Shown here: positions 1-64,000 of the stretch, piece after piece
How the letters are laid out: every line of letters begins with the position of its first letter
Numbering within the stretch: position 1 is the stretch's first letter
Assembly: GCA_034520885.1 (NCBI GenBank)
Contig: JAXHNE010000005.1
Location: 13,748-77,747, forward strand
Source of the DNA: Candidatus Saccharimonadota bacterium
GTDB taxonomy: Bacteria; Patescibacteriota; Saccharimonadia; Saccharimonadales; JAXHNE01
Direction: 5' to 3'
Length of the DNA: 64,000 nucleotides
Made by a program: the position numbers and the translations under genes
Notes under the pieces: generated by a model
What the model was told of the DNA's origin: nothing
Databases searched by the model: none
Seen by the model: only the letters and a program-made list of their open reading frames with translations

Positions 1-905
1 GGGTAGGGAGTTTCTTTTTGCCTGTAGGCCAACCGGTGCTTTTCCCAGGAGCCGTGTTCTTCGGTGATCGTGCACCCGGAGGTGTCGATCATTTTCAGTT
101 CTCTGCGCGAGTTGGTGTAGGCCACGAAGTTGCCGTCGTTGCTCACGGCGAAAGCCTGAGGCTCTATACCGACTTTCAGTATCATTTTCCGCTCGTAGTC
201 GGCCATATCGATTAACACCATGCCTTCGTTCCCACGGGTCAAAAGAAAGCGCCCGTTTTGTGAAAAACGGTGGCGGGATACGTTAAAATCGCCGTCCGAA
301 AGAGTAAGCTTTGTTTGGTTCTGAAAGTTCAGCCTGTCGGGGTGATACCCCCAGTGCACTTGGCGGCCATCCGCCCAAATTCCGCCCCAGCCGCGAAAGT
401 TCTCCTGCACGGTGATCTCGTACGTTTTGTCCTGAAAGTATTTTCGGTGGGTTTCCAGCACTTTGCTTCCTTGCGGAGCCGGCTCGAACCAACCCGTCGG
501 CCCGCTCATACCGTATTTGTAACTAACGAAGCCCGCTGCGGTCCCGTTATACAAAAAGCTTTCGTGCCGGGCGACGTTCCAGGCGTCGGTAGCACGTATC
601 GCGAAGCGCCCCTGGCTGTTGGCCACCGTGCAGTGTTCGCCAAGGTTTTCGCCCCTTAGGTGCTGAAAAAACGTGAATGATCCCGGCCTGTCGTAAACCT
701 TTTCGTCCAAAAACGCCTTGGAAACATTTTGATATTCGCAGTACGGAAGCTGCTCGACACGGTCTTCGGAAATGTCACCGATTGTCTCCAGGCTCGTGCC
801 GCCGTCCCAGTGCGTGAACGCCGTATCGGCGCTGGCGGTGTCCGGAAAACACCAAAAAACCAGGGTGCACAAAATCACCGAACCGGCCACTCCCACAAAC
901 TTCAT
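1..905 (-). CDS. Secreted or membrane-anchored beta-propeller-like repeat protein; 3' end cut by the window edge
   Basis: Hand translation of the minus strand from the ATG at 905-903 gives MKFVGVAGSVILCTLVFWCFPDTASADTAF..., a signal-peptide-like N-terminus. The frame stays open to position 1. It is missing from the ORF track only because no stop codon lies in the window. Segments such as FAVSNDGNFVAYTNSRRELKMID resemble TolB/WD40-type blades. Confidence 0.6.
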   Translation of the reverse strand, partial: MKFVGVAGSVILCTLVFWCFPDTASADTAFTHWDGGTSLETIGDISEDRVEQLPYCEYQNVSKAFLDEKVYDRPGSFTFFQHLRGENLGEHCTVANSQGRFAIRATDAWNVARHESFLYNGTAAGFVSYKYGMSGPTGWFEPAPQGSKVLETHRKYFQDKTYEITVQENFRGWGGIWADGRQVHWGYHPDRLNFQNQTKLTLSDGDFNVSRHRFSQNGRFLLTRGNEGMVLIDMADYERKMILKVGIEPQAFAVSNDGNFVAYTNSRRELKMIDTSGCTITEEHGSWEKHRLAYRQKETPY

Positions 906-999
906 TGAGTGAAGTATAACGCACTTCGCGCTGGAATGCCAAATTACGCGCGGTGCAACGCTTGTGTTTGATCAAAGCTTTTACGCTATAGTTTTTGGT

Positions 1000-2364
1000 A
1001 TGGAAAAGAGGATAACTCCGGCGGATTTTGGCAGCGACACTCCCCCGCCGCGCATCATCGGCACGGAGTGCGAGTATTTACTGCAAGGTGGTGGCGGGTT
1101 GTGGTGGGATATCGTGTCTCCGAAAAATATTCATAACATCGGCCTTGGCTCCAAGTATGAGTTCACTAGCAACGGTTCGCGGACTTATATTGATCTTGGT
1201 AAGCTTATCGAATACGCGACACCGGAGTCGCTCGGCCCCTTGGACGCAACGGTTTCTGATTTTGCGGGAGTTGAAGTTATGAGAAGGCTTGTCATGACCT
1301 CGTGCGTGGATTACGAAGGATTGTACCGGCAAACGGGCTCGTTCGCGCAAGAGAAACACAACAGAAGGGACAAGAGTACCACCAGAGGGTTTCATGAAAA
1401 TTATCTGGCCCCGGCAGAGGCGACGGAAACGGAGTTTTTTCAAAAACTGCTTCCTTCGTTTTTGGCCAGCAAAGTATTTGATGGACAGGGTGCACTTACA
1501 CCGAAAGGCTACGCCTTAAAACAAAAGGTATGGGATTGCGGTGGAGACCCCGTAACGAATACGTATCATCGGCAAACGACCGCGGGAAATAAACCCATGG
1601 TTATGGTGCGTAACGACGAAACCGCACAAGGCGACTGGCGGCGTGTGGAATTACGGTGCGTTGACGGCGGACTTTCACCCGAGGCCAGAGTGGTAGCGTT
1701 GGGCGCGACCTCATTGGTTCTACGCTTATTCGAGCACCCTCGTTTCGTGAAGCAATCGGATTTGGAGGAATTCGCTTCCTTGGTATCTCCGGCTGACGCG
1801 GCCAAAATATTCGCTAAGGATTTGGATTTTAATTCCAGGATCGCATCCACCGATACGCAGAAAAACGTGACGGCAACCTCCATTCAGGAGTGCTTTTTGG
1901 ACGCCTGTGAGTCGATGTCGAAAGAGGTGGAATTACCAAAGGACGAGCAATACGCCCTAGATAAGTGGCGGGAAATTACCGATCGGATGAAACAGGCGAA
2001 AATCCGTGAAGGATATGCCGCCGGGCTGCGCGGCATTTGTGATAACGTGGCATTGTTCACGAAGTTCCAGAAACACTACCCTGAGGAGGAGTGGACTCCG
2101 AAGAACTTGGAGGGTCTGCGGGTCACCCAAAACTGGGACAAAATATTACCCGTTGGCAGTGCGGTGAAGTGGTGGAAGAACCACGGATCACCCTTGCTGA
2201 AATCTGAGGCTATCAAAGCCCGGCTATTCGAACCCCCGCAAACGCGAGCACAGCGGCGATCCGAAAAAATTAGTGATCCCGCCGTGGAGTATGTCAATTG
2301 GTCGGGTTTTGCCGAAAACGGCGACCGATCACATGAAAGCGGCTCTTTCGGCGACGTTTACTAG
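1000..2364 (+). CDS. Pup ligase/deamidase family protein (PafA/Dop homolog)
   Basis: The track ORF is 964..2364 (GTG start), with an internal ATG at 1000 (MEKRITP...). RIIGTECEY and NGSRTYIDLGKLIEYATPES match the N-terminal signatures of the Pup-ligase (carboxylate-amine ligase) family. Its stop codon directly abuts the stop codon of a pup gene. PafA versus Dop cannot be decided by eye. Confidence 0.85.
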   Translation: MEKRITPADFGSDTPPPRIIGTECEYLLQGGGGLWWDIVSPKNIHNIGLGSKYEFTSNGSRTYIDLGKLIEYATPESLGPLDATVSDFAGVEVMRRLVMTSCVDYEGLYRQTGSFAQEKHNRRDKSTTRGFHENYLAPAEATETEFFQKLLPSFLASKVFDGQGALTPKGYALKQKVWDCGGDPVTNTYHRQTTAGNKPMVMVRNDETAQGDWRRVELRCVDGGLSPEARVVALGATSLVLRLFEHPRFVKQSDLEEFASLVSPADAAKIFAKDLDFNSRIASTDTQKNVTATSIQECFLDACESMSKEVELPKDEQYALDKWREITDRMKQAKIREGYAAGLRGICDNVALFTKFQKHYPEEEWTPKNLEGLRVTQNWDKILPVGSAVKWWKNHGSPLLKSEAIKARLFEPPQTRAQRRSEKISDPAVEYVNWSGFAENGDRSHESGSFGDVY

Positions 2365-2583
2365 TTATTGTCCGCCTTTTTGCTGGAATTCTTTGGCGAA
2401 TTTCTCCGCGTTCTCCTCAAGTACATCGTCTATTCCGTCGAGCAACTCGTCAATATCACTCTCGTTATCTTCAAACGCCCCGTTAACCGCGGCCTCGCCG
2501 GCTTTTTCGGCGATCTCTTCATTGGTGATTTCACCTTCGGTTTCTGTCCGTTCAGGTTTGCGGGTTTTTACTTGTTCTCCCAT
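2365..2583 (-). CDS. pup: Prokaryotic ubiquitin-like protein Pup
   Basis: The ATG at 2583 is preceded by GGAG about 6 nt upstream. The 72-aa product is MGEQVKTRKPERTETEG...DELLDGIDDVLEENAEKFAKEFQQKGGQ. The acidic, disordered N-terminal half, the conserved helix LLDxIDxVLEENAExF and the terminal GGQ are the Pup hallmarks. The longer track ORF (to 2634) is rejected as an N-terminal over-extension. Confidence 0.9.
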   Translation of the reverse strand: MGEQVKTRKPERTETEGEITNEEIAEKAGEAAVNGAFEDNESDIDELLDGIDDVLEENAEKFAKEFQQKGGQ

Positions 2584-2653
2584 GTGTGTCTCCTTTTCTA
2601 CATTAATAGTAGCTTGCGTTTTCAAAGTTCCCAAGCGTGAGCGTTTTAATTTG

Positions 2654-3157
2654 TTATTCTTCGCGGGGTTTTAGGACGATGTGGCGGTCGCGGCCTTGGC
2701 CTTCGGACTCCGTCACGAGGCCTTCGGCGTCCGCCAGTTTGTGGATGGTGCGGCGGTCGGCGGCGTTCATGGGTTTTAGGTGCATGGGCTCACCGATGTC
2801 TTTGACCTCTTTGACCCACTCGGTCGCGGTGTTCTCCAGGCGCTCGGCGCGCTGTTTTTTGTACTCCGCGATGTCGACGTTCACGCGTGATACGGCGTAG
2901 CCTTGGTTGCGCAGGGCGTTACTGATGGTGAACTGCAACGCGCGCAAGGTGTCGCCGCGTTGGCCGATCAAAAAGCCGTTGAGATGCGTGCTGGGCACGT
3001 GCAGCTCGATGACCTCGTTGTCTTCGGTGGTGGCGTAGACGTCGGTGTTGAGGCCAAAGAACGACAGAAGATCCTCCAGGTACTTTTTGGCGTAGAGAAT
3101 CGCTTCGTCTACCGAGTCGTTGATTTCTTGTGGTTCTTTGCTATCACCCTCACTCAT
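2654..3157 (-). CDS. jag: Jag/KhpB RNA-binding protein (Jag-N, KH, R3H domains)
   Basis: C-terminal R3H-type motif MNAADRRTIHKLADAEGLVTESEGQGRDRHIVLKP. Conserved position immediately after yidC, with a 4-nt overlap. Confidence 0.85.
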   Translation of the reverse strand: MSEGDSKEPQEINDSVDEAILYAKKYLEDLLSFFGLNTDVYATTEDNEVIELHVPSTHLNGFLIGQRGDTLRALQFTISNALRNQGYAVSRVNVDIAEYKKQRAERLENTATEWVKEVKDIGEPMHLKPMNAADRRTIHKLADAEGLVTESEGQGRDRHIVLKPREE

Positions 3158-4092
3158 TTCTTCCTCCTTCGCTTGGCTTTTTTGGAAGATTTTTTGGCTT
3201 TGTTCGGCTTTTTCTTGGGTTTTTCCACGACCTCGCCTTCGATGACCTTTTTATCGGACGTTTTGGTTTTGTCCGCGGTGCTTAGAAGTTCTTGCTTGTC
3301 CTGGTTGAGGATGTGGGCTTGCTGTAGATAACCGATGAGCCCGCCGGTGAACCAGTACAGCGCCAGGGCGGACGGGAGCCCGGCGGTCACGATAAAGATC
3401 ATGAACGGAATAAAGTAGCGCATGGTGCGCCCGGTGGCGGCGGAAACTTCGGATTGATCGGCCTTTTTGCCTTCTTTGGCGTCGTTTAAGATTTGTTTGA
3501 GCGAGCGGGAGTTTTCGTCCGTCGGCATAAGCTGTTTGCTGCTATAAAACTGAGTGACGGCGCTTCCCAGCACTAACGCCATGGCCGGCCAGTAAGTGCC
3601 CCCGCCACCGACCGCGCTGCGGGTAAGATCAATTACCCCGAACAAGGTTTGGTCGAAACGGGCCATGTTGCCGGCAATTTGCTCCAGCCATGGCAGGTGG
3701 TTAATAAAGCTGTAACTAAAGGTAATCAGCGCGTCCGGGTCGTCTACGAGTCGCCTTAACCCGGAAAGTAATCCGATCAAAATTACCAGCTGCACGATAA
3801 GCACGCCGATGGTGCCGAACGGGCTGATTTCCTTTTCCTTGTACAAGGCCATGAGCATCATGGATTCTTGTTGGCGATTCCCCTTGGTTTGTTTTTTGAT
3901 GCGCTTGATTTCCGGCTGGAGTTCGCGCATGGCTTTAGCGTGGTGCAACTGCTTTTTCACCAGCGGCCACATCAAAAGGCGCACGATAATCGTGAAAATA
4001 ATCAACGCCAGGCCGAAGTTGTGCCCCGGCAAGATCGCGTAAATAAAGACCAATAAGTTAAATATTGGCTGGACTATGAAAAAATCGAACAT
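3154..4092 (-). CDS. yidC: Membrane protein insertase YidC (short Gram-positive type)
   Basis: Multi-TM protein with the YidC/Oxa1 core (MWPLVKKQLHHAKAMRELQPEIKRIKKQ...) and a lysine-rich C-terminal tail. rnpA-yidC-jag synteny. Confidence 0.9.
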   Translation of the reverse strand: MFDFFIVQPIFNLLVFIYAILPGHNFGLALIIFTIIVRLLMWPLVKKQLHHAKAMRELQPEIKRIKKQTKGNRQQESMMLMALYKEKEISPFGTIGVLIVQLVILIGLLSGLRRLVDDPDALITFSYSFINHLPWLEQIAGNMARFDQTLFGVIDLTRSAVGGGGTYWPAMALVLGSAVTQFYSSKQLMPTDENSRSLKQILNDAKEGKKADQSEVSAATGRTMRYFIPFMIFIVTAGLPSALALYWFTGGLIGYLQQAHILNQDKQELLSTADKTKTSDKKVIEGEVVEKPKKKPNKAKKSSKKAKRRRKK

Positions 4093-4146
4093 ATAGCTCC
4101 TATGATAGCACGCTGTTACTTCTCCGCGCAGCCGTAAATTTTACGA

Positions 4147-4491
4147 CTAAATAATACCCGCTTGGGAGAGCTGGGTGCGCAACATGGTGTCCAGCTCCTC
4201 GTGCGGCATGGTGGCCACGTTTTCGCTGTACACCATGATGGCAATGTCATACGGGTGTTTTACGCGGTCTTCGTAATGGCGGACGACCTCGAACACCCGG
4301 CGGCGTATACGATTACGTACCACTGCGGATTTATTGACTTTTTTGCTCACCACTACCGCCAGCCGATACGTCGTGCGTTTGGGGTTTTTGTGGTATTTGA
4401 TGGCGCACATCGGCCCGCGCACCACCCTGCCGTGTTTGTACACGAACTTGAGGCTGCCGTAGCCGTGAAATCGATGTGCTTTGGAGATCAT
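4147..4491 (-). CDS. rnpA: Ribonuclease P protein component
   Basis: A 114-aa basic protein with the RNase P protein RNR-type motif (KSAVVRNRIRRRVFEVVR). Located between rpmH and yidC. Confidence 0.9.
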   Translation of the reverse strand: MISKAHRFHGYGSLKFVYKHGRVVRGPMCAIKYHKNPKRTTYRLAVVVSKKVNKSAVVRNRIRRRVFEVVRHYEDRVKHPYDIAIMVYSENVATMPHEELDTMLRTQLSQAGII

Positions 4492-4580
4492 GTAACTAAG
4501 TATAAAGTCAAAAGTTTATAAAGTTACAAGTTTTCCTGTCACGAAGACAGTTTTTTACTTGCCACTTTACACTTTAAAAC
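4492..4580. repeat. Cargo-less heptamer-periodic imperfect inverted repeat filling the rpmH-rnpA spacer
   Basis: The left arm reads aagtata aagtcaa aagttta taaagtt acaagtt. The apex is a hairpin ctgtc-acgaa-gacag. The right arm reads acttgcc acttta cacttta aaactta, i.e. NNNNctt words complementary to the aagNNNN words. It spans exactly from the rnpA start to the rpmH stop. Confidence 0.6.
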
Positions 4581-4718
4581 TTAAGCCGAGAGCTTGGCGC
4601 GGCTTTTATTGCGGCGGCGCTTGAGCACCGCTTTGCCCGCTTTGGAGGACATGCGGCTCATAAAACCGTGGCGGCGCGCGCGGCGGCGGGTTTTGGGTTG
4701 AAACGTTCTTTTTGGCAT
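4581..4718 (-). CDS. rpmH: 50S ribosomal protein L34
   Basis: Found by hand (45 aa, below the track cutoff): [45 protein letters not shown]. This is the classic L34 sequence at the head of the rpmH-rnpA operon. Confidence 0.9.
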
Positions 4719-4847
4719 AGAGGGTAATTTTACCGGTAAACGCCCGGGTTGTCAACTTCGGTGGGTAGGGCGCGTTCGGGCGGTGCGTATATTTCGGGCG
4801 GTGAAGTACGTGGAATTCACCACATTTTTGCCCGAATTTCCGGGTAG

Positions 4848-4973
4848 TTTTCCACGGTTTTTTTACTATTTTCCACAGTTTTTCAGTTGATTTTTTGGCT
4901 TGTGTACAATTCTACCCCTGTTTTTGAAAATGTCGCGCGTTTTCCGGGTTGAACAAAAAATTTCTGTGGAAAA
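4848..4973. promoter_or_regulatory. DnaA-box cluster upstream of dnaA (candidate oriC / dnaA control region)
   Basis: Near-consensus boxes versus TTATCCACA: ttttccacg at 4848-4856, ttttccaca at 4869-4877, and tgtggaaaa (reverse complement) at 4965-4973. More degenerate boxes lie in the dnaA-dnaN spacer, e.g. tgtggagaa at 6606-6614 and ttttacaca at 6648-6656. Confidence 0.5.
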
Positions 4974-5044
4974 CTTTGGATTGTTTGGTATATTGTGGGT
5001 ACGAACGCCGCCGGGCGTACGACTTAAAGCAGAGGGAGCAAAAG

Positions 5045-6409
5045 GTGCAGGACAGTTTGTGGCAAGCGGTTTTGGGGGAGATCGAGCTATCGGTTTCGCG
5101 CGCCAGTTTCGTCACGTGGTTCAAGAACACTCGCCTGCTGCGCCGCAACGAAGAATTAATGGTCATTGGCGTTCCGAACGTCTTTATAAAGCAGCAATTG
5201 GAGCAAAAGTATAATTCTTTGGTGTTGGACATCTTAAAAAAGAACGGGGTCGACTCGCTCAAAGTGGAGTATAAGATAAACTCCTCCATTACCCCGAAAA
5301 AGAAAGAAAACGACGAGGAAGAAACGGTGGTGCGCCGCGCCGCCGGTACCGTGAAAAAAACCAAACCTTCGTCGGCACTTACCCACAACTACCGCCAAGG
5401 CATTAACGAACGCTACACTTTTGAAAACTTTATCGTGGGGTCGGCCAACGAGCTGGCTTACGCCGCTTGCCAGGCGGTGGCGCAAAATCCGGGCTCCAAA
5501 TACAATCCGTTGTTTTTGTACGGCGGCGTGGGGATCGGAAAAACCCACCTGATCCAGGCGGTCGGCAACGAAATCCTCAAAGCCCGGCCCTCCTCCCGGG
5601 TGGTGTATATTTCTACCGAGCAGTTCGTGCAGGAATTCCTGGACGCCATTCGCTACAAAAAGAATACCGATTTTGCCGGCCACTACCGCAGCGCGGACGT
5701 GTTGATCGTAGACGATATCCAGTTCATCGCCGGCAAGGAAAAAACCCAAGAAGAATTCTTCCACACCTTTAACGCCCTGCACCAGGCCAATAAACAGATA
5801 ATTATTAGCAGCGATAAGCCGCCGCGGGATATCCCGACACTGGAAGAGCGGCTGCAATCACGTTTTGCCTGGGGGATGTCGATTGACATGCAAAACCCCG
5901 ATTACGAAACGCGCTGCGCGATCGTGACCGCCAAAGCCCAATCCCACGACGCTACGCTAGCGCCGGACGTAGTGGAATTTTTGGCCAATTTAATACAGAC
6001 CAACATCCGTGAGCTGGAAGGCGCGCTTAATCAACTACTCGCCTTTTGTGAAATGCGCGGGCTGGAGCCGGAAATCGGGATCGCCAAATCCTTGCTGAGC
6101 GGAAAATCTTCCCGCCCCAAACACGTCAGCGCCAAACAAATCATTGAGCGGTGCGCCAAACACTTTAACGTGGAGGTAGAAGACGTGCTCGGCCCCAAGC
6201 GCGACAAAGACATCGTGGTGCCGCGGCAAATCGCTATGTACATGCTGCGTAGTGAATTGCATTTGAGTTTTCCCAAAATCGCCCGGGAGCTTGGCCGTAA
6301 AGACCACACCACCGCGATTCATTCGGTCGAAAAAATCGAAAAGGCGTCCGGTTTGGATCCGGATCTTAAAACGGCGCTTTCCGATATTAAGGAGCGGTTG
6401 TATGCGTAG
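5045..6409 (+). CDS. dnaA: Chromosomal replication initiator DnaA
   Basis: AAA+ Walker A LFLYGGVGIGKTHL, Walker B LIVDDIQF, and the C-terminal DNA-binding domain (PRQIAMYMLR...HTTAIHSV). The start is set at GTG 5045, with GGGAG 6 nt upstream, giving VQDSLWQAVLGEI.... The track ORF begins at 4949 with an implausible extension. Confidence 0.9.
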   Translation: MQDSLWQAVLGEIELSVSRASFVTWFKNTRLLRRNEELMVIGVPNVFIKQQLEQKYNSLVLDILKKNGVDSLKVEYKINSSITPKKKENDEEETVVRRAAGTVKKTKPSSALTHNYRQGINERYTFENFIVGSANELAYAACQAVAQNPGSKYNPLFLYGGVGIGKTHLIQAVGNEILKARPSSRVVYISTEQFVQEFLDAIRYKKNTDFAGHYRSADVLIVDDIQFIAGKEKTQEEFFHTFNALHQANKQIIISSDKPPRDIPTLEERLQSRFAWGMSIDMQNPDYETRCAIVTAKAQSHDATLAPDVVEFLANLIQTNIRELEGALNQLLAFCEMRGLEPEIGIAKSLLSGKSSRPKHVSAKQIIERCAKHFNVEVEDVLGPKRDKDIVVPRQIAMYMLRSELHLSFPKIARELGRKDHTTAIHSVEKIEKASGLDPDLKTALSDIKERLYA

Positions 6410-6597
6410 TTTTGGAAGGTGGAAGATGGTAGGTGGAAGATGGAATTCATATTTTAGTACTTGGTTTTTGGCAAGTGGTCGTGAAAGTCTACTACTGGGT
6501 ATGCGTAAGTTTGGAAGGTGGAAGATGGTAGGTGGAAGATGGCGGTTGGGTGCTAACACTCTTTACTCTTTGCTCTTTGCTCTTTGCTCACACCTGT
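6400..6597. repeat. 44-bp direct repeat including the last dnaA codons, plus heptamer tracts
   Basis: gtatgcgta-N2-tttggaaggtggaagatggtaggtggaagatgg occurs at 6400-6443 and 6499-6542 (2 mismatches). The first copy contains the dnaA codons TAT GCG TAG. The internal words are ggaaggt ggaagat ggtaggt ggaagat (period 7). They are followed at 6568-6597 by ctcttta ctctttg ctctttg ctctttg ctcac. Confidence 0.8.
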
Positions 6598-6944
6598 GGG
6601 TGGCGTGTGGAGAAATCGTTGGAAAAGCTGTTCGTAAGGTTCGTGGGTTTTACACAAATACACAGCGCGCACTAAAAACATCATTTATTCACGTACGTTT
6701 TACACGGGTCCGTGCACAGTTTTTGTACTCACTTTTTCACAGGAATTTTACGAATTCTTCCCTGTTATTTGCTTTTGTACACATCTCCCACTGCCCCTAT
6801 AACGACTACTACTTATATAAACTAGTTAGAAGAAAGGTTTAAAAATGAATCCTATAAAACCGGCTCCAGAAAAAGTAAGGACAGGAAGTTCAACACTACA
6901 TTACAACCCAGGCATAACAATAAAACCAAAGGAGGTTTAACGGA

Positions 6945-8039
6945 ATGAAGTTGCAAGTTACCCAGGAAAATTTCGCCAAGGCGCTCGCCAGTGTGGCACG
7001 AACAGCAAGCTCTAAAAGCACCCTGCCCATTCTTTCCAACGTACTACTAAAAACCGCCGGGAATCGTTTACGCGTAGCGGCTACTAATTTAGATATCGGC
7101 ATTACGCATAACATTGGTTCCAAGATTAGCCAAGAAGGATCAATTACCGTTCCCGCCCGGCTTACGCAGGATTTCGTGAGTAGTCTCCCGGGCGAAGTGA
7201 TCGATCTGGAGCTGGAAGAAAACAAGCTGCACATTTCCACCGAAAAATACCAATCCACGATTAATGGTGTCGGCGCCGAGGATTTCCCGGTAATGCCGGC
7301 GATCAGCAACGGGTCTTCAATAAAAATTGACGCTCTTACCCTGAAAGAAGCGCTTTCGCAGGTGATCGTGGCGGCCAGTAACGACGAAGCCCGCCCGGTG
7401 CTTACCGGAATATTTATGCACGCGCACGAAGGAAATCTGTATTTCGTGGCCACGGACAGTTACCGCCTAGCGGAACGAAAAGTGATGCCGCTCAAACAAG
7501 ACGTTCGTTTACTGGTGCCTTCCAACGCCATGCAAGACTTACTGCGGGTGATTCCCGACGACACCGAAACCGTGGAAATTTTTTACGATGACCAGCAAGT
7601 AAGTTTCGTGGCCGGTGACGTGGAACTGGTGACACGCATGATCGACGGCGAATACCCCAACTACCGCAACCTTATCCCCGCCAAGTTCGAACACACCGCG
7701 ACCGTGGAGCGTTCCGAGTTCATTAATATCACTAAAGTATCCAGTTTGTTCGCCCGGGAAAGTGCCGGGAGCGTGACGTTGACGACGGACGAAAAAGCCA
7801 AGGAGTTGAGTATTACCTCGGTTGCCTCGCAGGTGGGCGACAACACCGCGGCGGCCAGCGCCAAAATTTACGGCGAGGGCGCGGCGATCACCCTTAATTC
7901 CCGCTACCTACTGGACGCGTTGAACGTGTTCCATGGCGCGGAAACCACCCTGTCGTTTAACAGTAAATTGGACGCCGCCCAGCTTTCCGACCCCAAAAAC
8001 AAGGACTATACTCATATTGTAATGCCGCTGAAGTCCTAG
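6945..8039 (+). CDS. dnaN: DNA polymerase III beta sliding clamp
   Basis: 364 aa with GGAGG upstream. Typical DnaN sequence (MKLQVTQENFAKAL...; ...YTHIVMPLKS) and dnaA-dnaN-recF synteny. Confidence 0.95.
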   Translation: MKLQVTQENFAKALASVARTASSKSTLPILSNVLLKTAGNRLRVAATNLDIGITHNIGSKISQEGSITVPARLTQDFVSSLPGEVIDLELEENKLHISTEKYQSTINGVGAEDFPVMPAISNGSSIKIDALTLKEALSQVIVAASNDEARPVLTGIFMHAHEGNLYFVATDSYRLAERKVMPLKQDVRLLVPSNAMQDLLRVIPDDTETVEIFYDDQQVSFVAGDVELVTRMIDGEYPNYRNLIPAKFEHTATVERSEFINITKVSSLFARESAGSVTLTTDEKAKELSITSVASQVGDNTAAASAKIYGEGAAITLNSRYLLDALNVFHGAETTLSFNSKLDAAQLSDPKNKDYTHIVMPLKS

Positions 8040-8473
8040 ACTTCAGCAAGTTGAAAGTGCAAAGCTTAAAGACTAAAGTTTTAGTATGAAGATAAATTCG
8101 TTCGAAGATATATTGGCTTGGAAAAAAGCCAAAGACCTTACGGTGGCGGTGTATAAAACCACCAAAAGCAACAAAGACAATGGCTTCAACAGCCAACTAC
8201 AAAGAGCCGCGGTGTCGATAATGAATAATATTGCTGAGGGGTTTGAGAGACAAAGCAACAAAGAGTTTAAAAAGTTTTTATATATAGCGAAGGGTTCTTG
8301 TGGTGAAGTGAGGTCAATGTTGCGGCTCGGCCAAAGCTTAGAGACGATAAACGAAGATTCCGGCAAGATTTTAATTGACCAGTCAATCGAGATTTCCAAA
8401 CTATTGTCAGGATTAATAAAGAAACTATGAAAACTTTCTACTTTATAAACTTTAAGAACTTTAAACTAAACGC
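8040..8473 (+). mobile_element. Putative heptamer-armed cassette 1 carrying a four-helix-bundle gene
   Basis: The left arm (8040-8085) is built of aagNNNN heptamers: aagttga aagtgca aagctta aagacta aagtttt. The right arm (8431-8473) is built of the complementary NNNNctt words: aaacttt ctacttt ...aactt taagaactt. The cassette begins 1 nt after the dnaN stop and ends 1 nt before the recF ATG. Confidence 0.55.
8086..8430 (+). CDS. Four-helix-bundle protein (23S rRNA intervening-sequence protein / Avd-like family)
   Basis: 114 aa. Family motif QLQRAAVSIMNNIAEGFERQSNKEFKKFLYIAKGSCGEVRSML. Three further paralogs lie in this window. Confidence 0.85.
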   Translation: MKINSFEDILAWKKAKDLTVAVYKTTKSNKDNGFNSQLQRAAVSIMNNIAEGFERQSNKEFKKFLYIAKGSCGEVRSMLRLGQSLETINEDSGKILIDQSIEISKLLSGLIKKL

Positions 8474-9526
8474 ATGATTTCAACATTGAGCCTCAAGCAA
8501 TTCAGGTCTTATCATGACGCTTCATTTGAGTTTGAGCCCGGGGTCAACATCATCGTCGGGCCGAATGCCAGCGGGAAGACGAATTTACTGGAGGCGATTT
8601 TGGTGTTAGCCAACGGGAGGTCGTATCGCGCCAAAGACCGGGAGTTACTGCGAACCGGCCAAGAATGGGCACGTTTGGACGCGCTCGCGGATAAAACGCC
8701 GCGCACGCTTAAACTGCAAACCAAAGCCGATAGCGCGCGGGTGGAAAAGGTTTTGGAGGTGGACGGCGTAGCCAAAAAACGCCTTACACTCCAGGACACG
8801 GTACCGGTGGTTTTGTTCGAACCCACCGACTTGCAACTCTTGACTGGTTCCCCCGCCCGGCGGCGAAGCTTTTTGGATACGCTCCTGAGCCGCAGCGAGC
8901 CGGATTTCGCCCGGCAACTACGGATTTACGAACGCAGCCTCGCGCAGCGCAATACGCTGCTTAAAACCGGTCATATGAGCAAGGACGAGCTGTTCGTGTG
9001 GAACGTGCGGCTTAGTGAATCCGGCGGTAAAATTATTGCGTCGCGCGCGGAGCTAATCAAGCGAATGAACACGGAGATAAACGGCCATTATAAAGACGTC
9101 GCGCACGAGGACAAACACATCACCGTGGCTTACCAAACCGACGTGAGCGCGCATCACGGGACGCAGTTAATGGAGTTGCTGGAAAAAAACATAAAACTGG
9201 ACGAAAAACGGGGGTTTACCAGCGTGGGACCGCACCGAGATGACATGTTGGTGGAGTTCGAAGGGCGGCCAGTGACCGAAACCGCTTCCCGCGGGGAGGT
9301 GCGCACCCTGGTGCTGGGGTTCAAAATGCTGGAACTTTCCATTATTGAAGCGTCACGCGGGCAAAAACCGCTCTTGCTACTGGACGACGTTTTTAGCGAA
9401 CTGGACGGCTCCCGCCGCAAAGCGCTAACGGATTTTTTGAAAGATCACCAAACCTTCATCACCACCACCGACGCCGACGTCGTCGTAGACCACTTCATGA
9501 AAAAAACCAACGTCATCGCGCTTTAG
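8474..9526 (+). CDS. recF: DNA replication and repair protein RecF
   Basis: Walker A GPNASGKTNLLEAI, an SMC-like signature, and Walker B LLLLDDVFSELD. Confidence 0.95.
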   Translation: MISTLSLKQFRSYHDASFEFEPGVNIIVGPNASGKTNLLEAILVLANGRSYRAKDRELLRTGQEWARLDALADKTPRTLKLQTKADSARVEKVLEVDGVAKKRLTLQDTVPVVLFEPTDLQLLTGSPARRRSFLDTLLSRSEPDFARQLRIYERSLAQRNTLLKTGHMSKDELFVWNVRLSESGGKIIASRAELIKRMNTEINGHYKDVAHEDKHITVAYQTDVSAHHGTQLMELLEKNIKLDEKRGFTSVGPHRDDMLVEFEGRPVTETASRGEVRTLVLGFKMLELSIIEASRGQKPLLLLDDVFSELDGSRRKALTDFLKDHQTFITTTDADVVVDHFMKKTNVIAL

Positions 9527-11059
9527 CTAGAGTCCGGTAATTACCCGATATCCTTCTTGTCTTAAAGAGCTATCCTTAATTAGTTGCTCCAAGTTGGATT
9601 TCACCCGGGAGATCTCATCTTGGCTATAACCCACTGTCTGTATATCTTCCTGGTATGTAGGCTCTCCTAATTCGGGGGCAATGTGTATGGTTTCGTTTTG
9701 TATTGAAACGTTTTTTACTATGGGGTTTTTTTCAAGCTCAAGAAATCGTTGACTGATGTTCATAGTATCTTGTGTTTCTTCGTCCAGAAGTAAGGTGTAC
9801 CTACTTTTAGTAGATAGAAAACAGGGATAAATTTTAGAGTCAAACGACCGGATTCCACACAGTGTGCCCTCACCCGGAGCACTATAGAGCACGGGGCCAC
9901 CCGTTTCTCGGGGATTAAATTTGATCACGGCGCTACTCGTTGATATATACAGCCTATCTTCTATGGTCGTGAAGCCGATACCTTCCGGAATCAGACTTGT
10001 TTTTTGGAGACCGTTATCCTTTTCATATACACCAAGTCCTTCATCGTGAATAATACAAATATAGTTGTTGCCACAAAAATCAGCGCCGCGGACTTCATCG
10101 AAAGATAGCTCATGTTGCCCACTCTCCGATTTTAAAACTACGGTTGAACCCTGCTCTTCTAGTTGGTCGGCATGTGCTTCAACGGCCTCGGCCCTCTCTC
10201 CGGAACCAATACTATGACCCCCACCGTATATAAACATAAACTCCTCGCCGTTGGAGCGAATGGCGTTAAGTGGTTTGTCGTCTTTTTGGTCAGCCGCTTC
10301 TGCTTGTGATGCGGTTAATGTATTGAGATCGGTAACCTTATAGTAGATTGCGTATTCGGTGTCATATGCAAGAAACCCATTTTTTAAATCGACAACTCGT
10401 AGATTTAAGTCGGTCGGGAGGTCTCCTACTATGCGATCCGCCGACACTTCGCCACTATCCGCTAGCGCGAAGAGCCTATGACGACCCGTCTCAAGTAGCT
10501 TAACCAGTAGGTAACTATCTCCCCCTTCTTCGATGTACCCTTCTACGTAACCATCTTGTGAAACGTCTATATTCTTAGCATAACTTGGGTTTGTGCCGCT
10601 TGCGGGAGTATGGAAAACGACTTCACTGAGTAAAGAACCGCCACAAAGTGACGAGAAAAACGCAAAAGGCTCACCCGTGCCATACACACACGGGTGAGGA
10701 TTTATTATCGCAAAACTGTGGTCGCGTTGCTTTATTAGTTCTCCGCCCATGTTTGTACTTTGAAAAAAACCGGGCACGTTGACCCTGGCAAAATAGCGAC
10801 CATCTTTCGAGTCCACAGTAGCCGTGTAATTGCCGCTCTTCAGCGAAATAGTCTCTTCGCTTGAGTTTAGCGGATAGGTTTCCGTCATGTTTTCGTCGTC
10901 GACAAGGGTTAACGTGCCACTACCAGATAAGCTCTCCATAGATATCACGAGTCGTCCACGAGTACTTACCCAAAACAGCAATAGAATAAAACTGGTTACA
11001 GCGAGGGCGACGATTGAGAGTCTGATTAGTTTTCTTTTTTGCACGGCTCTATCCTCCAT
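9527..11059 (-). CDS. Hypothetical N-terminally anchored extracytoplasmic protein (last gene of the T4SS-like operon)
   Basis: 510-aa ORF with a single N-terminal TM segment (LIRLSIVALAVTSFILLLFWV). Its start overlaps the stop of the upstream hydrolase gene. No family recognised. Confidence 0.6.
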   Translation of the reverse strand: MEDRAVQKRKLIRLSIVALAVTSFILLLFWVSTRGRLVISMESLSGSGTLTLVDDENMTETYPLNSSEETISLKSGNYTATVDSKDGRYFARVNVPGFFQSTNMGGELIKQRDHSFAIINPHPCVYGTGEPFAFFSSLCGGSLLSEVVFHTPASGTNPSYAKNIDVSQDGYVEGYIEEGGDSYLLVKLLETGRHRLFALADSGEVSADRIVGDLPTDLNLRVVDLKNGFLAYDTEYAIYYKVTDLNTLTASQAEAADQKDDKPLNAIRSNGEEFMFIYGGGHSIGSGERAEAVEAHADQLEEQGSTVVLKSESGQHELSFDEVRGADFCGNNYICIIHDEGLGVYEKDNGLQKTSLIPEGIGFTTIEDRLYISTSSAVIKFNPRETGGPVLYSAPGEGTLCGIRSFDSKIYPCFLSTKSRYTLLLDEETQDTMNISQRFLELEKNPIVKNVSIQNETIHIAPELGEPTYQEDIQTVGYSQDEISRVKSNLEQLIKDSSLRQEGYRVITGL

Positions 11060-12197
11060 TAATCGACCAGTGCCACGGTTCAGAAGGCAGGTTTTTTAAG
11101 CTGGTGTTGTCGCGTAAAAGTATAAAGCATGGATGGCTTCTACTGCTAATTGTGCTGCCATTACACGTAAAGTCAACAGCACTACCCCGTTCATGATTCG
11201 ATCTACCAGGGATTGCCGTAGCAATCCTACAGCTACCAGGAGGGGCGGAATACACGTCAGGACAACCGTTCTTGACGCGCAACTCTTCTTGGCGCTGTAC
11301 GGATCTCCAACCCCAACCACTCATGTTGAGTCCTTCGTTGTTCGCCAGGTTCACAACCCTCTCAACCTCTTCGGCGATACACGGGTGGACACGTATGCCG
11401 ACTGCCGAAACTGTTTGAGATTCCTCTACGGGTTCAGCCGGGCAGCCATTCTCATCTAACGCAACCGGGCCACCACCCGATTCTCCCGAACAAGTGGATA
11501 CCGAAACGTTTGAAACGCCTTCGACAGCATTAGTCCCGGATCCGAATTCCTGCAGCCAGGCGAGCGCTTGTGAGTGTCTAACCGGGCGGGTTCTTTCTAT
11601 GTGGGCAGGATTTTCATATTCCTCAAGAAAAATATCAGTCGCCTCAATATAGTCCTCCGTAGCCTTAATTGGTTCAAGAGTCGAAGACTTGTAGTCATCA
11701 CTTGTAAGTTCAGTCCACAAGTAGTCAAGTTGCACACCGAGGGGTTCGGTGGGTGGAACACCTCGTTCGGCATACAATTCCCGCAAACCTTGTTTGCGAG
11801 GAGGATGTGTCCACTGAACCAACCCGTAACCTGGCTGCCCTTTGCTGTTTTGATCCGGTGGTACCGTATCAGATCTGTGGGGCGGGTCGCTAAAAGCAAA
11901 CTCAACGACACGAGGATCCCAGGTGCCCGCTGACTCACTTTCGATATTACCCATAATACCCGCGACCTGAGCGGGGGTAAGCCCCTTTGATATAAGGAAA
12001 TTCCAAACCTTTTCCGGATTCTCCGAGCCGGTAAGGATGGTGGCTCCTTCACTGCAAGTACGCGAGTCCGGATCGTAGAAAGGAGTATATAGGTTTTCCC
12101 TGTCCGTGTCGGTGAGTGCGTAGGCCATCGAAGATATAAAAATTTGCCCCAAAAAAGCGAATAAAATAAATAAACAAAAAATACTGCGCCTATTCAT
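11049..12197 (-). CDS. Bifunctional cell-wall hydrolase (lysozyme-like domain + M15/VanY-type peptidase), functionally VirB1/CwlT-like
   Basis: The start is set at ATG 12197 (MNRRSIFCLFILFAFLGQIFISSMAYA, a signal peptide). It overlaps the upstream stop by 8 nt. GIMGNIESESAG is the phage-tail-lysozyme-type motif. The C-terminal PGRSNHERGSAVDF matches the SxHxxGxAxD zinc site of M15 peptidases. Confidence 0.8.
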   Translation of the reverse strand: MNRRSIFCLFILFAFLGQIFISSMAYALTDTDRENLYTPFYDPDSRTCSEGATILTGSENPEKVWNFLISKGLTPAQVAGIMGNIESESAGTWDPRVVEFAFSDPPHRSDTVPPDQNSKGQPGYGLVQWTHPPRKQGLRELYAERGVPPTEPLGVQLDYLWTELTSDDYKSSTLEPIKATEDYIEATDIFLEEYENPAHIERTRPVRHSQALAWLQEFGSGTNAVEGVSNVSVSTCSGESGGGPVALDENGCPAEPVEESQTVSAVGIRVHPCIAEEVERVVNLANNEGLNMSGWGWRSVQRQEELRVKNGCPDVYSAPPGSCRIATAIPGRSNHERGSAVDFTCNGSTISSRSHPCFILLRDNTSLKNLPSEPWHWSINGG

Positions 12198-14763
12198 TGG
12201 TAAAGTACGCTCCTGCTGCTTCGACCGCCGCTTCCTCCAGGAGGCAAGGGTTGGCAATCCTTTTTTCTTCCAATCCAGTGTAGGGGTTTTCATTTCCTTC
12301 GCCGGACTCTTCCCATCGTTCTTTGTACTCTTCGCAGCTTTCTTCGGTTAATTGATCGGGGTTTCGAGTAAAGGCGGGATCATTCTGGCTATAGCCGTAC
12401 CGTGTAATTCCAAAGGCGTTTATTGCCAGTTGCTGTTCGGCCAGTGAATCCGCCCCCACACTGCCGGTAAAAGCATTCCTTAAGTTCGCCTTGAAACCAT
12501 TCATTATTCCGAAGATCGCGCCAGTGCCCTGAGTTTGACCAATGGGTATAGAACCAACCAGGCCGCTGGCGAGTGATTGAGGGTGCTCAAGGCTTGCGAG
12601 GCGCGTAAGTAAGTCTTCTTTACGGAAGTTTTGACGTTGTTGCTCCAACTGTTCCTTCGTTATTTTAGCGTACTCTTCGTCGCTAATAACCGGGGCGCCC
12701 AGACCGTAAGGTTGGCCGGATTCGTCATATCCGCCCTCGGCGAATTCCGCCGATGTCACATCAGCGCCCGCTATGACTCCGTCCAACTTGACACGCGCCG
12801 GGCTGTCTTCTTGTACGGGGAGCGGAAAGACGTAACTAAATACCCATGTAAGAAAGGTGTCGAACAGGTTTTTAGCCCACTCTTCGAATGTATCGTAACC
12901 ACGAATATTGGATACCAAACCAAAGACGACACTTCCTATTGAGCTCAGGACGAAGTCTACAGCACCAACTATCCTTTCAAGGAAAAAGCGATAATCTGCT
13001 GGGCAAGGAGCGTTAATTTCTACAACAATTTCAACGCCTGGTGGACTTGTTACGCAGTCATCCAACGTATTTACTGCGCTGGCCACTCTATCGACCACCG
13101 GATTGTCCCGAAGCTTCTCTACCTCGAATCTATCCCCCGGGCCTCTAACAATCTTCTTTTCATCGCACACGTGATCACCTCTGTCTATCGGTTCTCCGTC
13201 CTGACAAGTGTATTCCTCGTCGGATTGTGCATGCACCGTTGAACTTCCGAGGAAGGCGACGTCATTGTTTTGTTGATTGGAATAGGCGCGCCACAATTTA
13301 CTTTTTTCAGCACCATCAAGGTCACTCAAAGCCGCTCCAAGTTCATTCAAGTCTACTTCGTGAGATTTTGTCTCGTCATTCAATGAACGAAAACCAGTAT
13401 AAATTTCTCTGTATTGTTCAGCAGCCAAAGCCGAATGGAACCGACTAAGTGCATCGTCATCTATAGCCCGGTCAAAATCATCAGCCAAAAGAGCCATGGA
13501 CGCAACAAAGTATAATTGTCCTGCCACAGGAATTTTAGTCGCTGCAAGCCGAGCCGAACTATCCTTCATGACCTTTGCCAACAATTTTTCGAGGACATAA
13601 CTGCTCACAGTTCCCCTGCTTCTACCAAGAGGTTTTCCATTCTCGTCTGTTCCACGAAAATGCTTTATAATGTCATTTCTGTCTTCCTCGGAAAGGTTGT
13701 TTCTGTCAAGGTCTCTTTCCCGCAAGTCGTTGGGGCCACAAGAGTTTGCGCGGCTTCCGATGTTCCTGTCGATAGCGCAGGTAAATATGAGGCCATACTT
13801 ACTAGAAAAAGGATATACAAACCTGCTTACGAATCTGTACTTATATCTCGTTCGTGCGCTTGCACTCCGGTCTTCCAGGTTATCTCTCGTGTCGCAAGCC
13901 CAAAAACACCAAAGCCTGACGTCGTGTTTTCGCTGGAGGTATTTACGGATTGAGCGGCGCTCCATGACCTGATAGATCTTTGTTTCTTGCCGTAAAAAAC
14001 GGTTCATTTCACGGCCGAAATCCCTCCTCCCCCTGTCGGTTACGATATTCCTGAATTTTCCGTCAACGTCCCTGCTTAAGTCGATTTCACTCCTGAGTTT
14101 GGTATCGTATAGGCGATGTCGAGTAATGCCGGTATCACTGTCTTGTTCCGTTCTGATTTCTATACCGTAGTTATCAAATAACTTTTGCTCGACTCGTGCG
14201 TCGCGCCATTGATTGAACAAGTTACCAGCGATACCTGCCCCCCTATAGGTATATCTGCAGTCGAGAGACACTGTCTGAGTACAGGTATTGAGCTGAGTCA
14301 TATAGGACACCATATATCTTTCCATGAGATGCCCCGCCCGGGCTTCAACGGCGTTGGCGGCAACAGCAAACGCTTTTTGGTTGATATTCTGCATAAAGTG
14401 TTCGAGCTTGAGTGCTGGGAGGGTCAATACCGATATGAGCACACCCCCGCCCACGAAAAGGCCGATAACTCCTCCTCCGGCTTTTCTGCGGCGGGTCCAG
14501 AACTTTTTCTTATTGGCACCACTTCCGTCATCTTTAAATAAGCTTTGCTCTTCTTCGCCTCCAGTGTCTTTACGAGGTTCAGCACCTTCTTCCTTTTCAG
14601 CGATTTCGTTAGGCGAGAGTGATCTTTGGCCGATATCCTCCGCCGCTCCGCTGTGGGCTTCGCGGTCCATGGCCTCTTCTTCATCGGGAGAAATACCGGT
14701 AATACCCCTTAATTCATCATTCGAGGTCCCCTTTTTTTGTCGTTGATCGTCGTAGACTGGCAT
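12190..14763 (-). CDS. Large T4SS-associated membrane protein, function unknown
   Basis: 857 aa. Acidic cytoplasmic N-terminus, a TM segment (GGGVIGLFVGGGVLISVLTLPAL) and a large exported region with a second hydrophobic patch. Lies between the virB4-like gene and the hydrolase. No family recognised. Confidence 0.6.
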   Translation of the reverse strand: MPVYDDQRQKKGTSNDELRGITGISPDEEEAMDREAHSGAAEDIGQRSLSPNEIAEKEEGAEPRKDTGGEEEQSLFKDDGSGANKKKFWTRRRKAGGGVIGLFVGGGVLISVLTLPALKLEHFMQNINQKAFAVAANAVEARAGHLMERYMVSYMTQLNTCTQTVSLDCRYTYRGAGIAGNLFNQWRDARVEQKLFDNYGIEIRTEQDSDTGITRHRLYDTKLRSEIDLSRDVDGKFRNIVTDRGRRDFGREMNRFLRQETKIYQVMERRSIRKYLQRKHDVRLWCFWACDTRDNLEDRSASARTRYKYRFVSRFVYPFSSKYGLIFTCAIDRNIGSRANSCGPNDLRERDLDRNNLSEEDRNDIIKHFRGTDENGKPLGRSRGTVSSYVLEKLLAKVMKDSSARLAATKIPVAGQLYFVASMALLADDFDRAIDDDALSRFHSALAAEQYREIYTGFRSLNDETKSHEVDLNELGAALSDLDGAEKSKLWRAYSNQQNNDVAFLGSSTVHAQSDEEYTCQDGEPIDRGDHVCDEKKIVRGPGDRFEVEKLRDNPVVDRVASAVNTLDDCVTSPPGVEIVVEINAPCPADYRFFLERIVGAVDFVLSSIGSVVFGLVSNIRGYDTFEEWAKNLFDTFLTWVFSYVFPLPVQEDSPARVKLDGVIAGADVTSAEFAEGGYDESGQPYGLGAPVISDEEYAKITKEQLEQQRQNFRKEDLLTRLASLEHPQSLASGLVGSIPIGQTQGTGAIFGIMNGFKANLRNAFTGSVGADSLAEQQLAINAFGITRYGYSQNDPAFTRNPDQLTEESCEEYKERWEESGEGNENPYTGLEEKRIANPCLLEEAAVEAAGAYFTNE

Positions 14764-15155
14764 TATTGAGTCCTGATTTTTGAGTTTTGTGTCTTGAGTG
14801 ATTTAAGAAGCCCGCTCAGTATCTTGGATATTTCATCGGTATTCTCCACCAGTCTATAATAGTCCTCAGTCTTGAAGTACTCAAGACTTCTTCCGAGTTC
14901 AAGCATAGATTCAACTTCGGCAGCAGAACCTTTGGCAATCAAGAGAAAGTTGGAAAAAGCCTTTGGGCTTCTTCTGGAGTGGCCTTCGGCTATATTGTTC
15001 ATAATCGAGACGGACGCTCTTTGTATCTGATCACGGAAGGAAAAGTCTTTGTTATTTTGCAGTAGTCCATATATTTCAACGCGTAAATGACGAGCTTTTT
15101 GCCAAGCCTTGATGTCTCGAAACGACTGCCCGGTGTTTTTGTTTACTTTGCTCAT
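14763..15155 (-). CDS. Four-helix-bundle protein (23S rRNA IVS protein / Avd-like family)
   Basis: 130 aa. Motif QIQRASVSIMNNIAEGHSRRSPKAFSNFLLIAKGSAAEVESML. Its stop shares 1 nt with the ATG of the downstream 857-aa gene (TAATG). Confidence 0.85.
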   Translation of the reverse strand: MSKVNKNTGQSFRDIKAWQKARHLRVEIYGLLQNNKDFSFRDQIQRASVSIMNNIAEGHSRRSPKAFSNFLLIAKGSAAEVESMLELGRSLEYFKTEDYYRLVENTDEISKILSGLLKSLKTQNSKIRTQ

Positions 15156-15196
15156 GGCTTTTGCTCAATACTCATCACTCACTACTCACAACTCAT
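14763..15196 (-). mobile_element. Putative heptamer-armed cassette 2 carrying a four-helix-bundle gene
   Basis: The right arm (15156-15196) reads gctcaat actcatc actcact actcaca actcatt (actcNNN). The left arm (14766-14810) reads ttgagtc ctgattt ttgagtt ttgtgtc ttgagtg (NNNgagt, the complement). The arm cores atcactca...aactca are shared. The left arm supplies the last codons of the gene (KSLKTQNSKIRTQ). Confidence 0.55.
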
Positions 15197-17122
15197 TTAT
15201 GAGCCGGGGCTTAGGCGGTTGTTCAGGTCTATTGTACCTTGTTCGCCGGATATTTCGCCCTGTTGTTCTATTTGGCTTACTTGTTCCGGATTGGTGGTGA
15301 TCAAATTGGTTTCCGTGGGGCTGGCGGTAACCTGAATATGTACGTGATTTTGCCCGGCAAAGAATAACCCTTGACCCACCGGGAATTGGCTGAGGCGTTT
15401 CTTTTCCTCGCTAGTGAGTTTGAATACATGAGAAAGTGTGTCCACGGCGGTGGAGGATTGTTTGAGCAGGATTTGCATGGAGGCGTTGGCCACGATTGCC
15501 CGCCCCATACGGCTACCCATAAAGTCTTCCACGTCTTGTGAAATGGTGGTGATACCCAGGTTGTATTTACGGGCCCGTTTGGCCAGGCTGAACATGAAAT
15601 TGGCGGAATCTTCGTACTTCATGAGCTGCCAGGCTTCGTCGACCACCAGCATACGACGCTTTTGGTCGGCTTTGGTTTTGTTCCAGATAAAGTTAAGTAC
15701 GATATACATGGCCACCGGGCGCAGTTCGTCTTCCAGGTCACGGATATTAAATACCACCATCGGGTTGTTGATGTCGATGTTAGACGGTTGCGAGAAGATA
15801 CCCGCGAACGTACCGGTGGTGTATTTGCGAAGCCGTTGCGCCAATTGCGGCCCATTTCCGCCCATATGTAACAGCGTGTCGTAAAGATCGTTAATGGTCG
15901 GCGGCGGCGAAGTGTGCGTGAGCGGATCGTTGGTGATTCCGGCTTTGGCATAGGTTTCGATCAGTGCGGCGTCCAGATCGGCCTCTTCAGCGGGGCTGAG
16001 CGCCGGAGCAATGCTGCCCTGGGCGCCTTCTTGTTGAGCCATTTGGGCCTGGGCGCCGCCCATCATCAGCCGTAAGAGCCCGTGCAAAGTAATCAGGTTG
16101 CTGCGCAGGGCGTTATCGGCCTCCTCTTCGTCGGCAACTTTCGGCAAATCAAAAGGGTTTATCCTGGTCGGTGAATTCAAACTTAAGCGAACGTAGGCTC
16201 CGCCGACCGCTTCGGCCATGCGCTGGTATTCGTTTTCCGGGTCGATAATGAACACCTCGGTGCCGAACATCATGCTACGCAAGGCTTCCAGCTTAACGGT
16301 AAAACTTTTACCGGCGCCGGACTTGGCAAACACCACGGAATTGCCGTTTTCCAAGGAAAAGCGATCAAAAATCACCAACCCGGAGTTGTGCATGTTAATG
16401 CCGTAAAGAATGCCGTTATCTTGCGTAAGATCGGCCGAAGTGAACGGGAAGCTGGTGCTTAAAGCGCCGGTGTTCAGGTTGCGGCGAATCTGCAGTTGAT
16501 CCGTAAATTGCGGCACGGTGCTGTTTAAGCCTTGCTCTTGCTGTGAAGTGGCCGGTTTGGAGTAAATTAATTGCTGGCCAAGCATGGATTCCACTTTTTG
16601 GGCGACGTATTCCAGCTCGTCTTCCGATCCCCCGTAAATCGTAAAGTACAGCCCGAAGCGGAAGAAGCGTTCTTCGCCCACCTGTAGTTTGTCGCGCATT
16701 TCCTCGGCGTCCTGGATGGCGGCCTGGGTGCCCGGATCGCGAACCCGACCCTTCTCGGCAGTGATTTGCATATCGGCCTCCAAGCGGGACACCTTTTTCT
16801 TGAGGTTATCCAGCACTACCTGGCTTTCGACTGGATAAATGTAAATTGAAAGATCAATCACTTCGTCCAGATTGACCATACTACTTAACCAACCGGTAAA
16901 AATTTGCCGCGGATACCCATACACGTAGTAGGTGCGGGCGTAGCGGGTGCCGATTTGAAAGTCCTTATTGTTAAAGACAATGGAGCTGGGGGCAATAAAG
17001 TCACGGAGCGCGCCAACACCCTTCTGGAAAGCGGCTTGGACTTCTTGCTCCTCACGGGCTTTTTGCTGCTGCGCCAGCGTCACCGGATCGGTCTGGTCGT
17101 TCTTTTTACCAAACAAACTCAC
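15197..17122 (-). CDS. virB4: VirB4/TrbE/ConE-family type IV secretion ATPase
   Basis: 641 aa. Walker A VFAKSGAGKSFT and Walker B MLVVDEAWQLM. The N-terminal domain is typical of VirB4 (GTRYARTYYVYGYPRQIFTGWL). GTG start. Confidence 0.9.
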   Translation of the reverse strand: MSLFGKKNDQTDPVTLAQQQKAREEQEVQAAFQKGVGALRDFIAPSSIVFNNKDFQIGTRYARTYYVYGYPRQIFTGWLSSMVNLDEVIDLSIYIYPVESQVVLDNLKKKVSRLEADMQITAEKGRVRDPGTQAAIQDAEEMRDKLQVGEERFFRFGLYFTIYGGSEDELEYVAQKVESMLGQQLIYSKPATSQQEQGLNSTVPQFTDQLQIRRNLNTGALSTSFPFTSADLTQDNGILYGINMHNSGLVIFDRFSLENGNSVVFAKSGAGKSFTVKLEALRSMMFGTEVFIIDPENEYQRMAEAVGGAYVRLSLNSPTRINPFDLPKVADEEEADNALRSNLITLHGLLRLMMGGAQAQMAQQEGAQGSIAPALSPAEEADLDAALIETYAKAGITNDPLTHTSPPPTINDLYDTLLHMGGNGPQLAQRLRKYTTGTFAGIFSQPSNIDINNPMVVFNIRDLEDELRPVAMYIVLNFIWNKTKADQKRRMLVVDEAWQLMKYEDSANFMFSLAKRARKYNLGITTISQDVEDFMGSRMGRAIVANASMQILLKQSSTAVDTLSHVFKLTSEEKKRLSQFPVGQGLFFAGQNHVHIQVTASPTETNLITTNPEQVSQIEQQGEISGEQGTIDLNNRLSPGS

Positions 17123-17144
17123 AAGACAACCCCCCGGGACTCTA

Positions 17145-17234
17145 AAGTCTGAAATCTGAAATGTGAAACCAGAAACAAATCTGAAATCTGAAATGTGAAA
17201 CCAGAAACAAATCTGAAATCTGAAATGTGAAACT
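17145..17234. repeat. 31-bp tandem repeat (about 2.8 copies) built of heptamers
   Basis: aaatctgaaatctgaaatgtgaaaccagaaac is repeated head-to-tail at 17146, 17177 and 17208 (the last copy is partial). It sits between the virB4 start and the stop of the four-helix-bundle gene. Confidence 0.9.
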
Positions 17235-17636
17235 TCATGATGAATTCCTCACAATCGCTCCGAGAATATTCATTAATTCGGTTGCTTCCTTCTGCAGTCT
17301 CGACTGTTCTTTACGATTTAATTCATTTGCTGTAATAAGTTCTAACCAGTAAATTGTTTCTCTCGCTTCTTTTTTTGCGATCTTAACCCGCATAATAAAA
17401 TCTTTCTTGCTTAAGGATTGATTTGCCTCCAAGTAGTTCGCACCAACGGAACCGGAAGAGCGAACGAGTTGCTTGCCGTCCTCTCTGTTACCGGCATTTT
17501 TAGGAAGTGCCCCCACGAATAAACGAACGTCTTTTGCGAACTTTTTAGTTCTATCTTCAAGATCAAAACGTTTCTGATTTCGTGCTTCGTGCTTGTTTCT
17601 GATTTCGTGCTTCGTGCTTCGTGCTTCAGTTTTCAT
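17235..17636 (-). CDS. Four-helix-bundle protein (23S rRNA IVS protein / Avd-like family), subtype B
   Basis: The start is set at ATG 17636, in an ATGA overlap with the upstream stop. Motifs RFDLEDRTKKFAKDV and QLVRSSGSVGANYLEANQSLSKKDFIMRVKIAKKEARET. The track ORF's 60-aa N-terminal extension overlaps the upstream gene and is rejected. Confidence 0.8.
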   Translation of the reverse strand: MKTEARSTKHEIRNKHEARNQKRFDLEDRTKKFAKDVRLFVGALPKNAGNREDGKQLVRSSGSVGANYLEANQSLSKKDFIMRVKIAKKEARETIYWLELITANELNRKEQSRLQKEATELMNILGAIVRNSS

Positions 17637-18547
17637 GAATATATATCCTTTTCCAGCTGTGGCTGGGCGGCTTGGCCTTCGCCCTTGGTGACAACTGGCG
17701 CTGTCATGGTGTTGAAGTCTTTCAGTTGCTGGCGGGTCGCGGTGTCCGGATTGTAGGTGTCGTAGTACAGTTCGATCAGCTCTTGCGTGTCCAGCGGGAT
17801 TCCCTGGATGCCGCATTGCTGCAACCCGTTTAACACCGCTTGTACGCGGTTACGCAGTTCGTCCTTGGCTTTGTTGAGCGTGGCTTCGTTGATGGTGACG
17901 TGCACGTCCTTGGGCTTGAAAATATGGGTCAGCCCCTGGAAGAATCCCCTACTACTTTCCACGGCCTGCTTTAGATCACCTTCCGGAAAGTACGGAATTA
18001 CCACGTAAAAATTCTTGTCCATAATGTTGGTTTGCAGGGAAAGGTTGTCGATGTAGGTAATGTAATCCTCCATTAACAGTGATAGCAGCATATTGTCATG
18101 CTCGCCACGGATTTTATCCAGCTTTTGGATATAGGGGGTCATGTCCACTTTGCGTGATCGCAGGAAAATTTGTATCGGAAAATATAAGGAGTTTAAAAAT
18201 CCCTGGTAACTGTATTCCACCGCATCCCGTTCTTCCGGGCTCATGAGATCGAAGTTGATGGAGCGGACGGCCACTACGGAGCGAAAGGAGCCGTCGTTCA
18301 TAATCACGATGCCATCGCGCACTTCGGCAATCTGTAAGGAGTTCTGGGTGCTATTAGGGTTGCCGGCCGGAGGTTGTTCCTTAGATTTTTGAGGTGTTGG
18401 TTGCTGGCCTTGAGATTGTTGGGGTGGCGGCTGTTGCCCCGGCGCTTGTTGTTGGCCGGGGTTTTGGGGCGCGTAGGCCTGCCCCGGCTGCGATTGAGCG
18501 GGAGGCTGCTGGGGATTGTTTTGTTGGCCGGGGTTTTGGGGATTCAT
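17633..18547 (-). CDS. T4SS-associated protein with a Gln/Pro-rich N-terminus, function unknown
   Basis: 304 aa. The first ~70 aa are low complexity (NPQNPGQQNNPQQPPAQ...). The segment DGSFRSVVAVRSINFDLMSPEERDAVEYSYQGFLNSLYFPIQIF is reminiscent of the N-terminal region of VirB4-type proteins, but this resemblance is weak and judged only by eye. Confidence 0.55.
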   Translation of the reverse strand: MNPQNPGQQNNPQQPPAQSQPGQAYAPQNPGQQQAPGQQPPPQQSQGQQPTPQKSKEQPPAGNPNSTQNSLQIAEVRDGIVIMNDGSFRSVVAVRSINFDLMSPEERDAVEYSYQGFLNSLYFPIQIFLRSRKVDMTPYIQKLDKIRGEHDNMLLSLLMEDYITYIDNLSLQTNIMDKNFYVVIPYFPEGDLKQAVESSRGFFQGLTHIFKPKDVHVTINEATLNKAKDELRNRVQAVLNGLQQCGIQGIPLDTQELIELYYDTYNPDTATRQQLKDFNTMTAPVVTKGEGQAAQPQLEKDIYS

Positions 18548-18802
18548 GTAAAACTAAACTCCACGTTTCAAATATCAATTTCCAGGGAATGGCTAAACAT
18601 TAACGTTTTCCCTGTCAATTTTACTTGTGATCGACCGTAATATCAAAACTATCCGATGACTTTCATTCATAAAAACCTCCGGATCGTAAGGAACTGATCG
18701 CACATTGGAGTTTGTGATTTGAGATTTAAGTTCTTCACGCCACCCTAAAAAGGTTATTCTTATATGCGGTTAATTATAGAGGAATTTTGTGCTTTGCACA
18801 AA

Positions 18803-19287
18803 ATAGCTGAAAGCTAAATGCTAAGAGCTCAAAGCTGCGCAATTTCCAATTTCCAATTTCTAATTTTCATTCAATTCTCAACCGCCATTTTTTAAACTAG
18901 TGGTAATTTTTTGGAAGATTAATACCAACTCATGAACTTCTTGCCATAATGATCGTAAATCAGCTTTTTTCGAAGGCGTTGCGGTACTAAGCATACGGAG
19001 CCAATGCTGTGTTTCTTGAGCCTCTTTTTTACAGATATGAATTTTATTACGGAAATCTTTTTTAGAGCTGGCCCCGTTCGCTTCCATATAGTTTGCTCCA
19101 ATGCTTGTCGAGGAACGAACCAACTGATTAATCAAAGGCTTGTTTATATTATTTTGTTTAATAACTTTACAGAGCTTAATTACATCTTCCCCAAACCTTG
19201 ATGTTCTTTCCTCTAAATCAAATTTATTGTCTTTTTGAGCCATTGAAGATTGATTGTAAATTGTAAAATTGAAAACTAAAAATTAAC
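18803..19287 (-). mobile_element. Putative heptamer-armed cassette 4 carrying a four-helix-bundle gene
   Basis: The left flank begins with agctgaa agctaaa tgctaag agctcaa agctgcg, then caatttc caatttc caatttc taatttt cattcaa. The right flank (19244-19287) reads ttgaaga ttgattg taaattg taaaatt gaaaact, whose reverse complement gives the caattt-type words. Confidence 0.55.
18878..19243 (-). CDS. Four-helix-bundle protein (23S rRNA IVS protein / Avd-like family), subtype B
   Basis: 121 aa. Motifs KFDLEERTSRFGEDV and QLVRSSTSIGANYMEANGASSKKDFRNKIHICKKEAQET. Confidence 0.85.
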   Translation of the reverse strand: MAQKDNKFDLEERTSRFGEDVIKLCKVIKQNNINKPLINQLVRSSTSIGANYMEANGASSKKDFRNKIHICKKEAQETQHWLRMLSTATPSKKADLRSLWQEVHELVLIFQKITTSLKNGG

Positions 19288-19345
19288 TTCTTGAATGATT
19301 CGATAGGCATACTGACAGCATAACGTATCAGCATTCAGCTGGTGG

Positions 19346-20464
19346 TCAGTGCAAACTGACCACGACTTCGTCGGGGTGGTCGTCGTCCTTGTTTTTGTTG
19401 GCTTGGCGGGCAATGGTTTCCACGTTCAGGTCGTTGTTATTGGCCAGTTGGGTGACTGACGGATCGGGTTTTTTCGGTTCCGGCTTGGCGGGTTCTTTTT
19501 GGTTCGTTGGTTGTTGATGAGGGGTGGATGGTGCCGCGTCTTTTTGCTTTTTTTGTTCGGAAAGCGGGAGCACGGTTTTTTGGTGCGTGGTGTAGGTGGA
19601 CTTTTTAGCTTGGGAGTCGTGAATTTTATTAAGTAAAGCTTCTTCATCGGCCTTGGAGAGGTTTTGCTCGCCCGGCTCCGGTTTGTCGTCAGTGTGCGGC
19701 GCAACGGTGGTGCCCTGCCCGGTTGCCATACCGGGTGGCGTTTTGCTAGGGTCGTTTTGGTGCATGAACCAAAAATCTTGCGGCGTTTGTTGGTTTTGCT
19801 GATTTTCTTGCGGGGCGGCTTGTGGGTGCGACATTCGTTGTTTTATCTGGTCTTTATGCGTGGCTTCGGATTGGGTAATCATTTTATCGATGTTTTTGGC
19901 GGTGGGATTGTTGTTTTCATCGAGCACGTCTTCTTTTACCCCAACATCGGTGGCAATTTGGGTGCCTACGGTTTCCGTTCCGGCGACCAACCGGTCGGAA
20001 TTGTCCACTTGTTGGCCGCCAAATGGCGAACCGCCCAATTGTTTTACCGCCCAGCCGCGGCTATCCACGGTTTGCGCCAGGGCGGAAAGCCGGCTGCGGA
20101 CTTGGGTTTGATCCAGTTCATCGGTAAGGTGCCGTTCCACTTTTTTCGGAACCGTAATAGTAACCAGTTCTTTTATGCCGGCTTGATCCCAAATGCGCTT
20201 ACGCGGCTTAAAGAAAAAGCGGATTTTTGCCAGCAACCATGTTTCCGTGGGTTGCGCTTTGCTCCACGGGAACCCGAGTACCCCGAAAAACACGGCCGGC
20301 GGTAGCAAAAATATCGCAAAAAATGCCGCCCCTTGAGTGAAAGTAAAAAAAATGAGGTACAAACACACGGCGGTAATTGCAAAGTAAATAAATTGCTTGA
20401 GCGTGAGCGGCCCGATGAGTTTGTCCTCGGCCTCGATATCTTGGATCACTTTGTGCTGCGCCAT
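19346..20464 (-). CDS. PrgI/VirB3-like T4SS membrane protein with a long disordered C-terminal extension
   Basis: The N-terminus VIQDIEAEDKLIGPLTLKQFIYFAITAVCLYLIFF followed by two TM helices is the PrgI-family pattern. The C-terminal ~200 aa are Q/P/K-rich. Confidence 0.7.
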   Translation of the reverse strand: MAQHKVIQDIEAEDKLIGPLTLKQFIYFAITAVCLYLIFFTFTQGAAFFAIFLLPPAVFFGVLGFPWSKAQPTETWLLAKIRFFFKPRKRIWDQAGIKELVTITVPKKVERHLTDELDQTQVRSRLSALAQTVDSRGWAVKQLGGSPFGGQQVDNSDRLVAGTETVGTQIATDVGVKEDVLDENNNPTAKNIDKMITQSEATHKDQIKQRMSHPQAAPQENQQNQQTPQDFWFMHQNDPSKTPPGMATGQGTTVAPHTDDKPEPGEQNLSKADEEALLNKIHDSQAKKSTYTTHQKTVLPLSEQKKQKDAAPSTPHQQPTNQKEPAKPEPKKPDPSVTQLANNNDLNVETIARQANKNKDDDHPDEVVVSLH

Positions 20465-20475
20465 CTATTTAAACC

Positions 20476-22644
20476 CTAACCTGTTCCAAATGGATTTTCT
20501 GGAGGTTCTTCTTCGCTTCGAAGCATTTCTTCTCTTTCTGCTTGTGTCACCCCCCCCCTGCTTAGCTTTCTCTCGACAGCATCCCTAACTGCGTTTTCAT
20601 CCGCTGGTTCAGCACCTGGCAGCAGCCCATTTTCTTGTTGTAATTTTACTCTCTCTGAATCAGTTAAGATACTTCGAATTTCTGCCTTGATGGCTGGATT
20701 GGTATATGCGTGGTAAGCCTGTTGTAGGGTTGACTCGATATCTTTAACTGCGTCTGCATTAACAGGTTTGCCATCAATATCGCCTCCACTGAGCGCCTTG
20801 GTGAAGGTTTTGTGGTATTTTTTGAGCATAGGTTCTTTCGCTCCTCCAATATCCTGAACGCTCATGCCTTGAATACGCTTAAGTTCTTGTGTTGCAGTAC
20901 CTGCACGGAAATTGCCATCTTCATCAACCCCAACACTATAGCCGGGTTTGGTGAGCGCTCCAGCTCGCGCTCCAGCAAGCTCTGCCTGGGTTTTGTACAT
21001 TGAACCAACACCACTCAAACCTTCCTGATCCAGGAGGTTTCCGACTTTGGCTACGTCTTCATTATCTGCAAAACCTTGCGACGCAAGAGCGAGTCCTGCG
21101 GCGCCCGTCACACTAGCACGTCCGTACTCGTCATTTCGAGAGACCGTAGTGAGATATGCACCGTTTTCCTCTAATTGTTTAGCCCCAAGTGCCATATTGT
21201 CATCGACTGAACCATCTGGTTTTCTGTAAGCTTTCATGTCCCGGACGACTCTATCCATGTCAGATGCAGAACCATTCCATCCCCTGATAAGTTCATTCCC
21301 GTCGTCGTCGAAGACACCTGTGCTGAGTGCTTTTAGTGCTCTGTCGTTCATTCCGACCTTACTGATGCTTTCGCCAAGTTTTTGCGTATCCTCCCACTTC
21401 GACTGAGCCAGTTCATTCAAAAGAGCTTTTCCACCCCTACTGCCAGAATAAATTTTGGCAGCACTCTTTGGATCCATTATGGCGCTAGCCCCAGAATTCA
21501 ATTTGTCAACCGCCCATCTACCCCGGGATCCTTTGGCGAACCTGTTTGGGTTTATTGCCCGGCTGGAAGACCAGCGTTCTCGTTTTTCGGCTCGTTTTTT
21601 GCGTTGGTGGTCGAAGATTCCGCGTGATTTTTCGTTGAGTGCTCCGGTGACCGTGGCGAACATCCCGCCAGCAACCTTAAAAGTGAATGGAATAAAGGCG
21701 TACGGAATTAAATAGGCAATAAAACCAAAGATATAATCCGCTATCGCGGCTTGGTCAGTAACTTCGCTACCGACGAATAGGTAAGCAAAAACCCTTCCCA
21801 TGGCAATCAAACCCATAATAAGCGGATACATAAATAAAAGCTTACTGAACAAACTCCACCAGTTGTTCCATAACTTGTCGTTACCGGGGAATATCCAAGC
21901 GAGAATCGCCAAGGGCGCAATTAGTAGTAGCATTACAATAAAAAGTTGCCTTATTATGAGAATCAGGAAGGCTATCGCAGCAACCGTTAGAAGCGTAGTC
22001 CCAAAAAAAGCGATAACAATGATCCCGCCAAGACCTAACAAGACCCAGTCGAGACCAGGTATACCAATCGAGAAAACATTCCGAAAACTTAATGCTTCAA
22101 AGCCACCAAATGGGCTCGTGATAAGACCGCCAACACCCCTGCCGGCCGCCTCTACGACATCAATGAAAAACGTTAGTAGTGGGTAAGATACCGCAATAAA
22201 TATGACCGCTATCACAAGACGCGGCAAGGCCTTTTTAACCGTATAGGCGCTTATGAAATCAAAACCGAGTGCGGTAGAGATGACCATGACGAGCATAATC
22301 GGCACCAAGATACTGAAAGCGATGCTTCGTATGTTACTGGCAGCATCGGCGAGGCGATCTTCTTCCGCGAAGTCGTTGTCAACTTCGAGCAAGTTTGCGA
22401 TTTGTCCGTCTAGCCACCTTACACTGGCATCGATAGCTGTCATGGCTGGGCACATGAACCATCCAAAGTCGCCGCCATGAGCTTCACAGTTGCCGCCGTC
22501 ATCCTCGTTCTCGGTTTCATTTTCCTGAGAAGCAGAATTGGAAGGTTGGGTACTGTCTGACTGGGCAAATGTAGCAGGAGCCGGCAAGAATAACCCGGTA
22601 GATACTATTCCCACAAAAAGAAGGGTCAAAAATTTTTTCGCCAT
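20476..22644 (-). CDS. VirB6/TrbL/ConG-like polytopic T4SS channel protein
   Basis: 722 aa. Signal peptide (LFLPAPATFAQS), about 6-8 TM helices in the central third, and a large soluble C-terminal domain. Position and topology are typical of VirB6-like proteins in Gram-positive-type systems. Confidence 0.7.
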   Translation of the reverse strand: MAKKFLTLLFVGIVSTGLFLPAPATFAQSDSTQPSNSASQENETENEDDGGNCEAHGGDFGWFMCPAMTAIDASVRWLDGQIANLLEVDNDFAEEDRLADAASNIRSIAFSILVPIMLVMVISTALGFDFISAYTVKKALPRLVIAVIFIAVSYPLLTFFIDVVEAAGRGVGGLITSPFGGFEALSFRNVFSIGIPGLDWVLLGLGGIIVIAFFGTTLLTVAAIAFLILIIRQLFIVMLLLIAPLAILAWIFPGNDKLWNNWWSLFSKLLFMYPLIMGLIAMGRVFAYLFVGSEVTDQAAIADYIFGFIAYLIPYAFIPFTFKVAGGMFATVTGALNEKSRGIFDHQRKKRAEKRERWSSSRAINPNRFAKGSRGRWAVDKLNSGASAIMDPKSAAKIYSGSRGGKALLNELAQSKWEDTQKLGESISKVGMNDRALKALSTGVFDDDGNELIRGWNGSASDMDRVVRDMKAYRKPDGSVDDNMALGAKQLEENGAYLTTVSRNDEYGRASVTGAAGLALASQGFADNEDVAKVGNLLDQEGLSGVGSMYKTQAELAGARAGALTKPGYSVGVDEDGNFRAGTATQELKRIQGMSVQDIGGAKEPMLKKYHKTFTKALSGGDIDGKPVNADAVKDIESTLQQAYHAYTNPAIKAEIRSILTDSERVKLQQENGLLPGAEPADENAVRDAVERKLSRGGVTQAEREEMLRSEEEPPENPFGTG

Positions 22645-22695
22645 TACAAGAATATTAACATAACGGGTATGCGTTCACACCAAATTTATAAAGTG

Positions 22696-23652
22696 TTAGC
22701 CGAAGTAAACCTCGCCGGGCTCTATCGATTTTATGGAGTAAAGACTCCAAACTTGAGTTGCCTGGTCGTCGCTTACGCTCAGATCCTCACTCCGCATATA
22801 GCCAACTTCGTACTTCCAGTGTTGATAGTCTTCTCCTTCGTTAGAAGTTTCTTTTACGATCACCTCAACCTCGCCTACTTCTTCAGTGCTTGAATCTATC
22901 ACTTCGTAAGTACTTGAGGAAACATAACCTGGATTATCTTGGCGGTAGCTCCACATACCAGTGAATGACTCCTGAAGTGAATTGGTTAAATCGCCCGATC
23001 CACCACCAACCACAAAATCAAGGCATCTTAAGCCGTCCCCGTACTCACCAGCGTTAAACATACAATTTAGGTTATGCTCCGTAATGGCAACGAGTTCTTC
23101 GGGGCTATCTACGTCCCAGTATTGCACTTTCGGGGTGAGTTCTTCCGGCAGCTCTTCAACGGGGGTTTCATCCGTTTCGATGGGCGCAGTCACGGGGGCT
23201 GATCCGGGTACTTCTTCATCGGCTACTGCCTCTTGTGTATTGTTGCTCGGCTCGTCTTCGTTCCCGCCAGAAATTGCTGCAAGAAATGCAACGCCGGCTA
23301 ACATTACCCCGCCGGCAACGGCAATGAATTTCCTGGAAATTATGTTCCGTGAAGGGTTTTGTTCGTCGGTTTCGGGTTCTGAATGGGGCGTGTTTTCCGG
23401 ATGCTCCGGGCTCAGTTCGGCGGTGGGTCGTTCGAAGTCCTTCCGTACGTTTTCCGGGAGCGTACCCGGATCTTGTATATCGCCGGGACTGATAAGACCC
23501 GCATCTATGGCTTCTTGGAGACTCATATCGCCAAAATCACCCGTTGGGTGATCTTCCCGCATTTCAGGAGGGACACTATCTGCTCCCGAGTGTGAAAATT
23601 TTGACTCGCTTTCAACTCCTGAAGCTTGCTCTGGATTGGATGGATCTACCAT
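22696..23652 (-). CDS. Bitopic membrane protein, first gene of the T4SS-like operon (possible VirB8-like role)
   Basis: 318 aa. Acidic disordered N-terminus, one TM segment (FIAVAGGVMLAGVAFLAAISGG) and an exported ~130-aa globular C-terminus. The VirB8-like assignment rests on topology and position only. Confidence 0.45.
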   Translation of the reverse strand: MVDPSNPEQASGVESESKFSHSGADSVPPEMREDHPTGDFGDMSLQEAIDAGLISPGDIQDPGTLPENVRKDFERPTAELSPEHPENTPHSEPETDEQNPSRNIISRKFIAVAGGVMLAGVAFLAAISGGNEDEPSNNTQEAVADEEVPGSAPVTAPIETDETPVEELPEELTPKVQYWDVDSPEELVAITEHNLNCMFNAGEYGDGLRCLDFVVGGGSGDLTNSLQESFTGMWSYRQDNPGYVSSSTYEVIDSSTEEVGEVEVIVKETSNEGEDYQHWKYEVGYMRSEDLSVSDDQATQVWSLYSIKSIEPGEVYFG

Positions 23653-23710
23653 TATGACCTCTCAATTGGTAATTATAGTATACCATAATTAGCATACCTT
23701 GTGCTACAAG

Positions 23711-23739
23711 TTGCGCAATGTTTCTGATAGAGGTACAAT
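23711..23739 (+). promoter_or_regulatory. Candidate sigma70-type promoter of the pilin array
   Basis: TTGCGC (23711-23716), a 17-nt spacer, then TACAAT (23734-23739). The ATG at 23750 follows 10 nt later with no Shine-Dalgarno sequence, so the mRNA would be nearly leaderless. Confidence 0.35.
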
Positions 23740-23749
23740 ATTTCCAACC

Positions 23750-24604
23750 ATGAAAGTTAAAAACAAAAAAGTCCTATTCATAACGCTACAGTTTTTGTCC
23801 ATTCTGGGCTTGTTTTTTGTTATTACAGTTCCGAAGGCAAATGCTGCTTTCACGAAAGAAAGAGCGCACCAGGAATACTATGTATGCGATAGCCCGTCAT
23901 ATGTAGAAAATCACCTCCAACGGGACAGTGAGGAAAAGTTCATAAGTGTTGAAAGGCACGATTCTTCCACCGGAGAAAGCACCGTTCATCTTTCATGCCA
24001 TTCAAGTGCCGACCTGATTAAGGTTCAAAGCGGTAGCACTATGCATGATACTTCCCGGTTTGCTGCTTTGTTTACGTGTGGTAGTGGTGAAAATCCGGGT
24101 ACGCTTACTTTTGACGAAGAAAAGATAGCCCCGTCCTCGGGAGCGAAGTACGTAACAGTTAAGTGCAGTAATGGTGATAACTTTGACTACGAGTTAAGTG
24201 GAGCCTATGGCGGGTGTTCGTCTCGGCGAGCCGAAGATTCATGTGATAATCCAACAATAACCAAGGAGCGCGACAACTTTGCCGACACTCTTGAAGAGAA
24301 CGCCAGCCGTGGCGAAAACGCCGAAGCTGTCGAGATAGCATCTGATTGTGAAGAAGGAATAGATCCGGATAATTGTAAAATTACCGACTACCTAAGAACG
24401 TTCACGAACGTACTAATCGCGTTGGTCGGTATAGTAGTGGTTATCATGGTCGTAGTCGGCGGCATTCAATACTCCGCGGCTCGTGACAATCCGCAGGCCG
24501 TACAGGCCGCCAAAGGGCGAATTGCGAATGCGGTGTTGGCGCTAATTGTCTATATATTCATGTCAGCCTTCTTGCAATATATAATTCCCGGAGGAGTCTT
24601 ATGA
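23750..24604 (+). CDS. VirB2/TrbC-like pilin-domain protein 1 with a large Cys-rich N-terminal domain
   Basis: The start is set at ATG 23750 (MKVKNKKVLFITLQFLSILGLFFVITVPKANA, a signal peptide). C-terminal module ...LIALVGIVVVIMVVVGGIQYSAARDNPQAVQAAKGRIANAVLALIVYIF..., i.e. two hydrophobic helices with a polar loop, shared with the next five genes. Confidence 0.75.
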   Translation: MKVKNKKVLFITLQFLSILGLFFVITVPKANAAFTKERAHQEYYVCDSPSYVENHLQRDSEEKFISVERHDSSTGESTVHLSCHSSADLIKVQSGSTMHDTSRFAALFTCGSGENPGTLTFDEEKIAPSSGAKYVTVKCSNGDNFDYELSGAYGGCSSRRAEDSCDNPTITKERDNFADTLEENASRGENAEAVEIASDCEEGIDPDNCKITDYLRTFTNVLIALVGIVVVIMVVVGGIQYSAARDNPQAVQAAKGRIANAVLALIVYIFMSAFLQYIIPGGVL

Positions 24605-25191
24605 TCGGGAGAGTGCTCGATTTTGCCGGTACCTTCAAGGTATATTTGGTCGTGGTTCTTGCTCTGGTTTTTGTTTTATTGTTCCTGGCTCCCAGTGCGA
24701 CTGCTGACCACGGGTTAACCAAAGCCGAATGTAGTGCGCGGGCGAGTAATTTTACCTCCGAAGAGTTCCGTGAATGTAACGAACACGCTGAAAGTGACCC
24801 AGGGGGTCTTGGAACGGCGGGAGGTCGATACGGACAAGGCAGCCCTGAACACTGTACTAGGGAGTCGTCAACTTTTCTGAACTTCCCCACTTGGTATAAA
24901 TATCTTGATCCAACTTTTACGGACGGTGAGTGTAAGCTTGACCTTGATTTTGAAGAGACTTCTACCTACACTGCGATATTCTTTGCAATTTTAGAGATTA
25001 TTCTACGGATTGCCGGTCTAGTGGCGGTTATTTTCGTAATTGTCGGGGGCTTTACGTTTATTACCAGTGACGGCCAACCGGAAAAAGCTAAAAATGCCCG
25101 CTGGACGATATTGAACGCATTAATTGGACTGGCCATTGCTTTGTCGGCGACAGTTTTGGTTAACTTTATTGGGAATAATCTGGGAATATAA
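24601..25191 (+). CDS. VirB2/TrbC-like pilin-domain protein 2
   Basis: ATGA overlap with the previous gene. Signal peptide. C-terminal module AGLVAVIFVIVGGFTFITSDGQPEKAKNARWTILNALIGLAIAL. Confidence 0.75.
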   Translation: MIGRVLDFAGTFKVYLVVVLALVFVLLFLAPSATADHGLTKAECSARASNFTSEEFRECNEHAESDPGGLGTAGGRYGQGSPEHCTRESSTFLNFPTWYKYLDPTFTDGECKLDLDFEETSTYTAIFFAILEIILRIAGLVAVIFVIVGGFTFITSDGQPEKAKNARWTILNALIGLAIALSATVLVNFIGNNLGI

Positions 25192-25196
25192 TTTCT

Positions 25197-25496
25197 ATGC
25201 TTTTACCGTTTCGTTTTTTTGCCCAACAAGTATTAGAGCGGGATGACCTTCCGGGTCTTCCGAATGTTGATCTTGCGCCGAGCTCGATACAAGACGCCAT
25301 TTCTTTGGTCGCAACGATTCTCGGCTTCATTTCGGTGATAGTGATCATTATTGCGTCAATTAAATTCGCCCTTTCCCAGGGCGAATCACAAAAAGTAGCT
25401 AATGCAAAAAACACGATTATTTATGCCTTGATTGGTTTGGTCGTGAGTCTTTTGGCCTACTCCATTGTGAACTTTGTGATTGGCGAGGTTACTTAA
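25197..25496 (+). CDS. VirB2/TrbC-like pilin 3
   Basis: 99 aa. Module ILGFISVIVIIIASIKFALSQGESQKVANAKNTIIYALIGLVVSLLAYSIVNFV. Confidence 0.7.
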   Translation: MLLPFRFFAQQVLERDDLPGLPNVDLAPSSIQDAISLVATILGFISVIVIIIASIKFALSQGESQKVANAKNTIIYALIGLVVSLLAYSIVNFVIGEVT

Positions 25497-25498
25497 CC

Positions 25499-25876
25499 AT
25501 GCGCAGACTGGCTGCTATCTTAATTGTTTTGTTCTCGTTCGCCAGTATTGGATTGTTTTCCGGTGATGTTGTGTCCGCACAAGTACTCAATCCTGCCTGT
25601 GAGGGAGTTGACCCATTACCTCCGGCATGCAGCGAAACGGATAATGATCCTTTTCGGGGCGGGTCACTGCTCTCCGATGTAGTAAGGCTATTTTCCTATG
25701 CACTCGGAGTTATCGTAGTAATCATGGTCATCATTGCCGGTATTAAATTTGCGACTTCGGGGGGAGACGCCTCAAGCGTTAAAAGCGCTCGTGACACATT
25801 GCTGTATGCGGTTCTTGCCCTGGCCATTGCGGCTATTGCCCAGTTGATTTTAATTTTCGTAATAGATAAAGTATAA
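25499..25876 (+). CDS. VirB2/TrbC-like pilin 4
   Basis: 125 aa. Signal peptide, then ALGVIVVIMVIIAGIKFATSGGDASSVKSARDTLLYAVLALAIAAIAQLI. Confidence 0.75.
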   Translation: MRRLAAILIVLFSFASIGLFSGDVVSAQVLNPACEGVDPLPPACSETDNDPFRGGSLLSDVVRLFSYALGVIVVIMVIIAGIKFATSGGDASSVKSARDTLLYAVLALAIAAIAQLILIFVIDKV

Positions 25877-25893
25877 GAAGAAAGGATAGTTAT

Positions 25894-26280
25894 ATGAAAA
25901 AACAAATTTTAAAATTCTGTGCGGTATTGGCTCTGGCACTTGGTTTAGTGATGCCGGCTGCAGTTTCCGTACCCGCGTACGCTCAAACTACGGATGATGT
26001 CCAAAGAGGTGTTGATTTCACTTGTCCCGGCGGTAACTGTGGCGGGAATGCCGAAACCGAAGTCGGTAATATTATCTCTACGGTCATAAACGTGCTAAGT
26101 ATTGTAGTGGGAGTGGTCGCCGTGATTATGGTAATCATCGGTGGCTTAAAATACATCATTTCCTCGGGCGACTCCGGTAATGTTCAATCGGCCAAGAACA
26201 CTATTCTCTACGCCATTGTCGGCCTTGTCATCGTCGCCTTCGCGCAAATCATCGTTCGTTTTGTATTGGATCAAGTCTAG
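25894..26280 (+). CDS. VirB2/TrbC-like pilin 5
   Basis: 128 aa. Signal peptide ending AYAQ, then VVGVVAVIMVIIGGLKYIISSGDSGNVQSAKNTILYAIVGLVIVAFAQIIVRFV. Confidence 0.8.
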   Translation: MKKQILKFCAVLALALGLVMPAAVSVPAYAQTTDDVQRGVDFTCPGGNCGGNAETEVGNIISTVINVLSIVVGVVAVIMVIIGGLKYIISSGDSGNVQSAKNTILYAIVGLVIVAFAQIIVRFVLDQV

Positions 26281-26346
26281 TAGATTTAATTACGGCTTGA
26301 TGTATGGTATAAATGAGTCATCAACAAAAGGACTAAAGGAATACTC

Positions 26347-26766
26347 ATGAAGAAAAAAATACGAATGTTACTGACAAGTTTCGCGCTCACATTCGGCTTG
26401 GTTGGCGCTTTCGCCTTTACCGGACCGGCTACTGTTTCCGCGCAGATTGAAGGATGTGAAGAAGGTATCAGTGGCGGTTTGGACTGCGGCTCCGCTAGTA
26501 CTGACGAAGAAGGTGCCGATGCAAATGCCAGTGAACGGGTCGACAGTATTATTAAGACGGTCATTAACGTCTTCTCCATCGTGGTCGGCGTGGTCTCCGT
26601 GGTGATGATCATTATCGGCGGCCTGAAGTACATTACCTCCGGCGGAGATTCCGGCAATGTGACCGGTGCCAAGAACACCATTCTCTACGCTATCATTGGT
26701 CTCGTGGTCGTTGCCCTGGCGCAAATCATCGTCCGGTTCGTACTGGAACGTGCGACCGGCGCTTAA
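26347..26766 (+). CDS. VirB2/TrbC-like pilin 6
   Basis: 139 aa. Signal peptide, then VVGVVSVVMIIIGGLKYITSGGDSGNVTGAKNTILYAIIGLVVVALAQIIVRFV. This is the closest paralog of pilin 5. Confidence 0.8.
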   Translation: MKKKIRMLLTSFALTFGLVGAFAFTGPATVSAQIEGCEEGISGGLDCGSASTDEEGADANASERVDSIIKTVINVFSIVVGVVSVVMIIIGGLKYITSGGDSGNVTGAKNTILYAIIGLVVVALAQIIVRFVLERATGA

Positions 26767-26787
26767 ACGAAGACCCCGGTATTTTAA

Positions 26788-26815
26788 ACACCCTGCTTCA
26801 TGGCAGGGTGTTTTT
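26788..26815 (+). terminator. Rho-independent terminator after the pilin array
   Basis: Stem acaccctgc / gcagggtgt with a 6-nt loop, followed by TTTT. Confidence 0.7.
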
Positions 26816-26844
26816 AGTTGAAGGCAACGTAACGCATGGGTAAT

Positions 26845-26872
26845 AAAAAAGACCTCCTTTTTAGCGGAGGCC
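26845..26872 (-). terminator. Rho-independent terminator after hsp20
   Basis: On the minus strand: ggcctcc-gctaaaaa-ggaggtc followed by TTTTTT. Confidence 0.6.
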
Positions 26873-26898
26873 TTTCGTTTTCCCGTTGGGGTTTAGGT

Positions 26899-27402
26899 TT
26901 AGTTGACCTGGATTTTCTTTACGGTATCTTGCTTGACTTTGTTAAAGCTAATGGTCAGCACGCCGTCTTTTAGCAAGGCTTCGATTTCGTCTTCTTTGAC
27001 GGGTACGGGCAGCGCGATGCTGCGGCTGAATTCGCCCCAGTAGCATTCCTGCACGAAGTAGTTTTCCACGTCTTCTTCGTTGCCCGCGGAAAGCGTTCCG
27101 CGGATACTGAGCGTGTTATCGGCAATGCTGACGTCCAGCTCTTGCTTGTTAACGCCGGCAGTACGGGCTTTTACCACTAGTTTTTCCTTGGTTTCGTAAA
27201 CGTCTACCGCGAGCTGTCCGGGGACCGCTTCTTCTTCGTCCCAGTCGTCAGTCGGAGCGGGAGCCGCTCCGGCGGCCGGTGCGCCTTGTTGGTCCGGTTG
27301 GTCTTGTCCTTCCGGAGCCGGGCCGAGATCGTCGTCACCCAGAAACGCCGCGGTTAGCTCGTCTTCCATCAATAAATCTTCGTCATCACGCTTACGTGCC
27401 AT
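26899..27402 (-). CDS. Hsp20/alpha-crystallin family small heat-shock protein
   Basis: Alpha-crystallin domain VDVYETKEKLVVKARTAGVNKQELDVSIADNTLSIRG...GEFSRSIALPVPVKEDEIEALLKDGVLTISFNK. Confidence 0.9.
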   Translation of the reverse strand: MARKRDDEDLLMEDELTAAFLGDDDLGPAPEGQDQPDQQGAPAAGAAPAPTDDWDEEEAVPGQLAVDVYETKEKLVVKARTAGVNKQELDVSIADNTLSIRGTLSAGNEEDVENYFVQECYWGEFSRSIALPVPVKEDEIEALLKDGVLTISFNKVKQDTVKKIQVN

Positions 27403-27680
27403 AAAGTTGTTACCCTCCAGGTTTTAGACACCTTCCCCAAGGTGCGTGCTCTTTTTTGAGCTCAAATGTTAGTTGTCGTTTTTTTACGAGTTTTTGTTGA
27501 TAGCTAGTATAACGTGATAGGTATCAGAGGTGCAACCTTTCCGGGTGGTTATTTACAACACATTAATCACAACATATTGGTGTATCGTTAAAAAAACTCG
27601 TGAAACTTGCCGATAGACGGCGTTTTACGGGAGGACGACTGGTTACACGCGGAGGATAGCTGTTATGTTGTAGGAAGCTT

Positions 27681-28355
27681 ATGTTTATTGCCGAAAGAGC
27701 CATATCCCTGCTGGCGCCTCACCGCTGCCTGGTTTGTGAGCGTGAAGGCGCTTTGCTATGCGAATGGTGTCGGCCGGACGCTTTTCCCCCGCTGCCGCCA
27801 CGTTGCTTTGGTTGTTATCGGCTCAGCCGGGACTTTAAAACCTGTAGTGATTGCCGCAAACAATCGCGGATTTCGCACGCCTGGATCGTGACGGAGTATG
27901 ACGCTTTGGCCACGTCGGTCATTCAAAAATTTAAGTTCCAGCGAGCCAAGCGGGCGTGCGAACTCATTGCCGGGGAGCTTGACCAACTTTTACCGGAACT
28001 TGGCAGTGAACTAATTATCACCCACGTGCCGACCGCGACCGGCCGGCGCCGCCAACGCGGCTATGACCAATCCGAGTTGATTGCCAAATCCTTGGCCCGT
28101 TTACGTGGGTTACCACACGGAACGCTGTTATACCGCCACGGCCAGGCACGTCAAGTCGGCGCCGATAGGCAAAAGCGTATCAAACAAATGCAGGCGGTTT
28201 TTCGCGTTCATAAAAACGCACCGCAGTACCCAAAAGTGTTGCTAATTGACGATTTGGTAACTACCGGTGCTTCCCTGGAAGCGGCCGCCCGAACGCTAAA
28301 AAATGCGGGCGCAGGGCGCGTATACGCCGCCGCCTTCGCCCAACGCAGTGTTTAA
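27681..28355 (+). CDS. comFC: ComF family protein (ComFC-type phosphoribosyltransferase)
   Basis: N-terminal Cys4 zinc-finger pattern (CLVCEREGALLCEWC...CFGC...CSDC) and the PRT motif VLLIDDLVTTGASL. Confidence 0.85.
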   Translation: MFIAERAISLLAPHRCLVCEREGALLCEWCRPDAFPPLPPRCFGCYRLSRDFKTCSDCRKQSRISHAWIVTEYDALATSVIQKFKFQRAKRACELIAGELDQLLPELGSELIITHVPTATGRRRQRGYDQSELIAKSLARLRGLPHGTLLYRHGQARQVGADRQKRIKQMQAVFRVHKNAPQYPKVLLIDDLVTTGASLEAAARTLKNAGAGRVYAAAFAQRSV

Positions 28356-28660
28356 GAATATATAAATACGCCGATAATGATCGGGATGTATACCAGCGAC
28401 CAAAGTACACCCGCTGCGACTACCGGAAAACTCTTGATTCGAAATCCGTAGGCCATCCAGGATAGAGAGGATACCAAAAAGAACGACCAACTAAACAGCG
28501 AATGCTCCTGCGCTGATTGTGCTTGGTAAATCTTAAATGCAATCGGCAGCGAAGCGATCGGTTCTATAGAACCAACGACCGTGACCCAAATAGCCAGTTT
28601 AGAGTGTTTACGGTGCGCAGCCTTTAGGAGTTTTGTTTTGCTGAGTTTATGATGTTTCAT
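28352..28660 (-). CDS. SemiSWEET / PQ-loop family small membrane transporter (probable)
   Basis: 102 aa with three TM helices. IASLPIAFKIYQAQSAQEHSLFSWSFFLVSSLSWMAYGF resembles the PQ-loop motif region. Confidence 0.55.
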   Translation of the reverse strand: MKHHKLSKTKLLKAAHRKHSKLAIWVTVVGSIEPIASLPIAFKIYQAQSAQEHSLFSWSFFLVSSLSWMAYGFRIKSFPVVAAGVLWSLVYIPIIIGVFIYS

Positions 28661-28677
28661 GAGTTTCTACCGGGAGA

Positions 28678-29496
28678 TTAGGCGGCTTTACTGGTGTCTT
28701 CGTGAAAAATCGATGCTGGTTTTTGGTTTTTTCCTTGAATGTAATCTCTCGCCTGTTGGCGGGTCGTGTCCTTACCCAATACTCGGTTTCGGGCTGTCTT
28801 GCTGTGGAGGGATACGACCCCGGTAGTTTTTTCGCCGGTCTTTTCGTCAATAATATCCGTTTCGTGCGTCCAGGCTTCTCCCCAAGCTTTTGCTCTTTCA
28901 TGTGCTTTGCGTGCTGTTTCGGATTGCTGCATAAAGGGTTTCGCGGCAGCTTCAATGGCCAACATCCCCATTCCCCTGACCGGTGCGAGTGTGACAAGCT
29001 CATAGGCGGCCATCTTTGCCATATCGAGCCGGGAAAACTTTCTATCCCCACCCGGGTTTGCGTGTTCACGAGCCACAGGGTTGTTATGTCTTTTATGCAT
29101 AGCCTCCCGGGCATCTTGGTCACCTTCAAGCAAGCGGGGAATGTGTTTTAGCCGGCTAACACGAGTTTTAAGGTTTTCGGAAAAACTAAGCGTGTAAACG
29201 TTTTCTTCGCTTGCTATGAAACCCGTATCAATCGTTAAATCCCAGTGATTTTCTTTGGCTGAACGCATAAAATCCTTAGCTTTGTTGCCGGCGGACTTAA
29301 TTTGTTCCCAACGGTTTTTAAAGAAACCACTATTAGGTTGGTTTTCGCTGGATTCTATGCTTTCCAGCGCTAACGATTGGTCAATAGAATCTGTCACCTG
29401 TTCCAGACCGGCAACATCAGGGCTCATTTCAAAGTTCTCTGAGCCAAGTAAATCTTCTTGTTCTGGTGTTTTTTGTTTTTGGATTTCCATAATCAT
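28678..29496 (-). CDS. Hypothetical protein
   Basis: 272-aa ORF with ordinary-looking codon and amino-acid composition. No family recognised. Confidence 0.5.
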   Translation of the reverse strand: MIMEIQKQKTPEQEDLLGSENFEMSPDVAGLEQVTDSIDQSLALESIESSENQPNSGFFKNRWEQIKSAGNKAKDFMRSAKENHWDLTIDTGFIASEENVYTLSFSENLKTRVSRLKHIPRLLEGDQDAREAMHKRHNNPVAREHANPGGDRKFSRLDMAKMAAYELVTLAPVRGMGMLAIEAAAKPFMQQSETARKAHERAKAWGEAWTHETDIIDEKTGEKTTGVVSLHSKTARNRVLGKDTTRQQARDYIQGKNQKPASIFHEDTSKAA

Positions 29497-29700
29497 ACAC
29501 TAGCATAAGTATTATTATAAGTCAAACTTATTGTATTGTTTATATTGAATGACGACCACAAAGTTCAATTGTATAATCTTATCTACCTTCTTGTTTAAAA
29601 TGATAGAAGTGTTAACCTGGAGCGATTTACAGATATACAGCGATACTTTAAGATAATTGGGAGCAGTAACCCAAAGCACATCAAGCGGTTTAGGCAGTTC

Positions 29701-29790
29701 GGAGGAGTCGGATAGTGGTTTATTCCAGCGGTCTTGAAAACCGCCAAGGGCGCAAGTCCTTCGTGGGTTCGAATCCCACCTCCTCCGCCA
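29701..29790 (+). tRNA. tRNA-Ser (anticodon TGA)
   Basis: Hand-folded: acceptor GGAGGAG/CTCCTCC, anticodon arm GCGGT-CTTGAAA-ACCGC, long variable arm, T-arm GTGGG-TTCGAAT-CCCAC, encoded CCA. Confidence 0.9.
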
Positions 29791-29822
29791 AAAATGTGGT
29801 AGGCTTGTTGTCGCAGGCCAAT

Positions 29823-29915
29823 GGAGAGGTACCCAAGTGGCTGAAGGGGCGGCTTTGCTAAAGCTGTAGGGGGGCGCAAGCTCCCGCGAGGGTTCGAATC
29901 CCTCTCTCTCCGCCA
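29823..29915 (+). tRNA. tRNA-Ser (anticodon GCT)
   Basis: Hand-folded: acceptor GGAGAGG, anticodon arm CGGCT-TTGCTAA-AGCTG, long variable arm, T-arm GAGGG-TTCGAAT-CCCTC, encoded CCA. Confidence 0.9.
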
Positions 29916-30001
29916 TTCGACGCGCTGCGCTTGCTCATGGCAAGCCAGCAAGGTGAATGATTCTGAGCGAACGCAGTGAGTCGAAGAACCAGGAGAAGAG
30001 C

Positions 30002-30035
30002 GGTCAGAGATTTTTCTCTGGCCGTTTCTCTTTTT
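30002..30035 (+). terminator. Probable terminator after the tRNA-Ser pair
   Basis: Stem ggtcagaga / tctctggcc (9 bp including one G-T pair) with a tttt loop, followed by the T-rich run gtttctcttttt. Confidence 0.5.
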
Positions 30036-30220
30036 AGAGAAAGATTCGAACCCTCATAAGCGAGCAAGGCGAGCGGTGGGTCGATATTCAAGCGAAACCG
30101 AGGAAGCTCGCTTACTCGCAGTTCGCGCCGAATATACCTTAGTAATCCCTCTCTCTGAAAAATCCGACTGACCAGTGTTGCCGCTTTCTTCGGCGGCAAG
30201 CATAAGCTACAATAAAACGC

Positions 30221-31030
30221 ATGGAACCAGGAAGCGTGATAAAGCCCGACCAGGGCGGCCAAAACCCTGATCCCGAGCAAGAGCCCCGGGAACCCCAAAA
30301 CGCCCAGCCGCCCCGAGAAGAGCAACCCGCGCCGCAGGCACCTCAACCGGAAGCCCCTGAAGATACTCCCGCTCCGCAAAACCAACCTCCGGTAGAGGAA
30401 AAACCGGCTCCTCCGGAACCTTCCACCGCTGCCAAGCAACCAACCGATCCCCTGCCACCCGAACCACAACCGACCGATACTAATACACGGGCGGAATTTA
30501 CCAGCTCCGGGTTCGAGCAAGGTAATCAGCAACCACCGGAGAGCACGCCACCAGCGCCCGCCCCTTCATCGAACGCGCAGGTTTCGTGGTCGGCCTCGGA
30601 GTACATCGCCCATCAAAAAGGAGCCGCGTGGTACCTGGGATTAGCGGGAGCGGGCGCGTTAATTACCGTTTTGGTTTTTGTCGTCACACGCGACATTATT
30701 GCTACGGCCGTCTTCCCGGTAATTACGCTGTTATTCGGAATATTCGCCGCTCGTCCGCCAGAAGTGCGGCAATACGAGGTACAAAGCAGTGGCATCACCA
30801 TTAGCGGCAAACATTACGACTTTGAAGATTTTAAGTCGTTCGCGGTGCAAGAACAAGCCTCCATGCCCGCCATATTTTTGCTTCCCACCAAGCGCTTTAT
30901 GCCCGCCATAACCATTTACTTTCCGCCGGACCAAGGTGATGAGATTATCGGTACGCTCAGCCAGTACCTTCCCCACGAGGAACGTGATGCCGATGCCGTC
31001 GACCGCCTCATGCACCGCGTACGGTTTTAA
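30221..31030 (+). CDS. Hypothetical membrane protein with a Pro-rich N-terminus
   Basis: 269 aa. The N-terminal ~110 aa are P/Q/E-rich. Two TM helices (AWYLGLAGAGALITVLVFVV, AVFPVITLLFGIFAA) are followed by a globular C-terminus. Confidence 0.6.
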   Translation: MEPGSVIKPDQGGQNPDPEQEPREPQNAQPPREEQPAPQAPQPEAPEDTPAPQNQPPVEEKPAPPEPSTAAKQPTDPLPPEPQPTDTNTRAEFTSSGFEQGNQQPPESTPPAPAPSSNAQVSWSASEYIAHQKGAAWYLGLAGAGALITVLVFVVTRDIIATAVFPVITLLFGIFAARPPEVRQYEVQSSGITISGKHYDFEDFKSFAVQEQASMPAIFLLPTKRFMPAITIYFPPDQGDEIIGTLSQYLPHEERDADAVDRLMHRVRF

Positions 31031-31106
31031 TTAGCGATAAGCCCGCAGTTTATATGAAACGAGGTGCCCTCCAGGGCATGTACTTACGTATGATATAGTT
31101 TTTTGT

Positions 31107-31859
31107 ATGAAGTTTATGGGCGGGACTCCCGTGTATCGTCGGAGACGATTCTTGGCGGTGGCGGCAGTTGCTTTTATTTTCGTGAGCGTGGCGGCGTATG
31201 ACACCGTACGGTTACACCGCCCCGTTACCCCCTTGCCCGGCGCACTATCAAAACACGAAGTACCACGAAAACAGCGGACTTTGGCGGTAGAGGCGCTCGG
31301 GCGCCTAGCGGTAAAGAATCGCGTATCGAGCGATGATTACTCGCGCGAACAATTCGGTAACGGCTGGGCTGAAGGCGGTGGTTGCGACACGCGCAACCGA
31401 ATTTTACGCCGTGATCTACAAGAGGTGGCCGTGGACGACGATAACTGTACGGTGCTGTCCGGCGTGCTCACGCATGATCCGTTTACCGCGCGGGAGATAC
31501 CGTTTAAGCGGGGCCGCGCCACGAGCGGCGATATCCACATCGAACACCTGGTGGCGGTTTCCGATGCCTGGCAAAAGGGCGCGCAAGAGCTTACTGCCCG
31601 GCAACGCCGGGATTTTTATAACGACCCGCTTAACTTGATCGCGACCGACAGCGCGGCAAACGTGGAAAAAGGCGGTGCCGATGCCGCGCACTGGCTCCCC
31701 GACCGCGCCTATCGCTGCATGTACGTGGCGCGCCAGATTGCCGTCAAACAAAAGTACGGACTGTGGGTGACCCAAAACGAACGTAGTGCCATGGAGCGCA
31801 CCCTGCACAATTGTCCCGACCAACTACTCCCGATCGTTAACCACTCGAAAGAAACGTGA
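31107..31859 (+). CDS. Membrane-anchored/secreted DUF1524-type HNH-like nuclease
   Basis: N-terminal TM segment. GGCDTRNRILRRDL...IHIEHLVAVSDAWQKGA...NDPLNLIATDSAANVEKGGADAAHWLP...CMYVARQIAVKQKYGLWV matches the pattern of DUF1524 (GmrSD C-terminal-type) nucleases. GTGA overlap with comEC. Confidence 0.75.
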   Translation: MKFMGGTPVYRRRRFLAVAAVAFIFVSVAAYDTVRLHRPVTPLPGALSKHEVPRKQRTLAVEALGRLAVKNRVSSDDYSREQFGNGWAEGGGCDTRNRILRRDLQEVAVDDDNCTVLSGVLTHDPFTAREIPFKRGRATSGDIHIEHLVAVSDAWQKGAQELTARQRRDFYNDPLNLIATDSAANVEKGGADAAHWLPDRAYRCMYVARQIAVKQKYGLWVTQNERSAMERTLHNCPDQLLPIVNHSKET

Positions 31860-33307
31860 AAGGCGTTCTCAACAAACGGATACACGTTTCGTGGCATATT
31901 GCCGCCACTGCGGCCGGGATTTTAGCGGGAACGCTGGCCGCACGATACGTACCCGCCGCCGCTTTCGCCGACTACTCCTGGTTGGTTATCGCCGCGGCGC
32001 TGATTTTTATTACGTTGCTCAAGCGCCGGTTGGCATTCATCGCTTTGATCATTTTGGCCGGTATGTTTTTGGGCTTGTACCGTGGATCGGTGCAAACCCG
32101 GGAGCTTGCCCGTTACGAGCCGTTTTACGAAAGCCAAGTTACTTTGAGGGCACAAGTAGTGGATGACACCACCAGCGGTCCGGGCGGTGATCAGCGGCTG
32201 CTGCTCGGGGACGTGAGCCTTGAAAACCGCCCCATGCCTGGGGAGATCTGGGCCAGCGTTCCAACCAACGCGGAGATCAAGCGCGGTGATAAAGTCACCA
32301 TATCCGGCTATTTGAGCGAAGGATTCGGCACGTTCGCCGGGTCGATTTTTCGCGCCCGGCTGGTTGCCGTGGAGCGGCCGGTGCCCGGAGATGTCGCCCG
32401 CCGCGTACGTGACGGGTTCGCCGAAAAAGTCCGCCTGAGTGTTCCGGAGCCGGAAGCCAGCCTGGGCATAAGCTACGTGAGCGGACACAGAAAAGCCCTG
32501 CCGGAGGATTTAAGCGAAACCTTTCGTTTGCTCGGTCTTTCGCACCTCGTCGTGGCCAGCGGATTTCACCTTACGATTATTATTCGGTTTGCCCGGCGCT
32601 TCTTTTCTGGCCGTTCCAAATACTTGGCAACACTACTGTGCTTTCTGGCGATAGGCGGGTTTTTGTTGATCACCGGATTTAGCACGTCCATGACGCGGGC
32701 GGCCTTGGTGACGGGCTTGAGCCTGATCGCCTGGTATTACGGCCGAGTCATCCACCCGGTGACGCTGCTGTTGTTCGTGGCGGCGGTGACCGTACTCTTG
32801 AGTCCTTCGTACATATGGGGTGACGTGGGGTGGTTTTTGTCCTTCAGTGCTTTTAGCGGCGTGATAATCATGAGTCCGCTGCTACAAAAGTACTTTTGGG
32901 GCAAAAAAAGATCCGGATATTTCCGGGACCTTATCGTGGCGACCACCGCGGCACAGATTGCCACTTTTCCGGTTATCGCCGCGGCGTTCGGCACCTATTC
33001 TCCTTTGGCGCTTTTCGCCAACGTGTTCATGTTGCCGCTCGTGCCTTTCGCCATGCTATTCACCGTCACCGGAGGTTTGGCGGGCTTGGTAGTACCCGGC
33101 CTGGCGGGAGTATTCGGCTTGCCCGCCCTGATTATTTTGCGCTACATGACCACCCTGACGGATTGGCTGGCCGCTATTCCATGGGCTCAGGGCGAGATCC
33201 AGTTCAGCGCTTTGCACGTAGGGGTGAGCTATATCGTTATGCTGGCGGCCCTGGCTTATATGTGGCGTAAAACCGGGCACGACTTTCGGGAAGAAACGCC
33301 GATATAA
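31856..33307 (+). CDS. comEC: ComEC/Rec2 DNA-uptake channel protein (competence domain only)
   Basis: 483-aa polytopic protein. LGLSHLVVASGFHLTII is the ComEC competence-domain motif. No C-terminal metallo-beta-lactamase domain is evident. Confidence 0.9.
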   Translation: MKGVLNKRIHVSWHIAATAAGILAGTLAARYVPAAAFADYSWLVIAAALIFITLLKRRLAFIALIILAGMFLGLYRGSVQTRELARYEPFYESQVTLRAQVVDDTTSGPGGDQRLLLGDVSLENRPMPGEIWASVPTNAEIKRGDKVTISGYLSEGFGTFAGSIFRARLVAVERPVPGDVARRVRDGFAEKVRLSVPEPEASLGISYVSGHRKALPEDLSETFRLLGLSHLVVASGFHLTIIIRFARRFFSGRSKYLATLLCFLAIGGFLLITGFSTSMTRAALVTGLSLIAWYYGRVIHPVTLLLFVAAVTVLLSPSYIWGDVGWFLSFSAFSGVIIMSPLLQKYFWGKKRSGYFRDLIVATTAAQIATFPVIAAAFGTYSPLALFANVFMLPLVPFAMLFTVTGGLAGLVVPGLAGVFGLPALIILRYMTTLTDWLAAIPWAQGEIQFSALHVGVSYIVMLAALAYMWRKTGHDFREETPI

Positions 33308-33364
33308 ACTTCGTATTGTTAATTTTTTGACAGGCTCCGTTTAGGGCGATAGGATGTCACTAAT

Positions 33365-35113
33365 ATGAAAATGGGCTGGGTTTTGGGTTTAGCTACGGTC
33401 TTCACCGCCGTTTTTCTATTGCCGGTTCACGTTGCGGCCGATACTGGCAACACGACTGCAACTACCGCTTCAAATATCCTCGTGAGTGAAGTGCAAAACA
33501 GGGGTGTCGTGGATGGCGAAACGTCCGGAAGCCGGGAGTTTATCGAACTGTATAATCCCACGGAAGAGACCGTGTCGCTTGATGGCTGGCAACTAGTGTT
33601 TTATAACGCCAGCGGCAGCGTGGAACGCGAAGTGGCGACGTTTGAGGACGACGCCGACACGGAGGTGTATTACGAAATATCACCCGACTCATTTTTTGTC
33701 GTAAGCCACGAGGCCTTTTTGCCCGACGCCGACTTTATACTGGACTCCCGTTCGGTTTCCGGTTACTTGAATTATAACGATGGAACGGTTCGTTTGTTTA
33801 ACGCCCAGGACGAGCCGGTCGATCTCATGGGTTACGGTGACCCCGAAGGATTCAATACCAATCCCGCCCCCGCTCCCGAGGAAGACGAATCGCTGAGCCG
33901 CTGTTTCGACGAAAACGGTATCGTGCGAAACACTGGTGACAATTCGGTCGATTTTCTCATAAATGATGCCCCGCTTCCCGGCGAAGGCATAGAGTGCCCG
34001 GACGCTGTGGGAGATCCCGATGACGATAACGACGAGACCTCCGGCGATTCTGACGACCCCGATGACGAGTCTAATGACGACAACGGTGATGATTCTGAGG
34101 ACCCCGATTCTTCAAAAGACAACGACGACGAAAACGAGGATACCGAAAACGAACCTCCGGCCAATACCTGCGAGAAAGTGCGACTCTCGGAAATAGGCGC
34201 CTATCTGGACGAGCAATTCATCGAGGTGTACAACACTTCCGATGAAGCGGTTTCACTAAAAGGTTGCCAGCTGCAAACCAACCGCAGTGACGAAACCTAC
34301 GTTTTTGGTGATAAAACCATGGAGCTTCAATCTTATTCGGCGGTGCTCATCGAGAATACGGAACTCACACTCACCAAAACCACCACCGGCACGGTGTACG
34401 TATTATCGGAGGACGGCTCCGTGGAGGTCGACGAGCAATACTACGAAGACCTAAAATCCGAAACTTCCTGGGCGTGGTTCGGCGACGGCCAATGGGAACA
34501 AACTTTCACCACGACCCCGGGCGGGGAAAACGTCCGGCGGGAACTTCGCCCCTGCCCCGAAGGTAAAAAACGCCACCCCGAAACGCGCAGATGCCGCACC
34601 ATCGAAACGGAAGAATCGTCGCTCAAGCCGTGCGATCCGGATCAAGAACGCAACCCCGAAACCAACCGTTGCCGCAAAATTGACGCGGGCAGCTCCGACC
34701 TCGAGCCGTGCGGGCCGGGCAGAGAGCGCAACCCGTCCACCAATCGTTGCCGCTCCATAGGCGGTGACTCCCGGGAGCTCGTGCCATGCGATGACGACCA
34801 AGAACGCAATCCGGAGACCAATCGTTGCCGACTCATTAACTCGACCTCGGAGCTTAAACCGTGCGGCGAAGGCAGAGAGCGTAACCCCGAAACCAACCGT
34901 TGCCGTAACGTGGCTTCGGCCTCCACGGTTTCGGGTATGGACGTTCGGGACGTGGCCTCCACGAACACGGGGACGCCCACCAGCTGGTGGTTCGCCGGCT
35001 TCATGGTAGCGTTCGCGACCGCGTACGGTTTGTGGGAATGGCGCTACGACATAAAAAACCTGGGAATGCGTTTGAACGAAAAGTTTTCCGTCCGCAAACC
35101 CGGCAGCGGCTGA
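33365..35113 (+). CDS. Lamin-tail-domain (LTD) surface protein with an acidic linker, five Cys-pair repeats and a C-terminal TM anchor
   Basis: Signal peptide. Two LTD-like modules (EFIELYNPTEETVSLDGWQLVFYN; QFIEVYNTSDEAVSLKGCQLQTN). D/E-rich linker. Five repeats of PCxxxxERNPETNRCR. Hydrophobic C-terminal segment WWFAGFMVAFATAYGLW. Confidence 0.8.
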   Translation: MKMGWVLGLATVFTAVFLLPVHVAADTGNTTATTASNILVSEVQNRGVVDGETSGSREFIELYNPTEETVSLDGWQLVFYNASGSVEREVATFEDDADTEVYYEISPDSFFVVSHEAFLPDADFILDSRSVSGYLNYNDGTVRLFNAQDEPVDLMGYGDPEGFNTNPAPAPEEDESLSRCFDENGIVRNTGDNSVDFLINDAPLPGEGIECPDAVGDPDDDNDETSGDSDDPDDESNDDNGDDSEDPDSSKDNDDENEDTENEPPANTCEKVRLSEIGAYLDEQFIEVYNTSDEAVSLKGCQLQTNRSDETYVFGDKTMELQSYSAVLIENTELTLTKTTTGTVYVLSEDGSVEVDEQYYEDLKSETSWAWFGDGQWEQTFTTTPGGENVRRELRPCPEGKKRHPETRRCRTIETEESSLKPCDPDQERNPETNRCRKIDAGSSDLEPCGPGRERNPSTNRCRSIGGDSRELVPCDDDQERNPETNRCRLINSTSELKPCGEGRERNPETNRCRNVASASTVSGMDVRDVASTNTGTPTSWWFAGFMVAFATAYGLWEWRYDIKNLGMRLNEKFSVRKPGSG

Positions 35114-35235
35114 TTTACACCTATCGGCTTGAATCCTTAACAAATTAAGAATCCTCCATAGCTGACCCCAAAGGGCCCACGACGGAGGATGGTGCACGGT
35201 AGTAAGGGAAGTTCAAACGTTACTGGTACAAAATG

Positions 35236-35664
35236 CTATGGTTGTTGCCTAACACCTAGGTAGTAGTTATTAGCACCCACAGCTCCGTACCATTCAGCAG
35301 TACGTATCCCAGCAAGCTTTTCTTGAAGTTGCCTACTGGCTTTGGGGCTTAAAGTCGCACCTGGTACTGGCTCTAGCGGAGGAGGTTCACTCCTCCAGGT
35401 TGGCATACCGCCTGGGAGACTTCTGCCTTTCACGACGTGTTTGCCAGCTAGAAAAATATTGAACGCTTCCGTTCTATCGTGAGGTACTTGCAATATATCG
35501 GCAAATCCTCGCATAGCGGTTAGTAATTCTGTGCGTTCGATTTCTGGTCCCAACAATGCAACGGCTGCTAGGTGGTGAATGGTTTTTACGTCATTATCAC
35601 CAACCTCAATAGGAGGCTCAAAATCGTATGCCATTCCATCTTGTTCAAAATGTGCTATTTGCAT
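35236..35664 (-). CDS. Hypothetical protein (islet-associated)
   Basis: The start is set at ATG 35664 (MQIAHFEQDGMAYDF...). AT-rich 5' part. No family recognised. Confidence 0.4.
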   Translation of the reverse strand: MQIAHFEQDGMAYDFEPPIEVGDNDVKTIHHLAAVALLGPEIERTELLTAMRGFADILQVPHDRTEAFNIFLAGKHVVKGRSLPGGMPTWRSEPPPLEPVPGATLSPKASRQLQEKLAGIRTAEWYGAVGANNYYLGVRQQP

Positions 35665-35805
35665 AATTGAATTATGATTTTTTTCATACTTTTTGCAAGC
35701 ACAAGCAAAACACCAAACAAGATACAAACTCATTTTAAAGCGTCAAAAATATAGTTATCAAAAAAAGATTGAATATGACTTAAATCTCTATCTGTAATTT
35801 CACTG

Positions 35806-35850
35806 TGGTACCCCTGAAGAAACGTCTTTCGAACCCTGATCTGGCAGGGG
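35806..35850 (-). other. Degenerate tRNA-3'-end-like relic (possible old att site)
   Basis: tggtacccctgaagaaacgtctttcgaaccctgatctggcagggg shares TGGTAC..CCC and TTCGAACC with the 3' half of the tRNA-Arg gene at 37866, but it cannot be folded as a tRNA. Confidence 0.35.
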
Positions 35851-35917
35851 CGCTGGCATCTCTGCTTGGGTCGGCTCAATGAGCTGCAATTATCGCCTGC
35901 TCAATGCGCAGTATCGG

Positions 35918-36712
35918 CTATCGCTCGTCAAGCTTTCTGCCTGTGAGTGCCTGGCGTGGGTCAGCACCAGCGGGGAGCTGCACTTTGATCGCGACACGTT
36001 GGCCAGGTCTTAGGTCGTGGTGCGGAAGCCGAATGGAATACTGCCGAGGTGATTTCCGCTCGTCTGGAAAGCCGCGAGTGAAATCTCCGGACTTGCCACT
36101 CCACATCTGCATGCCTGGGGTCGGCGAACTCAAGAACCCCAGGTAGTTCGCACTGAGCATGTCGACGGTGCTCGTGACCGCAAACGCAATCTCCTCAGCC
36201 CAAGTCCGAGGCTCGAACCACACGAGTGCGGTAGATGACTCCTCTGCTGACTCAACGGTAACGTTTAGGTTAGGAGCGCTCGGAATCGAGCCGGGGGTGG
36301 CTGGTTCCCCCCTGACCGCAGCGTCGAATGTCTTGAGCCAGTCGGCCTTCGAGAGGCGGGTCAGATCAATGTACAGCCGATCCTCCAGAAAATCTGGCAT
36401 CTTGTCGACCGTACCGATCTTCACCGGCACTATGAAGAACGTTTCCTCTTTGATCTCGCGCATGATCGCCTTACGCAACTCACGAGTTACCCAAGGCTTG
36501 TCAATGGTTACCCGAGACAGGAAAACGAAGAACTTGTCCGTGGTGTTGATTCCTTCGGCGATCCTTCCAAGGAGCGAGTCCCCACCCACAATCTCATAGC
36601 GATCAAGCCATGGCTGAAGGTCCGGCAGTTCGCTTGTCACTACATTGAATACATCATTCACGGCTGCAGCGTCCTCACTGGCGTGGCAGAAAAATGCTCT
36701 TCTTTCGGGCAC
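35918..36712 (-). CDS. TIR-domain protein with an unknown C-terminal domain
   Basis: The N-terminus AFFCHASEDAAAVNDVF...WLDRYEIVGGDSLLGRIAEGINTTDKFFVFLSRVTIDKPWVTRELRKAI fits the bacterial TIR pattern (FxSHAxED ... G ... S ... W..E). The C-terminal ~130 aa are unassigned. Confidence 0.75.
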   Translation of the reverse strand: MPERRAFFCHASEDAAAVNDVFNVVTSELPDLQPWLDRYEIVGGDSLLGRIAEGINTTDKFFVFLSRVTIDKPWVTRELRKAIMREIKEETFFIVPVKIGTVDKMPDFLEDRLYIDLTRLSKADWLKTFDAAVRGEPATPGSIPSAPNLNVTVESAEESSTALVWFEPRTWAEEIAFAVTSTVDMLSANYLGFLSSPTPGMQMWSGKSGDFTRGFPDERKSPRQYSIRLPHHDLRPGQRVAIKVQLPAGADPRQALTGRKLDER

Positions 36713-37148
36713 GATCGCCTCCTCTCCTCGGATTTATTACCAAGCCGCTACTCGGAGCGAGCCGTTGCACGACTTTGGTAGCTACTTCCAGTACAAGAAT
36801 AGCACGAGAGACCTACGAACCCTTGCTTGCCGATTCATTCAAGTAGTCGATTAGTGAACGGACTACCAACACCCATCTGTCTCTGGTCTCGTGATTACGC
36901 TCAGCTGAACCAGCCGAATACTCCGGACGCTTGTGACGTTTGAGTAGCTGAATGAGGTATCGGTATGTCATGCCAGCCCGGCTGGCAGCGCGGGCATCAT
37001 CGGGGAGATGTAGAGGCACACAGAACGCTCGAACACTCACTACAGATGCGGAAAAGCCTCCACTTAAGTGAGATTCATCTCTACAGATTGGAGGTTCGAA
37101 TTAGTGCTAAACGGTACAGCTTAGTAGCTGAGGTTAGAACGCAATCTA

Positions 37149-37664
37149 TTATCGCTCCGCTTCATATTTTGCAATAACATCATCGTAAATCTTCAGGTCT
37201 TTTATTGAAAGTTTTTGAGGAGAGGAGCTGTATTTATGTATCCATTTCGCTGCATCTTCTACGCTGTCTGCCACATAATCAGATGATACTTTAAGAAAGG
37301 GGTGTACCCACTCATCCATCTTTACACCATGAAAAGTAGCATTAGTTTTCCGATGATGAGTGTCTTTGGGGATGACGGATACAACAGGTTTTCTGAAATG
37401 TTTTGCAATAATCATTTCCTGAGCAGTACCGGCTCCAATTTTTTGTTGAGCATCAACAACACAGACGTCAGCCTGTCTAATCATGGATAAGTCATGCCCC
37501 ACTACCATTTCAGCGCCAGCGTTATCGCTGATTGCATCACCATGTATAAACTCTGCATCGGGGAGCAGGTTCTTGATAGTTTCTATATATGGAATCTTCC
37601 AGTCAACCCAATTTTCACGAATATCGTCACCCTTTGGGATACTGCCTAACAAAACTATTTTCAT
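37149..37664 (-). CDS. Nucleoside 2-deoxyribosyltransferase-like (NDT/SLOG-type Rossmannoid) protein
   Basis: The start is set at ATG 37664 (MKIVLLGSIPKGDD...). HDLSMIRQADVCVVDAQQKIGAGTAQEMIIAKHFRKPVVSV matches the D..i..aD-vv...GTa.E.G.A...KPV pattern of NDT-like proteins. Confidence 0.6.
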   Translation of the reverse strand: MKIVLLGSIPKGDDIRENWVDWKIPYIETIKNLLPDAEFIHGDAISDNAGAEMVVGHDLSMIRQADVCVVDAQQKIGAGTAQEMIIAKHFRKPVVSVIPKDTHHRKTNATFHGVKMDEWVHPFLKVSSDYVADSVEDAAKWIHKYSSSPQKLSIKDLKIYDDVIAKYEAER

Positions 37665-37725
37665 AAAATGATTATAACAACTAAAGAAGTAGACGCCGTT
37701 CTGACGTCTACTGATCAATCTCGCG

Positions 37726-37744
37726 TGGTACACCCGACAGGATT
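37726..37744. repeat. 19-bp direct repeat of the tRNA-Arg 3' end (att-like)
   Basis: tggtacacccgacaggatt at 37726-37744 is identical to 37866-37884, the 3' end of the tRNA-Arg gene. Confidence 0.85.
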
Positions 37745-37865
37745 ACTATGGTATATTCCGCCCGTTTGCCAACAAGTTGGCGGGGGATTATCGAACCTTG
37801 ACGGTTCGGATTCGCTAACGCGAACCTACCAATGAAAAAGCCGACCGACCGGCCGACTCTTTCAT

Positions 37866-37942
37866 TGGTACACCCGACAGGATTCGAACCTGTGACCTCC
37901 TGTACCGCAAACAGACGCTCTATCCAGCTGAGCTACGGGTGC
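37866..37942 (-). tRNA. tRNA-Arg (anticodon GCG by hand folding)
   Basis: The reverse complement folds as GCACCCG TA GCTC AGCTGGATA GAGC G TCTGT TTGCGGT ACAGG AGGTC ACAGG TTCGAAT CCTGT CGGGTGT A CCA. Confidence 0.85.
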
Positions 37943-38208
37943 TTATCTAAAAAAGCAATTTTTCCATCCTTTACTATACGCTCAATATAATCTCGACGTT
38001 TCCAAGATTTAATTCGTTTCTCTGCCCACCTAGCCGTGGCGATGTCATTTACTTCTTGAGTAAATGCAAGCTTAAACTTGCCGAGCCTGTGCGTACTGTA
38101 AGTATGGCTTGAACTATACTGCGCTACCCTGCGTTTTATGTCATTCGTAGAGCCAACATAGTATCTACCTGAGTTGTAAAAGTACAGTATGTACACGCAA
38201 GCCATCAA
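37933..38208 (-). CDS. GIY-YIG nuclease superfamily protein (small stand-alone type)
   Basis: 91 aa. CVYILYFYNSGRYYVGSTNDIKRRVAQY carries the GIY...YxG...R motifs. The last 10 nt overlap the 5' end of tRNA-Arg. Confidence 0.75.
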   Translation of the reverse strand: MMACVYILYFYNSGRYYVGSTNDIKRRVAQYSSSHTYSTHRLGKFKLAFTQEVNDIATARWAEKRIKSWKRRDYIERIVKDGKIAFLDKHP

Positions 38209-38352
38209 TTCATAATACCAGCCCCGACGATTGTCGGGGCCCCGAAACTACAGCGGGGCAGAGCTACGGGAGCATATTTTCGCCATGAAAACGAGGCTTA
38301 TCATAGCATTTTCCCCGGATATTTACCACTGTTTCTGCTAAAATCTGTCTCT

Positions 38353-38442
38353 GGAGAGGTGACCGAGCGGTCGAAGGTGCTGCTCTCGAAAAGCAGTGTG
38401 CCCGCAAGGGCACCGAGGGTTCGAATCCCTTCCTCTCCGCCA
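38353..38442 (+). tRNA. tRNA-Ser (anticodon CGA)
   Basis: Hand-folded: acceptor GGAGAGG/CCTCTCC, anticodon arm CTGCT-CTCGAAA-AGCAG, long variable arm, TTCGAAT T-loop, encoded CCA. Confidence 0.9.
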
Positions 38443-38521
38443 TCCATCCTTCGCTAAAGCTACGGAGGATTACCAGGATAATGAGTCGAAGAACCATGAA
38501 AAGACGAATCCCACGCAGGAT

Positions 38522-39502
38522 TTAGTCGAAGAAAATACTCGCGGCCTGCGCGGCAACGAACAAAGCTATACCGATACCGGTAATAATTGCCGGCCATTTG
38601 GCTCTTTTGAGGATCGGTCTGTGGGGGCCAATTTGCTGCGCCATACTAAACGAGCGGCGTACGCTCGCGGTGCTGCCCAGAACCTCTTCCATGATGGTGA
38701 ACAGCGCCCGCAGCTTTTTCTCATTGTAGCGTCTTCCCCCGTCGTACACGTAGAGCGCGTTCTTATAAATTTCAATATCCGCGGGTTCATGGAGATCAAT
38801 CAGCGTTTGCATAACCGACGGGTTCAAAATCTGCAGCACCTCGATTTCATATTCCTTCGGTCCGAACACGTTAAAGTACTTGTTAAAATCTCCTTCCAGC
38901 TCCAGTTGTTGCGACCGGTCGAAATCCATCGAGCCAACGCTGCCGTCCTTTTTGTTGTCCAGCAAGATATGTGGCAAGGTTTTATCAAGCGTAATTTTTA
39001 CGGTGGTAAAGTAAGACGTCTTTTTATTTTTGCCGCTTCCGGTAGTGTACTGATAGTCAAACACCGAAAAGGGCCGGTCGTTCATGTGTCCGGTAATACC
39101 GTGCGAAGCTTTCCTGGAGCGGCCTTTTTGAAACAATATCCCCTGCTCATTATTCACGGTAAGCGTTTCGTCGTAACGAAAGTCGTTGTCCTTACAAAAT
39201 CGTTCTATTAACAGTGCTCGTTTTCCGCTCACGTAGAAGTTGTATCCGAATGAAAGAATCATCAGTAGCGGTATCATGACAATGAATAAAAACAGCGGGA
39301 GTGGCACTTCGCCACTCACGACCGCCCCTAAGAGAAAAACGAAGGGCGCCACGAGAACAATGATTCCAATAATGATCGCCGCGCCAAAGAGGTACTTTAC
39401 GACGTTATTTTTGTGGTTGTGATTAGCTGTTTTCAGGCGAAAATACTTCCGCAAGGAAGTCGAAACCGGGTATTTTTTATCGAAAGCCCCGTAGTCGGTC
39501 AT
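38522..39502 (-). CDS. Hypothetical membrane protein
   Basis: 326 aa with two N-terminal TM helices and one C-terminal TM helix. No family recognised with confidence. Confidence 0.6.
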   Translation of the reverse strand: MTDYGAFDKKYPVSTSLRKYFRLKTANHNHKNNVVKYLFGAAIIIGIIVLVAPFVFLLGAVVSGEVPLPLFLFIVMIPLLMILSFGYNFYVSGKRALLIERFCKDNDFRYDETLTVNNEQGILFQKGRSRKASHGITGHMNDRPFSVFDYQYTTGSGKNKKTSYFTTVKITLDKTLPHILLDNKKDGSVGSMDFDRSQQLELEGDFNKYFNVFGPKEYEIEVLQILNPSVMQTLIDLHEPADIEIYKNALYVYDGGRRYNEKKLRALFTIMEEVLGSTASVRRSFSMAQQIGPHRPILKRAKWPAIITGIGIALFVAAQAASIFFD

Positions 39503-40641
39503 TGCTCTCGATCCGGTTTCCGGTTTTTATTCGCGCTTTGATCTTCACGCGCCGCACTATTGGGATCCGGCACTTGGCCGTGCTCGGTGTTTTCATCAGT
39601 TGATTCACGGTTTTCCACGGACGTCTCGGGCGTTTCGCGTTCCGGCTTTTTCCGCGTTATAAACAAGATAACAATACCGATCACCAAATAAATGAGGGTG
39701 ATGATCGCCCCGCTGAGCAGAAGGTCTTTGCCCAGGCTATCCACCACGGAAGCCACGACGCCATCGAGTGTCCGGTCGTTTTGCGGGTCAAGCGTTGTTT
39801 TGAGTCCGTTCAGCGTGAAATGCGTAATGATTCCCGCGATTACCAACGAAACGGTGGTGCCAACAAATAGCTTTCCGAGTTTACGCGTGCCTTCCCGGCG
39901 AGTGTCATATAAAAATACGATTCCCGCGCCGGTAATGGCGGCCAAAACGCCCAAAATCCACGGAAGCTTTGTGAAGACGGCGAATAATGACGGGAGGTTT
40001 TGTGCGCTGTTAGTAGAATCATGGCGCTCCCCTTCTTTGAACAAATCTTCTCCGGTTAGCGTGGTATCAGGCAAAAACTCCTCACTTTGGCCGTATTCAT
40101 CAATGAATTTTTGTTTTTCGGCCGCCAGGTCGATCGGTGGCTTGCACGGAACGGTAAACGGGTCGAATTCCTCGTTTTGTAAGGCCCGAAGTTCTTGCGG
40201 AGAGCAAGGCTCCAAATCGTTGACACGCCCAAAGGCGTTGTCGGCAAGTGATTGAATTATCGTCTCTTTTTCCGCGGCCAAATTAATCGTGAAATCCGGA
40301 TACTCCGCTTCACCGTTGAGCCACACGTAGGTGCCATCGATCATGCGCTCCACGATGTTTTGCTTTTTGTCCGGAGGGAAAGCGCTGGCGATCGCCTCCC
40401 GCACGTGGGGATCATCGGGCGAGAGGCCGGCATCTTCTTCCGTTTCGTCCGGTGTAGCGGGTTGGAAATCAAATAACTCATGCAGTGGAATATCGTATGC
40501 GCCGGAGTCCTCTACGGCGGTCTTTGCGGGCTCCGGCGTACCGAACGTCAGTAACAGCGCGGTTGCCACCGCGAAACCGAATAACCCTAGGCGGCACCCG
40601 AGAACGCCCAGGCCACGAACGAGCTTTTTAAGAATGCGCAT
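39499..40641 (-). CDS. Hypothetical membrane protein
   Basis: 380 aa. N-terminal TM segment, exported acidic domain, three C-terminal TM helices and a charged tail. 4-nt overlap with the downstream gene. Confidence 0.6.
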   Translation of the reverse strand: MRILKKLVRGLGVLGCRLGLFGFAVATALLLTFGTPEPAKTAVEDSGAYDIPLHELFDFQPATPDETEEDAGLSPDDPHVREAIASAFPPDKKQNIVERMIDGTYVWLNGEAEYPDFTINLAAEKETIIQSLADNAFGRVNDLEPCSPQELRALQNEEFDPFTVPCKPPIDLAAEKQKFIDEYGQSEEFLPDTTLTGEDLFKEGERHDSTNSAQNLPSLFAVFTKLPWILGVLAAITGAGIVFLYDTRREGTRKLGKLFVGTTVSLVIAGIITHFTLNGLKTTLDPQNDRTLDGVVASVVDSLGKDLLLSGAIITLIYLVIGIVILFITRKKPERETPETSVENRESTDENTEHGQVPDPNSAAREDQSANKNRKPDREQ

Positions 40642-40660
40642 AAACTAATTCTAGCAGAGC

Positions 40661-41500
40661 CTAACAGTCGGCAATATTCACATAGGTTTTCTTGAACGCT
40701 AAATGATCGGATCCAATGTCGATGACTTCTCGCTGATCGAAGAGTTCGTCGCCACAGGCAAGGTCTACGTGGTCAATAGCTCTGGTTGGAGACCACGCCG
40801 GATGTGTGGGCGGGCCATAACTTACGCCTGCCGCTAAAACATCAAGCGACCAGGAGCCAACTTCGCTCTCCACGGCGTTTAAGTCGCCACAAAGATTAAC
40901 GTTCTCTTGGCGCTCCTCGGCTTTCCCCATAATCGCGTCGGCCTGTAAGGCTCGTTCTTGTTGGTTCAAGCCCAGATGGGTCGCAGTCATGAACAGCGAA
41001 TTTTGTTTGGTTTGCACCTCAAACATAATCGCGTTGCGCGGAATACCGGTTTCTGAATTGGGCAAGTATTCGACGTCAACGTTTAGTAGTGGTGGTTTGC
41101 TAAGGATGGCATTGCCGGATTCTCCATAAAAGGGATAGCGAGTCGTAGTCGCGTAGACGACGTTGTATCGTTCTTGTTCGTAAAGCTGTGTTAGCTCTTC
41201 ACCCTTCTTGACTTCTTGCAGGCAAACGATGTCGGGGTTGTATTCGTCCAGCGTGTCTTTAAAGGTTTCGAACAAAGGCATCCGGCCTTCGTCCCACCCG
41301 CGTACGTTAGCGGTCATAATGGTTAGTTCATCGTCGTCCAGGGGTTCGGCGGCTTCGTGGGTCATGACGGTGGTGTCTTCGGGGTACATGTATTCGTTGG
41401 CGCCCCAAGCGATGGTACCCAGCAAAGCGGCTTTGGCCAGGAAAGGTTTCCAGCCCTCGCGCACCACCTCTTTTAAAGATTTATTCGGTGTATTCTCCAT
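40661..41500 (-). CDS. Endonuclease/exonuclease/phosphatase (EEP) family protein, membrane-anchored
   Basis: LTIMTANVRGW, PDIVCLQEV and the terminal IGSDHLAF motifs are typical of the EEP fold. N-terminal TM segment. Confidence 0.8.
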   Translation of the reverse strand: MENTPNKSLKEVVREGWKPFLAKAALLGTIAWGANEYMYPEDTTVMTHEAAEPLDDDELTIMTANVRGWDEGRMPLFETFKDTLDEYNPDIVCLQEVKKGEELTQLYEQERYNVVYATTTRYPFYGESGNAILSKPPLLNVDVEYLPNSETGIPRNAIMFEVQTKQNSLFMTATHLGLNQQERALQADAIMGKAEERQENVNLCGDLNAVESEVGSWSLDVLAAGVSYGPPTHPAWSPTRAIDHVDLACGDELFDQREVIDIGSDHLAFKKTYVNIADC

Positions 41501-41610
41501 TGTTCGTCGATTTATAGCATCGCATGAAAACCCGTTTTGTTTCCATTGTATTTACCGCAATGCACCCTGTTCATAACGTACTGCGCGGGGTTTTCTGCTA
41601 CATTAAAAGC

Positions 41611-42006
41611 ATGGAAGATAGCATTTTTACCAAAATCATTAACGGTGATATTCCCTGCCATAAGGTATATGAAGACGACCGCGTGTTCGCCTTTTTGGAT
41701 ATTCACCCTATCCAGCCCGGACACACCTTGGTGGTGCCCAAAAAACAAATCGATCAGTTCGATGAGCTGAGCGAAGAAGATTACGAAGCGCTATTTGGCG
41801 CGGTGAAAGTGATCGCCCAAAAGCAAAAAGCGGTATTGGGTAAACCGCGTGCGTGCGTACGGGTCGAAGGCTTTGACGTGCCGCACGCCCACGTGCACGT
41901 TTATCCGTGTAATGATGCGCGGGAGTTTTATGGCGACCCCGACCGAGCGCAAAAAGAACCGGATCATGACGCCCTGGCCGAAGTGGCTCAAAAATTAGCG
42001 CTTTAG
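41611..42006 (+). CDS. HIT (histidine triad) family protein
   Basis: The start is set at ATG 41611 (MEDSIFTKIINGDIPCHKVYEDDRVFAFLDIHP...). Histidine triad VPHAHVHVYP. Confidence 0.9.
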   Translation: MEDSIFTKIINGDIPCHKVYEDDRVFAFLDIHPIQPGHTLVVPKKQIDQFDELSEEDYEALFGAVKVIAQKQKAVLGKPRACVRVEGFDVPHAHVHVYPCNDAREFYGDPDRAQKEPDHDALAEVAQKLAL

Positions 42007-42021
42007 TGCTAAACTGGAGAT

Positions 42022-42198
42022 ATGTCGAACGCACTTATCGGATTTTTGTTGGGAGCCGGCGTAGCCGCTTGGGTATATTCCAAAATGATGAGCAAAACCG
42101 GAAATAACACTAAACAGGCCATTACTACGGCGGCGATTGCCGCGGCCGTCGCGTTTTTGATGGTCGTTTCCCTGCTCAGCCTGGTGCCGTCAAACTAG
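42022..42198 (+). CDS. Small two-TM membrane protein (58 aa)
   Basis: Hand-found ORF with GGAGA upstream of the ATG at 42022: MSNALIGFLLGAGVAAWVYSKMMSKTGNNTKQAITTAAIAAAVAFLMVVSLLSLVPSN. Confidence 0.45.
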   Translation: MSNALIGFLLGAGVAAWVYSKMMSKTGNNTKQAITTAAIAAAVAFLMVVSLLSLVPSN

Positions 42199-42312
42199 TA
42201 AAATACGGCTAGTTTTTATTGGTTTTTACCCGTAAAAGCGGTATTATTATGCTATGGATCCCGTAAGGGTTTTCTTTCGGGTACGTGCAACTAATGGTGG
42301 AGAATAAATTTC

Positions 42313-43305
42313 GTGACTAGTGGGAGTTCTAACGGAACGGATGCGGAGCGCTCCGCGGAAAACGGGGTAAGCCGGGAGCGGTCTATTTCTGACGAGGCAA
42401 GCCACGTAGGAAATAGGGCAAGTCAAGGACTTGCCCGTGACGACCAAAGGTCTATTTCTGACGAGGCAAGCCTCGCCAAGGCGTTGAAGGCCGCGCGCAA
42501 AAACGCGGGGTTAACCCAGCAAGAACTGTGCGAAAAGGCGGATTTAAGCTATTCCACGCTCGCCAAAATTGAGCGCGGCGCCATTAAAGCGCCGTCCATT
42601 TTTACCATCGCGCACATCGCGGCGGTCGTCGGTTTGTCGCTGGACGAGCTTGTTGGCGATTCACTGGGCGGCGTTACTCCCAAAAAAACTTCTAAAAAGA
42701 TCTCCAAGGCCGGTACGCGGTTCGTGTACTTCGATATCAACGGTTGTTTGGTGCGCTTTTTCCACCGGGCGTTTGCCTCTCTCGCCGAACAAAGCGGCGC
42801 CAAGGCCGACGCCGTGGAAGCCATTTTTTGGCACTATAACGACACGGTGTGCCGTGGCGAAATGTCCATCGATGAGTTTAACGGCATTTTAAATAAAAAA
42901 CTGGGGTGCGAGAGGCTGGACTGGCGCGAGCACTACTTGGACGCCGTGGAGCCCATCGAGGAAATGACCGACCTGGTCAAATGGGCGGCCGAACATTATC
43001 ATATCGGGCTTTTGAGTAATATCATGCCCGGCTTGATCGCCGCCATGACCGAACGTGACATGTTGCCGCGCGCTGATTATGACGCGATTATTGATTCCTC
43101 ATCGGTCAAAGCCATAAAACCCGAACAGCATATTTTTGACGTGGCACTGGAAAAATCCGGCGTGGAACCCCATGAAATATTGTTCGTGGACGATTCGCGT
43201 ACCAACATTATGGCCGCCGAACGCGATGGGTGGAAGGTGATGTGGTTCGATGATTATCGGCCGGACGAGTCGGCGGAGAGAATCCGCAAAGCCCTAGAGT
43301 ACTAA
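42313..43305 (+). CDS. XRE-type HTH domain fused to a HAD-superfamily hydrolase
   Basis: HTH LTQQELCEKADLSYSTLAKIERG. HAD motif I FVYFDINGCLV and motif IV ILFVDDSRTNIMAAERDGW. The true start is uncertain (the track uses GTG 42313). The 5' region contains a 69-nt in-frame duplication. Confidence 0.75.
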   Translation: MTSGSSNGTDAERSAENGVSRERSISDEASHVGNRASQGLARDDQRSISDEASLAKALKAARKNAGLTQQELCEKADLSYSTLAKIERGAIKAPSIFTIAHIAAVVGLSLDELVGDSLGGVTPKKTSKKISKAGTRFVYFDINGCLVRFFHRAFASLAEQSGAKADAVEAIFWHYNDTVCRGEMSIDEFNGILNKKLGCERLDWREHYLDAVEPIEEMTDLVKWAAEHYHIGLLSNIMPGLIAAMTERDMLPRADYDAIIDSSSVKAIKPEQHIFDVALEKSGVEPHEILFVDDSRTNIMAAERDGWKVMWFDDYRPDESAERIRKALEY

Positions 43306-43650
43306 CAGAAGCTGACTGACCAGCTTCCCGTCAGGCACTTTTTGCATGGCCAAAAAGTGCCCCAAAAAGGCCACAGGCGCGAAAACCTCTTTATGATCTC
43401 ATTGTCAAAAAGCACAACGCTCGGACAACTCAAGCTTGCTTTATTGATTTCAGCCGACAAGCTTTCTAACAAGTCCTCGGCAGAAATTGTGCTTTTGACA
43501 CTCGCTCATCAGGAGGCTTTCGAAGCCTGGAAGCCAGGTGAACAACCGCCGAAGGCAGTTGTAGGTATATAAAACAAACTTGAGGCTTGTTTACTGGTTT
43601 TACCCGGATCGGCCAATAAGTTTGAGCAGAGCCTGGAACCCCTCGCCACC

Positions 43651-43832
43651 TACTTTTTACTTATTACTTTCCCCATCTTCTATCTTCCATCTTCTATCTA
43701 CCAAATTCCAACTTCCATCTTCCAACTCCTAGCACCTAAACCCTATCCATGAACTATGAACCCAGAACTCTTTCCTCAATCCTCAATCCCCGATCTCCTA
43801 TCTACTATCTACCAACTTCCACCTTCTATCTG
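43651..43832. repeat. About 180-bp orphan heptamer-periodic pyrimidine-rich tract
   Basis: The tract reads ccatctt ctatctt ccatctt ctatcta ccaaatt ccaactt ccatctt ccaactc ctagcac ctaaacc ctatcca tgaacta tgaaccc agaactc tttcctc aatcctc aatcccc gatctcc tatctac tatctac caacttc caccttc. No complementary arm lies nearby. Confidence 0.85.
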
Positions 43833-43851
43833 CGCCTCTGTTAAATGATAA

Positions 43852-43889
43852 TAATACTAGAATTAATACTAGTATTAATTCTAGTATTA
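43852..43889. repeat. Perfect 38-bp AT-rich palindrome overlapping the valS stop codon (possible bidirectional terminator)
   Basis: taatactagaattaatact|agtattaattctagtatta. The two halves are exact reverse complements, and 43887-43889 is the valS TAA. Confidence 0.8.
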
Positions 43890-46544
43890 ATTATCGAATC
43901 GTTTGATTTCGTTTTTCAGGTTTTTCAGCAGAGCTCGGTTCTCTTCCAGTTGGTCTTTGGTTTGCTGTACTACCGTTTTCGGGGCGTTTTTCACGTAGGA
44001 TTTATTGTCCAGCCGGCCTTCCAGTTGCTTGATTATCTTTTGGTAGTCTTCCGCCCTGCCCTTCAGGTTATCAACGTATTTCACGACGGTTCGTTTGTCG
44101 ATATCCAGCCAGGCTTCGTACGGCGTTTCCGTTAAGTTGAGCCCGGAGCCGTCCTTTACCTCCTTGACCGTTTCCAGCCCGGCCAGGCGGCTGATGAGCG
44201 TCGCGTTGTTGTCAATAAACTCTTCACCCCCGTGGTACAAGCCGATGTTCTTTACCTTGAGTTCGTTCTTGATGTGGCGCACCTCGGAAATAATTACTTT
44301 AATGTCCTCGAACGTTTTGGCCTGTTCTTCATCGGCCTTCCGAGCTTTCGGCCATCGGCTTACGGCCAGCAAGTCTTTATCGGGGTGCAGGGTTTGCCAA
44401 ATGGTTTCGGTCACGAACGGAGCGAACGGATGCAGCATTTTAAGGCACGTCTCCAGCACGTAGGAAAGCATATCAAGGTTTTCATGGACTTTACTGGCCT
44501 CGATGTACCAATCGGCCACATCGTCCCACACGAAGTGATACAGCGTCTCGTAGGCTTCAGCGAACCGGTAGTTATCTAGCGAATCGGAAACTGAAGTAAT
44601 ACAATAGTTCATGTTATGAAGTATCCAATGATCGGCCAAAGACTGGGGTTGAGGTTTTTTAGTGGTGTGCCCTTCCAGCTTACCCTCTACGTAACGGGCG
44701 ACGTTCCAAAGCTTGTTACAGAAATTACGCGCTGATTCGATGCGCCCCCTGCTCCAGTTCATGTCCTGTCCTGCGGCTACTCCGGCAATTAACCCCATGC
44801 GCAACGCATCGGTACCGTATTCTTCAATAACGTCAAGAGGATTTACGATAGATTCCGGCCGGCTTTTGCTCATTTTTTTGCCGTCTTCAGCTCGCACCAT
44901 CCCATGAAGGTAAACCGTTTTAAATGGTACTTGTCCGGTCATATAAGTGGTCGAAAGTATCATTCTGGCGATCCAAAAGAAGATGATATCCCAGCCGGAC
45001 TCCATAACACTGGTTGGATGATAAGCTTGAAAATCCGGACTTTTTTCCAGTACTTGCTCAAGAGTAAGGTCTTGGTTGGCGGCTAGCTCCGGATCAACTA
45101 GGGTACTCCATGTCCAGAGTGCCGAGCTAAACCAAGTGTCTAGCGTGTCCGCGTCTTGTTTCCAGGTGTGGAACCCCTCCGCTCCATCGTCGACCGGTGG
45201 TCGTATGCCAACATAGGTTTCTGTTTCGCCTTCTGCGTTCGTGCGATACCAGGCGGGAATACGGTGCCCCCACCAGATTTGTCTGGAGATACACCAGTCG
45301 CGCAAATTATCAATCCAGTGGAAGTATATTTTTTCAAATCTACTGGGCACAATCTCGATATCCTTGGCTTTTATAACGTCCTGCATTACTTCTTTCAGAC
45401 TGTGTTTTTTGCCCTTCCACTCCACTGCTTTTTTGTTAACATCAACGAACCACTGTAAGCGTATCTGGGGCTCGATCACCCCTTTCCCTCGTTCGTTCAC
45501 TGCCATGCTGTGGGTGTAGTTGTCGTTGACTTTAATAAGAAGCCCTTTTTTATCGAGCTTTTCTACGATTTTTGGACGCGCCTCTTCAATGGGTATACCG
45601 GCGAACTCCTTAGCAATAGGTAGGAGTTTTCCATGAAAGTCAATAATCTGCTCCTTGTCTAATCCGTGTCTTTCTGCAATTTCAAAATCAGTCGCGTCGT
45701 GCCACGGTGTGATCGTCATTACCCCTGTTCCAAACTCCGGATCGATCGCTTCGTCTTTTATGATAGTGGCGGTTACTTTGCCGTTTATCCACTCCGCCTC
45801 AAAGGTATCGCCATGCTTGTATTCTGAGTAGCGTTTGTCATCCGGGTGCATCACGACGTACTTATCGCCGAACTTGGTCTCCGGCCGTGCGGTACCAATC
45901 TCGAACGGACCGTATTTAAAGGTATAGAATTTGGCCTTTTTTTCGACTCTTTCCACTTCGTCGTCTGAAACGTTCGTTTCAAGGTTAGGATCCCAGTTAA
46001 CAATGCGACTACCCCTGTAAATGAGCCCATCGTTGTACATACGAATAAAAGTTTCGTTGACGCAACGATTGAGTGCACCATCAAGTGTGTAGCGTTGTCG
46101 CGTCCAGTCAGCACTAAAACCAAGTGCTCGCATTTGCTCCACCATTGTGCCGCGACTACTGGCTACGAATTCTTTAGTCCGACGAAGAAATTCTTCTCTG
46201 CCCACCTCGTGTTTGTTTGTGTCCTCGTCAGCAAGCTTCTTTTCGATAACCGCGTTTACCGCAATTGCCGCATGATCAGTTCCAGGGAGCCATAGCACAT
46301 CCTTCCCCTGTAATCGTTGGTAGCGCGCCATAACGTCCTGAAGGCTATACATCGCGTGCCCAAGACTTAAAGTACCCGTTTCGTTGGGGGGCGGCATACT
46401 AATACTAAAGCGCTCGGCTTTTTTATCCGGCCGAGCAATAAATACTTCGCTGCGCTCCCAGAGAGCGTAGATGTCTTTCTCGTAGAGTCGAGGCTCATAT
46501 AACTTTGGCAGCTTCACGAATAACACTTCCCTTTTTACATTCAA
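43887..46544 (-). CDS. valS: Valine--tRNA ligase
   Basis: 885 aa. Class I HIGH-type (PPPNETGTLSLGHA) and KMSKS (KMSKS present) motifs, plus a C-terminal coiled coil. The track start is TTG 46544; GTG at 46517 (VKLPKLYEP) is an alternative. Confidence 0.95.
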   Translation of the reverse strand: MNVKREVLFVKLPKLYEPRLYEKDIYALWERSEVFIARPDKKAERFSISMPPPNETGTLSLGHAMYSLQDVMARYQRLQGKDVLWLPGTDHAAIAVNAVIEKKLADEDTNKHEVGREEFLRRTKEFVASSRGTMVEQMRALGFSADWTRQRYTLDGALNRCVNETFIRMYNDGLIYRGSRIVNWDPNLETNVSDDEVERVEKKAKFYTFKYGPFEIGTARPETKFGDKYVVMHPDDKRYSEYKHGDTFEAEWINGKVTATIIKDEAIDPEFGTGVMTITPWHDATDFEIAERHGLDKEQIIDFHGKLLPIAKEFAGIPIEEARPKIVEKLDKKGLLIKVNDNYTHSMAVNERGKGVIEPQIRLQWFVDVNKKAVEWKGKKHSLKEVMQDVIKAKDIEIVPSRFEKIYFHWIDNLRDWCISRQIWWGHRIPAWYRTNAEGETETYVGIRPPVDDGAEGFHTWKQDADTLDTWFSSALWTWSTLVDPELAANQDLTLEQVLEKSPDFQAYHPTSVMESGWDIIFFWIARMILSTTYMTGQVPFKTVYLHGMVRAEDGKKMSKSRPESIVNPLDVIEEYGTDALRMGLIAGVAAGQDMNWSRGRIESARNFCNKLWNVARYVEGKLEGHTTKKPQPQSLADHWILHNMNYCITSVSDSLDNYRFAEAYETLYHFVWDDVADWYIEASKVHENLDMLSYVLETCLKMLHPFAPFVTETIWQTLHPDKDLLAVSRWPKARKADEEQAKTFEDIKVIISEVRHIKNELKVKNIGLYHGGEEFIDNNATLISRLAGLETVKEVKDGSGLNLTETPYEAWLDIDKRTVVKYVDNLKGRAEDYQKIIKQLEGRLDNKSYVKNAPKTVVQQTKDQLEENRALLKNLKNEIKRFDN

Positions 46545-46847
46545 GCACCATCATAGCACCCCTGGTGCAAAATCAGCAAACAGTGGTGGTTTCATGTGAA
46601 ATTTTTAGCAATACAACCCAAGAGTTTCTTCGCTGACTAGCGAGTGAAACCCCTTACTTCTACTGCTAAAACCGGTATTCTGTTTCCTCTGGTGCGACCC
46701 GCTTGGATACACGGGTAAATTCCACTGTTTTTGTTTCATAAGCAGTATAACACGGAACAAAATACGAACAAACTGTTTAGGTGTAAGGGTGTGGTTTACT
46801 GGCAGGGCGGCTTTGTCTATTTATTAAACATTTGTTAAACTTTAATC

Positions 46848-47147
46848 ATGAAGAAATACATCGAAACGAATAAAAATACGGAAGAAATCGGATTCCGGGA
46901 ACTTCGTAATAACGCCGATAGCGTGATACGTAACGTCGGCAAAGGCAAATCCTATGTGGTGAAGCGCCACTCGAAGCCGCTGTTTCGTATCGTTCCGATG
47001 GACGAGCCGGTGTGGAATACGGTCGTTGATTTTACGGAACTTTCACCGGAAGGGGTCGGCATTGAGGAGGTTCTTGAGAGCATTGATCAGCTAAAAGCCG
47101 AAAAACCCAAAAAATATGGCGGACAAAATAAAAAAATTTCTGGCTAA
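46848..47147 (+). CDS. Phd/YefM-type antitoxin (probable)
   Basis: 99 aa. EIGFRELRNNADSVIRNVGKGKSYVVKRHSKPLFRIVPMDE fits the Phd/YefM N-terminal fold pattern. It overlaps the toxin gene by 32 nt. Confidence 0.65.
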   Translation: MKKYIETNKNTEEIGFRELRNNADSVIRNVGKGKSYVVKRHSKPLFRIVPMDEPVWNTVVDFTELSPEGVGIEEVLESIDQLKAEKPKKYGGQNKKISG

Positions 47148-47361
47148 GCTTTCAAAGCGGGAGCTCGATAGCGTGCAAGCGCTTCTTTTGGATATTCGCA
47201 ATCACGAAATAGAACACCTTGACGTAAAGCCCATAAAAGGCCAAAAGGGCGTGTACCGGGCTCGCAAGGGGCGGATCCGGGTTATCTTCTCGAACCATAG
47301 CGGTAAAATACATATTCTGGCGATTGGCCGGCGGGACGATCAAACTTACCGCGGTTTTTAG
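47116..47361 (+). CDS. RelE/ParE-family toxin
   Basis: 81 aa. ...KPIKGQKGVYRARKGRIRVIFSNHSGKIHILAIGRRDDQTY matches the L.G....yR.R.G.yRiiy......i.i..i..R...Y pattern. Confidence 0.7.
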   Translation: MADKIKKFLAKLSKRELDSVQALLLDIRNHEIEHLDVKPIKGQKGVYRARKGRIRVIFSNHSGKIHILAIGRRDDQTYRGF

Positions 47362-47453
47362 GCTACATACTCAGATTCGGTTTGATATCGAGCGTGTACG
47401 GGTCGGCCTCGGGTTGATCATGCATCATCTTGAAACATCCCAATGTAGCAATC
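47362..47453 (-). pseudogene. Duplicated, diverged copy of the tsaD 3' end (last 29 codons plus stop)
   Basis: 92 bp with 9 mismatches relative to 47542-47633. It translates to IATLGCFKMMHDQPEADPYTLDIKPNLSM*, versus IATLGCFKMMHNQPQADPYTLDIKPNLSM* in tsaD. It starts 1 nt after the toxin stop codon. Confidence 0.8.
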
Positions 47454-47542
47454 CCCGCCCCAAAATCTTGACGCTCCACAATCTGGTTGCGGACTGCTTC
47501 GCTCAGGATTTGGGGCGGGGCAGGCATCGCGCCCGGTAATTG

Positions 47543-48766
47543 CTACATGCTCAGATTTGGTTTGATATCGAGCGTGTACGGGTCGGCTTGGGGTTGATTA
47601 TGCATCATCTTGAAGCACCCTAATGTAGCAATCATGGCGCCGTTGTCGGTCATGAGCTGGGGGTCGGTGTATTCGATTGGTATCGGTAGGCGTTCGGCAA
47701 GCTGGCGGCGGAGTTCCGGGTTGGCGGCCACGCCGCCGCCGATAACGACGCTCTCGGGCTGAAACTCCTCATAAGCCGCCGCTACCTTATCTACTACTGT
47801 TTCTATAGCAGTTCGTTGGAAACTGGCGGCAATATCGGCCTTCTGGGCTTCTGAGAGCCGTTCCGCGATCTTATGGGAAGGGAAGTGGTGATCCATGCCG
47901 ATTTCCTTTTGGGCGAGCCGTAAAACGGCCGTTTTGAGCCCGGAGAACGAATAATTGTATTTATCTTGGAGCTTGGCTTTCGGGAGGTCATAGGCATATG
48001 GATCGCCGTCTTTAGCTTTTTGGCCGATACTCGGGCCGCCGGGGTAGGGGAGGCCGAGCAATTTGGCGACTTTATCGAAGGCTTCGCCAATGGCGTCATC
48101 GGTGGTCTGCCCCAAAAGCGTGTAGTCAAAGTGATCACGCCAGATAACGATCTGCGAATGCCCGCCACTGACGATAAGCCCCAGCATTGGGAATGCCGGG
48201 CTCTTAGCCCTTAGCCTATAGCTATCAGCTTTTAGCTTTGAGCTTTCAGCTATTCCCGTAAGGAAATTGGCATAGATGTGTGCTTCCACATGGTTGATGG
48301 CGTAGAGCGGTTTGTTTTTGGTGATGGCATAGGTGCGCGCGGCCATCACGCCGACCAATAGTGAACCGCCCAACCCCGCACCATGCGTCACGGCGATAGC
48401 GTCAATTTCATCCCACGGATTAGATTCCGTTGTCCGTTGTCTGTTCTCTGTGATCTGTTTTCTGTCCTCTGTTGTCCGTTGTCTGTAATCTGTGTTCTGT
48501 AATCTGTGTTCTGTAATCTGTGTTCTGTGCCCCTTGCTCCCTGCTCCCTGCTCCGTGTTCGCCACGAACGCATCATGCAGTGCTTTATTTATGACCGGCT
48601 GGATGCTTTCGATATGGCTGCGGGCGGCGATTTCCGGCACTACGCCACCGTACGCCACGTGCAAATCCATGCTGGACAGCACCGCGTTGGACAGCAGTTT
48701 TTGACCGTCTTCCACGACCGCGGCCGCCGTTTCGTCGCAACTCGTTTCAATTCCCAGTATTTTCAT
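47543..48766 (-). CDS. tsaD: tRNA N6-adenosine threonylcarbamoyltransferase TsaD, with two in-frame low-complexity insertions
   Basis: MKILGIETSCDETAAAVVEDG..., VPEIAARSHIE, GLIVSGGHSQ and the C-terminal conserved blocks. At 407 aa it is longer than usual because of heptamer-tract insertions at 48424-48561 and 48200-48253. Confidence 0.9.
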   Translation of the reverse strand: MKILGIETSCDETAAAVVEDGQKLLSNAVLSSMDLHVAYGGVVPEIAARSHIESIQPVINKALHDAFVANTEQGAGSKGHRTQITEHRLQNTDYRQRTTEDRKQITENRQRTTESNPWDEIDAIAVTHGAGLGGSLLVGVMAARTYAITKNKPLYAINHVEAHIYANFLTGIAESSKLKADSYRLRAKSPAFPMLGLIVSGGHSQIVIWRDHFDYTLLGQTTDDAIGEAFDKVAKLLGLPYPGGPSIGQKAKDGDPYAYDLPKAKLQDKYNYSFSGLKTAVLRLAQKEIGMDHHFPSHKIAERLSEAQKADIAASFQRTAIETVVDKVAAAYEEFQPESVVIGGGVAANPELRRQLAERLPIPIEYTDPQLMTDNGAMIATLGCFKMMHNQPQADPYTLDIKPNLSM

Positions 48767-48792
48767 AACGTTTTACCAAGTATACTAGGAGT

Positions 48793-50085
48793 ATGCAGCC
48801 AAAGAAATTCGTCCGAAGAGTTGTCCCCAAAAGCGGGGTACGTATTGCCGAGGAATCTTATCGCCGCGGTCGTATCTATGCTTTACAAGCTCGCTACGGC
48901 TTTCCGGCCCGCAAACTAAAAATTATCGGGGTAACTGGCACCAACGGCAAAACCACGACGTGCCTGTACCTGAACGAAATCTTAAAGGCCGGCGGGTATA
49001 AAACCGCGATGTACACCACCGCGACCATTGAGCTTAATGGTAAAAGCGAGCCCAATCACACGCACCGCACGCTGCCGTTGACCGGCAAGCTGCTGGCGTT
49101 TTTGAAAAAAGTCCAAAAAAGTAACGTCGATTATTTAATTCTGGAGGTCACCAGCCAAGCACTGGATCAGCATAAACTACTGGGCATTCCGTTCGAGGTG
49201 TCGATATTAACCAACCTGACGCAAGAACACCTGGACTACCACGGCACCATGAAACGCTACGCCAAAGCCAAAGCGCGATTATTTAACACCTACGCCGATC
49301 CGAAGTTTTGCGTACTCAATGCTGATAGCGAGTGGTACGACTACTTCTTAGAACAATCAGTCGGACAGGTAGTAAGTTACGGAACGAGCAGCGACGCTAC
49401 GGAGCGAATCAAACAAATAAAATCTACTAAATCCGGCATGAGCTGGCAGCTGCTTAACGGCGATAAAGTCATGGACGTGCGCATTCCGCAATACGGCGAA
49501 TTTAACGTGACCAACGCTTCGGCCGCGGCAACCGCCGCTTTGGCGCTACAAGTAAAACCCAAAGATATCACCACGGGCGTAAAAAACGTCAAACGTATGG
49601 CGGGGCGCATGGAGTTGGTTGACGCGGGCCAACCCTTTAAGGTGTGGATAGATTATGCGGTGACACCGGACGCCTTGGAAAAGGTGCTTGCCGCCGGACG
49701 TCAAGCGGCAAGCAAAAGCGGGCGGGTGATAATCGTTTTCGGAGCGACGGGTGACCGCGATAAAGCCAAACGCCCCAAAATGGGCGAAGTCGTGGCTAAA
49801 CATGCCGATAAAATTTATTTGACGGACGACGAAACCTACACCGAAGACCCCGCGGCCATTCGCAAGGCCGTCATGCGCGGTATCGTGAAAGGGAAGGGCA
49901 AAAGCAAAACCAAAACCACCGAAATTGCCGACCGCCAAAAAGCCATTGCCGCGGCACTGAAAGCCGCCAAAAAGGGCGACGTGGTAATTATCACCGGCAT
50001 CGGCCACCAAAACGCCCGCAACATGGGCGGAAAAGACGTCTCCTGGAACGAACGGAAAATCATCGAAAACTATTTGACAAAATGA
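48793..50085 (+). CDS. Mur ligase family protein (MurE-like, short N-terminus)
   Basis: P-loop GVTGTNGKTTT, a central Mur-ligase domain and the C-terminal TGDRD motif. AGGAG lies upstream of the ATG. The usual DNPR motif is replaced by DDETY, so the added amino acid is unclear. Confidence 0.8.
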   Translation: MQPKKFVRRVVPKSGVRIAEESYRRGRIYALQARYGFPARKLKIIGVTGTNGKTTTCLYLNEILKAGGYKTAMYTTATIELNGKSEPNHTHRTLPLTGKLLAFLKKVQKSNVDYLILEVTSQALDQHKLLGIPFEVSILTNLTQEHLDYHGTMKRYAKAKARLFNTYADPKFCVLNADSEWYDYFLEQSVGQVVSYGTSSDATERIKQIKSTKSGMSWQLLNGDKVMDVRIPQYGEFNVTNASAAATAALALQVKPKDITTGVKNVKRMAGRMELVDAGQPFKVWIDYAVTPDALEKVLAAGRQAASKSGRVIIVFGATGDRDKAKRPKMGEVVAKHADKIYLTDDETYTEDPAAIRKAVMRGIVKGKGKSKTKTTEIADRQKAIAAALKAAKKGDVVIITGIGHQNARNMGGKDVSWNERKIIENYLTK

Positions 50086-50131
50086 AATATAAGTTGTATT
50101 TTAAGTGTCTTTGTGATAAATTGAGGCGGAA

Positions 50132-50416
50132 ATGACCGAAAGAAGCAACCCATTTAGTGAAGTGAACGACGAGGCTCTTGTGGGGTACCACAACGAGCTT
50201 GCTCGTGAAGCCAATGAAGCTAAGGACAAATTGGAGCGGCTTAAAGGTGAACGGGGTGAAGACGAGCTTATGGATGATCCCGATGTAAGCTATTTACAAG
50301 GAAAGGTTAGGGGGTTTGATATTGCGACTAGCGGGCTTCACGCCCTTATAGAGGCTCGCAAGCTTGATGACGCATCACTTGATGCGGCAATCAAAACCTT
50401 TAAAACCGGAGAATAA
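50132..50416 (+). CDS. Hypothetical small acidic protein
   Basis: 94-aa helical-looking ORF. No family recognised. Confidence 0.4.
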   Translation: MTERSNPFSEVNDEALVGYHNELAREANEAKDKLERLKGERGEDELMDDPDVSYLQGKVRGFDIATSGLHALIEARKLDDASLDAAIKTFKTGE

Positions 50417-50494
50417 GCACAAATAATATTGACAAAATGTACAATAATTGCTATTATTAAGCACGTACAATACTAAAACAAAAGGAAAACAAAA

Positions 50495-50764
50495 ATGGAA
50501 AATCCAATCCCAACCGTAGAGGATAAGCCAGCTGAGCTTCAGGCAGTTGATGAATTGCGTGCAGACGCAAAAACCCCAGAAGATCATGCCTACTTAGATA
50601 AAGTAACAGAACAGGTTAAGGCAGAGAGAGCGCAGCTGCTCGGTGGTCCAGCTGTAAGAACCCAAGAGCTGCCAGACGGCACTAATCCTACACTGGAAGA
50701 GCTTAAAAAGTCTCAAGAAAATGACGAAGAACCCTCAGGTCCCTACAATGGTGGCCAACGCTAA
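50495..50764 (+). CDS. Hypothetical small acidic protein
   Basis: 89-aa ORF with GGAAAA upstream, followed by a strong terminator. Confidence 0.4.
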   Translation: MENPIPTVEDKPAELQAVDELRADAKTPEDHAYLDKVTEQVKAERAQLLGGPAVRTQELPDGTNPTLEELKKSQENDEEPSGPYNGGQR

Positions 50765-50789
50765 ATAGCCTTCACGTTATATTTAAAAA

Positions 50790-50813
50790 ACACCCCGTTC
50801 TGGGGTGTTTTTT
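50790..50813. terminator. Bidirectional-looking Rho-independent terminator
   Basis: An A-run, then the stem acacccc / ggggtgt with a 5-nt loop, then TTTTT. Confidence 0.7.
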
Positions 50814-50974
50814 GTTGGCATGAAAATGGGCACGTTTTGTTTGATCGGAGGCGATTGCCTGCGACGAAAAAATAAACGTGCCCAGGGGTCCCGAGCGGGG
50901 GGTGGTGTAACGTGTACTGCAATGAATGCTGCAACGTGTAGTGTGTTTCCCCGCCCGGGCGTCCTGGTTGGCCT

Positions 50975-51421
50975 CTAGCTGTGGTCGTCGGGGTCGCCGT
51001 GGGCGAACATCGCAACGGCCTGCTCGTCGCTCCCGTAGAGGAACTTCCGCAACATCTCGTAGTCCTGGACTCGCACCCTGTTGTTCACCTCGAGTATGAA
51101 CTGCTCAGCGATACGATGCATACGATGTACGTCATTGAAATGAGCAGGGAAGACCAGCTCATAGCGGGCTTCTGGTTCCTTGCTGGTGAGCACGATCTCC
51201 AGGTTCTCGATGCCGTTGGTGACGGCGTCGAGGAAGTTTCCAAACATGTGCGTTGGTTCGGCCTCACACCAGATCTTGATGCGGGTGTGCCCGGTTTTGG
51301 ACTCACACTCGCCGTTGTTGCTCACCACGAGCAATTCTGGGTCGATCTCTTCCGAGTCGAATTCCACTATTTCCCCTATCAGTTGCCAATATGGACTCTT
51401 TGAAGATACTCCTTTTGACAA
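50975..51421 (-). CDS. Hypothetical protein
   Basis: 148-aa ORF in a visibly GC-richer patch. No family recognised. Confidence 0.45.
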   Translation of the reverse strand: MSKGVSSKSPYWQLIGEIVEFDSEEIDPELLVVSNNGECESKTGHTRIKIWCEAEPTHMFGNFLDAVTNGIENLEIVLTSKEPEARYELVFPAHFNDVHRMHRIAEQFILEVNNRVRVQDYEMLRKFLYGSDEQAVAMFAHGDPDDHS

Positions 51422-51482
51422 AACATGTCAAATATTTTTTAAGTTGACTCACCGCTGTATAAAATGTTAAAATTACGCGACT

Positions 51483-52058
51483 ATGACAAAAGCATCAGGA
51501 GAATTTCCAGATTTTGGTGAAGGCGCACGCGAAGGTGCAGCTTTTAGCTTTGAAATGACAGAAGTAGATGAACGCTATCTTGAGGTTAAGCCGGTGTTTG
51601 ATAAAGTAACGGGATTTTTATTGCGCGCTAAAGCATCAGACGAAGCGCTTGAAGAAGTCGCTGGACCACGTACGCGACGTTTTAAGATTCGCTCCGCCGG
51701 TAACGACGACTTTCCTTTTGCTCATGACCACGTAACGCTTATTCCTAAACGACGCGAAGAAACAATAATTGCCCGTCGTGATTTGCGATTTGCCGTGAGC
51801 GAACGCGATCAAGAAAACCAAACACTAAAAACGGTGTTTATTACAGATTTTGACAGTAACGGTGACGCAATGGGTGATTTTATACTTACTGAGACGACAT
51901 TTGGCTGGTACAGCGACGACGTTCGTTTACATTTGCGTGAAGGTAAACTGGGCGGTATCGAAGGGCTTGAGCACGAAAAAAATGCACCAGCTTTTTTGGA
52001 TGCCCAAATGGAAATGTTTGAACTCGACCATCAAACCAACCACTCAGAAGCTGCTTAG
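51483..52058 (+). CDS. Hypothetical protein
   Basis: 191-aa ORF, divergent from the 148-aa gene. No family recognised. Confidence 0.45.
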   Translation: MTKASGEFPDFGEGAREGAAFSFEMTEVDERYLEVKPVFDKVTGFLLRAKASDEALEEVAGPRTRRFKIRSAGNDDFPFAHDHVTLIPKRREETIIARRDLRFAVSERDQENQTLKTVFITDFDSNGDAMGDFILTETTFGWYSDDVRLHLREGKLGGIEGLEHEKNAPAFLDAQMEMFELDHQTNHSEAA

Positions 52059-52361
52059 ATCTTTTATAAATTTGCACCTCCCAATTGTTACCCTCGTAAA
52101 CATATCCCCAGATACACCAATAGAGTAGAAAGTTATTCGTCTAGGGTGTCGTCTTGGGGGTTTTTGTTAAGCAAATCGAGTGTTTTAGTCTCTATATAAT
52201 CAAGTTTCAGATCGATCATATCAAGTAAATCTTCGGCATGTGCAAGTTTGGCGGCAATAGTTGCCGACTTTTCTTGAAATTGTTGGTGAGGATCTTTTTC
52301 CATGGATTTTACGCTTATGTAGGCTCATTTCTATGGGCGGGAATGCTCCGGGAACGCGTTG

Positions 52362-55058
52362 TTAACGGAGGGAGATGACGGTTTCGTCGGATTCGCCGTC
52401 TTTGCCAACGTGTAGGGTGTCGCTATTTTTGCTGTTTTTGGCTGGTTTGGCGGCTGGATTTTTGGCTGCGGACTTTTTGTCGTCTAATTTTGCGCGTGCT
52501 TTTTTGGGTTTTTCCTCCGTTGATTGATTAGCTTTCGGACTCTCTGACTTACCTTTTTTTCTACGACGACGCCGGCGACGCTTTTTCTTCGGCTGCCCAG
52601 GCGTTTCTTTGCTAGCCAGCTCAATAATGCTTTTGGCGCTTTTGTTGCCGTCTTTTGGGGCAGTTGTTTCGGGCGTCGGCTCTTTTTCGAACTTCGTTTC
52701 TCGCGTGGTTTTCGGGGGCGTATCGGCCTGATCTTTAGGTTCGGGGGCAGGGGGTTTGGGCGCTGGTTTGTCCGCGGACTTCTTGGGTGGCTTCTGTAGC
52801 TTATCGATTTTATTGAGTTCACTGCCGTAGCGCTCTTGCATGAAGGCTTCGATGTGTTCACGGTCGGCGGCGAATTGGCGTCGGCTTTGGTCAATGATAG
52901 AGGCGGAGTGGTTTTCGCCGTATTCGGGCAAGTTCAAGGTGGTAGCGGAGAAGGCGGGTTGTTTCTCGCCTTCGATAATCATACTGATGGCGATGTGGCG
53001 GTTATGCATGTGCACGATGTCGTGATCTTCAAAGTGTGGTTCAAAGTATTTTTGCATGACTTTGGCGTCGTCTGCGCTGGTACGGAAGGTAATAATGGAA
53101 CCGACGTTGCCGAACACCGCGTCTTTGACCTCCGGCGTCATTTGCGCGGTGTATTGGTTGGCCACCGTCAGATTTAAGGCGTATTTTCGGGCCTCGGACA
53201 AAATGGTGGCGAAGCTGTCGGTGGCGAAGTTTTGGAACTCGTCAACGTAGAGGTAGAACGGCACGCGCTCACTTGCCTCGATATCCGCCCGGCTCATGGC
53301 GCCCATTTGAATTTTGGTCACCAGCAAGGCACCCAAAAGGCTGGCGTTGTCCTCGCCAATAAGCCCGCGGGAGAGATTGACGATTAAAATTTTGCGCTCG
53401 TCCATGATTTTACGGATGTTAAAACTGCTTTTGGGCTGGCCGATGATGTTGCGAACAATCGGGTTGGCGGTAAAAGCGCCGACTTTGTTTAATACCGGCG
53501 CCACGGCTTCGGCCTGGAATTTGGGGTTCCAGCTGGCGAATTCTACTTGCCAAAAGTTGCGCACCACCGGGTCGTCGACGTAGGTCAGGACTTCGTCGCG
53601 GAATTTTTTATCGGTTAAAATGCGGGTGATATCCAGCATGGTGGATTCCGGATAATCCAAAAGCGCCAGCAAGCTGTAGCGCAAAATGTATTCCAGGCGA
53701 GGTCCCCAGGATTCGAACATGCGTTTTAAGACGCCGATAAGTTCCGACGCCGTGTGGGTTTTGAGTTTGTCGTCCACCACCTCCATGGGGTTGAAGGCGA
53801 TAGGAAAATCGGTGTCCGCGGGGTTGAAGTAAATTACGTCCTCCACGCGATCCGGAGAAATTCGTTTGAGCGTATTCAGGGCGTAATCGCCGTGCGGATC
53901 GATGACCGCGAACCCGTACGGGCTGGGAATGTCGGAAATGGTCAGGAGCTCCAGCAGGGCGGATTTACCTACGCCGGTCTGTCCGATGATGTAAAGGTGA
54001 CGTCCGCGATCCGAACGGTGCACGCCAAAAGGCGTGTGATGTCCACGGAAGTTAGTTGCTGCCAGAGGGCTGACGTGGTCGGTGTTCTCGCCCACGAGAA
54101 TCGGCAAGTTAGCCGGCGGTTCGGCGGTTTTGGCATTGGCCCACAAAATATTGGGCGTTTCCACGTTGGTATGCGGTAAGTGGAATAAACTGGCGACTTC
54201 CTCGATGTTTAAAATAAAGCTTTTACTTAAAGTTCGGTTGGTGTAGGCCTGAATGTGCGCCGGTTTGTTATCAATAAATTTTTGCTTGAATCCGTTTAAA
54301 TAAGTGCTGTTGAACTGCTTATAGCTGGCGATAATGGATTGCAAACGCATTTTGGCTTCCGACGGGGAAGTATTGCCGGCATAGACCAGCCGTACACAAA
54401 CGTCGTAGGCCAGTTTTTGGGCTTTTTCTTCCGCGCCTTTGACGCGGGCGTTTTCGTGTTCGGCCAGTTTTTGGCCGCCGCTGTCTTCCGGTGGAGCCCA
54501 CAGCGCCTTGCCCAGTCCGACACCGCCGCCGCGCATTTTGGCGATGTAACGTTCGCTGGCTTTATGCCAACTGTCCCCGGTGGGGCGTACGATGACTTGT
54601 AGCCAAGCCTCTTCGTCGTCCCGGAATTGGGCCAAGGTAGCAGTGATTGCCGCTAGCGGGTCGACCTCAAAACTTGGGAAGGTTTTAATTGGCAACTGAC
54701 TGGGGCCGGTGAGCGCAATCTCCGCCGCCATGCGGGTCGGGGCAGTATTGGTGCTTAAATCAGCGTAGTCGCTAATTTCGGTAATGTGCACCGTCGGGTA
54801 CTGGGCGTAAATTTGCTCGATGACATAACTTTTTAGGTACGTCGGTACCCACACGTAAAAACCAATACGGCGGTTTTTGACGGCAATTTCGAAACTAATT
54901 TGCTGGCTGGCGTTTTTAAGGAGTAAACCTTGTTTGCCGCCATGCAGCAATCCGTGCAGCGAGGCCAGCATTTGCTCCGCAGCCAACTCCTTTTTTTCGT
55001 TGGTGCGGGGAACTTGCAATAAGAGCACTGTACCATCTGGTGTCGGTGTTTGTGACAT
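52362..55058 (-). CDS. VirD4/TraG-like (coupling-protein-type, HerA/FtsK-superfamily) P-loop ATPase with a long basic C-terminal tail
   Basis: 898 aa. Walker A IIGQTGVGKSALLELL and Walker B FYLYVDEFQNF. The C-terminal ~180 aa are K/P/R-rich (KKKRRRRRRRKKGKS). No N-terminal TM helices are seen. Confidence 0.65.
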   Translation of the reverse strand: MSQTPTPDGTVLLLQVPRTNEKKELAAEQMLASLHGLLHGGKQGLLLKNASQQISFEIAVKNRRIGFYVWVPTYLKSYVIEQIYAQYPTVHITEISDYADLSTNTAPTRMAAEIALTGPSQLPIKTFPSFEVDPLAAITATLAQFRDDEEAWLQVIVRPTGDSWHKASERYIAKMRGGGVGLGKALWAPPEDSGGQKLAEHENARVKGAEEKAQKLAYDVCVRLVYAGNTSPSEAKMRLQSIIASYKQFNSTYLNGFKQKFIDNKPAHIQAYTNRTLSKSFILNIEEVASLFHLPHTNVETPNILWANAKTAEPPANLPILVGENTDHVSPLAATNFRGHHTPFGVHRSDRGRHLYIIGQTGVGKSALLELLTISDIPSPYGFAVIDPHGDYALNTLKRISPDRVEDVIYFNPADTDFPIAFNPMEVVDDKLKTHTASELIGVLKRMFESWGPRLEYILRYSLLALLDYPESTMLDITRILTDKKFRDEVLTYVDDPVVRNFWQVEFASWNPKFQAEAVAPVLNKVGAFTANPIVRNIIGQPKSSFNIRKIMDERKILIVNLSRGLIGEDNASLLGALLVTKIQMGAMSRADIEASERVPFYLYVDEFQNFATDSFATILSEARKYALNLTVANQYTAQMTPEVKDAVFGNVGSIITFRTSADDAKVMQKYFEPHFEDHDIVHMHNRHIAISMIIEGEKQPAFSATTLNLPEYGENHSASIIDQSRRQFAADREHIEAFMQERYGSELNKIDKLQKPPKKSADKPAPKPPAPEPKDQADTPPKTTRETKFEKEPTPETTAPKDGNKSAKSIIELASKETPGQPKKKRRRRRRRKKGKSESPKANQSTEEKPKKARAKLDDKKSAAKNPAAKPAKNSKNSDTLHVGKDGESDETVISLR

Positions 55059-55234
55059 CAGGTCGATTATACCCTAAAATTAAAGATTTTTCAATATATT
55101 CTTATGGTTTTGTAAAGAGTTCCGTTGGTTTGCAATTTGACAATGACGGGCGTATAGTTGGTAGCTAAGTTTAATGTGTGCCTCGGTGGACCACAAAAAA
55201 CAGCCGCCTGAAAACTACTAAATCCGCAGCAGGG

Positions 55235-55273
55235 TTGACTAAATAATTAGCACTCTATTATTATGAGTGCTAA
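55235..55273 (+). promoter_or_regulatory. groESL promoter -35 box plus a perfect CIRCE operator (HrcA site)
   Basis: TTGACT at 55235-55240. TTAGCACTC-tattattat-GAGTGCTAA at 55247-55273 equals the CIRCE consensus TTAGCACTC-N9-GAGTGCTAA. The -10 (tattat) lies inside the spacer. Confidence 0.9.
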
Positions 55274-55333
55274 TGATCGATGTGATTTGCGAGATACATC
55301 GATCAAAAATGAGGCATAAACAGGAGGACGAGT

Positions 55334-55600
55334 ATGGCCGTAAACATCAAGCCACTTGGCGAGTACGTGGTGGCGCAAACCGAAGAAGCGCCCAGCAAAA
55401 CCGCCAGCGGGTTGTATATCCCCAAAGAAGCGCAGGAAAAACCCAAGATTTCCAAGGTTTTGGCCGTGGGCAAGGACGTCAAAGAGGTAAAAGTGGGCGA
55501 CCGCATTATTTACGGCGGTTTCAGCAACACCGAAGTCAACCATGACGGCGAAGATTACATGCTTATTAAGGAAGAAAACATCTACGCGGTAGTTAAATAG
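55334..55600 (+). CDS. groES: Co-chaperonin GroES
   Basis: 88 aa. MAVNIKPLGEYVVAQTEEAPSKTASGLYIP... AGGAGG lies upstream. Confidence 0.95.
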   Translation: MAVNIKPLGEYVVAQTEEAPSKTASGLYIPKEAQEKPKISKVLAVGKDVKEVKVGDRIIYGGFSNTEVNHDGEDYMLIKEENIYAVVK

Positions 55601-55657
55601 CTAAAAGCTTAAAGCCGAAAGCTCTGAGCTTATGGCTCTTGGCTCTTGGCTCAAGCG
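55598..55657 (+). repeat. Cargo-less heptamer-periodic hairpin in the groES-groEL spacer
   Basis: The tract reads tagctaa aagctta aagccga aagctct gagctta tggctct tggctct tggctca agc. The A-rich left half pairs with the T-rich right half (about 16 of 22 positions). This includes G-U pairs that form only in the sense-strand RNA. Confidence 0.7.
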
Positions 55658-55675
55658 ACTGGAAGGAGCGAAAGA

Positions 55676-57343
55676 ATGGCTAATAAAGTTTTTTACGATG
55701 AAGACGCCCGCCGGCGAGTACTGGGCGGCGCGGAAATTTTATACAACGCGGTACGCACCACCATGGGGCCCAAAGGCCGCAACGCGGTTTTAAGCAAAAG
55801 CTACGGTGGTCCCACGGTTACGCATGACGGGGTGAGTGTCGCTAAAGGCGTGGAACTGGAGGACAAGGACGACGAAACGCTGGGCTACAAAGTCGGCGCC
55901 GAACTTATTAAACAGGCCGCTAACAAAATGAACGACGTGGCGGGTGATGGCACCACCACCGTGACCGTGCTGACGTATCACATTTTGAGCGAGGCCAACA
56001 AGTTGATCGCCGCCGGGCACAACCCCATGTTGTTGCGCAAAGGCTTGGAAGCCGCGGCCCAAGACGTACAGGCCAAGTTAGGATCTATGTCCGAAGACAT
56101 CAAGGCCAACAAAAAGCGCGTGGCGGAAGTCGCCACCATTTCCGCCGGCGATAACGAAATCGGTAACTTGATTGCTGAGGTAATCGGCCAGGTCGGCAAA
56201 GACGGCGTGGTCACCGTGGAAGAAGGCCAAAGCCTGGAGCTGGAAAGCGAAGTAGTAGAAGGCTTTACCTTTGATCGCGGCTTCGTCAGCCCCTACATGG
56301 TGACGGATTCCGGCCGCATGGAAGCCATCCAGGAAAAGCCGGCCGTGGTGATTACCGATAAAAAAATCAGCAGCTTACAGGAATTCTTACCACTCATGGA
56401 AAAACTGGCGCAAGCCGGCAAAAAGGAGCTGATGTTAATTGCCGAGGACGTGGAAGGCGAAGCGCTGGGATCGCTGATTCTCAACCGCCTCAAAGGTGTC
56501 TTTAACACCGTCGCCGTCAAAGCGCCGGCCTTTGGTGATCGCCGCAAGGACGCGTTGCAAGACATCGCGATTCTTACCGGCGCGACGGTGATTAGCGAAG
56601 ACCAAGGTATGAGCTTTGAAAACGTGGACATCGACGTGGCCGGAAGCGCCCGTAAAGTGATCGTCACCAAGGACGACACCACGATTATCGAGGGCAACGG
56701 GTCGGTTAACGAGCTAAAAGCCCGTATCGATCAAATCAATACGCAGATCGAAGCCGCGACCAGCGAATACGACAAAGAAAACCTGGAAAAACGCCGCGCC
56801 GCACTGCAGGGCAAAGTGGCGGTGATTAAGGTTGGCGGTGCTACGGAAACGGAAATCGAGGAAAAGAAATTCCGCGTGGACGACGCCGTGGCCGCCGTGA
56901 AAGCCGCACTGGACGAAGGTATCGTGCCTGGTGGTGGCGTAACGTTGGTTAATCTAATTTCCGCGGTGAGCGAACAAAAGTCCGACGATGACGCCGTGGC
57001 CGCCGGCCGGCAACTGCTGAAAAAGGCGCTGGAACAACCGTTCCGCTGCTTACTGGAAAACGCCGGGCTTAACGCCGATGGCTGGCTGCCGCTCGTGAAG
57101 CAAGCCAAGGACGGACAAGGCGTGGACGTTAACGAACCCAACAAGTTAGTGGACATGAAGTCCGCCGGCGTGATTGATCCGGCCCGCGTGACCAAGGAAG
57201 CCATTCAAAACGCCGCATCGATTGCCGGCACCTCCATGACCATGGGCGCGCTGGTAGTCGAAGTGCCGCAAAAAGAAGAGTCCGGTGGCGGAGCCGCCGG
57301 CGGTGGAATGCCCGGAGGCATGGGCGGAATGATGGGTATGTAG
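55676..57343 (+). CDS. groEL: Chaperonin GroEL
   Basis: The start is set at ATG 55676 (MANKVFYDEDARRRV...), with GGAAGGAG upstream. Typical GroEL throughout, including the C-terminal GGM-type tail (GGMPGGMGGMMGM). Confidence 0.95.
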   Translation: MANKVFYDEDARRRVLGGAEILYNAVRTTMGPKGRNAVLSKSYGGPTVTHDGVSVAKGVELEDKDDETLGYKVGAELIKQAANKMNDVAGDGTTTVTVLTYHILSEANKLIAAGHNPMLLRKGLEAAAQDVQAKLGSMSEDIKANKKRVAEVATISAGDNEIGNLIAEVIGQVGKDGVVTVEEGQSLELESEVVEGFTFDRGFVSPYMVTDSGRMEAIQEKPAVVITDKKISSLQEFLPLMEKLAQAGKKELMLIAEDVEGEALGSLILNRLKGVFNTVAVKAPAFGDRRKDALQDIAILTGATVISEDQGMSFENVDIDVAGSARKVIVTKDDTTIIEGNGSVNELKARIDQINTQIEAATSEYDKENLEKRRAALQGKVAVIKVGGATETEIEEKKFRVDDAVAAVKAALDEGIVPGGGVTLVNLISAVSEQKSDDDAVAAGRQLLKKALEQPFRCLLENAGLNADGWLPLVKQAKDGQGVDVNEPNKLVDMKSAGVIDPARVTKEAIQNAASIAGTSMTMGALVVEVPQKEESGGGAAGGGMPGGMGGMMGM

Positions 57344-57683
57344 CATGCTTGCCCCGTAGTAAATCCCGCTCGAAGTGATATGTAATCAGATCACGGAGAA
57401 ACGAGATTTTACTACCGGGGATGGGCATGTAAGGCTAACGCACCACACGCGGTACAATTCGGCAAAGCCGATTGAATCCAGTATTTTTGGCGCATCTTGG
57501 CAGTTTTCTTTCCGGGGCGCAGTCAATGTACGAGAAAGTACATCTCCTTTGCGCTCCTCAAGAAGAACTGCCACCCTGTATCCAAATGCGTTACCCTTCG
57601 TTTCACCACCTATAACGGCTTTTCGTAAAAAACTTGCAAACCTTGCGAGTATGGGCGGGAGTAAGCGTAAGCGTATACAAAAG

Positions 57684-57712
57684 TTGTTTATTTAGCGAAT
57701 ATATCGTATAAT
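57684..57712 (+). promoter_or_regulatory. Candidate promoter of the LPXTG-protein gene
   Basis: TTGTTT, a 17-nt spacer, then TATAAT (57707-57712). AAGGAG at 57724-57729 precedes the ATG at 57735. Confidence 0.4.
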
Positions 57713-57734
57713 CAACTCCAAACAAGGAGTGCAC

Positions 57735-58301
57735 ATGGGACTGTTTAACCGCAAAAAATCTACTGACAACGATATTAATAGCTATTACACCAGCGAGCGT
57801 CGCCAGCGTGTTGGCATGGCGTGGGCATTAGGCATTGCTACGCTCATTTTGACCGTATTGTTGGCGCTCGGGCTATTTTATGGCGGGCGTTGGACATACC
57901 GTACGGTGTTTGATGACGATGAAACCACCACCAGTGAAACGGCTACCGAAGAAGACCAGACCGATGATCAAACTACTCCCGGGGTAAATGACGACGAGCA
58001 AGACGAAAACAATGATCAATCCGACGACCAGGCGGACCAAGGAGCCGACGACTCTGGCTTCGAAGACATTGTGGGCAGTGATACGGACGAAACTAGCAGT
58101 GATACTGACGAGACCGGCAGTGCTACCGGCGGCAGCTCGGACCGAGATAGCAGCCAGCCTTCCGGCGAAGAATTGTCGAGCACGGGTTCGCAAGGGCTTC
58201 CCAGCACCGGCCCTGAAGACACGTTGGGTGTTTTTGTAATCGTTTCGGTCGCTTTCGGGCTGGGACACAAAGCTTACCACGTAAAAAAAGCCAGTAGATA
58301 A
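57735..58301 (+). CDS. LPXTG-motif cell-wall-anchored acidic protein
   Basis: N-terminal TM/signal segment, D/E/T-rich low-complexity middle, and a C-terminal sorting signal of LPSTG + VFVIVSVAFGLG + HKAYHVKKASR. Confidence 0.75.
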   Translation: MGLFNRKKSTDNDINSYYTSERRQRVGMAWALGIATLILTVLLALGLFYGGRWTYRTVFDDDETTTSETATEEDQTDDQTTPGVNDDEQDENNDQSDDQADQGADDSGFEDIVGSDTDETSSDTDETGSATGGSSDRDSSQPSGEELSSTGSQGLPSTGPEDTLGVFVIVSVAFGLGHKAYHVKKASR

Positions 58302-58460
58302 AAAACCGGGCTCCAGAAATAGACGCTTCACCGGCAACGGTCTTGGTGCTCATGCTATAATATAAGCAATAGCATTTGAGAGATGCGCGCAATTTAAATG
58401 GAGGTATTGAGGTCGCGAAGACAGACACAAAATCATAAAACTTTTCATTAAAAAGGAGGG

Positions 58461-58835
58461 ATGATGAGTGCAGCTTCACAGCAAGAGATACAAACCATGC
58501 TTGACCAAATGCGTACGCGCATGCAAGATCGAATGGCCACGAGACAGGACGTGCAACGGGCGACGGATGACGCCAGGGACCGCATGATCAGTTACATGCA
58601 CGACTATTTGCAGCAAAACCAGCAACAGTTCGTACGGCAACTGGATGACCGGACGAAAACGTATAAATCGCAGATAACGAATCTGGAATACCGGATCCAG
58701 TCGCTGGAACAAGAAATTCGTAACGCTAACCAGATACTAAACCAAATGGCCCAAAAGCAACAAAGCGTTATTATTCCGCATGTTCAGGAGGCGGTGAGTA
58801 ATCAACATAACTACCGCTATGTCCAGGAAGGCTAG
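58461..58835 (+). CDS. Hypothetical coiled-coil protein (Q-rich)
   Basis: 124-aa ORF with GGAGG upstream and a heptad-like composition. No family recognised. Confidence 0.5.
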   Translation: MMSAASQQEIQTMLDQMRTRMQDRMATRQDVQRATDDARDRMISYMHDYLQQNQQQFVRQLDDRTKTYKSQITNLEYRIQSLEQEIRNANQILNQMAQKQQSVIIPHVQEAVSNQHNYRYVQEG

Positions 58836-59186
58836 ATACTAGAGGTTAGAGGTTAGACGTTAGAGGCTAGACGTTAGAGATTGGAGGTTAGGATTTAGGA
58901 GTTCGTAGCTAGGCAGCTTAGCGGTTAGCAAAAACACAATGGGAAGGACGTAAATAGCGAGTTATCAGGTTTTTCAAACCCCATGGTAATGGAGCGTAAG
59001 TTCACTACGGGTAGGCTGTCACGCTGCCAATTAAACACCGGGTTGGTCACCAGGCTATTGATAAATAGAGGCCGCGGAAACACTTTCTTGGCTTTTACCT
59101 TCTACCCAACCTCCAACGTCTAACGTCTAGCGTCAAATTTCTAGCCTCTAGCCTCTAACGTCCAACCTCTAACGTCTTAGTCTCTA
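58836..59186. repeat. Heptamer-armed inverted repeat enclosing a 168-bp non-coding core
   Basis: The left arm (58836-58929) reads tagaggt tagaggt tagacgt tagaggc tagacgt tagagat .... The right arm (59098-59186) reads aacctcc aacgtct aacgtct ... agcctct agcctct aacgtcc aacctct aacgtct. The reverse complement of the left arm contains tagcctctaacgtctaacctcta, versus tagcctctaacgtccaacctcta in the right arm (about 24 of 25 nt). Confidence 0.85.
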
Positions 59187-59254
59187 TTTTTGCCGCTGGG
59201 CAAGCCCAGCAGCAAATCCTGATAGCAAGTAGTAAGCAATCAGATTACGCGCTA

Positions 59255-59809
59255 TCAAGACTTTTGCTGCTGGGTAAAGTAATTGATTTCGTTGATAACG
59301 TCCAAAAGTGCTTGGGCGCGGGCTTTGTCGTTTTCGATTTTTTGGGCGGCTTCGTAGGCTTCTTTTAACAGGGACTGATCATCCGTGGCCTGAATCATCA
59401 TCATGGTGGTGCGGAACTTTTCTTCCGCGGTTTGGTCCAAATGTGACACTAACGGGGAAAGTTGAGACAAAGCTTGCTGCTTAATCTCTACCAGATTGCC
59501 GGAAGGTGCCGGTTCGTCTTCCGCTTGCGGGGCGGGGTCGGGCGTGCCGTGATCGGTCACCATGTGCTCGGTGTCTTCGTGGTGCGGAATGTTATCCTGC
59601 GGCGCATCGGGTTGTTGTGCGTCCGTTGTAGCCGGTGCCGGATTGGCGTCCACCGGTTGTTGAGTCGCCGGCTGGAACGGTGAGTTTTGCCCGCCCATGG
59701 TCGGCAAATCCGGCGCGCCCCCGTTGTTTTGTGGCTGAGGTTCACCAAAATCCTGGAGGTCGTTTTGTTGTTGAGCATCGTTATTCTTTGAATTTCCAAA
59801 CATTTCCAC
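59255..59809 (-). CDS. Hypothetical protein with a Q/P-rich N-terminus and a helical C-terminus
   Basis: 184-aa ORF. No family recognised. Confidence 0.5.
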   Translation of the reverse strand: MEMFGNSKNNDAQQQNDLQDFGEPQPQNNGGAPDLPTMGGQNSPFQPATQQPVDANPAPATTDAQQPDAPQDNIPHHEDTEHMVTDHGTPDPAPQAEDEPAPSGNLVEIKQQALSQLSPLVSHLDQTAEEKFRTTMMMIQATDDQSLLKEAYEAAQKIENDKARAQALLDVINEINYFTQQQKS

Positions 59810-59920
59810 CCCTGTATCCCGCTGTCGGGAATTTCCATTTAGCAGTTTTCAATTTACAATTATAAGCGTAGCAAAAATTTACAGTAAACGAAAGCGTTTT
59901 GAAGGGAAGGAAACCGGAGC

Positions 59921-60952
59921 ATGCTGGACGATCTGAAATACATTCACCAAAAGGACGGTAGTGATGCGTTGGGAATCGCCGGCCGGCAAGCCCGTCAACT
60001 GGCGCATGAGTTTACGTTGGAATGGCAACCGGAAAACGAAATAAAAAATGTCGTCCTGGCCGGTATGGGCGGTTCGGCCTTGGCCGGGCTTTTGAGTACC
60101 ACGTGGCCCGATTATCACGTACCCTTTGAGATCGTTCGGGATTATGATATCCCAACGCACGTTAACGACAACACCTTATTTATCGCCTCCAGCTATTCGG
60201 GAAACACCGAGGAAACGTTGTCCGCGCTAGGGCAGGCCGAAGCGGCGGGAGCGCAAATCGTGATCCTGTCCGGCGGCGGAAAACTCATTGAATTGGCCGA
60301 AGAAAAGAGCTATCCCTACGAAGTAATCCCCAAAGTCGAGCAGCCGCGTTTCGCGGTGTTTTACGCGCTCAAAGCTTACGTGACCATACTGGAGCGCGCC
60401 GGGCTAGTAAAAACCACCGAAGCCGAAAAAACCATGCACCGAGCGAGCACATTTATTGCCCGTGCCGTGGAGCAATGGGGCGCGGATCGACCAACGAGTA
60501 AAAATCCGGCCAAAGAACTGGCCTTGGAGTTGGCCGGCAGTTCGCCGGTAATTTACGCCGGGCCGAAATTGTTCCCGGCCGCCTACAAGTGGAAGATCAG
60601 TTTTAACGAAAACGCCAAAAACGTGGCCTGGTGTAACGAGTACCCGGAATTTAACCACAACGAATTCATGGGCTGGACGAGCCACCCGGTAGAAAAACCC
60701 TACAAAGTCGTGGAGCTGCGCAGCAACTTGGAACACCCGCGCACCCAAAAACGTTTTGAGGTCAGCGAACGTTTGCTATCCGGTAAACGTCCCGCTCCGG
60801 AAGTAGTGGAAGTCCAAGGAGAGACCATCTTAGAGCAGCTACTGTGGGCGGTGGCTTTCGGTGATTTCGTGAGCATTTACGTGGCGCTGCTTAACGGAGT
60901 TGATCCGTCACCGGTAAAGTTAATCGAAAAATTCAAAAAAGATTTGGGTTAA
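59921..60952 (+). CDS. Bifunctional phosphoglucose/phosphomannose isomerase family (SIS domain) protein
   Basis: 343 aa. SIS motif VVLAGMGGSALAG...FIASSYSGNTEET. Size and C-terminal region are typical of the PGI/PMI family. Confidence 0.75.
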   Translation: MLDDLKYIHQKDGSDALGIAGRQARQLAHEFTLEWQPENEIKNVVLAGMGGSALAGLLSTTWPDYHVPFEIVRDYDIPTHVNDNTLFIASSYSGNTEETLSALGQAEAAGAQIVILSGGGKLIELAEEKSYPYEVIPKVEQPRFAVFYALKAYVTILERAGLVKTTEAEKTMHRASTFIARAVEQWGADRPTSKNPAKELALELAGSSPVIYAGPKLFPAAYKWKISFNENAKNVAWCNEYPEFNHNEFMGWTSHPVEKPYKVVELRSNLEHPRTQKRFEVSERLLSGKRPAPEVVEVQGETILEQLLWAVAFGDFVSIYVALLNGVDPSPVKLIEKFKKDLG

Positions 60953-60964
60953 TACGAAGAAGCC

Positions 60965-61678
60965 ATGAACGACGCGCGCCACATAAAATCCCTGGGAACT
61001 ATCCTGGGGGTGTGGGCGCATCCGGACGACGAAGTCTTCAGTTGTGGCGGCATCATGGCTTTGGCCGCGGAGAACGGGCAGCGCGTAATGTGCATGACTG
61101 CCAGCCGCGGGGAAGCCGGCGTCCAGGACGAGTCCCGCTGGCCGGCGGAGAAACTCGGCGCCATTCGCACCAAAGAGCTGGAAGCGGCGTACGAGTGCTT
61201 GGGCGCTATCGAGCACGTGTGGTTCGATTATTCCGACGGGAAAGTCGGCGATGTGTCGCTCGCGGAAGGCGAGAAAGTCGTGACGCGCCGTATCGAGGCG
61301 TGTCATCCGGACACTATTTTAACGTTCGGGCCGGAGGGGATGACCGGCCACCCCGATCACCGCGCGGTTTCTGCTTGGGCAACGCGCGTGGGCAAAGAGC
61401 GGGGCATAGCGGTGTATCACGCGGTGCTTACGCCGGAAACGTACGACGCCGACCGCGAAGCCGACGAACAATTCGACATATTTTTTAACATAGAACGACC
61501 GCCGATCGTACAACGTGGAGACTGCGACTTATATATCGATCTTAGTGATAAAACGCTGCAAAAAAAGTGCGCCGCTTTAAAGGCCATGCCCTCCCAAACC
61601 GAATCACTCATAAAAGCCATGGGCGAAGAAAAAGTATGTGATATGAACCGAATCGAGAGTTTCGTAAGGGCTAAATAG
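60965..61678 (+). CDS. PIG-L/LmbE family deacetylase
   Basis: GVWAHPDDEVFSCGG (AHPDDE zinc motif) and TGHPDH. Confidence 0.85.
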   Translation: MNDARHIKSLGTILGVWAHPDDEVFSCGGIMALAAENGQRVMCMTASRGEAGVQDESRWPAEKLGAIRTKELEAAYECLGAIEHVWFDYSDGKVGDVSLAEGEKVVTRRIEACHPDTILTFGPEGMTGHPDHRAVSAWATRVGKERGIAVYHAVLTPETYDADREADEQFDIFFNIERPPIVQRGDCDLYIDLSDKTLQKKCAALKAMPSQTESLIKAMGEEKVCDMNRIESFVRAK

Positions 61679-62186
61679 GCGCGTTTTTCAGGCCGAGCTT
61701 GTACCCAATGTAGGCAAATAATAAATGCATCCCGAACCAGATGATTACTATTTGTGCGCAAAGAATGAGCGTAAGCTCGGCAAAAGGAAGCGCGAACACA
61801 ATTCCGCCAAGGATATAGTCGATTTGATCGAAAGGAAACCACTTTTCACCCGAGGCGACGCCTTTTTGCCGCTTAAAAAAGCTTTCCAGCGCATCGCCGA
61901 GGAGCGCTCCGGCGCCCAACGCGACGCCGATAATAAACGACATTTCCGGAAAATCGGCCGGCGCCAGTAGCTGTTGCCCGTGCCCGACGCCGCCGGCAAT
62001 CAGCGCGCCGCACACCACGCCGCGAATGGTTTTGTTATTACCGAGAATCCGAATGCCGCGAAAGGATTTGCCGAAATCCAGCGGAGTATTCCAACGGGTA
62101 ACGAACGGGATTTTATTGATCAGGACAGGGGCGGCGTTGGCCACGCCGGCCGGCAGGAAAAACCACAGCGCGAAAAGCCAGCTCAT
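61671..62186 (-). CDS. CDP-archaeol synthase (CarS, DUF46) family protein
   Basis: 171 aa, polytopic. LPAGVANAAPVL, PLDFGKSFRGIRILGNNKTIRGV, LGDALESFFKRQKG and FPFDQIDY align block by block with my recollection of archaeal CarS (PIDFGK..G.RILGDGKTWRG, FGDL..SFIKRR.G, DQL). Confidence 0.7.
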   Translation of the reverse strand: MSWLFALWFFLPAGVANAAPVLINKIPFVTRWNTPLDFGKSFRGIRILGNNKTIRGVVCGALIAGGVGHGQQLLAPADFPEMSFIIGVALGAGALLGDALESFFKRQKGVASGEKWFPFDQIDYILGGIVFALPFAELTLILCAQIVIIWFGMHLLFAYIGYKLGLKNAPI

Positions 62187-62842
62187 CCCCGATCTCCCTT
62201 TTTGATTTTCTTTTTGGCGCGGTTAAGCTTGGGGTACAAAAGCGCCCGCATGGACGGGCGATTGGTGATCAACTGGCCGGTTTTGATAAGTTCGACCACA
62301 TTATTTTTGCCGGGCCGCTCGGCAAGATCGCTGTAGGTCTTACCCAGGCCTTTATGGCCATGGGCATCGCTGCTAGCCGCTCCGGGTACGTTATTTATCC
62401 GCGACCATACCAGGGCTTGTTCGCCGCGGTTTTGCAAAAACGCCCGGCCGTTACACACTTCGATTAGGTCAATTTCGGCGGTATGTTTTTCAATCGTTTC
62501 CGGATGCAGTCCTTTGCGAACGGTTTCGAACGGATGGGGGACGTAGACGATCCCGTTTTGTTGTTTGATGGCCGAAATGGTGTCGGCCGGCGTTTGATGG
62601 GGCCGCACCTCATTCGTTAAAAATAAGCCGATAATTTCGCCCTCGGTGGTCATGATTTCTTCGCCCACGATAATGCGATCACCAAGCGCTTCGCGGGCTT
62701 TTTGCGCGAAATCAATACGGTTGTGGTCGGTGATGGCGATGTAATCCAGAACGCCGTCCTCCAGCGTTCGTTGGTACTGTTTCAGGGTGATGCCGCCGTC
62801 GTAGGAGTGTTCGGAATGGGTGTGAAGGTCGGTTTTAAACAT
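62183..62842 (-). CDS. PHP-domain metal-dependent phosphoesterase
   Basis: The start is set at ATG 62842 (MFKTDLHTHSEHSYDGG...AITDHN). It shares 1 nt with the upstream stop and has a 4-nt overlap with the downstream gene. Confidence 0.8.
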   Translation of the reverse strand: MFKTDLHTHSEHSYDGGITLKQYQRTLEDGVLDYIAITDHNRIDFAQKAREALGDRIIVGEEIMTTEGEIIGLFLTNEVRPHQTPADTISAIKQQNGIVYVPHPFETVRKGLHPETIEKHTAEIDLIEVCNGRAFLQNRGEQALVWSRINNVPGAASSDAHGHKGLGKTYSDLAERPGKNNVVELIKTGQLITNRPSMRALLYPKLNRAKKKIKKGDRG

Positions 62843-63486
62843 TAGCCGAGCTTTCGATAAATGGCGAACAAACGGGCGAAGGCGGTGTACCACGCGGTGA
62901 CGGCGATAAGCCCGACTGCCAGGGCCAATTCATTTACGAGTAATCCCACGACCAGCGCGAACATTCTGACTTCATAACGCATAAGGCCGTTTTGAAATAG
63001 CCGATTAACTTGATTGGCCGTGAGTGAGCCGTCCTTGACCGCGGTTTCACCCTTGGCTTTGACATAGCTGACCAACAAAGAGCCGCCACAGGCCGCTACC
63101 ACGAGCGCCGCGATAAGTGCCGGAGAATAATCGCCGACCGGCCGGTTGATGAGTGCGTAGGCCGCCCCGATATATAAAATGACCTCCTTCATACGATCGG
63201 TGCTGGCGTCCAAAAGCATGCCACCGGCGGAGGCCTTTTTTTGCAAGCGGGCCAGTTCGCCGTCCAAGGCGTCCATTAATCCGAAAACTACTAATAACCC
63301 GGCGGCCAAAACGTAAGACCCGGTGGCGATGAAATAGGCAATGGGTACGTGCGCTAATAAACTGGTGACGGTCACCATATTGGGGGTTATACTTCCCCCG
63401 GATAAGCGATGTAGTACGCCAGCGATTTGCTTCACTATGTTACGGACGGCGTTTCTTACGGTTTCTAGTGCTCCGCTCATGGACAC
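62842..63486 (-). CDS. CDP-alcohol phosphatidyltransferase family protein
   Basis: Signature DALDGELARLQKKASAGGMLLDASTDRMKE (D-G-x2-A-R-x8-G-x3-D-x3-D) in a polytopic protein. Confidence 0.85.
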   Translation of the reverse strand: MSMSGALETVRNAVRNIVKQIAGVLHRLSGGSITPNMVTVTSLLAHVPIAYFIATGSYVLAAGLLVVFGLMDALDGELARLQKKASAGGMLLDASTDRMKEVILYIGAAYALINRPVGDYSPALIAALVVAACGGSLLVSYVKAKGETAVKDGSLTANQVNRLFQNGLMRYEVRMFALVVGLLVNELALAVGLIAVTAWYTAFARLFAIYRKLG

Positions 63487-63544
63487 TAGTATACTCGACT
63501 GTCGGAAATCATTACAGTATCAGGTGTTTCGGCGTAGCTTCGGT

Positions 63545-64000
63545 TCACGTATTAATACTAAATTCGCTCAATGTTTTTACGGCTTTTCGTACATTTTCTT
63601 CGGCCTTTTCATTTTCTACCACCCCGTTTTTTACATAATCTTTGACTTTGGGGATGGGTATTTCGGCGACGGGGAAAAGTTTTACGCGTAATATATTGAG
63701 TTTTAGCTGGGCTGCGGCCCGCGTTCCGCCCATACCGCCGTAGCCAACAATGGCCGCCGGTTTATTGTGCCACTCGCCAAAGAGCCAGTCGATCGCATTT
63801 TTCAGGGAAGCGGGCGGTCCGTGATTGTACTCCGCGCTGACCAGTATGAAGGCGTCGGAGGCCTTTACCTTTTTTGACCACGTTCGGACGCGTTCGTCCT
63901 CGTACTGTTCGTTGGCCGCGCCGGGAATGGTTTCCTGATTAACGAACGGCAAATCCAGTTCTTTTAAGTCGGCCACCTCGTATTCGGCACCGATGTCGTC
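63545..64000 (-). CDS. NADPH-dependent FMN reductase family flavoprotein; 5' end beyond the window
   Basis: ILVSAEYNHGPPASLKNAIDW is the family motif. The reading frame stays open upstream of the track's GTG (63976) to position 64000 (DDIGAEYEVADLKELDLPF). Confidence 0.75.
   Translation of the reverse strand, partial: DDIGAEYEVADLKELDLPFVNQETIPGAANEQYEDERVRTWSKKVKASDAFILVSAEYNHGPPASLKNAIDWLFGEWHNKPAAIVGYGGMGGTRAAAQLKLNILRVKLFPVAEIPIPKVKDYVKNGVVENEKAEENVRKAVKTLSEFSINT

What the first reader, a model, noticed from the sequence alone, without database searches (positions are those of the whole stretch)
58836..59186. Heptamer-armed inverted repeat with a 168-bp non-coding cargo (possible ncRNA or decayed cassette)
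Arms of about 90 bp built of tagaggt/tagacgt words (left) and their complements acctcta/acgtcta (right) can form a long stem with a near-perfect ~25-bp core. They enclose 58930-59097, which has no convincing ORF on either strand. This is the same architecture as the four-helix-bundle cassettes but with a different or lost cargo. It could be an RNA gene presented on a long stem, a cassette that lost its gene, or the minimal mobile unit.
Basis: seen in the sequence. Interest (0 to 1): 0.55.

Follow-up and report, generated by a model that had tools for sequence, protein, structure and literature searches.

The report
ORF-less heptamer-armed palindrome in a 3′ UTR
A 354-bp insertion, so far seen only in this Saccharibacteria lineage, sits right after a gene's stop codon and consists of two inverted arrays of 7-base repeats around a 185-bp spacer that shows no sign of being a gene. 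It is an unusually large example of the poorly understood inverted heptamer-repeat pairs already known in Xanthomonas, not a new RNA gene.

Summary
Twelve TAGAGGT/TAGACGT-type heptamers (58833-58916) face twelve complementary units (59102-59186). The fold is 8 sd better than shuffles on either strand. The arms share their unit order, so they are inverted copies of one array.

The 185-bp spacer gave no sign of being a gene. It is no more structured than shuffles, has no Rfam or Pfam hit and no PF05635 trace, and has no real protein or DNA relative in any collection searched.

The element starts at the stop codon of a 124-aa gene, between convergent genes. It is absent from that site in the four closest relatives. 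The window is a Saccharimonadales genome unusually rich in period-7 arrays. It holds four PF05635 four-helix-bundle (4HB) genes with inverted heptamer arms and a cargo-less heptamer hairpin between groES and groEL.

Best reading: an ORF-less, lineage-specific heptamer-armed palindrome of the kind described as inverted heptameric repeat pairs in Xanthomonas. It would act, if at all, as a long 3′-UTR hairpin. "RNA gene" and "decayed 4HB cassette" are not supported. "Arms are the unit, cargo is incidental" fits best. The finding itself is of moderate interest. The tight link between heptamer arms and 4HB genes in the background is more interesting.

The parts
58461..58835 (+). Upstream host gene (124-aa coiled-coil protein; NCBI calls it U5L95_02190, 123 aa from the second Met). 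Its stop codon TAG (58833-58835) is also the first three bases of the left arm.
   Evidence: ORF list. Exact match to P0001. Weak SMC-like coiled-coil hits only. Relatives end at the same codon but with TAA.
58833..58916 (+). Left arm: about 12 heptamer units (TAGATAC TAGAGGT TAGAGGT TAGACGT TAGAGGC TAGACGT TAGAGAT TGGAGGT TAGGATT TAGGAGT TCGTAGC TAGGCAG). TAG recurs every 7 nt, which places a stop in all three frames.
   Evidence: Sequence, TRF, the repeat finder D1 and I1-I9, alignment of the arms.
58869..58891 (+). Best-paired core of the stem, left side (partner 59155-59177): 23 nt, 91% complementary.
   Evidence: the repeat finder I9.
58917..59101 (.). It has no detectable gene, RNA family, promoter or homologue.
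   Evidence: Folds with z = +0.71 and +0.27. Rfam gave nothing. No Pfam hit in six frames at E<=10. The 4HB HMM scored negative bits. HMMER against 1.84 billion representative proteins gave one spurious hit, to a repeat protein. The word search with the minus-frame peptide found no candidate. No hits in phages, plasmids, loci, metagenome contigs or viral contigs. No promoter-like site.
59102..59186 (+). Right arm: about 12 units complementary to the left arm (ACCTCTA/ACGTCTA words). Read on the minus strand it is again TAGAGAC TAAGACGT TAGAGGT TGGACGT TAGAGGC TAGAGGC TAGAAAT ...
59187..59276 (.). A T5 run directly after the right arm, then nested hairpins (59189-59201/59204-59216 and 59205-59216/59263-59274). 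They overlap the 3' end of the convergent gene. This stretch is probably what remains of the shared terminator region. It lies outside the element.
   Evidence: the repeat finder I12 and I13. Relatives have one simple A-run/hairpin/T-run terminator here. The only Rfam hit is a chance mir-259 match at E = 0.2.
59255..59809 (-). Convergent downstream host gene (184 aa, conserved in Saccharibacteria, no family assignment).

Best explanation
This is an ORF-less heptamer-armed palindrome: a 354-bp DNA segment (58833-59186) so far seen only in this Saccharimonadales lineage. It consists of two inverted copies of one roughly 12-unit heptamer array around a 185-bp spacer that is not a gene. It lies immediately after the stop codon of a 124-aa gene, and in fact supplies that stop codon. 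It sits upstream of the terminator-like hairpins shared with the convergent gene, so it is most likely transcribed as part of that gene's 3' UTR.

Shown: the anatomy; the common origin of the two arms; absence of the element from the orthologous site in the four closest relatives available; the lack of any coding, RNA-family or homology signal in the spacer; and the fact that the same genome and its relatives carry the same kind of arms around PF05635 four-helix-bundle (4HB) genes, around bare hairpins and around short non-coding spacers.

Inferred: the arms are the functional or selfish unit and the spacer is incidental DNA. The arrays arise by slippage of 7-nt units. They become inverted pairs either by hairpin-templated copying (template switching) or by copying from another locus. 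In RNA the arms form a 60-70-bp imperfect duplex. That duplex would be a substrate for a double-strand-specific RNase such as RNase III, or a 3'-end barrier. The element would then be tolerated, or act as a 3'-UTR processing or stability hairpin, in the way 23S rRNA intervening sequences are tolerated because their stems are cut out. It belongs with the inverted heptameric tandem-repeat pairs described in Xanthomonas, whose function is also unknown.
For: Anatomy and significance.

Arms share unit order: 8 of 3000 permutations reach the observed score.

Site empty in relatives: L001 and L002 have 90-96 nt with a simple terminator. L082 (77% aa identity) has 62 nt and L083 has 55 nt. The stop codon is at the same codon position but is TAA in relatives.

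Spacer carries no signal.

Same class elsewhere:
- The window's groES|groEL spacer is a cargo-less heptamer hairpin that also starts at a TAG stop. L001 has a hairpin with different words at the same site.
- L018 has heptamer arms around the terminator hairpin in the equivalent convergent intergenic region. L036 has (ACTACCT)x9 there.
- L194 has an ORF-less, weak heptamer-type inverted repeat (115-nt spacer) exactly where the window has 4HB cassette D. Its right arm is 23/25 identical to the groES|groEL element of the same MAG.
- Short-spacer or cargo-less heptamer hairpins occur in L094, L165/L185 and L171.

Literature: Xanthomonas has 70-75 convergent GGGAATC heptamer pairs per genome. They are mostly intergenic, on average 28 nt from the nearest 5' neighbouring ORF, and the pairs I read in S2 Table A (part 1 of 12) have 21-67 nt spacers, including one between groES and groEL (PMC4692102).
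Against: There is only one copy of these arm words in the 64-kb window, and the rest of the genome could not be read, so dispersal of this element is unproven. I saw no target-site duplication.

The 185-nt spacer is larger than in any known ORF-less pair (0-115 nt here, 21-67 nt in the Xanthomonas pairs read), and its origin is unexplained.

Mismatches between the arms show no bias towards G-U pairs on either strand: 5 G-U pairs possible only in + RNA, 5 only in - RNA, and 10 transversions. So nothing shows selection on an RNA stem, and a purely neutral DNA palindrome fits equally well.

No transcription data exist. No RNase III gene lies in the window, and the rest of the genome is unknown. 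The closest relative with an empty site is only 77% identical in the neighbouring protein, so the time and mode of insertion are unresolved.
Confidence: 0.6

Rival explanations
1. A non-coding RNA gene displayed on a long stem. The spacer would be a functional small RNA released by cleavage of the heptamer stem.
For: The stem is very stable and would be a good double-strand RNase substrate. A 64-codon open frame and small ORFs do not exclude an RNA product. Intervening-sequence-like excision is an established mechanism in 23S rRNA (my knowledge).
Against: The spacer alone folds no better than shuffles (z = +0.7 and +0.3). No Rfam family reaches even E<=10. No promoter-like site. No homologue in 80 Saccharibacteria loci, 80 4HB loci, 29 viral loci, phages, plasmids, or word scans of metagenome and viral contigs. 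The site is empty in all four relatives.
Confidence: 0.07
2. A decayed or internally deleted PF05635 four-helix-bundle cassette. The arms would be what remains of a gene cassette whose ORF was lost.
For: Four intact cassettes with inverted heptamer arms lie in the same window. In relative L194 an ORF-less inverted repeat occupies the exact site of the window's cassette D. That shows ORF-containing and ORF-less states alternate at one site.
Against: The 4HB HMM gives -1 to -3 bits on the cargo frames, no better than random control windows. Pfam PF05635 gives no hit at E<=10. blastn to the window's cassettes finds nothing. The arms are 75-86% alike, so a gene decaying only by substitutions over the same period would still be recognisable. 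The arm words differ from those of all four cassettes. The arms here are longer and better paired than those of the intact cassettes C and D. The spacer is 185 nt, against 374-462 nt.
Confidence: 0.12
3. A non-autonomous mobile element (MITE- or REPIN-like). The heptamer arms would be terminal inverted repeats, moved in trans by a protein encoded elsewhere, possibly the 4HB proteins.
For: Presence/absence polymorphism at the site. 4HB cassettes are gained, lost and replaced at the same junctions among relatives. Two ORF-less elements in one MAG share arms at 23/25 identity. In the 4HB-D family the arms travel with the gene in fixed polarity.
Against: Single copy in the window. No target-site duplication. 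The arm words are specific to each locus in this genome, unlike MITE or REP families. The same convergent intergenic site acquired arrays with unrelated words in L018 and L036, which favours local origin. PF05635 has no known transposase or nuclease activity (my knowledge). No transposase was noticed next to the element.
Confidence: 0.15
4. A small protein gene: the 46-aa ORF on the + strand (58983-59123) or the 52-aa ORF on the - strand (58925-59083) is the cargo.
For: Both ORFs exist, and a 64-codon frame is open across the whole spacer.
Against: An open frame of 64 codons is expected in roughly 1 in 4 such spacers over six frames (my estimate). I saw no Shine-Dalgarno sequence ahead of either start. 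No homologue by HMMER against 1.84 billion representative proteins apart from a repeat-inflated false hit. The word search found no candidate for the minus-frame peptide. No Pfam hit. Neither ORF was called as a gene in the Logan annotation.
Confidence: 0.04

Closest known systems
Inverted (convergent) pairs of heptameric tandem repeats in Xanthomonas (GGGAATC)n, and the related cyanobacterial heptamer repeats (GGGGA(C/T)T, STRR) - Rehm et al. 2015, PMC4692102
   Same: Tandem 7-nt units. Two arrays on opposite strands close together, able to form a stem-loop. Mostly intergenic and only a few nt from the end of the neighbouring ORF, sometimes overlapping it. Found between convergent genes and inside operons, including groES|groEL. 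Array length and sequence differ even between close relatives. Function unknown.
   Different: Xanthomonas and Nostoc reuse one G-rich word genome-wide and that word has G-quadruplex potential. Here every locus has its own word, and TAGAGGT has no G-tract. The Xanthomonas arms I read are usually 4 units with 21-67 nt spacers. Here there are about 12 units per arm and a 185-nt spacer. The phylum is different (Saccharibacteria/CPR).
PF05635 / TIGR02436 four-helix-bundle ('23S rRNA intervening sequence protein') cassettes with inverted heptamer arms, as seen in this window and in 80 metagenome loci
   Same: Inverted arms built of heptamer words. Insertion directly after a stop codon or between cistrons. 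Presence/absence among close relatives.
   Different: There is no PF05635 ORF or remnant. The spacer is about half as long. The arms are two to three times longer and much better paired. The arm words are unrelated to those of the four cassettes in the window.
Intervening sequences (IVS) of bacterial 23S rRNA
   Same: An extra segment that folds into a long stem. Both ORF-less forms (about 100-200 nt) and forms carrying a PF05635 ORF exist. They are tolerated because RNase III removes the stem-loop from the transcript (my knowledge). PF05635 ORFs are reported in CPR rRNA insertions (PMC11270868).
   Different: This element is not in an rRNA gene. Excision was not tested. To my knowledge IVS stems are not built of heptamer arrays.
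REP/REPIN and MITE elements
   Same: Short, ORF-less, palindromic intergenic DNA that forms hairpins in 3' UTRs and shows presence/absence polymorphism.
   Different: Those families have many near-identical copies per genome, a defined transposase (RAYT or an IS transposase) and, for MITEs, target-site duplications. None of these was found here.

Membership tests
Inverted heptameric tandem-repeat pairs (Xanthomonas/Nostoc type, STRR-like) | Tandem arrays with a 7-nt period | tested here: met
   TRF finds period 7 with 7.4 and 9.0 copies. The periodicity scan finds 19 period-7 regions, against 0-1 for other periods.
Inverted heptameric tandem-repeat pairs (Xanthomonas/Nostoc type, STRR-like) | Two arrays on opposite strands in close proximity, able to form a stem-loop | tested here: met
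   Inverted repeat of 76 nt at 75%, with a 23-nt core at 91%. Fold z = -8. The spacer is 185 nt, longer than the 21-67 nt of the published pairs I read.
Inverted heptameric tandem-repeat pairs (Xanthomonas/Nostoc type, STRR-like) | Intergenic, within a few nt of the end of a neighbouring ORF | tested here: met
   The left arm starts at stop codon 58833-58835. The published average distance is 28 nt.
Inverted heptameric tandem-repeat pairs (Xanthomonas/Nostoc type, STRR-like) | One heptamer word reused at many loci of the genome, G-rich with G-quadruplex potential | tested here: not met
   The arm words occur only in this element within the window. The other arrays in the window use other words. 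TAGAGGT has no run of 3 or more G.
PF05635/TIGR02436 heptamer-armed four-helix-bundle cassette | A PF05635 ORF between the arms | tested here: not met
   Pfam on six frames at E<=10 gave nothing. A family HMM scored -1 to -3 bits, no better than random control windows.
PF05635/TIGR02436 heptamer-armed four-helix-bundle cassette | Inverted heptamer arms flanking the unit | tested here: met
   For the cassettes themselves.
PF05635/TIGR02436 heptamer-armed four-helix-bundle cassette | Arm-to-arm distance of about 374-462 nt | tested here: not met
   185 nt between the arms, or 265 nt by the array criterion used for the cassettes.
23S rRNA intervening sequence | Inserted in a helix of the 23S (or 16S) rRNA gene | tested here: not met
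   There is no rRNA in the window. The element lies between two protein genes.
23S rRNA intervening sequence | Stem-loop excised from the transcript by RNase III | not testable with these tools
   No transcript data. No RNase III signature in the window. The rest of the genome was not available.
MITE / REPIN-type non-autonomous mobile element | Multiple near-identical copies per genome | tested here: inconclusive
   One copy in the 64-kb window. A related MAG has two ORF-less elements with shared arms.
MITE / REPIN-type non-autonomous mobile element | Target-site duplication at the ends | tested here: not met
   The flanks are ...GAAGGC|TAGATAC...GTCTCTA|TTTTTGCC, with no direct repeat.
Known structured RNA family (Rfam) | Match to a covariance model, or structure beyond chance in the core | tested here: not met
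   No hit at gathering thresholds or at E<=10, apart from a chance mir-259 match outside the element. Core z-scores are +0.7 and +0.3.
Intrinsic terminator | A G+C-rich hairpin immediately followed by a U-run | tested here: inconclusive
   A T5 run (59187-59191) follows the right arm. However, the base of the stem is A/U-rich and the hairpin is 354 nt long. The terminator scan reported no site in or next to the element.

The most novel reading that the evidence does not exclude
Heptamer-armed palindromes may be a distinct class of selfish element in Patescibacteria and beyond. In that reading the periodic 7-nt arms are the recognised substrate, and the PF05635 four-helix-bundle proteins (relatives of the Avd proteins of diversity-generating retroelements) act on them, in cis for cassettes and in trans for ORF-less units like this one. 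This element would then be a non-autonomous member, analogous to a REPIN and its RAYT, and its long stem would be excised from the mRNA like an rRNA intervening sequence.
Probability: 0.12. Interest if true: 0.8.

Novelty: new variant of a known kind. Interest (0 to 1): 0.4.

Why it matters
On its own the element matters little. The spacer is not a new RNA gene, and annotators should treat it as a repeat-armed palindrome in a 3' UTR.

Its value is as one state in a series visible in this genome and its relatives:
- bare heptamer hairpins, for example between groES and groEL;
- heptamer arms with short non-coding spacers;
- heptamer arms around PF05635 four-helix-bundle (4HB) genes.

All of these sit directly after stop codons, and they are gained, lost or exchanged at the same junctions between close relatives. 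This links two long-standing puzzles: why heptameric tandem repeats are over-represented in some bacteria, and what the 23S rRNA intervening-sequence proteins do. It also offers Saccharibacteria, some of which are now cultivable and genetically tractable (PMC10633639, abstract seen), as a place to test whether the stems are processed by RNase III and whether the 4HB proteins bind them.

Tried and rejected
- **Rfam:** searched the whole window at gathering thresholds and the element at E<=10. Nothing relevant.
- **Core duplicated in the window?** No.
- **Core in public collections?** Nothing in 80 Saccharibacteria loci, 80 4HB loci, 29 viral loci, phage and plasmid collections, one 22-mer scan of metagenome contigs and two 20-mer scans of viral contigs.
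- **Core derived from the relatives' intergenic DNA?** Only 7-8-mers match, which is chance level.
- **Translated searches:** Pfam on six frames, a local 4HB HMM, HMMER against 1.84 billion representative proteins for the 64-codon + frame, and a word-indexed search for the minus frame. The single hit, P0012, is a tandem-repeat protein in which a 31%-identity stretch is counted four times. I rejected it as spurious.
- **Strand-biased G-U pairing as evidence for RNA-level selection:** none.
- **RNase III gene in the window:** none by signature motif.
- **Exact look-up of the 124-aa protein:** failed because NCBI calls the gene from the second Met.
- **Literature searches** for heptamer repeats together with intervening-sequence proteins returned nothing directly on that link.
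- **Arm word TAGASGT x3 in viral contigs:** 29 loci, but none shares the spacer. Several look like contig-end or very long simple arrays, so they say little about this element.
- **ORF-less stretches between arrays in L090 and L159:** these lie between directly oriented arrays and carry a promoter and a DnaA box, so they are not cargo of an inverted pair.
Full report
**1. What is there**

The sequence at 58833-59186 consists of three parts.
- A left array of about twelve heptamers: TAGATAC, TAGAGGT x2, TAGACGT, TAGAGGC, TAGACGT, TAGAGAT, TGGAGGT, then decaying units to 58916.
- A 185-bp spacer (58917-59101).
- A right array (59102-59186) that is the reverse complement of the same kind of units.

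The repeat finder gives inverted arms of 76 nt at 75%, 64 nt at 78%, and a 23-nt core at 91% (58869-58891 / 59155-59177). TRF finds period-7 arrays on both sides.

As RNA the element folds at -139.8 kcal/mol on the + strand and -130.8 kcal/mol on the - strand. These are 8.1 and 7.6 sd better than dinucleotide shuffles, and none of 100 shuffles matched either.

Aligning the left arm with the reverse complement of the right arm gives 64 matches in 85 columns. Identity is 86% in the outer 50 columns and 60% in the inner 35. The order of unit variants is shared: only 8 of 3000 permutations of the right arm's units score as well. The two arms are therefore inverted copies of one array, not two independent slippage products.

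A separate Logan assembly (L081, SRR26473340) has the element base for base. The arms are imperfect, which excludes a fold-back assembly chimera.

**2. Where it sits**

The window is from a Saccharimonadales (Saccharibacteria/TM7) genome. The PGI/PMI gene at 59921 has its best relatives, at 82-83% aa identity, in Saccharimonadales MAGs. The neighbouring protein is NCBI's U5L95_02190 from a 145-kb contig.

The element lies between convergent genes: a 124-aa coiled-coil protein (58461-58835, +) and a conserved 184-aa protein (59255-59809, -). The first heptamer begins with the TAG that terminates the 124-aa ORF. Relatives end at the same codon with TAA. A T5 run and nested hairpins (59187-59276) follow the right arm. 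So the element lies between the stop codon and what looks like the remnant of the shared terminator, that is, in the 3' UTR of the + gene. That last step is inference.

In the four closest relatives I could obtain, the same intergenic region is 55-96 nt with one plain terminator hairpin:
- L001 and L002, about 70% nt identity;
- L082, 77% aa identity in the 124-aa protein;
- L083, 68% aa identity.

The element is therefore specific to this lineage as far as it has been sampled.

**3. The spacer is not a detectable gene**

- Folded alone it is no better than shuffles on either strand (z = +0.71 and +0.27).
- Rfam gives nothing at gathering thresholds or at E<=10.
- No sigma-70-like promoter lies inside.
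- It is unique in the window.
- It has no blastn match in 1.33 Mb of other Saccharibacteria loci, in 80 4HB loci and 29 viral loci, in L193/L194, or in the phage and plasmid collections.
- A 22-mer is absent from the metagenome contigs, and two 20-mers are absent from the viral contigs.
- It does not resemble the relatives' intergenic DNA.
- None of the six reading frames hits any Pfam family at E<=10, including PF05635.
- A local HMM built from 83 four-helix-bundle (4HB) sequences scores -1 to -3 bits on the four cargo frames it reported, no better than random control windows. The same HMM picked up two further, divergent 4HB genes elsewhere in the window.
- The 64-codon open + frame was searched with HMMER against 1.84 billion representative proteins. 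The one hit (E = 2.4e-4) is a tandem-repeat protein in which a 31%-identity stretch is counted four times.
- The word search with the minus-frame peptide found no candidate.
- The small ORFs (46 and 52 aa) have no visible ribosome-binding site ahead of them. Neither was called as a gene in the Logan annotation.

**4. Context: a genome full of heptamer arrays**

Period-7 arrays are strongly enriched in the window: 19 regions, against 0-1 for periods 4-12. With neighbouring regions merged, the window has 13 arrays in 64 kb, against 10 in 1.33 Mb of other Saccharibacteria loci.

The window has four TIGR02436/PF05635 4HB genes: 8086-8430 (+), 14763-15155 (-), 17235-17585 (-) and 18878-19243 (-). 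Each is bracketed by inverted heptamer-type arms with its own words.

In the 80 PGI-anchored Saccharibacteria loci, tblastn with the two 4HB proteins of cassettes C and D found no relative. One of those MAGs does carry a classical-type 4HB cassette at another locus (L194).

In 80 metagenome loci carrying relatives of the 18878-19243 protein:
- I counted 142 period-7 arrays, against 0-3 for every other period from 4 to 12.
- 59 of 72 genes with enough flanking sequence have an adjacent array, 37 of them on both sides.
- About 40 loci show inverted arms 374-462 nt apart.
- The polarity is fixed, with CAATT-type words upstream (46 of 53) and AATTG-type words downstream (51 of 57).

In that family the arms are inherited with the gene.

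The present element has the same kind of arms, but they are two to three times longer and far better paired. Cassettes C and D fold with z of only -1.5 and -1.6. The arm-to-arm distance here is about half that of a cassette.

**5. Elements of this kind come and go at fixed junctions**

I compared the type IV secretion operon of the window with the two nearest MAGs.
- GCA_041600755.1 (L193) has no insert between the PrgI-like and TraC-like genes (37 nt) or between the TraC-like and VirB4-like genes (0 nt).
- GCA_038316995.1 (L194) has a different, classical-type 4HB cassette (40-nt arms, 75% complementary) at the TraC|VirB4 junction, where the window has cassette C.
- L194 also has an ORF-less, weak heptamer-type inverted repeat (31-nt arms at 77%, 115-nt spacer) exactly where the window has cassette D.

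That ORF-less element shares its arm words with a heptamer hairpin in the groES|groEL spacer of the same MAG. The right arms are 23/25 identical and the spacers are about 5 and 115 nt. So ORF-less units with shared arms and different spacers exist in one genome.

The window's own groES|groEL spacer (55598-55656) is a cargo-less heptamer hairpin that also begins at a TAG stop codon.

The equivalent convergent intergenic region has acquired unrelated arrays in two other lineages. L018 has heptamer arms around the terminator hairpin, and L036 has (ACTACCT)x9. This recurrent use of different words favours local origin. The shared arms in GCA_038316995.1 favour copying between loci. Both may occur.

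**6. Comparison with what is known**

Rehm et al. 2015 (PMC4692102) describe heptameric (GGGAATC)n repeats in Xanthomonas. They report 70-75 cases per genome of two arrays in convergent orientation, 89-93% of them intergenic and on average 28 nt from the nearest 5' neighbouring ORF. Examples lie between groES and groEL, atpA and atpG, and gltB and gltD. The pairs I read in S2 Table A (part 1 of 12) have 21-67 nt spacers. Array lengths vary between close species. No function is known.

This is the closest published kind. The present element meets its defining features: period 7, an inverted pair, and a position abutting an ORF end. It does not share the genome-wide reuse of one G-rich word, and its arms and spacer are several times larger.

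Repeat #15 in the same supplement overlaps the start codon of XCC0516. That protein is cited as a member of the 23S_rRNA_IVP (PF05635) family in PMC3936711. So the link between heptamer arrays and 4HB genes may extend beyond Patescibacteria. I found no paper that states this association.

PF05635 ORFs are reported inside rRNA insertions of CPR bacteria (PMC11270868). From my own knowledge, classical 23S intervening sequences include both ORF-less stem-loops of about 100-200 nt and ORF-bearing forms, removed by RNase III. That is the working analogy for how a long stem in a transcript is tolerated. Membership fails, because this element is not in an rRNA gene.

**7. How it most likely works**

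Shown: the element is an inverted duplication of a heptamer array around non-conserved DNA, inserted or grown at a stop codon in one lineage.

Inferred:
- The arms are the unit and the spacer is incidental.
- The transcript of the 124-aa gene carries a 60-70-bp imperfect duplex in its 3' UTR.
- That duplex is either cut by a double-strand-specific RNase, releasing the loop as a by-product, or serves as a 3' barrier.
- TAG in every heptamer gives stops in all three frames on both strands, so read-through translation cannot enter the element.

Against an RNA-level function: the 20 arm mismatches split into 5 G-U pairs possible only in + RNA, 5 only in - RNA, and 10 transversions. There is no sign of selection for pairing on either strand. 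A neutral or selfish DNA palindrome is equally compatible.

Because the arms still match at 75-86%, a PF05635 gene decaying only by substitutions over the same time should still be recognisable. Loss of a gene would therefore need a deletion plus replacement, for which there is no evidence.

**8. Verdict**

The architecture is right. The RNA-gene and decayed-cassette readings are not supported. The reading that the arms are the unit is the most compatible, although mobility of this copy is unproven.

I rate it a new variant of a known kind: inverted heptameric repeat pairs, here in Saccharibacteria, with locus-specific words, very long arms and a large spacer. The element itself is of moderate interest. 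The more interesting lead is the tight, polar association of heptamer arms with PF05635 genes and their turnover at fixed junctions.

Noticed in passing
window 47543-48766 (-), arrays at 48212-48255 and 48423-48563: The TsaD gene (TIGR03723, 358 bits) stays an intact 407-aa ORF but contains two heptamer arrays translated in frame, one of about 15 aa and one of about 47 aa. The profile match is split into two stretches around the larger insert. So heptamer arrays also invade the coding sequence of a gene that is normally essential.
   Followed up: partly
window 8040-8475, 14765-15196, 17139-17638, 18805-19287: Four PF05635/TIGR02436 four-helix-bundle (4HB) genes, each flanked by inverted heptamer-type arms with different words. 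Two of them (8086-8430 and 14763-15155) are of the classical NIAEG type and were missed by tblastn with the other two proteins.
   Followed up: yes
L084-L163 (80 metagenome loci): In relatives of the 18878-19243 4HB protein, 59 of 72 genes have an adjacent period-7 array (142 arrays, against 0-3 for other periods). Polarity is fixed at 5'-(CAATTTT)n-gene-(AAAATTG)n-3', and the arms lie about 374-462 nt apart. I found no paper describing this association.
   Followed up: yes
L193 3965-4000 and 4828; L194 3645-4000 and 4913-5377; window 17139-17638 and 18805-19287: In the type IV secretion operon (PrgI-like, TraC-like, VirB4-like genes), the same two intergenic junctions differ among the three closest genomes. 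Each is either empty, or holds a classical 4HB cassette, a different 4HB cassette, or an ORF-less heptamer-type inverted repeat.
   Followed up: yes
window 55598-55656; L001 6262-6330: The groES|groEL spacer is a cargo-less heptamer-armed hairpin that starts at the groES stop codon TAG. The nearest relative has a hairpin with different words at the same place, and L059 has none. Xanthomonas also has an inverted GGGAATC pair between groES and groEL (Rehm et al. 2015, S2 Table A, repeats 16 and 17).
   Followed up: partly
L001 6270-6325 and L194 3653-3829 (both from MAG GCA_038316995.1): Two ORF-less heptamer-armed inverted repeats at different loci of one genome share arm words. The right arms are 23/25 identical and the spacers are about 5 and 115 nt. 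This hints that arms can be copied between loci.
   Followed up: partly
Xanthomonas campestris XCC0516 (literature: PMC4692102 S2 Table A, repeat 15): A GGGAATC heptamer array overlaps the start codon of XCC0516, a PF05635 family member. The link between heptamer arrays and 4HB genes may therefore exist outside Patescibacteria.
   Followed up: no
L171 1537-2405 and 6303-6515; L165 10633-13834; L185: High-GC viral contigs carry TAGAGGT/ACCTCTA-type and TTAGCGG-type heptamer arrays as inverted pairs around one or two ORFs, and also as cargo-less hairpins. The same word forms very long arrays, or arrays at contig ends, in other IMG/VR contigs, including giant-virus MAGs (for example L176, 720 nt).
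   Followed up: partly
window 6411-6597: The last 10 nt of the 4949-6409 ORF plus a TGGAAGG/TGGAAGA heptamer array are directly duplicated 99 nt apart, followed by a CTCTTTG array. Two same-strand CCATCTT-type arrays and a palindromic 12-mer repeat lie at 43675-43891.
   Followed up: no
L090 163-450; L159 712-1082: ORF-less stretches between directly oriented heptamer arrays share three features on the minus strand: a consensus DnaA box (TTATCCACA), a near-perfect TTGACA-N16/17-TATAAT promoter (TATACT in L159) and, in L090, a roughly 70-nt transcript ending in a terminator hairpin. No Rfam family matches.
   Followed up: partly
window 59501-59554 compared with L081 1441-1500: The only differences between the MAG and the Logan assembly over 3.8 kb are one substitution and a 6-nt in-frame indel (a CGTGAT duplication) in the 184-aa gene.
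   Followed up: no

What the first reader, a model, noticed from the sequence alone, without database searches (positions are those of the whole stretch)
61671..63486. CDP-alcohol phosphatidyltransferase - PHP phosphoesterase - CarS-family operon in a bacterium
Three overlapping minus-strand genes encode a CDP-alcohol phosphatidyltransferase (DGxxARx8Gx3Dx3D), a PHP-domain phosphoesterase and a protein that aligns block by block with archaeal CDP-archaeol synthase (CarS/DUF46) rather than bacterial CdsA. By analogy with established pathways, CarS would make the CDP-activated lipid. The transferase would then exchange CMP for a phosphorylated head-group alcohol (as in phosphatidylinositol-phosphate or archaetidylinositol-phosphate synthases). 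Finally, a phosphatase would remove the terminal phosphate. A PHP enzyme as that phosphatase, and an archaeal-type activating enzyme in a bacterium thought to scavenge lipids, would both be notable.
Basis: partly seen in the sequence, partly recalled or inferred. Interest (0 to 1): 0.55.

Follow-up and report, generated by a model that had tools for sequence, protein, structure and literature searches.

The report
Saccharibacteria inositol-lipid head-group operon
A tiny lipid-scavenging bacterium carries a tightly coupled three-gene operon, conserved across its phylum, that most likely re-activates scavenged lipid with CTP using an archaeal-type enzyme, attaches inositol phosphate, and removes the phosphate with a phosphatase type not yet linked to lipid synthesis.

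Summary
The window comes from a Candidatus Saccharibacteria MAG. Three translationally coupled minus-strand genes encode a CDP-alcohol phosphatidyltransferase (62842-63486), a PHP phosphoesterase (true start 62842, 219 aa) and a CarS-family cytidylyltransferase (61671-62186).

- **Conservation:** The gene order is kept in 69 of 81 related loci.
- **CarS-like protein:** It has the CarS fold (only PDB match 5GUF, TM 0.74-0.80) and the shared motifs. It scores below NCBI's CarS equivalog cut-off, as do other bacterial members.
- **Transferase:** It resembles only enzymes that use inositol-1-phosphate (AIPS > PIPS > DIPPS), not PgsA or PssA.
- **Context in other lineages:** CarS-like genes are fused to the transferase or to a PAP2 phosphatase. 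They also sit in operons with DAG kinases, a HAD phosphatase, a PgsA-like paralogue or a PLD/Cls gene.

Best explanation: scavenged DAG or PA is converted to CDP-DAG, then to PI-phosphate, then to PI. The PHP enzyme would be a non-homologous PIP phosphatase.

Not shown: any enzyme activity, a source of inositol phosphate, or absence of cdsA from this genome.

This is a new variant of a known pathway, widespread rather than unique, and partly anticipated by a 2018 genome paper. Interest is moderate to high.

The parts
62842..63486 (-). CDP-alcohol phosphatidyltransferase of the AIPS/PIPS type. Probable start is ATG 63480; the stop TAA at 62842-62844 overlaps the PHP start by 1 nt. Proposed function: CDP-DAG + L-myo-inositol-1-phosphate -> phosphatidylinositol phosphate + CMP.
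   Evidence: - PF01066, E 2.8e-13.
- NCBIfam: AIPS 95 bits, PIPS 73, BT1523-type PIPS 61, DIPPS 41; PgsA and PssA only 15-16 bits.
- Full D72xxD75G76xxA79R80...G89xxxD93xxxD97 signature.
- Family profile best matches M. tuberculosis PIPS 6H53, E 3.6e-17. S140/K143 align with Mt S132/K135 and R205 with Mt R195. R174 is invariant and probably equivalent to R155 (residue roles from PMC4634129).
62183..62842 (-). PHP-family metal-dependent phosphoesterase, 219 aa. Its start ATG overlaps the CDPOH stop, and its stop TGA overlaps the CarS start by 4 nt. Proposed function: dephosphorylation of the PIP (or PGP) head group.
   Evidence: - PF02811 plus PF13263; CehA/McbA PHP-type metallohydrolase domain, 64 bits.
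- AF2 model pLDDT 86.5. Foldseek top matches: TM0559 (2ANU), RNase AM, BAD_1165, PolC PHP domain.
- Invariant H7, H9, D15, H40, E61/E62, H103, C130, D159, H161, and a conserved basic C-terminal helix RPxxRALLYPKYHRLRKK.
- Sits between the CDPOH and CarS-like genes in 69 of 81 loci.
- Also found in PHP-DAGK_cat-CarS (L069) and PHP-X320-CarS (L087) operons.
61671..62186 (-). CarS-family (PF01864) integral-membrane CTP:lipid-phosphate cytidylyltransferase, 171 aa. Proposed function: CTP + phosphatidic acid -> CDP-diacylglycerol + PPi, standing in for CdsA.
   Evidence: - PF01864, E 1.2e-24. NF003114: 127 bits, below the cut-off of 148.
- ApCarS 5GUF, E 4.7e-12.
- AF2 model pLDDT 93; the only significant PDB fold match is 5GUF, TM 0.74/0.80, rmsd 2.3 A.
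- Invariant P12-A-G...N17..P20, G49..K52..G56, G97-D98..S102..K105-R106, and D120-Q121-x-D123; most of these positions are identical in ApCarS in the pairwise alignment.
- Gene contexts with DAG kinases, PgsA-like, PLD/Cls and phosphatases, plus fusion proteins.
60965..61678 (+). Neighbouring PIG-L / LmbE-family deacetylase. It is convergent and overlaps the CarS-like 3' end by 8 nt. It may be linked to the operon (this family includes GlcNAc-PI and GlcNAc-inositol deacetylases). Membership in the system is uncertain.
   Evidence: - PF02585, E 1.9e-29.
- All NCBIfam equivalogs (BshB, MshB, Mca) score below their cut-offs.
- Clustered as a conserved neighbour (median position immediately downstream of the CarS-like gene) in 37 of 81 loci.
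59921..60952 (+). Bifunctional phosphoglucose/phosphomannose isomerase. It is a conserved syntenic neighbour, and a functional link (mannose supply for PI-glycolipids) is speculative.
   Evidence: - PF10432, E 1.7e-46; TIGR02128 226.8 bits, above its cut-off of 213.9.
- Convergent downstream neighbour in 67 of 81 loci.
- A cupin-type mannose-6-P isomerase ORF lies just downstream of the CarS-like gene (between it and PGI in L010) in 11 loci.

Best explanation
The three genes form one translationally coupled operon. It is a self-contained phospholipid head-group module for a bacterium that cannot make its own acyl chains.

**Step 1 (inferred, about 0.8).** The CarS-family membrane enzyme takes phosphatidic acid and CTP and makes CDP-diacylglycerol. 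The phosphatidic acid would be scavenged or made from scavenged diacylglycerol. The enzyme thus does the job of the unrelated-looking bacterial CdsA.

**Step 2 (inferred, about 0.6 for inositol).** The AIPS/PIPS-like CDP-alcohol phosphatidyltransferase exchanges CMP for L-myo-inositol-1-phosphate, giving phosphatidylinositol phosphate.

**Step 3 (inferred, about 0.5).** The soluble PHP metallophosphoesterase removes the terminal phosphate to give phosphatidylinositol. Its conserved basic C-terminal helix may hold it at the membrane. It would be analogous but not homologous to the PgpA-family PIP phosphatase of Bacteroides, and to the PAP2 and HAD phosphatases that sit beside or fused to CarS-like genes in other lineages.

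**Shown here:** gene structure, family and fold assignments, motif conservation, synteny, fusions.

**Inferred:** all substrates and products.
For: **Operon structure**
- 1-nt and 4-nt start/stop overlaps in the window.
- CDPOH>PHP>CarS order in 69 of 81 loci. The PHP/CarS overlap is 4 nt in 40 loci and 1 nt in 11.
- 310 of the 341 pattern-matching stretches found in the one-genome-per-species collection encode a close relative.

**CarS-like protein as a lipid cytidylyltransferase**
- CarS fold and motifs.

**It acts on diacylglycerol lipids**
- Operons CDPOH-DAGK_cat/YegS_C-CarS and CDPOH | PHP-DAGK_cat-CarS (L069).
- DgkA adjacent in L085 and L087.
- L065 reads PgsA-like | CarS-like | PLD/Cls, the classical CDP-DAG branch.
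- The only ORFs that E. coli CdsA detects in the window plus 81 loci are the CarS-like genes.
- CPR-enriched cell fractions contain only acylglycerol lipids (PMC7242380).

**Coupling to the transferase**
- Two independent natural CDPOH+CarS fusion proteins, whose transferase domains are also AIPS/PIPS-like.

**Inositol phosphate as acceptor**
- The top four NCBIfam hits all use Ins-1-P, while PgsA and PssA score 13-25 bits.
- Three PIPS pocket residues (S, K, R195 equivalents) are conserved, and an invariant arginine (R174) probably matches the fourth, R155 (PMC4634129).

**A phosphatase step**
- PHP active-site residues are invariant.
- Other lineages carry a PAP2 domain fused to CarS or a HAD hydrolase beside CDPOH-CarS.
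- The PIP phosphatase is unidentified in actinobacteria and archaea (PMC4634129, PMC9385802) and is a PgpA-family enzyme in Bacteroides (PMC9246714). This step is therefore known to be filled by non-orthologous enzymes.
Against: - There is no biochemical or lipidomic evidence.
- No inositol-1-phosphate synthase or other inositol-phosphate source was found in the window or in the flanks of 81 loci (Pfam; weak motif test). Whole genomes could not be searched.
- The CarS-like protein and the transferase both score below NCBI's equivalog cut-offs (127 < 148; 95 < 180; 73 < 170), so exact specificities may differ.
- The PHP protein has no close characterised relative. The best are the uncharacterised TM0559 and RNase AM. 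Three loci have CDPOH-CarS without PHP and three have PHP-CarS without CDPOH.
- Absence of cdsA from this genome is untested.
- The cultivated oral Saccharibacterium S. epibionticum appears to lack CarS, CdsA and this PHP protein, and keeps only a non-essential orphan CDPOH. The module is therefore not essential for the phylum.
Confidence: 0.55

Rival explanations
1. The architecture is the same, but the acceptor is sn-glycerol-3-phosphate or another phosphorylated alcohol. The operon would then make PGP and PG, with the PHP protein acting as a PGP phosphatase.
For: - No inositol-phosphate source was detected nearby.
- PG is the generic bacterial anionic lipid.
- PAP2 and HAD enzymes associated with CarS-like genes elsewhere belong to superfamilies that include PGP phosphatases (established knowledge of PgpB).
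- The transferase is below the equivalog cut-offs for both AIPS and PIPS.
Against: - PgsA models score only 16-20 bits, against 95-112 for AIPS and 73-90 for PIPS.
- A distinct PgsA-like paralogue exists beside the AIPS-like one in some loci (L063, L014, L065). This implies that the two have different acceptors.
- Residues of the PIPS inositol-phosphate pocket are conserved.
Confidence: 0.17
2. The PHP enzyme is not the head-group phosphatase. It could hydrolyse the pyrophosphate released by the cytidylyltransferase, process a nucleotide by-product, or cleave scavenged host lipids or head groups upstream of CarS.
For: - The closest structural relatives act on nucleic acids or nucleotides or are uncharacterised (RNase AM, BAD_1165, Cv1693, polymerase PHP domains, TM0559).
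- PHP-CarS pairs occur without an adjacent CDPOH in L011, L018 and L028.
- In L069 and L087 the PHP gene lies upstream of a kinase gene and CarS, while the CDPOH is divergently transcribed.
Against: - The PHP protein co-occurs almost exclusively with the AIPS-like transferase, not with the PgsA-like or Cls-associated CarS loci.
- Alternative phosphatases (PAP2 fusion, HAD) occupy equivalent positions in other lineages.
- The two-step chemistry of every known prokaryotic PIP/PGP pathway requires a phosphatase.
- The conserved basic amphipathic C-terminus suggests membrane-surface action.
Confidence: 0.2
3. The module handles isoprenoid or archaeal-type lipid. The CarS-like enzyme would make CDP-archaeol or a CDP-polyprenyl lipid, and the AIPS-like enzyme would make archaetidylinositol-phosphate-like lipid in a bacterium.
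For: - Both membrane enzymes are closer to the archaeal models (CarS, AIPS) than to the bacterial ones (CdsA, PIPS).
- Transferases of related lineages reach 157-166 bits on the AIPS model, whose cut-off is 180.
- The DgkA homologues beside some loci could be undecaprenol kinases, as in Gram-positive bacteria (established knowledge).
Against: - No GGGPS, DGGGPS (UbiA) or G1P dehydrogenase is present in the window or the conserved neighbourhood.
- All bacterial members tested fall below the CarS equivalog cut-off, whereas an archaeal one passes at 174 bits.
- The soluble DAGK_cat kinase, PgsA-like and PLD/Cls contexts point to diacylglycerol lipids.
- Lipids of CPR-enriched fractions were all acylglycerols (PMC7242380).
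Confidence: 0.06

Closest known systems
Bacterial two-step phosphatidylinositol synthesis (Mycobacterium/Renibacterium PIPS PgsA1; Bacteroides BT_1523 PIPS + BT_1525 PIP phosphatase + BT_1526 MIPS)
   Same: - A CDP-alcohol phosphotransferase with the D1xxD2G1xxAR...G2xxxD3xxxD4 signature.
- Conserved inositol-phosphate pocket residues.
- An operon-encoded phosphatase, implying a phosphorylated intermediate (PMC4634129, PMC9246714).
   Different: - The activating enzyme is CarS-family, not CdsA.
- The phosphatase is PHP-family, not PgpA-family.
- No MIPS gene lies in the cluster.
- The transferase is closer to archaeal AIPS than to bacterial PIPS and falls below both equivalog cut-offs.
Archaeal CarS -> archaetidylinositol-phosphate synthase pathway (A. 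pernix CarS 5GUF; M. thermautotrophicus AIPS)
   Same: - Same two enzyme families and the same reaction logic.
- The CarS fold is reproduced (TM 0.74-0.80).
- AIPS is the best-scoring model for the transferase.
- The archaeal AIP phosphatase is also still unidentified (PMC9385802).
   Different: - The host is a bacterium whose relatives have fatty-acid lipids.
- The CarS-like protein scores 127 bits against a cut-off of 148.
- No ether-lipid core genes were seen.
- Gene contexts include DAG kinases, PgsA-like and PLD/Cls, which points to CDP-diacylglycerol rather than CDP-archaeol.
Classical bacterial CdsA-PgsA-PgpA/B/C route
   Same: - CTP activation of a phosphatidate, transfer to a phosphorylated alcohol, then dephosphorylation by any of several non-homologous phosphatases.
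- The L065 locus shows CarS-like paired with PgsA-like and PLD/Cls genes.
   Different: - CdsA is replaced. The only shared feature is the distant CTP-transferase signature (PF01148, 24.6 bits over 60 residues).
- The head group is probably inositol phosphate.
- The phosphatase is PHP-type.
Characterised PHP phosphoesterases (histidinol-phosphate phosphatase HisJ, 3',5'-bisphosphonucleotide phosphatase Cv1693/BAD_1165, RNase AM, TM0559)
   Same: - The (beta/alpha)7 PHP barrel and the full set of metal-binding His/Asp/Glu residues.
- The pAp-type members remove one phosphomonoester from a ring that carries a second phosphate. This is chemically analogous to PIP -> PI (inference).
   Different: - No sequence-level PDB hit with a single sequence. 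The profile hit to TM0559 is only E 3.7e-5.
- A distinct conserved basic C-terminal helix.
- Fixed genomic association with membrane lipid enzymes.
- No lipid substrate is known for any PHP enzyme (own knowledge; one full-text search for PIP-phosphatase terms together with 'PHP domain' found no paper making the link).

Membership tests
CarS / CDP-archaeol synthase (PF01864; NCBIfam NF003114) | Match to the Pfam family model above the gathering score | tested here: met
   87.7 bits against a cut-off of 22, covering residues 4-169 of 171.
CarS / CDP-archaeol synthase (PF01864; NCBIfam NF003114) | Score at or above the NCBIfam equivalog cut-off, meaning the same function as archaeal CarS | tested here: not met
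   127.2 bits, below 148. Other bacterial members score 113-136 bits, while an Altiarchaeales protein scores 173.8.
CarS / CDP-archaeol synthase (PF01864; NCBIfam NF003114) | Five-helix CarS membrane fold | tested here: met
   AF2 model pLDDT 93. The only PDB match with E<=0.001 is 5GUF: TM 0.74/0.80, rmsd 2.3 A, 29% identity.
CarS / CDP-archaeol synthase (PF01864; NCBIfam NF003114) | Conserved cytoplasmic-loop motifs shared with ApCarS (PAxxANxxP; GxxKTxxG; GDxxxSFxKR; DQxD) | tested here: met
   The pairwise alignment to 5GUF and family-invariant columns show P12, N17, P20, G49, K52, G56, G97, D98, S102, K105, R106, D120, Q121 and D123.
CarS / CDP-archaeol synthase (PF01864; NCBIfam NF003114) | Substrate is DGGGP/archaetidic acid, and the gene co-occurs with GGGPS/DGGGPS ether-lipid core genes | tested here: inconclusive
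   None of these genes is in the window or in the conserved neighbourhoods. Contexts instead include DAG kinases, PgsA-like and PLD genes. Whole genomes and enzyme specificity could not be tested.
CdsA / phosphatidate cytidylyltransferase (PF01148; NF008635) | Full-length match to CdsA models | tested here: not met
   PF01148 matches only residues 51-110 at 24.6 bits (cut-off 24). NF008635 scores 18.7 bits against 385. No CdsA structure appears among the fold hits. The protein may work like CdsA without being a member.
PIP synthase / AIP synthase (class I CDP-alcohol phosphotransferases using Ins-1-P) | D1xxD2G1xxAR...G2xxxD3xxxD4 signature | tested here: met
   D72, D75, G76, A79, R80, G89, D93 and D97 are each conserved in at least 90% of the 74 ORFs of the CDPOH cluster; all but R80 are invariant, and R80 is at least 90% conserved, in the curated 15-sequence alignment.
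PIP synthase / AIP synthase (class I CDP-alcohol phosphotransferases using Ins-1-P) | Inositol-phosphate pocket residues (MtPIPS S132, K135, R155, R195) | tested here: inconclusive
   S140, K143 and R205 align to S132, K135 and R195. R174 is invariant and lies at the expected place, but the alignment there is unreliable. K143 is replaced by N in one subfamily.
PIP synthase / AIP synthase (class I CDP-alcohol phosphotransferases using Ins-1-P) | Score at or above the NCBIfam equivalog cut-offs | tested here: not met
   AIPS 95.1 bits, below 180; PIPS 73.4, below 170. These are nevertheless the best families by a wide margin; PgsA scores 16 bits.
PHP phosphoesterase superfamily (PF02811) | PHP barrel with the conserved metal-ligand His/Asp/Glu set | tested here: met
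   PF02811 31.5 bits against 26.4, and PHP_C 23.9 against 21.3. Foldseek probability is 1.00 to several PHP structures. Invariant residues: H7, H9, D15, H40, E61, H103, D159, H161.
Known PIP/PGP phosphatases (PgpA family BT_1525; PAP2 PgpB; HAD PgpC/Gep4) | Homology to one of these families | tested here: not met
   No Pfam or NCBIfam hit to PgpA, PAP2 or HAD for the PHP protein. The proposed function is analogous only.

The most novel reading that the evidence does not exclude
Both membrane enzymes may retain archaeal-type specificity. In that case these episymbiotic bacteria would build isoprenoid or ether (archaetidylinositol-like) phospholipids, or mixed membranes, using an archaeal CarS-AIPS module plus a new PHP-type phosphatase. 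That phosphatase could also be the missing AIP/PIP phosphatase type. The evidence does not exclude this: both enzymes score best against archaeal models, and no specificity was measured. It is disfavoured by the DAG-kinase, PgsA-like and PLD/Cls contexts and by published CPR lipid data.
Probability: 0.06. Interest if true: 0.9.

Novelty: new variant of a known kind. Interest (0 to 1): 0.6.

Why it matters
How Patescibacteria (CPR) obtain and shape their membranes is an open question. A 2024 perspective states that lipid uptake and processing mechanisms have not been identified (PMC11665869).

This operon gives a concrete and testable module. Scavenged diacylglycerol or phosphatidate would be re-activated by a CarS-family enzyme and re-headed, probably to phosphatidylinositol. 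Phosphatidylinositol is otherwise rare in bacteria but typical of the actinobacterial hosts of Saccharibacteria.

If the model is confirmed, three things follow:
- An enzyme family regarded as a hallmark of archaeal lipid synthesis would be shown to serve as the CDP-DAG synthase of a large bacterial radiation.
- The PHP superfamily would be added to the list of phospholipid-phosphate phosphatases. This is a candidate solution type for the PIP/AIP phosphatase that is still unidentified in actinobacteria and archaea.
- The system would provide markers for predicting membrane composition from CPR genomes.

All three genes are small and easy to express, so the proposal can be tested directly.

Tried and rejected
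**Canonical cdsA.** phmmer with E. coli CdsA against all ORFs of the window and 81 loci hit only the CarS-like genes.

**Phylogeny with archaeal CarS.**
- I built an NJ tree of 148 sequences (140 representative clusters, six Saccharibacteria proteins, the window protein and ApCarS). It was star-like, and most sequences lack taxon labels.
- The only labels obtained were Dojkabacteria/Nomurabacteria, Thermoanaerobaculia, Ktedonobacter and Altiarchaeales.
- I therefore used the NCBIfam equivalog score as a proxy instead of clade placement.

**Inositol-1-phosphate synthase or IMPase.** None was found near the operon by Pfam on conserved neighbours or by remembered motif regexes. The latter is a weak test.

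**DUF1361 as a cryptic transferase.** hhalign against the CDPOH profile gave probability 0.5%, and there was no PDB hit. Rejected as a homologue; function unknown.

**The 320-aa protein between PHP and CarS in L085/L087.** No Pfam hit. It could not be submitted for structure prediction.

**Promoter and terminator scan.** It gave nothing above shuffled expectation on the minus strand upstream of the operon.

**Literature.**
- One full-text search combining PIP-phosphatase, PIPS/PgsA1 and 'PHP domain' terms returned no paper linking PHP domains to PIP dephosphorylation. The CarS / CDP-archaeol-synthase searches returned no paper that assigns a function to a bacterial CarS-like protein. The library is incomplete.
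- The Cell 2023 Tn-seq tables show only an orphan, non-essential CDPOH in S. epibionticum, and no CarS or CdsA Pfam accessions.
- The CarS structure paper was not held.

**Soluble-product reading.** A DIPPS-like reading, with a soluble compatible solute as product, was considered. I rejected it because the CDP donor-making enzyme here is an integral-membrane lipid cytidylyltransferase that occurs fused to the transferase.

Full report
**1. What is there**

The window is from a Candidatus Saccharibacteria (TM7, Patescibacteria) MAG. The 171-aa protein is 100% identical to an NCBI entry named 'MAG: CDP-archaeol synthase [Candidatus Saccharibacteria bacterium]'. The same locus occurs on a Logan contig (L001). 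The rest of the window is an origin-proximal region:
- dnaA, dnaN, recF and yidC;
- a type IV secretion cluster;
- ValRS, TsaD, a Mur ligase and GroEL.

It contains no other lipid genes.

On the minus strand at 61671-63486 lie three ORFs:
- A CDP-alcohol phosphatidyltransferase (PF01066, E 2.8e-13).
- A PHP phosphoesterase (PF02811 plus PHP_C).
- A CarS-like protein (PF01864, E 1.2e-24).

The DNA junctions show translational coupling:
- ...GGC TAATG TTT...: the transferase stop and PHP start overlap by 1 nt.
- ...GGGG ATGA GC...: the PHP stop and CarS start overlap by 4 nt, preceded by AAGGGAG.

The PHP protein is therefore 219 aa (start 62842), not the 236-aa GTG-extended ORF.

**2. The three proteins**

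*CarS-like protein.*
- NCBIfam's CarS equivalog model gives 127 bits (cut-off 148). CdsA gives 18.7 bits (cut-off 385).
- phmmer against PDB finds only A. pernix CarS 5GUF (E 4.7e-12). The alignment covers residues 6-170 and conserves the PAxxANxxP, GxxKTxxG, GDxxxSFxKR and DQxD blocks. These positions are invariant among 27 relatives.
- An AlphaFold model (pLDDT 93) has 5GUF as its only significant PDB fold match: TM 0.74/0.80, rmsd 2.3 A.
- It is thus a genuine member of the CarS-like family by sequence and fold, but it fails the 'same function' threshold.
- The other bacterial members tested also fail it: Dojkabacteria 118 bits, Thermoanaerobaculia 123, fusion proteins 113-136. An Altiarchaeales protein passes at 174.

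*Transferase.*
- It has the full D72xxD75G76xxA79R80-x8-G89xxxD93xxxD97 signature.
- Its NCBIfam hits are ordered as follows: archaetidylinositol-phosphate synthase (95 bits), bacterial PIP synthase (73), Bacteroides-type PIP synthase (61), DIPP synthase (41), and far below them ClsA (28) and PgsA, PssA and Pcs (13-16).
- The top four families all use L-myo-inositol-1-phosphate as acceptor.
- A profile of 15 orthologues best matches M. tuberculosis PIPS (6H53, E 3.6e-17). In the pairwise and profile alignments, window S140, K143 and R205 fall on Mt S132, K135 and R195. Those residues are shown by mutagenesis to bind inositol phosphate (PMC4634129).
- The invariant R174 probably corresponds to R155, but the alignment is weak there.

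*PHP protein.*
- A single-sequence search finds no PDB sequence relative. A family profile reaches the uncharacterised T. maritima TM0559 (E 3.7e-5) and V. cholerae RNase AM.
- The model (pLDDT 86.5) matches TM0559, RNase AM, BAD_1165, PolC/DnaE PHP domains, PsfC and Cv1693.
- The canonical metal ligands are invariant: H7, H9, D15, H40, E61/62, H103, D159, H161. A C-terminal basic helix (RPxxRALLYPKYHRLRKK) is also conserved. I read that helix as a possible membrane-surface anchor (inference).

**3. Conservation**

A scan of one genome per GTDB species found 341 pattern-matching stretches, of which 310 encode a close relative of the CarS-like protein. The best 80 are almost all labelled Saccharibacteria or Saccharimonadales. 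A census of 81 loci (including the window) gave these arrangements:

| Arrangement | Loci |
|---|---|
| CDPOH > PHP > CarS | 69, plus 2 where the contig end truncates the CDPOH |
| PHP > CarS without an adjacent CDPOH | 3 |
| CDPOH > CarS without PHP | 3 |
| Other | 4 |

The PHP/CarS junction is a 4-nt overlap in 40 loci and a 1-nt overlap in 11.

Conserved neighbours are as follows:
- A divergently transcribed DUF1361 membrane protein: 65 loci.
- ArgRS: 61 loci.
- A convergent PGI/PMI: 67 loci.
- A PIG-L deacetylase: 37 loci.

In this organism DUF1361 lies about 1.2 kb beyond the window end.

**4. Evidence from other lineages on mechanism**

An all-against-one search of 1.84 billion representative proteins found 1559 clusters with E<=1e-3. 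These include:
- Two independent fusion proteins of CDP-OH_P_transf + CarS-like (P0304, P0383). Their transferase halves are also AIPS/PIPS-like.
- One fusion of a divergent PAP2 phosphatase (DUF212) + CarS-like (P0373).

Gene contexts of more distant CarS-like genes, several on contigs of 0.9 Mb (CPR genome size), are:
- CDPOH - DAGK_cat/YegS_C lipid kinase - CarS.
- CDPOH (divergent) | PHP - DAGK_cat/YegS_C - CarS, with 8-nt and 4-nt overlaps (L069).
- CDPOH (divergent) | PHP - unknown 320-aa protein - CarS | DgkA (L087). L085 is the same without PHP.
- HAD hydrolase (divergent) | CDPOH - CarS (L086).
- PgsA-like CDPOH (divergent) | CarS | PLD/cardiolipin-synthase-like (L065).

The transferases of L085, L087 and L069 score 157-166 bits on the archaeal AIPS model. 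A second, PgsA-like paralogue sits next to the AIPS-like one in L063 and L014.

The CarS-like gene is therefore repeatedly embedded among enzymes that make phosphatidate (DAG kinases), enzymes that consume CDP-diacylglycerol (PIPS/AIPS-like, PgsA-like, possibly Cls), and phosphatases (PHP, HAD, PAP2). This is the pattern expected of a CDP-DAG synthase at a branch point. E. coli CdsA detects no ORF other than the CarS-like ones in the window and 81 loci.

**5. Literature**
- CPR bacteria lack lipid synthesis and are thought to take lipids from neighbours. A 2024 perspective says that uptake and processing mechanisms have not been identified (PMC11665869).
- Lipids of a CPR-enriched size fraction were all acylglycerols (PMC7242380).
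- Starr et al. 2018 predicted, from pathway annotation of one rhizosphere Saccharibacterium, PA -> CDP-DAG -> PGP/CL/PI and PI-mannosides (PMC6031116). They did not note the CarS-type enzyme, the PHP gene or the operon.
- The PIP phosphatase is 'as yet unidentified' in actinobacteria and archaea (PMC4634129; PMC9385802). In Bacteroides it is the PgpA-family BT_1525 (PMC9246714).
- A full-text search combining PIP-phosphatase terms with 'PHP domain' returned no paper that links PHP domains to this step.
- The annotation tables of the cultivated oral Saccharibacterium S. epibionticum list only an orphan, non-essential CDPOH. They contain none of the Pfam accessions for CarS, CdsA, PlsC, PlsY, MIPS or DgkA. 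The module therefore belongs to the larger-genome environmental lineages and is dispensable in some host-associated ones.

**6. Interpretation**

The best-supported model is a head-group salvage and synthesis module:
1. Scavenged DAG or PA is converted to CDP-DAG by the CarS-family enzyme.
2. CDP-DAG is converted to PI-phosphate by the AIPS/PIPS-like transferase.
3. PI-phosphate is converted to PI by the PHP phosphatase.

My step confidences are about 0.8, 0.6 and 0.5.

The rivals are:
- G3P rather than inositol phosphate as acceptor (0.17).
- A different role for the PHP protein (0.20).
- Archaeal or isoprenoid lipid substrates (0.06).

The main gaps are these:
- No enzymology.
- No identified source of inositol-1-phosphate.
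- No whole-genome check for cdsA.
- No labelled phylogeny.

**7. Verdict**

The operon is not an oddity of this genome. It is a phylum-wide, conserved feature that has been overlooked, with variants in what appear from contig size to be other CPR lineages. It is a new variant of the known two-step PI/PG pathway, with two non-orthologous replacements: CarS-family for CdsA, and PHP for PgpA/PAP2/HAD. Interest is 0.6. The finding bears directly on the open question of CPR membrane biogenesis, and it offers a candidate for a missing enzyme class. It remains a prediction, and part of the idea (PI synthesis in Saccharibacteria) is already in the literature.

Noticed in passing
L001:3-662 (same organism, about 1.2 kb beyond window end); L002:5015-5701 and 60+ other loci: A DUF1361 (PF07099) integral-membrane protein is divergently transcribed from the operon in about 65 of 81 loci. 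It stays next to PHP or CarS even where the transferase is missing (L011, L028, L074). It has many invariant polar residues (N49, N90, D97, H100, D112, R166, R169, N171, D174), no PDB relative, and no homology to the transferase. It may be an unrecognised component of the same lipid system.
   Followed up: partly
window 60965-61678 (+): A PIG-L/LmbE-family deacetylase is convergent with the CarS-like gene and overlaps it by 8 nt. It is a conserved neighbour, typically immediately downstream of the CarS-like gene, in 37 of 81 loci. The family includes GlcNAc-PI and GlcNAc-inositol deacetylases, so it could act on a glycosylated inositol lipid. It scores below all NCBIfam equivalog cut-offs.
   Followed up: partly
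window 59921-60952 (+); L010:8516-8956: An archaeal-type bifunctional PGI/PMI is a convergent neighbour in 67 of 81 loci. In 11 loci a cupin-type mannose-6-phosphate isomerase ORF lies just downstream of the CarS-like gene (between it and PGI in L010). This is compatible with mannose supply for PI-mannoside-like glycolipids, as proposed by Starr 2018, but it may be mere synteny.
   Followed up: no
P0304, P0383, P0373 (representative-library proteins): Natural fusion proteins exist: CDP-OH_P_transf + CarS-like (336 and 353 aa) and divergent PAP2 (DUF212) + CarS-like (310 aa). They come from unlabelled metagenome contigs.
   Followed up: partly
L087:5052-6014 and L085:6049-7011: A conserved 320-aa protein with no Pfam match sits between PHP (or the divergent CDPOH) and CarS-like, overlapping the CarS start. 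Its sequence has kinase-like blocks (VVKEGR..., IQEFVKG, FIDTRW). It may be a novel lipid or head-group kinase, taking the place of DAGK_cat in L069.
   Followed up: partly
L065:7283-9755; L063:6486-7157; L014:6047-6664: Some genomes carry a second, PgsA-like CDP-alcohol transferase next to the CarS-like gene. In L065 there is also a PLD/cardiolipin-synthase-like gene. This suggests that CDP-DAG made by the CarS-like enzyme feeds more than one head-group branch.
   Followed up: partly
L083:5215-5769, L084:7001-7555 (Ktedonobacter sp.): CarS-like genes also occur in large-genome Chloroflexota (Ktedonobacteraceae). There they stand alone next to HSP20 and stress genes, without a transferase or PHP gene. 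Their role is unclear.
   Followed up: no
window 59255-59809 (-): A 184-aa protein has an acidic, Pro/Gln-rich, low-complexity N-terminal half and a conserved C-terminal roughly 80 residues. It has no Pfam match and is conserved at the same relative position in about 60 of 81 loci.
   Followed up: no
window 964-2364 (+): A Pup-ligase family (PafA/Dop-like) protein is encoded in a Saccharibacterium. By my recollection this system is best known from Actinobacteria, which are also the usual hosts of Saccharibacteria.
   Followed up: no
window 11049-25191 and 52362-55058: The window carries a type IV secretion / conjugation-like gene set: TraG/VirB4-like ATPases, a PrgI-family protein, two T4SS pilins, and a VirD4-like coupling protein. 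It also encodes a phage-tail-lysozyme + VanY cell-wall hydrolase. A TIR-domain protein lies at 35918-36712 and a lamin-tail-domain protein at 33365-35113.
   Followed up: no
window 63545-63976 (-) and L001:796-1634: In this genome an ArsR/HTH_20 regulator and an NADPH-dependent FMN reductase are inserted between DUF1361 and the operon. An FMN-reductase homologue immediately upstream of the operon turned up in only a handful of other loci (for example L004, L024, L034, L035, L054). It is probably unrelated to the lipid genes.
   Followed up: no
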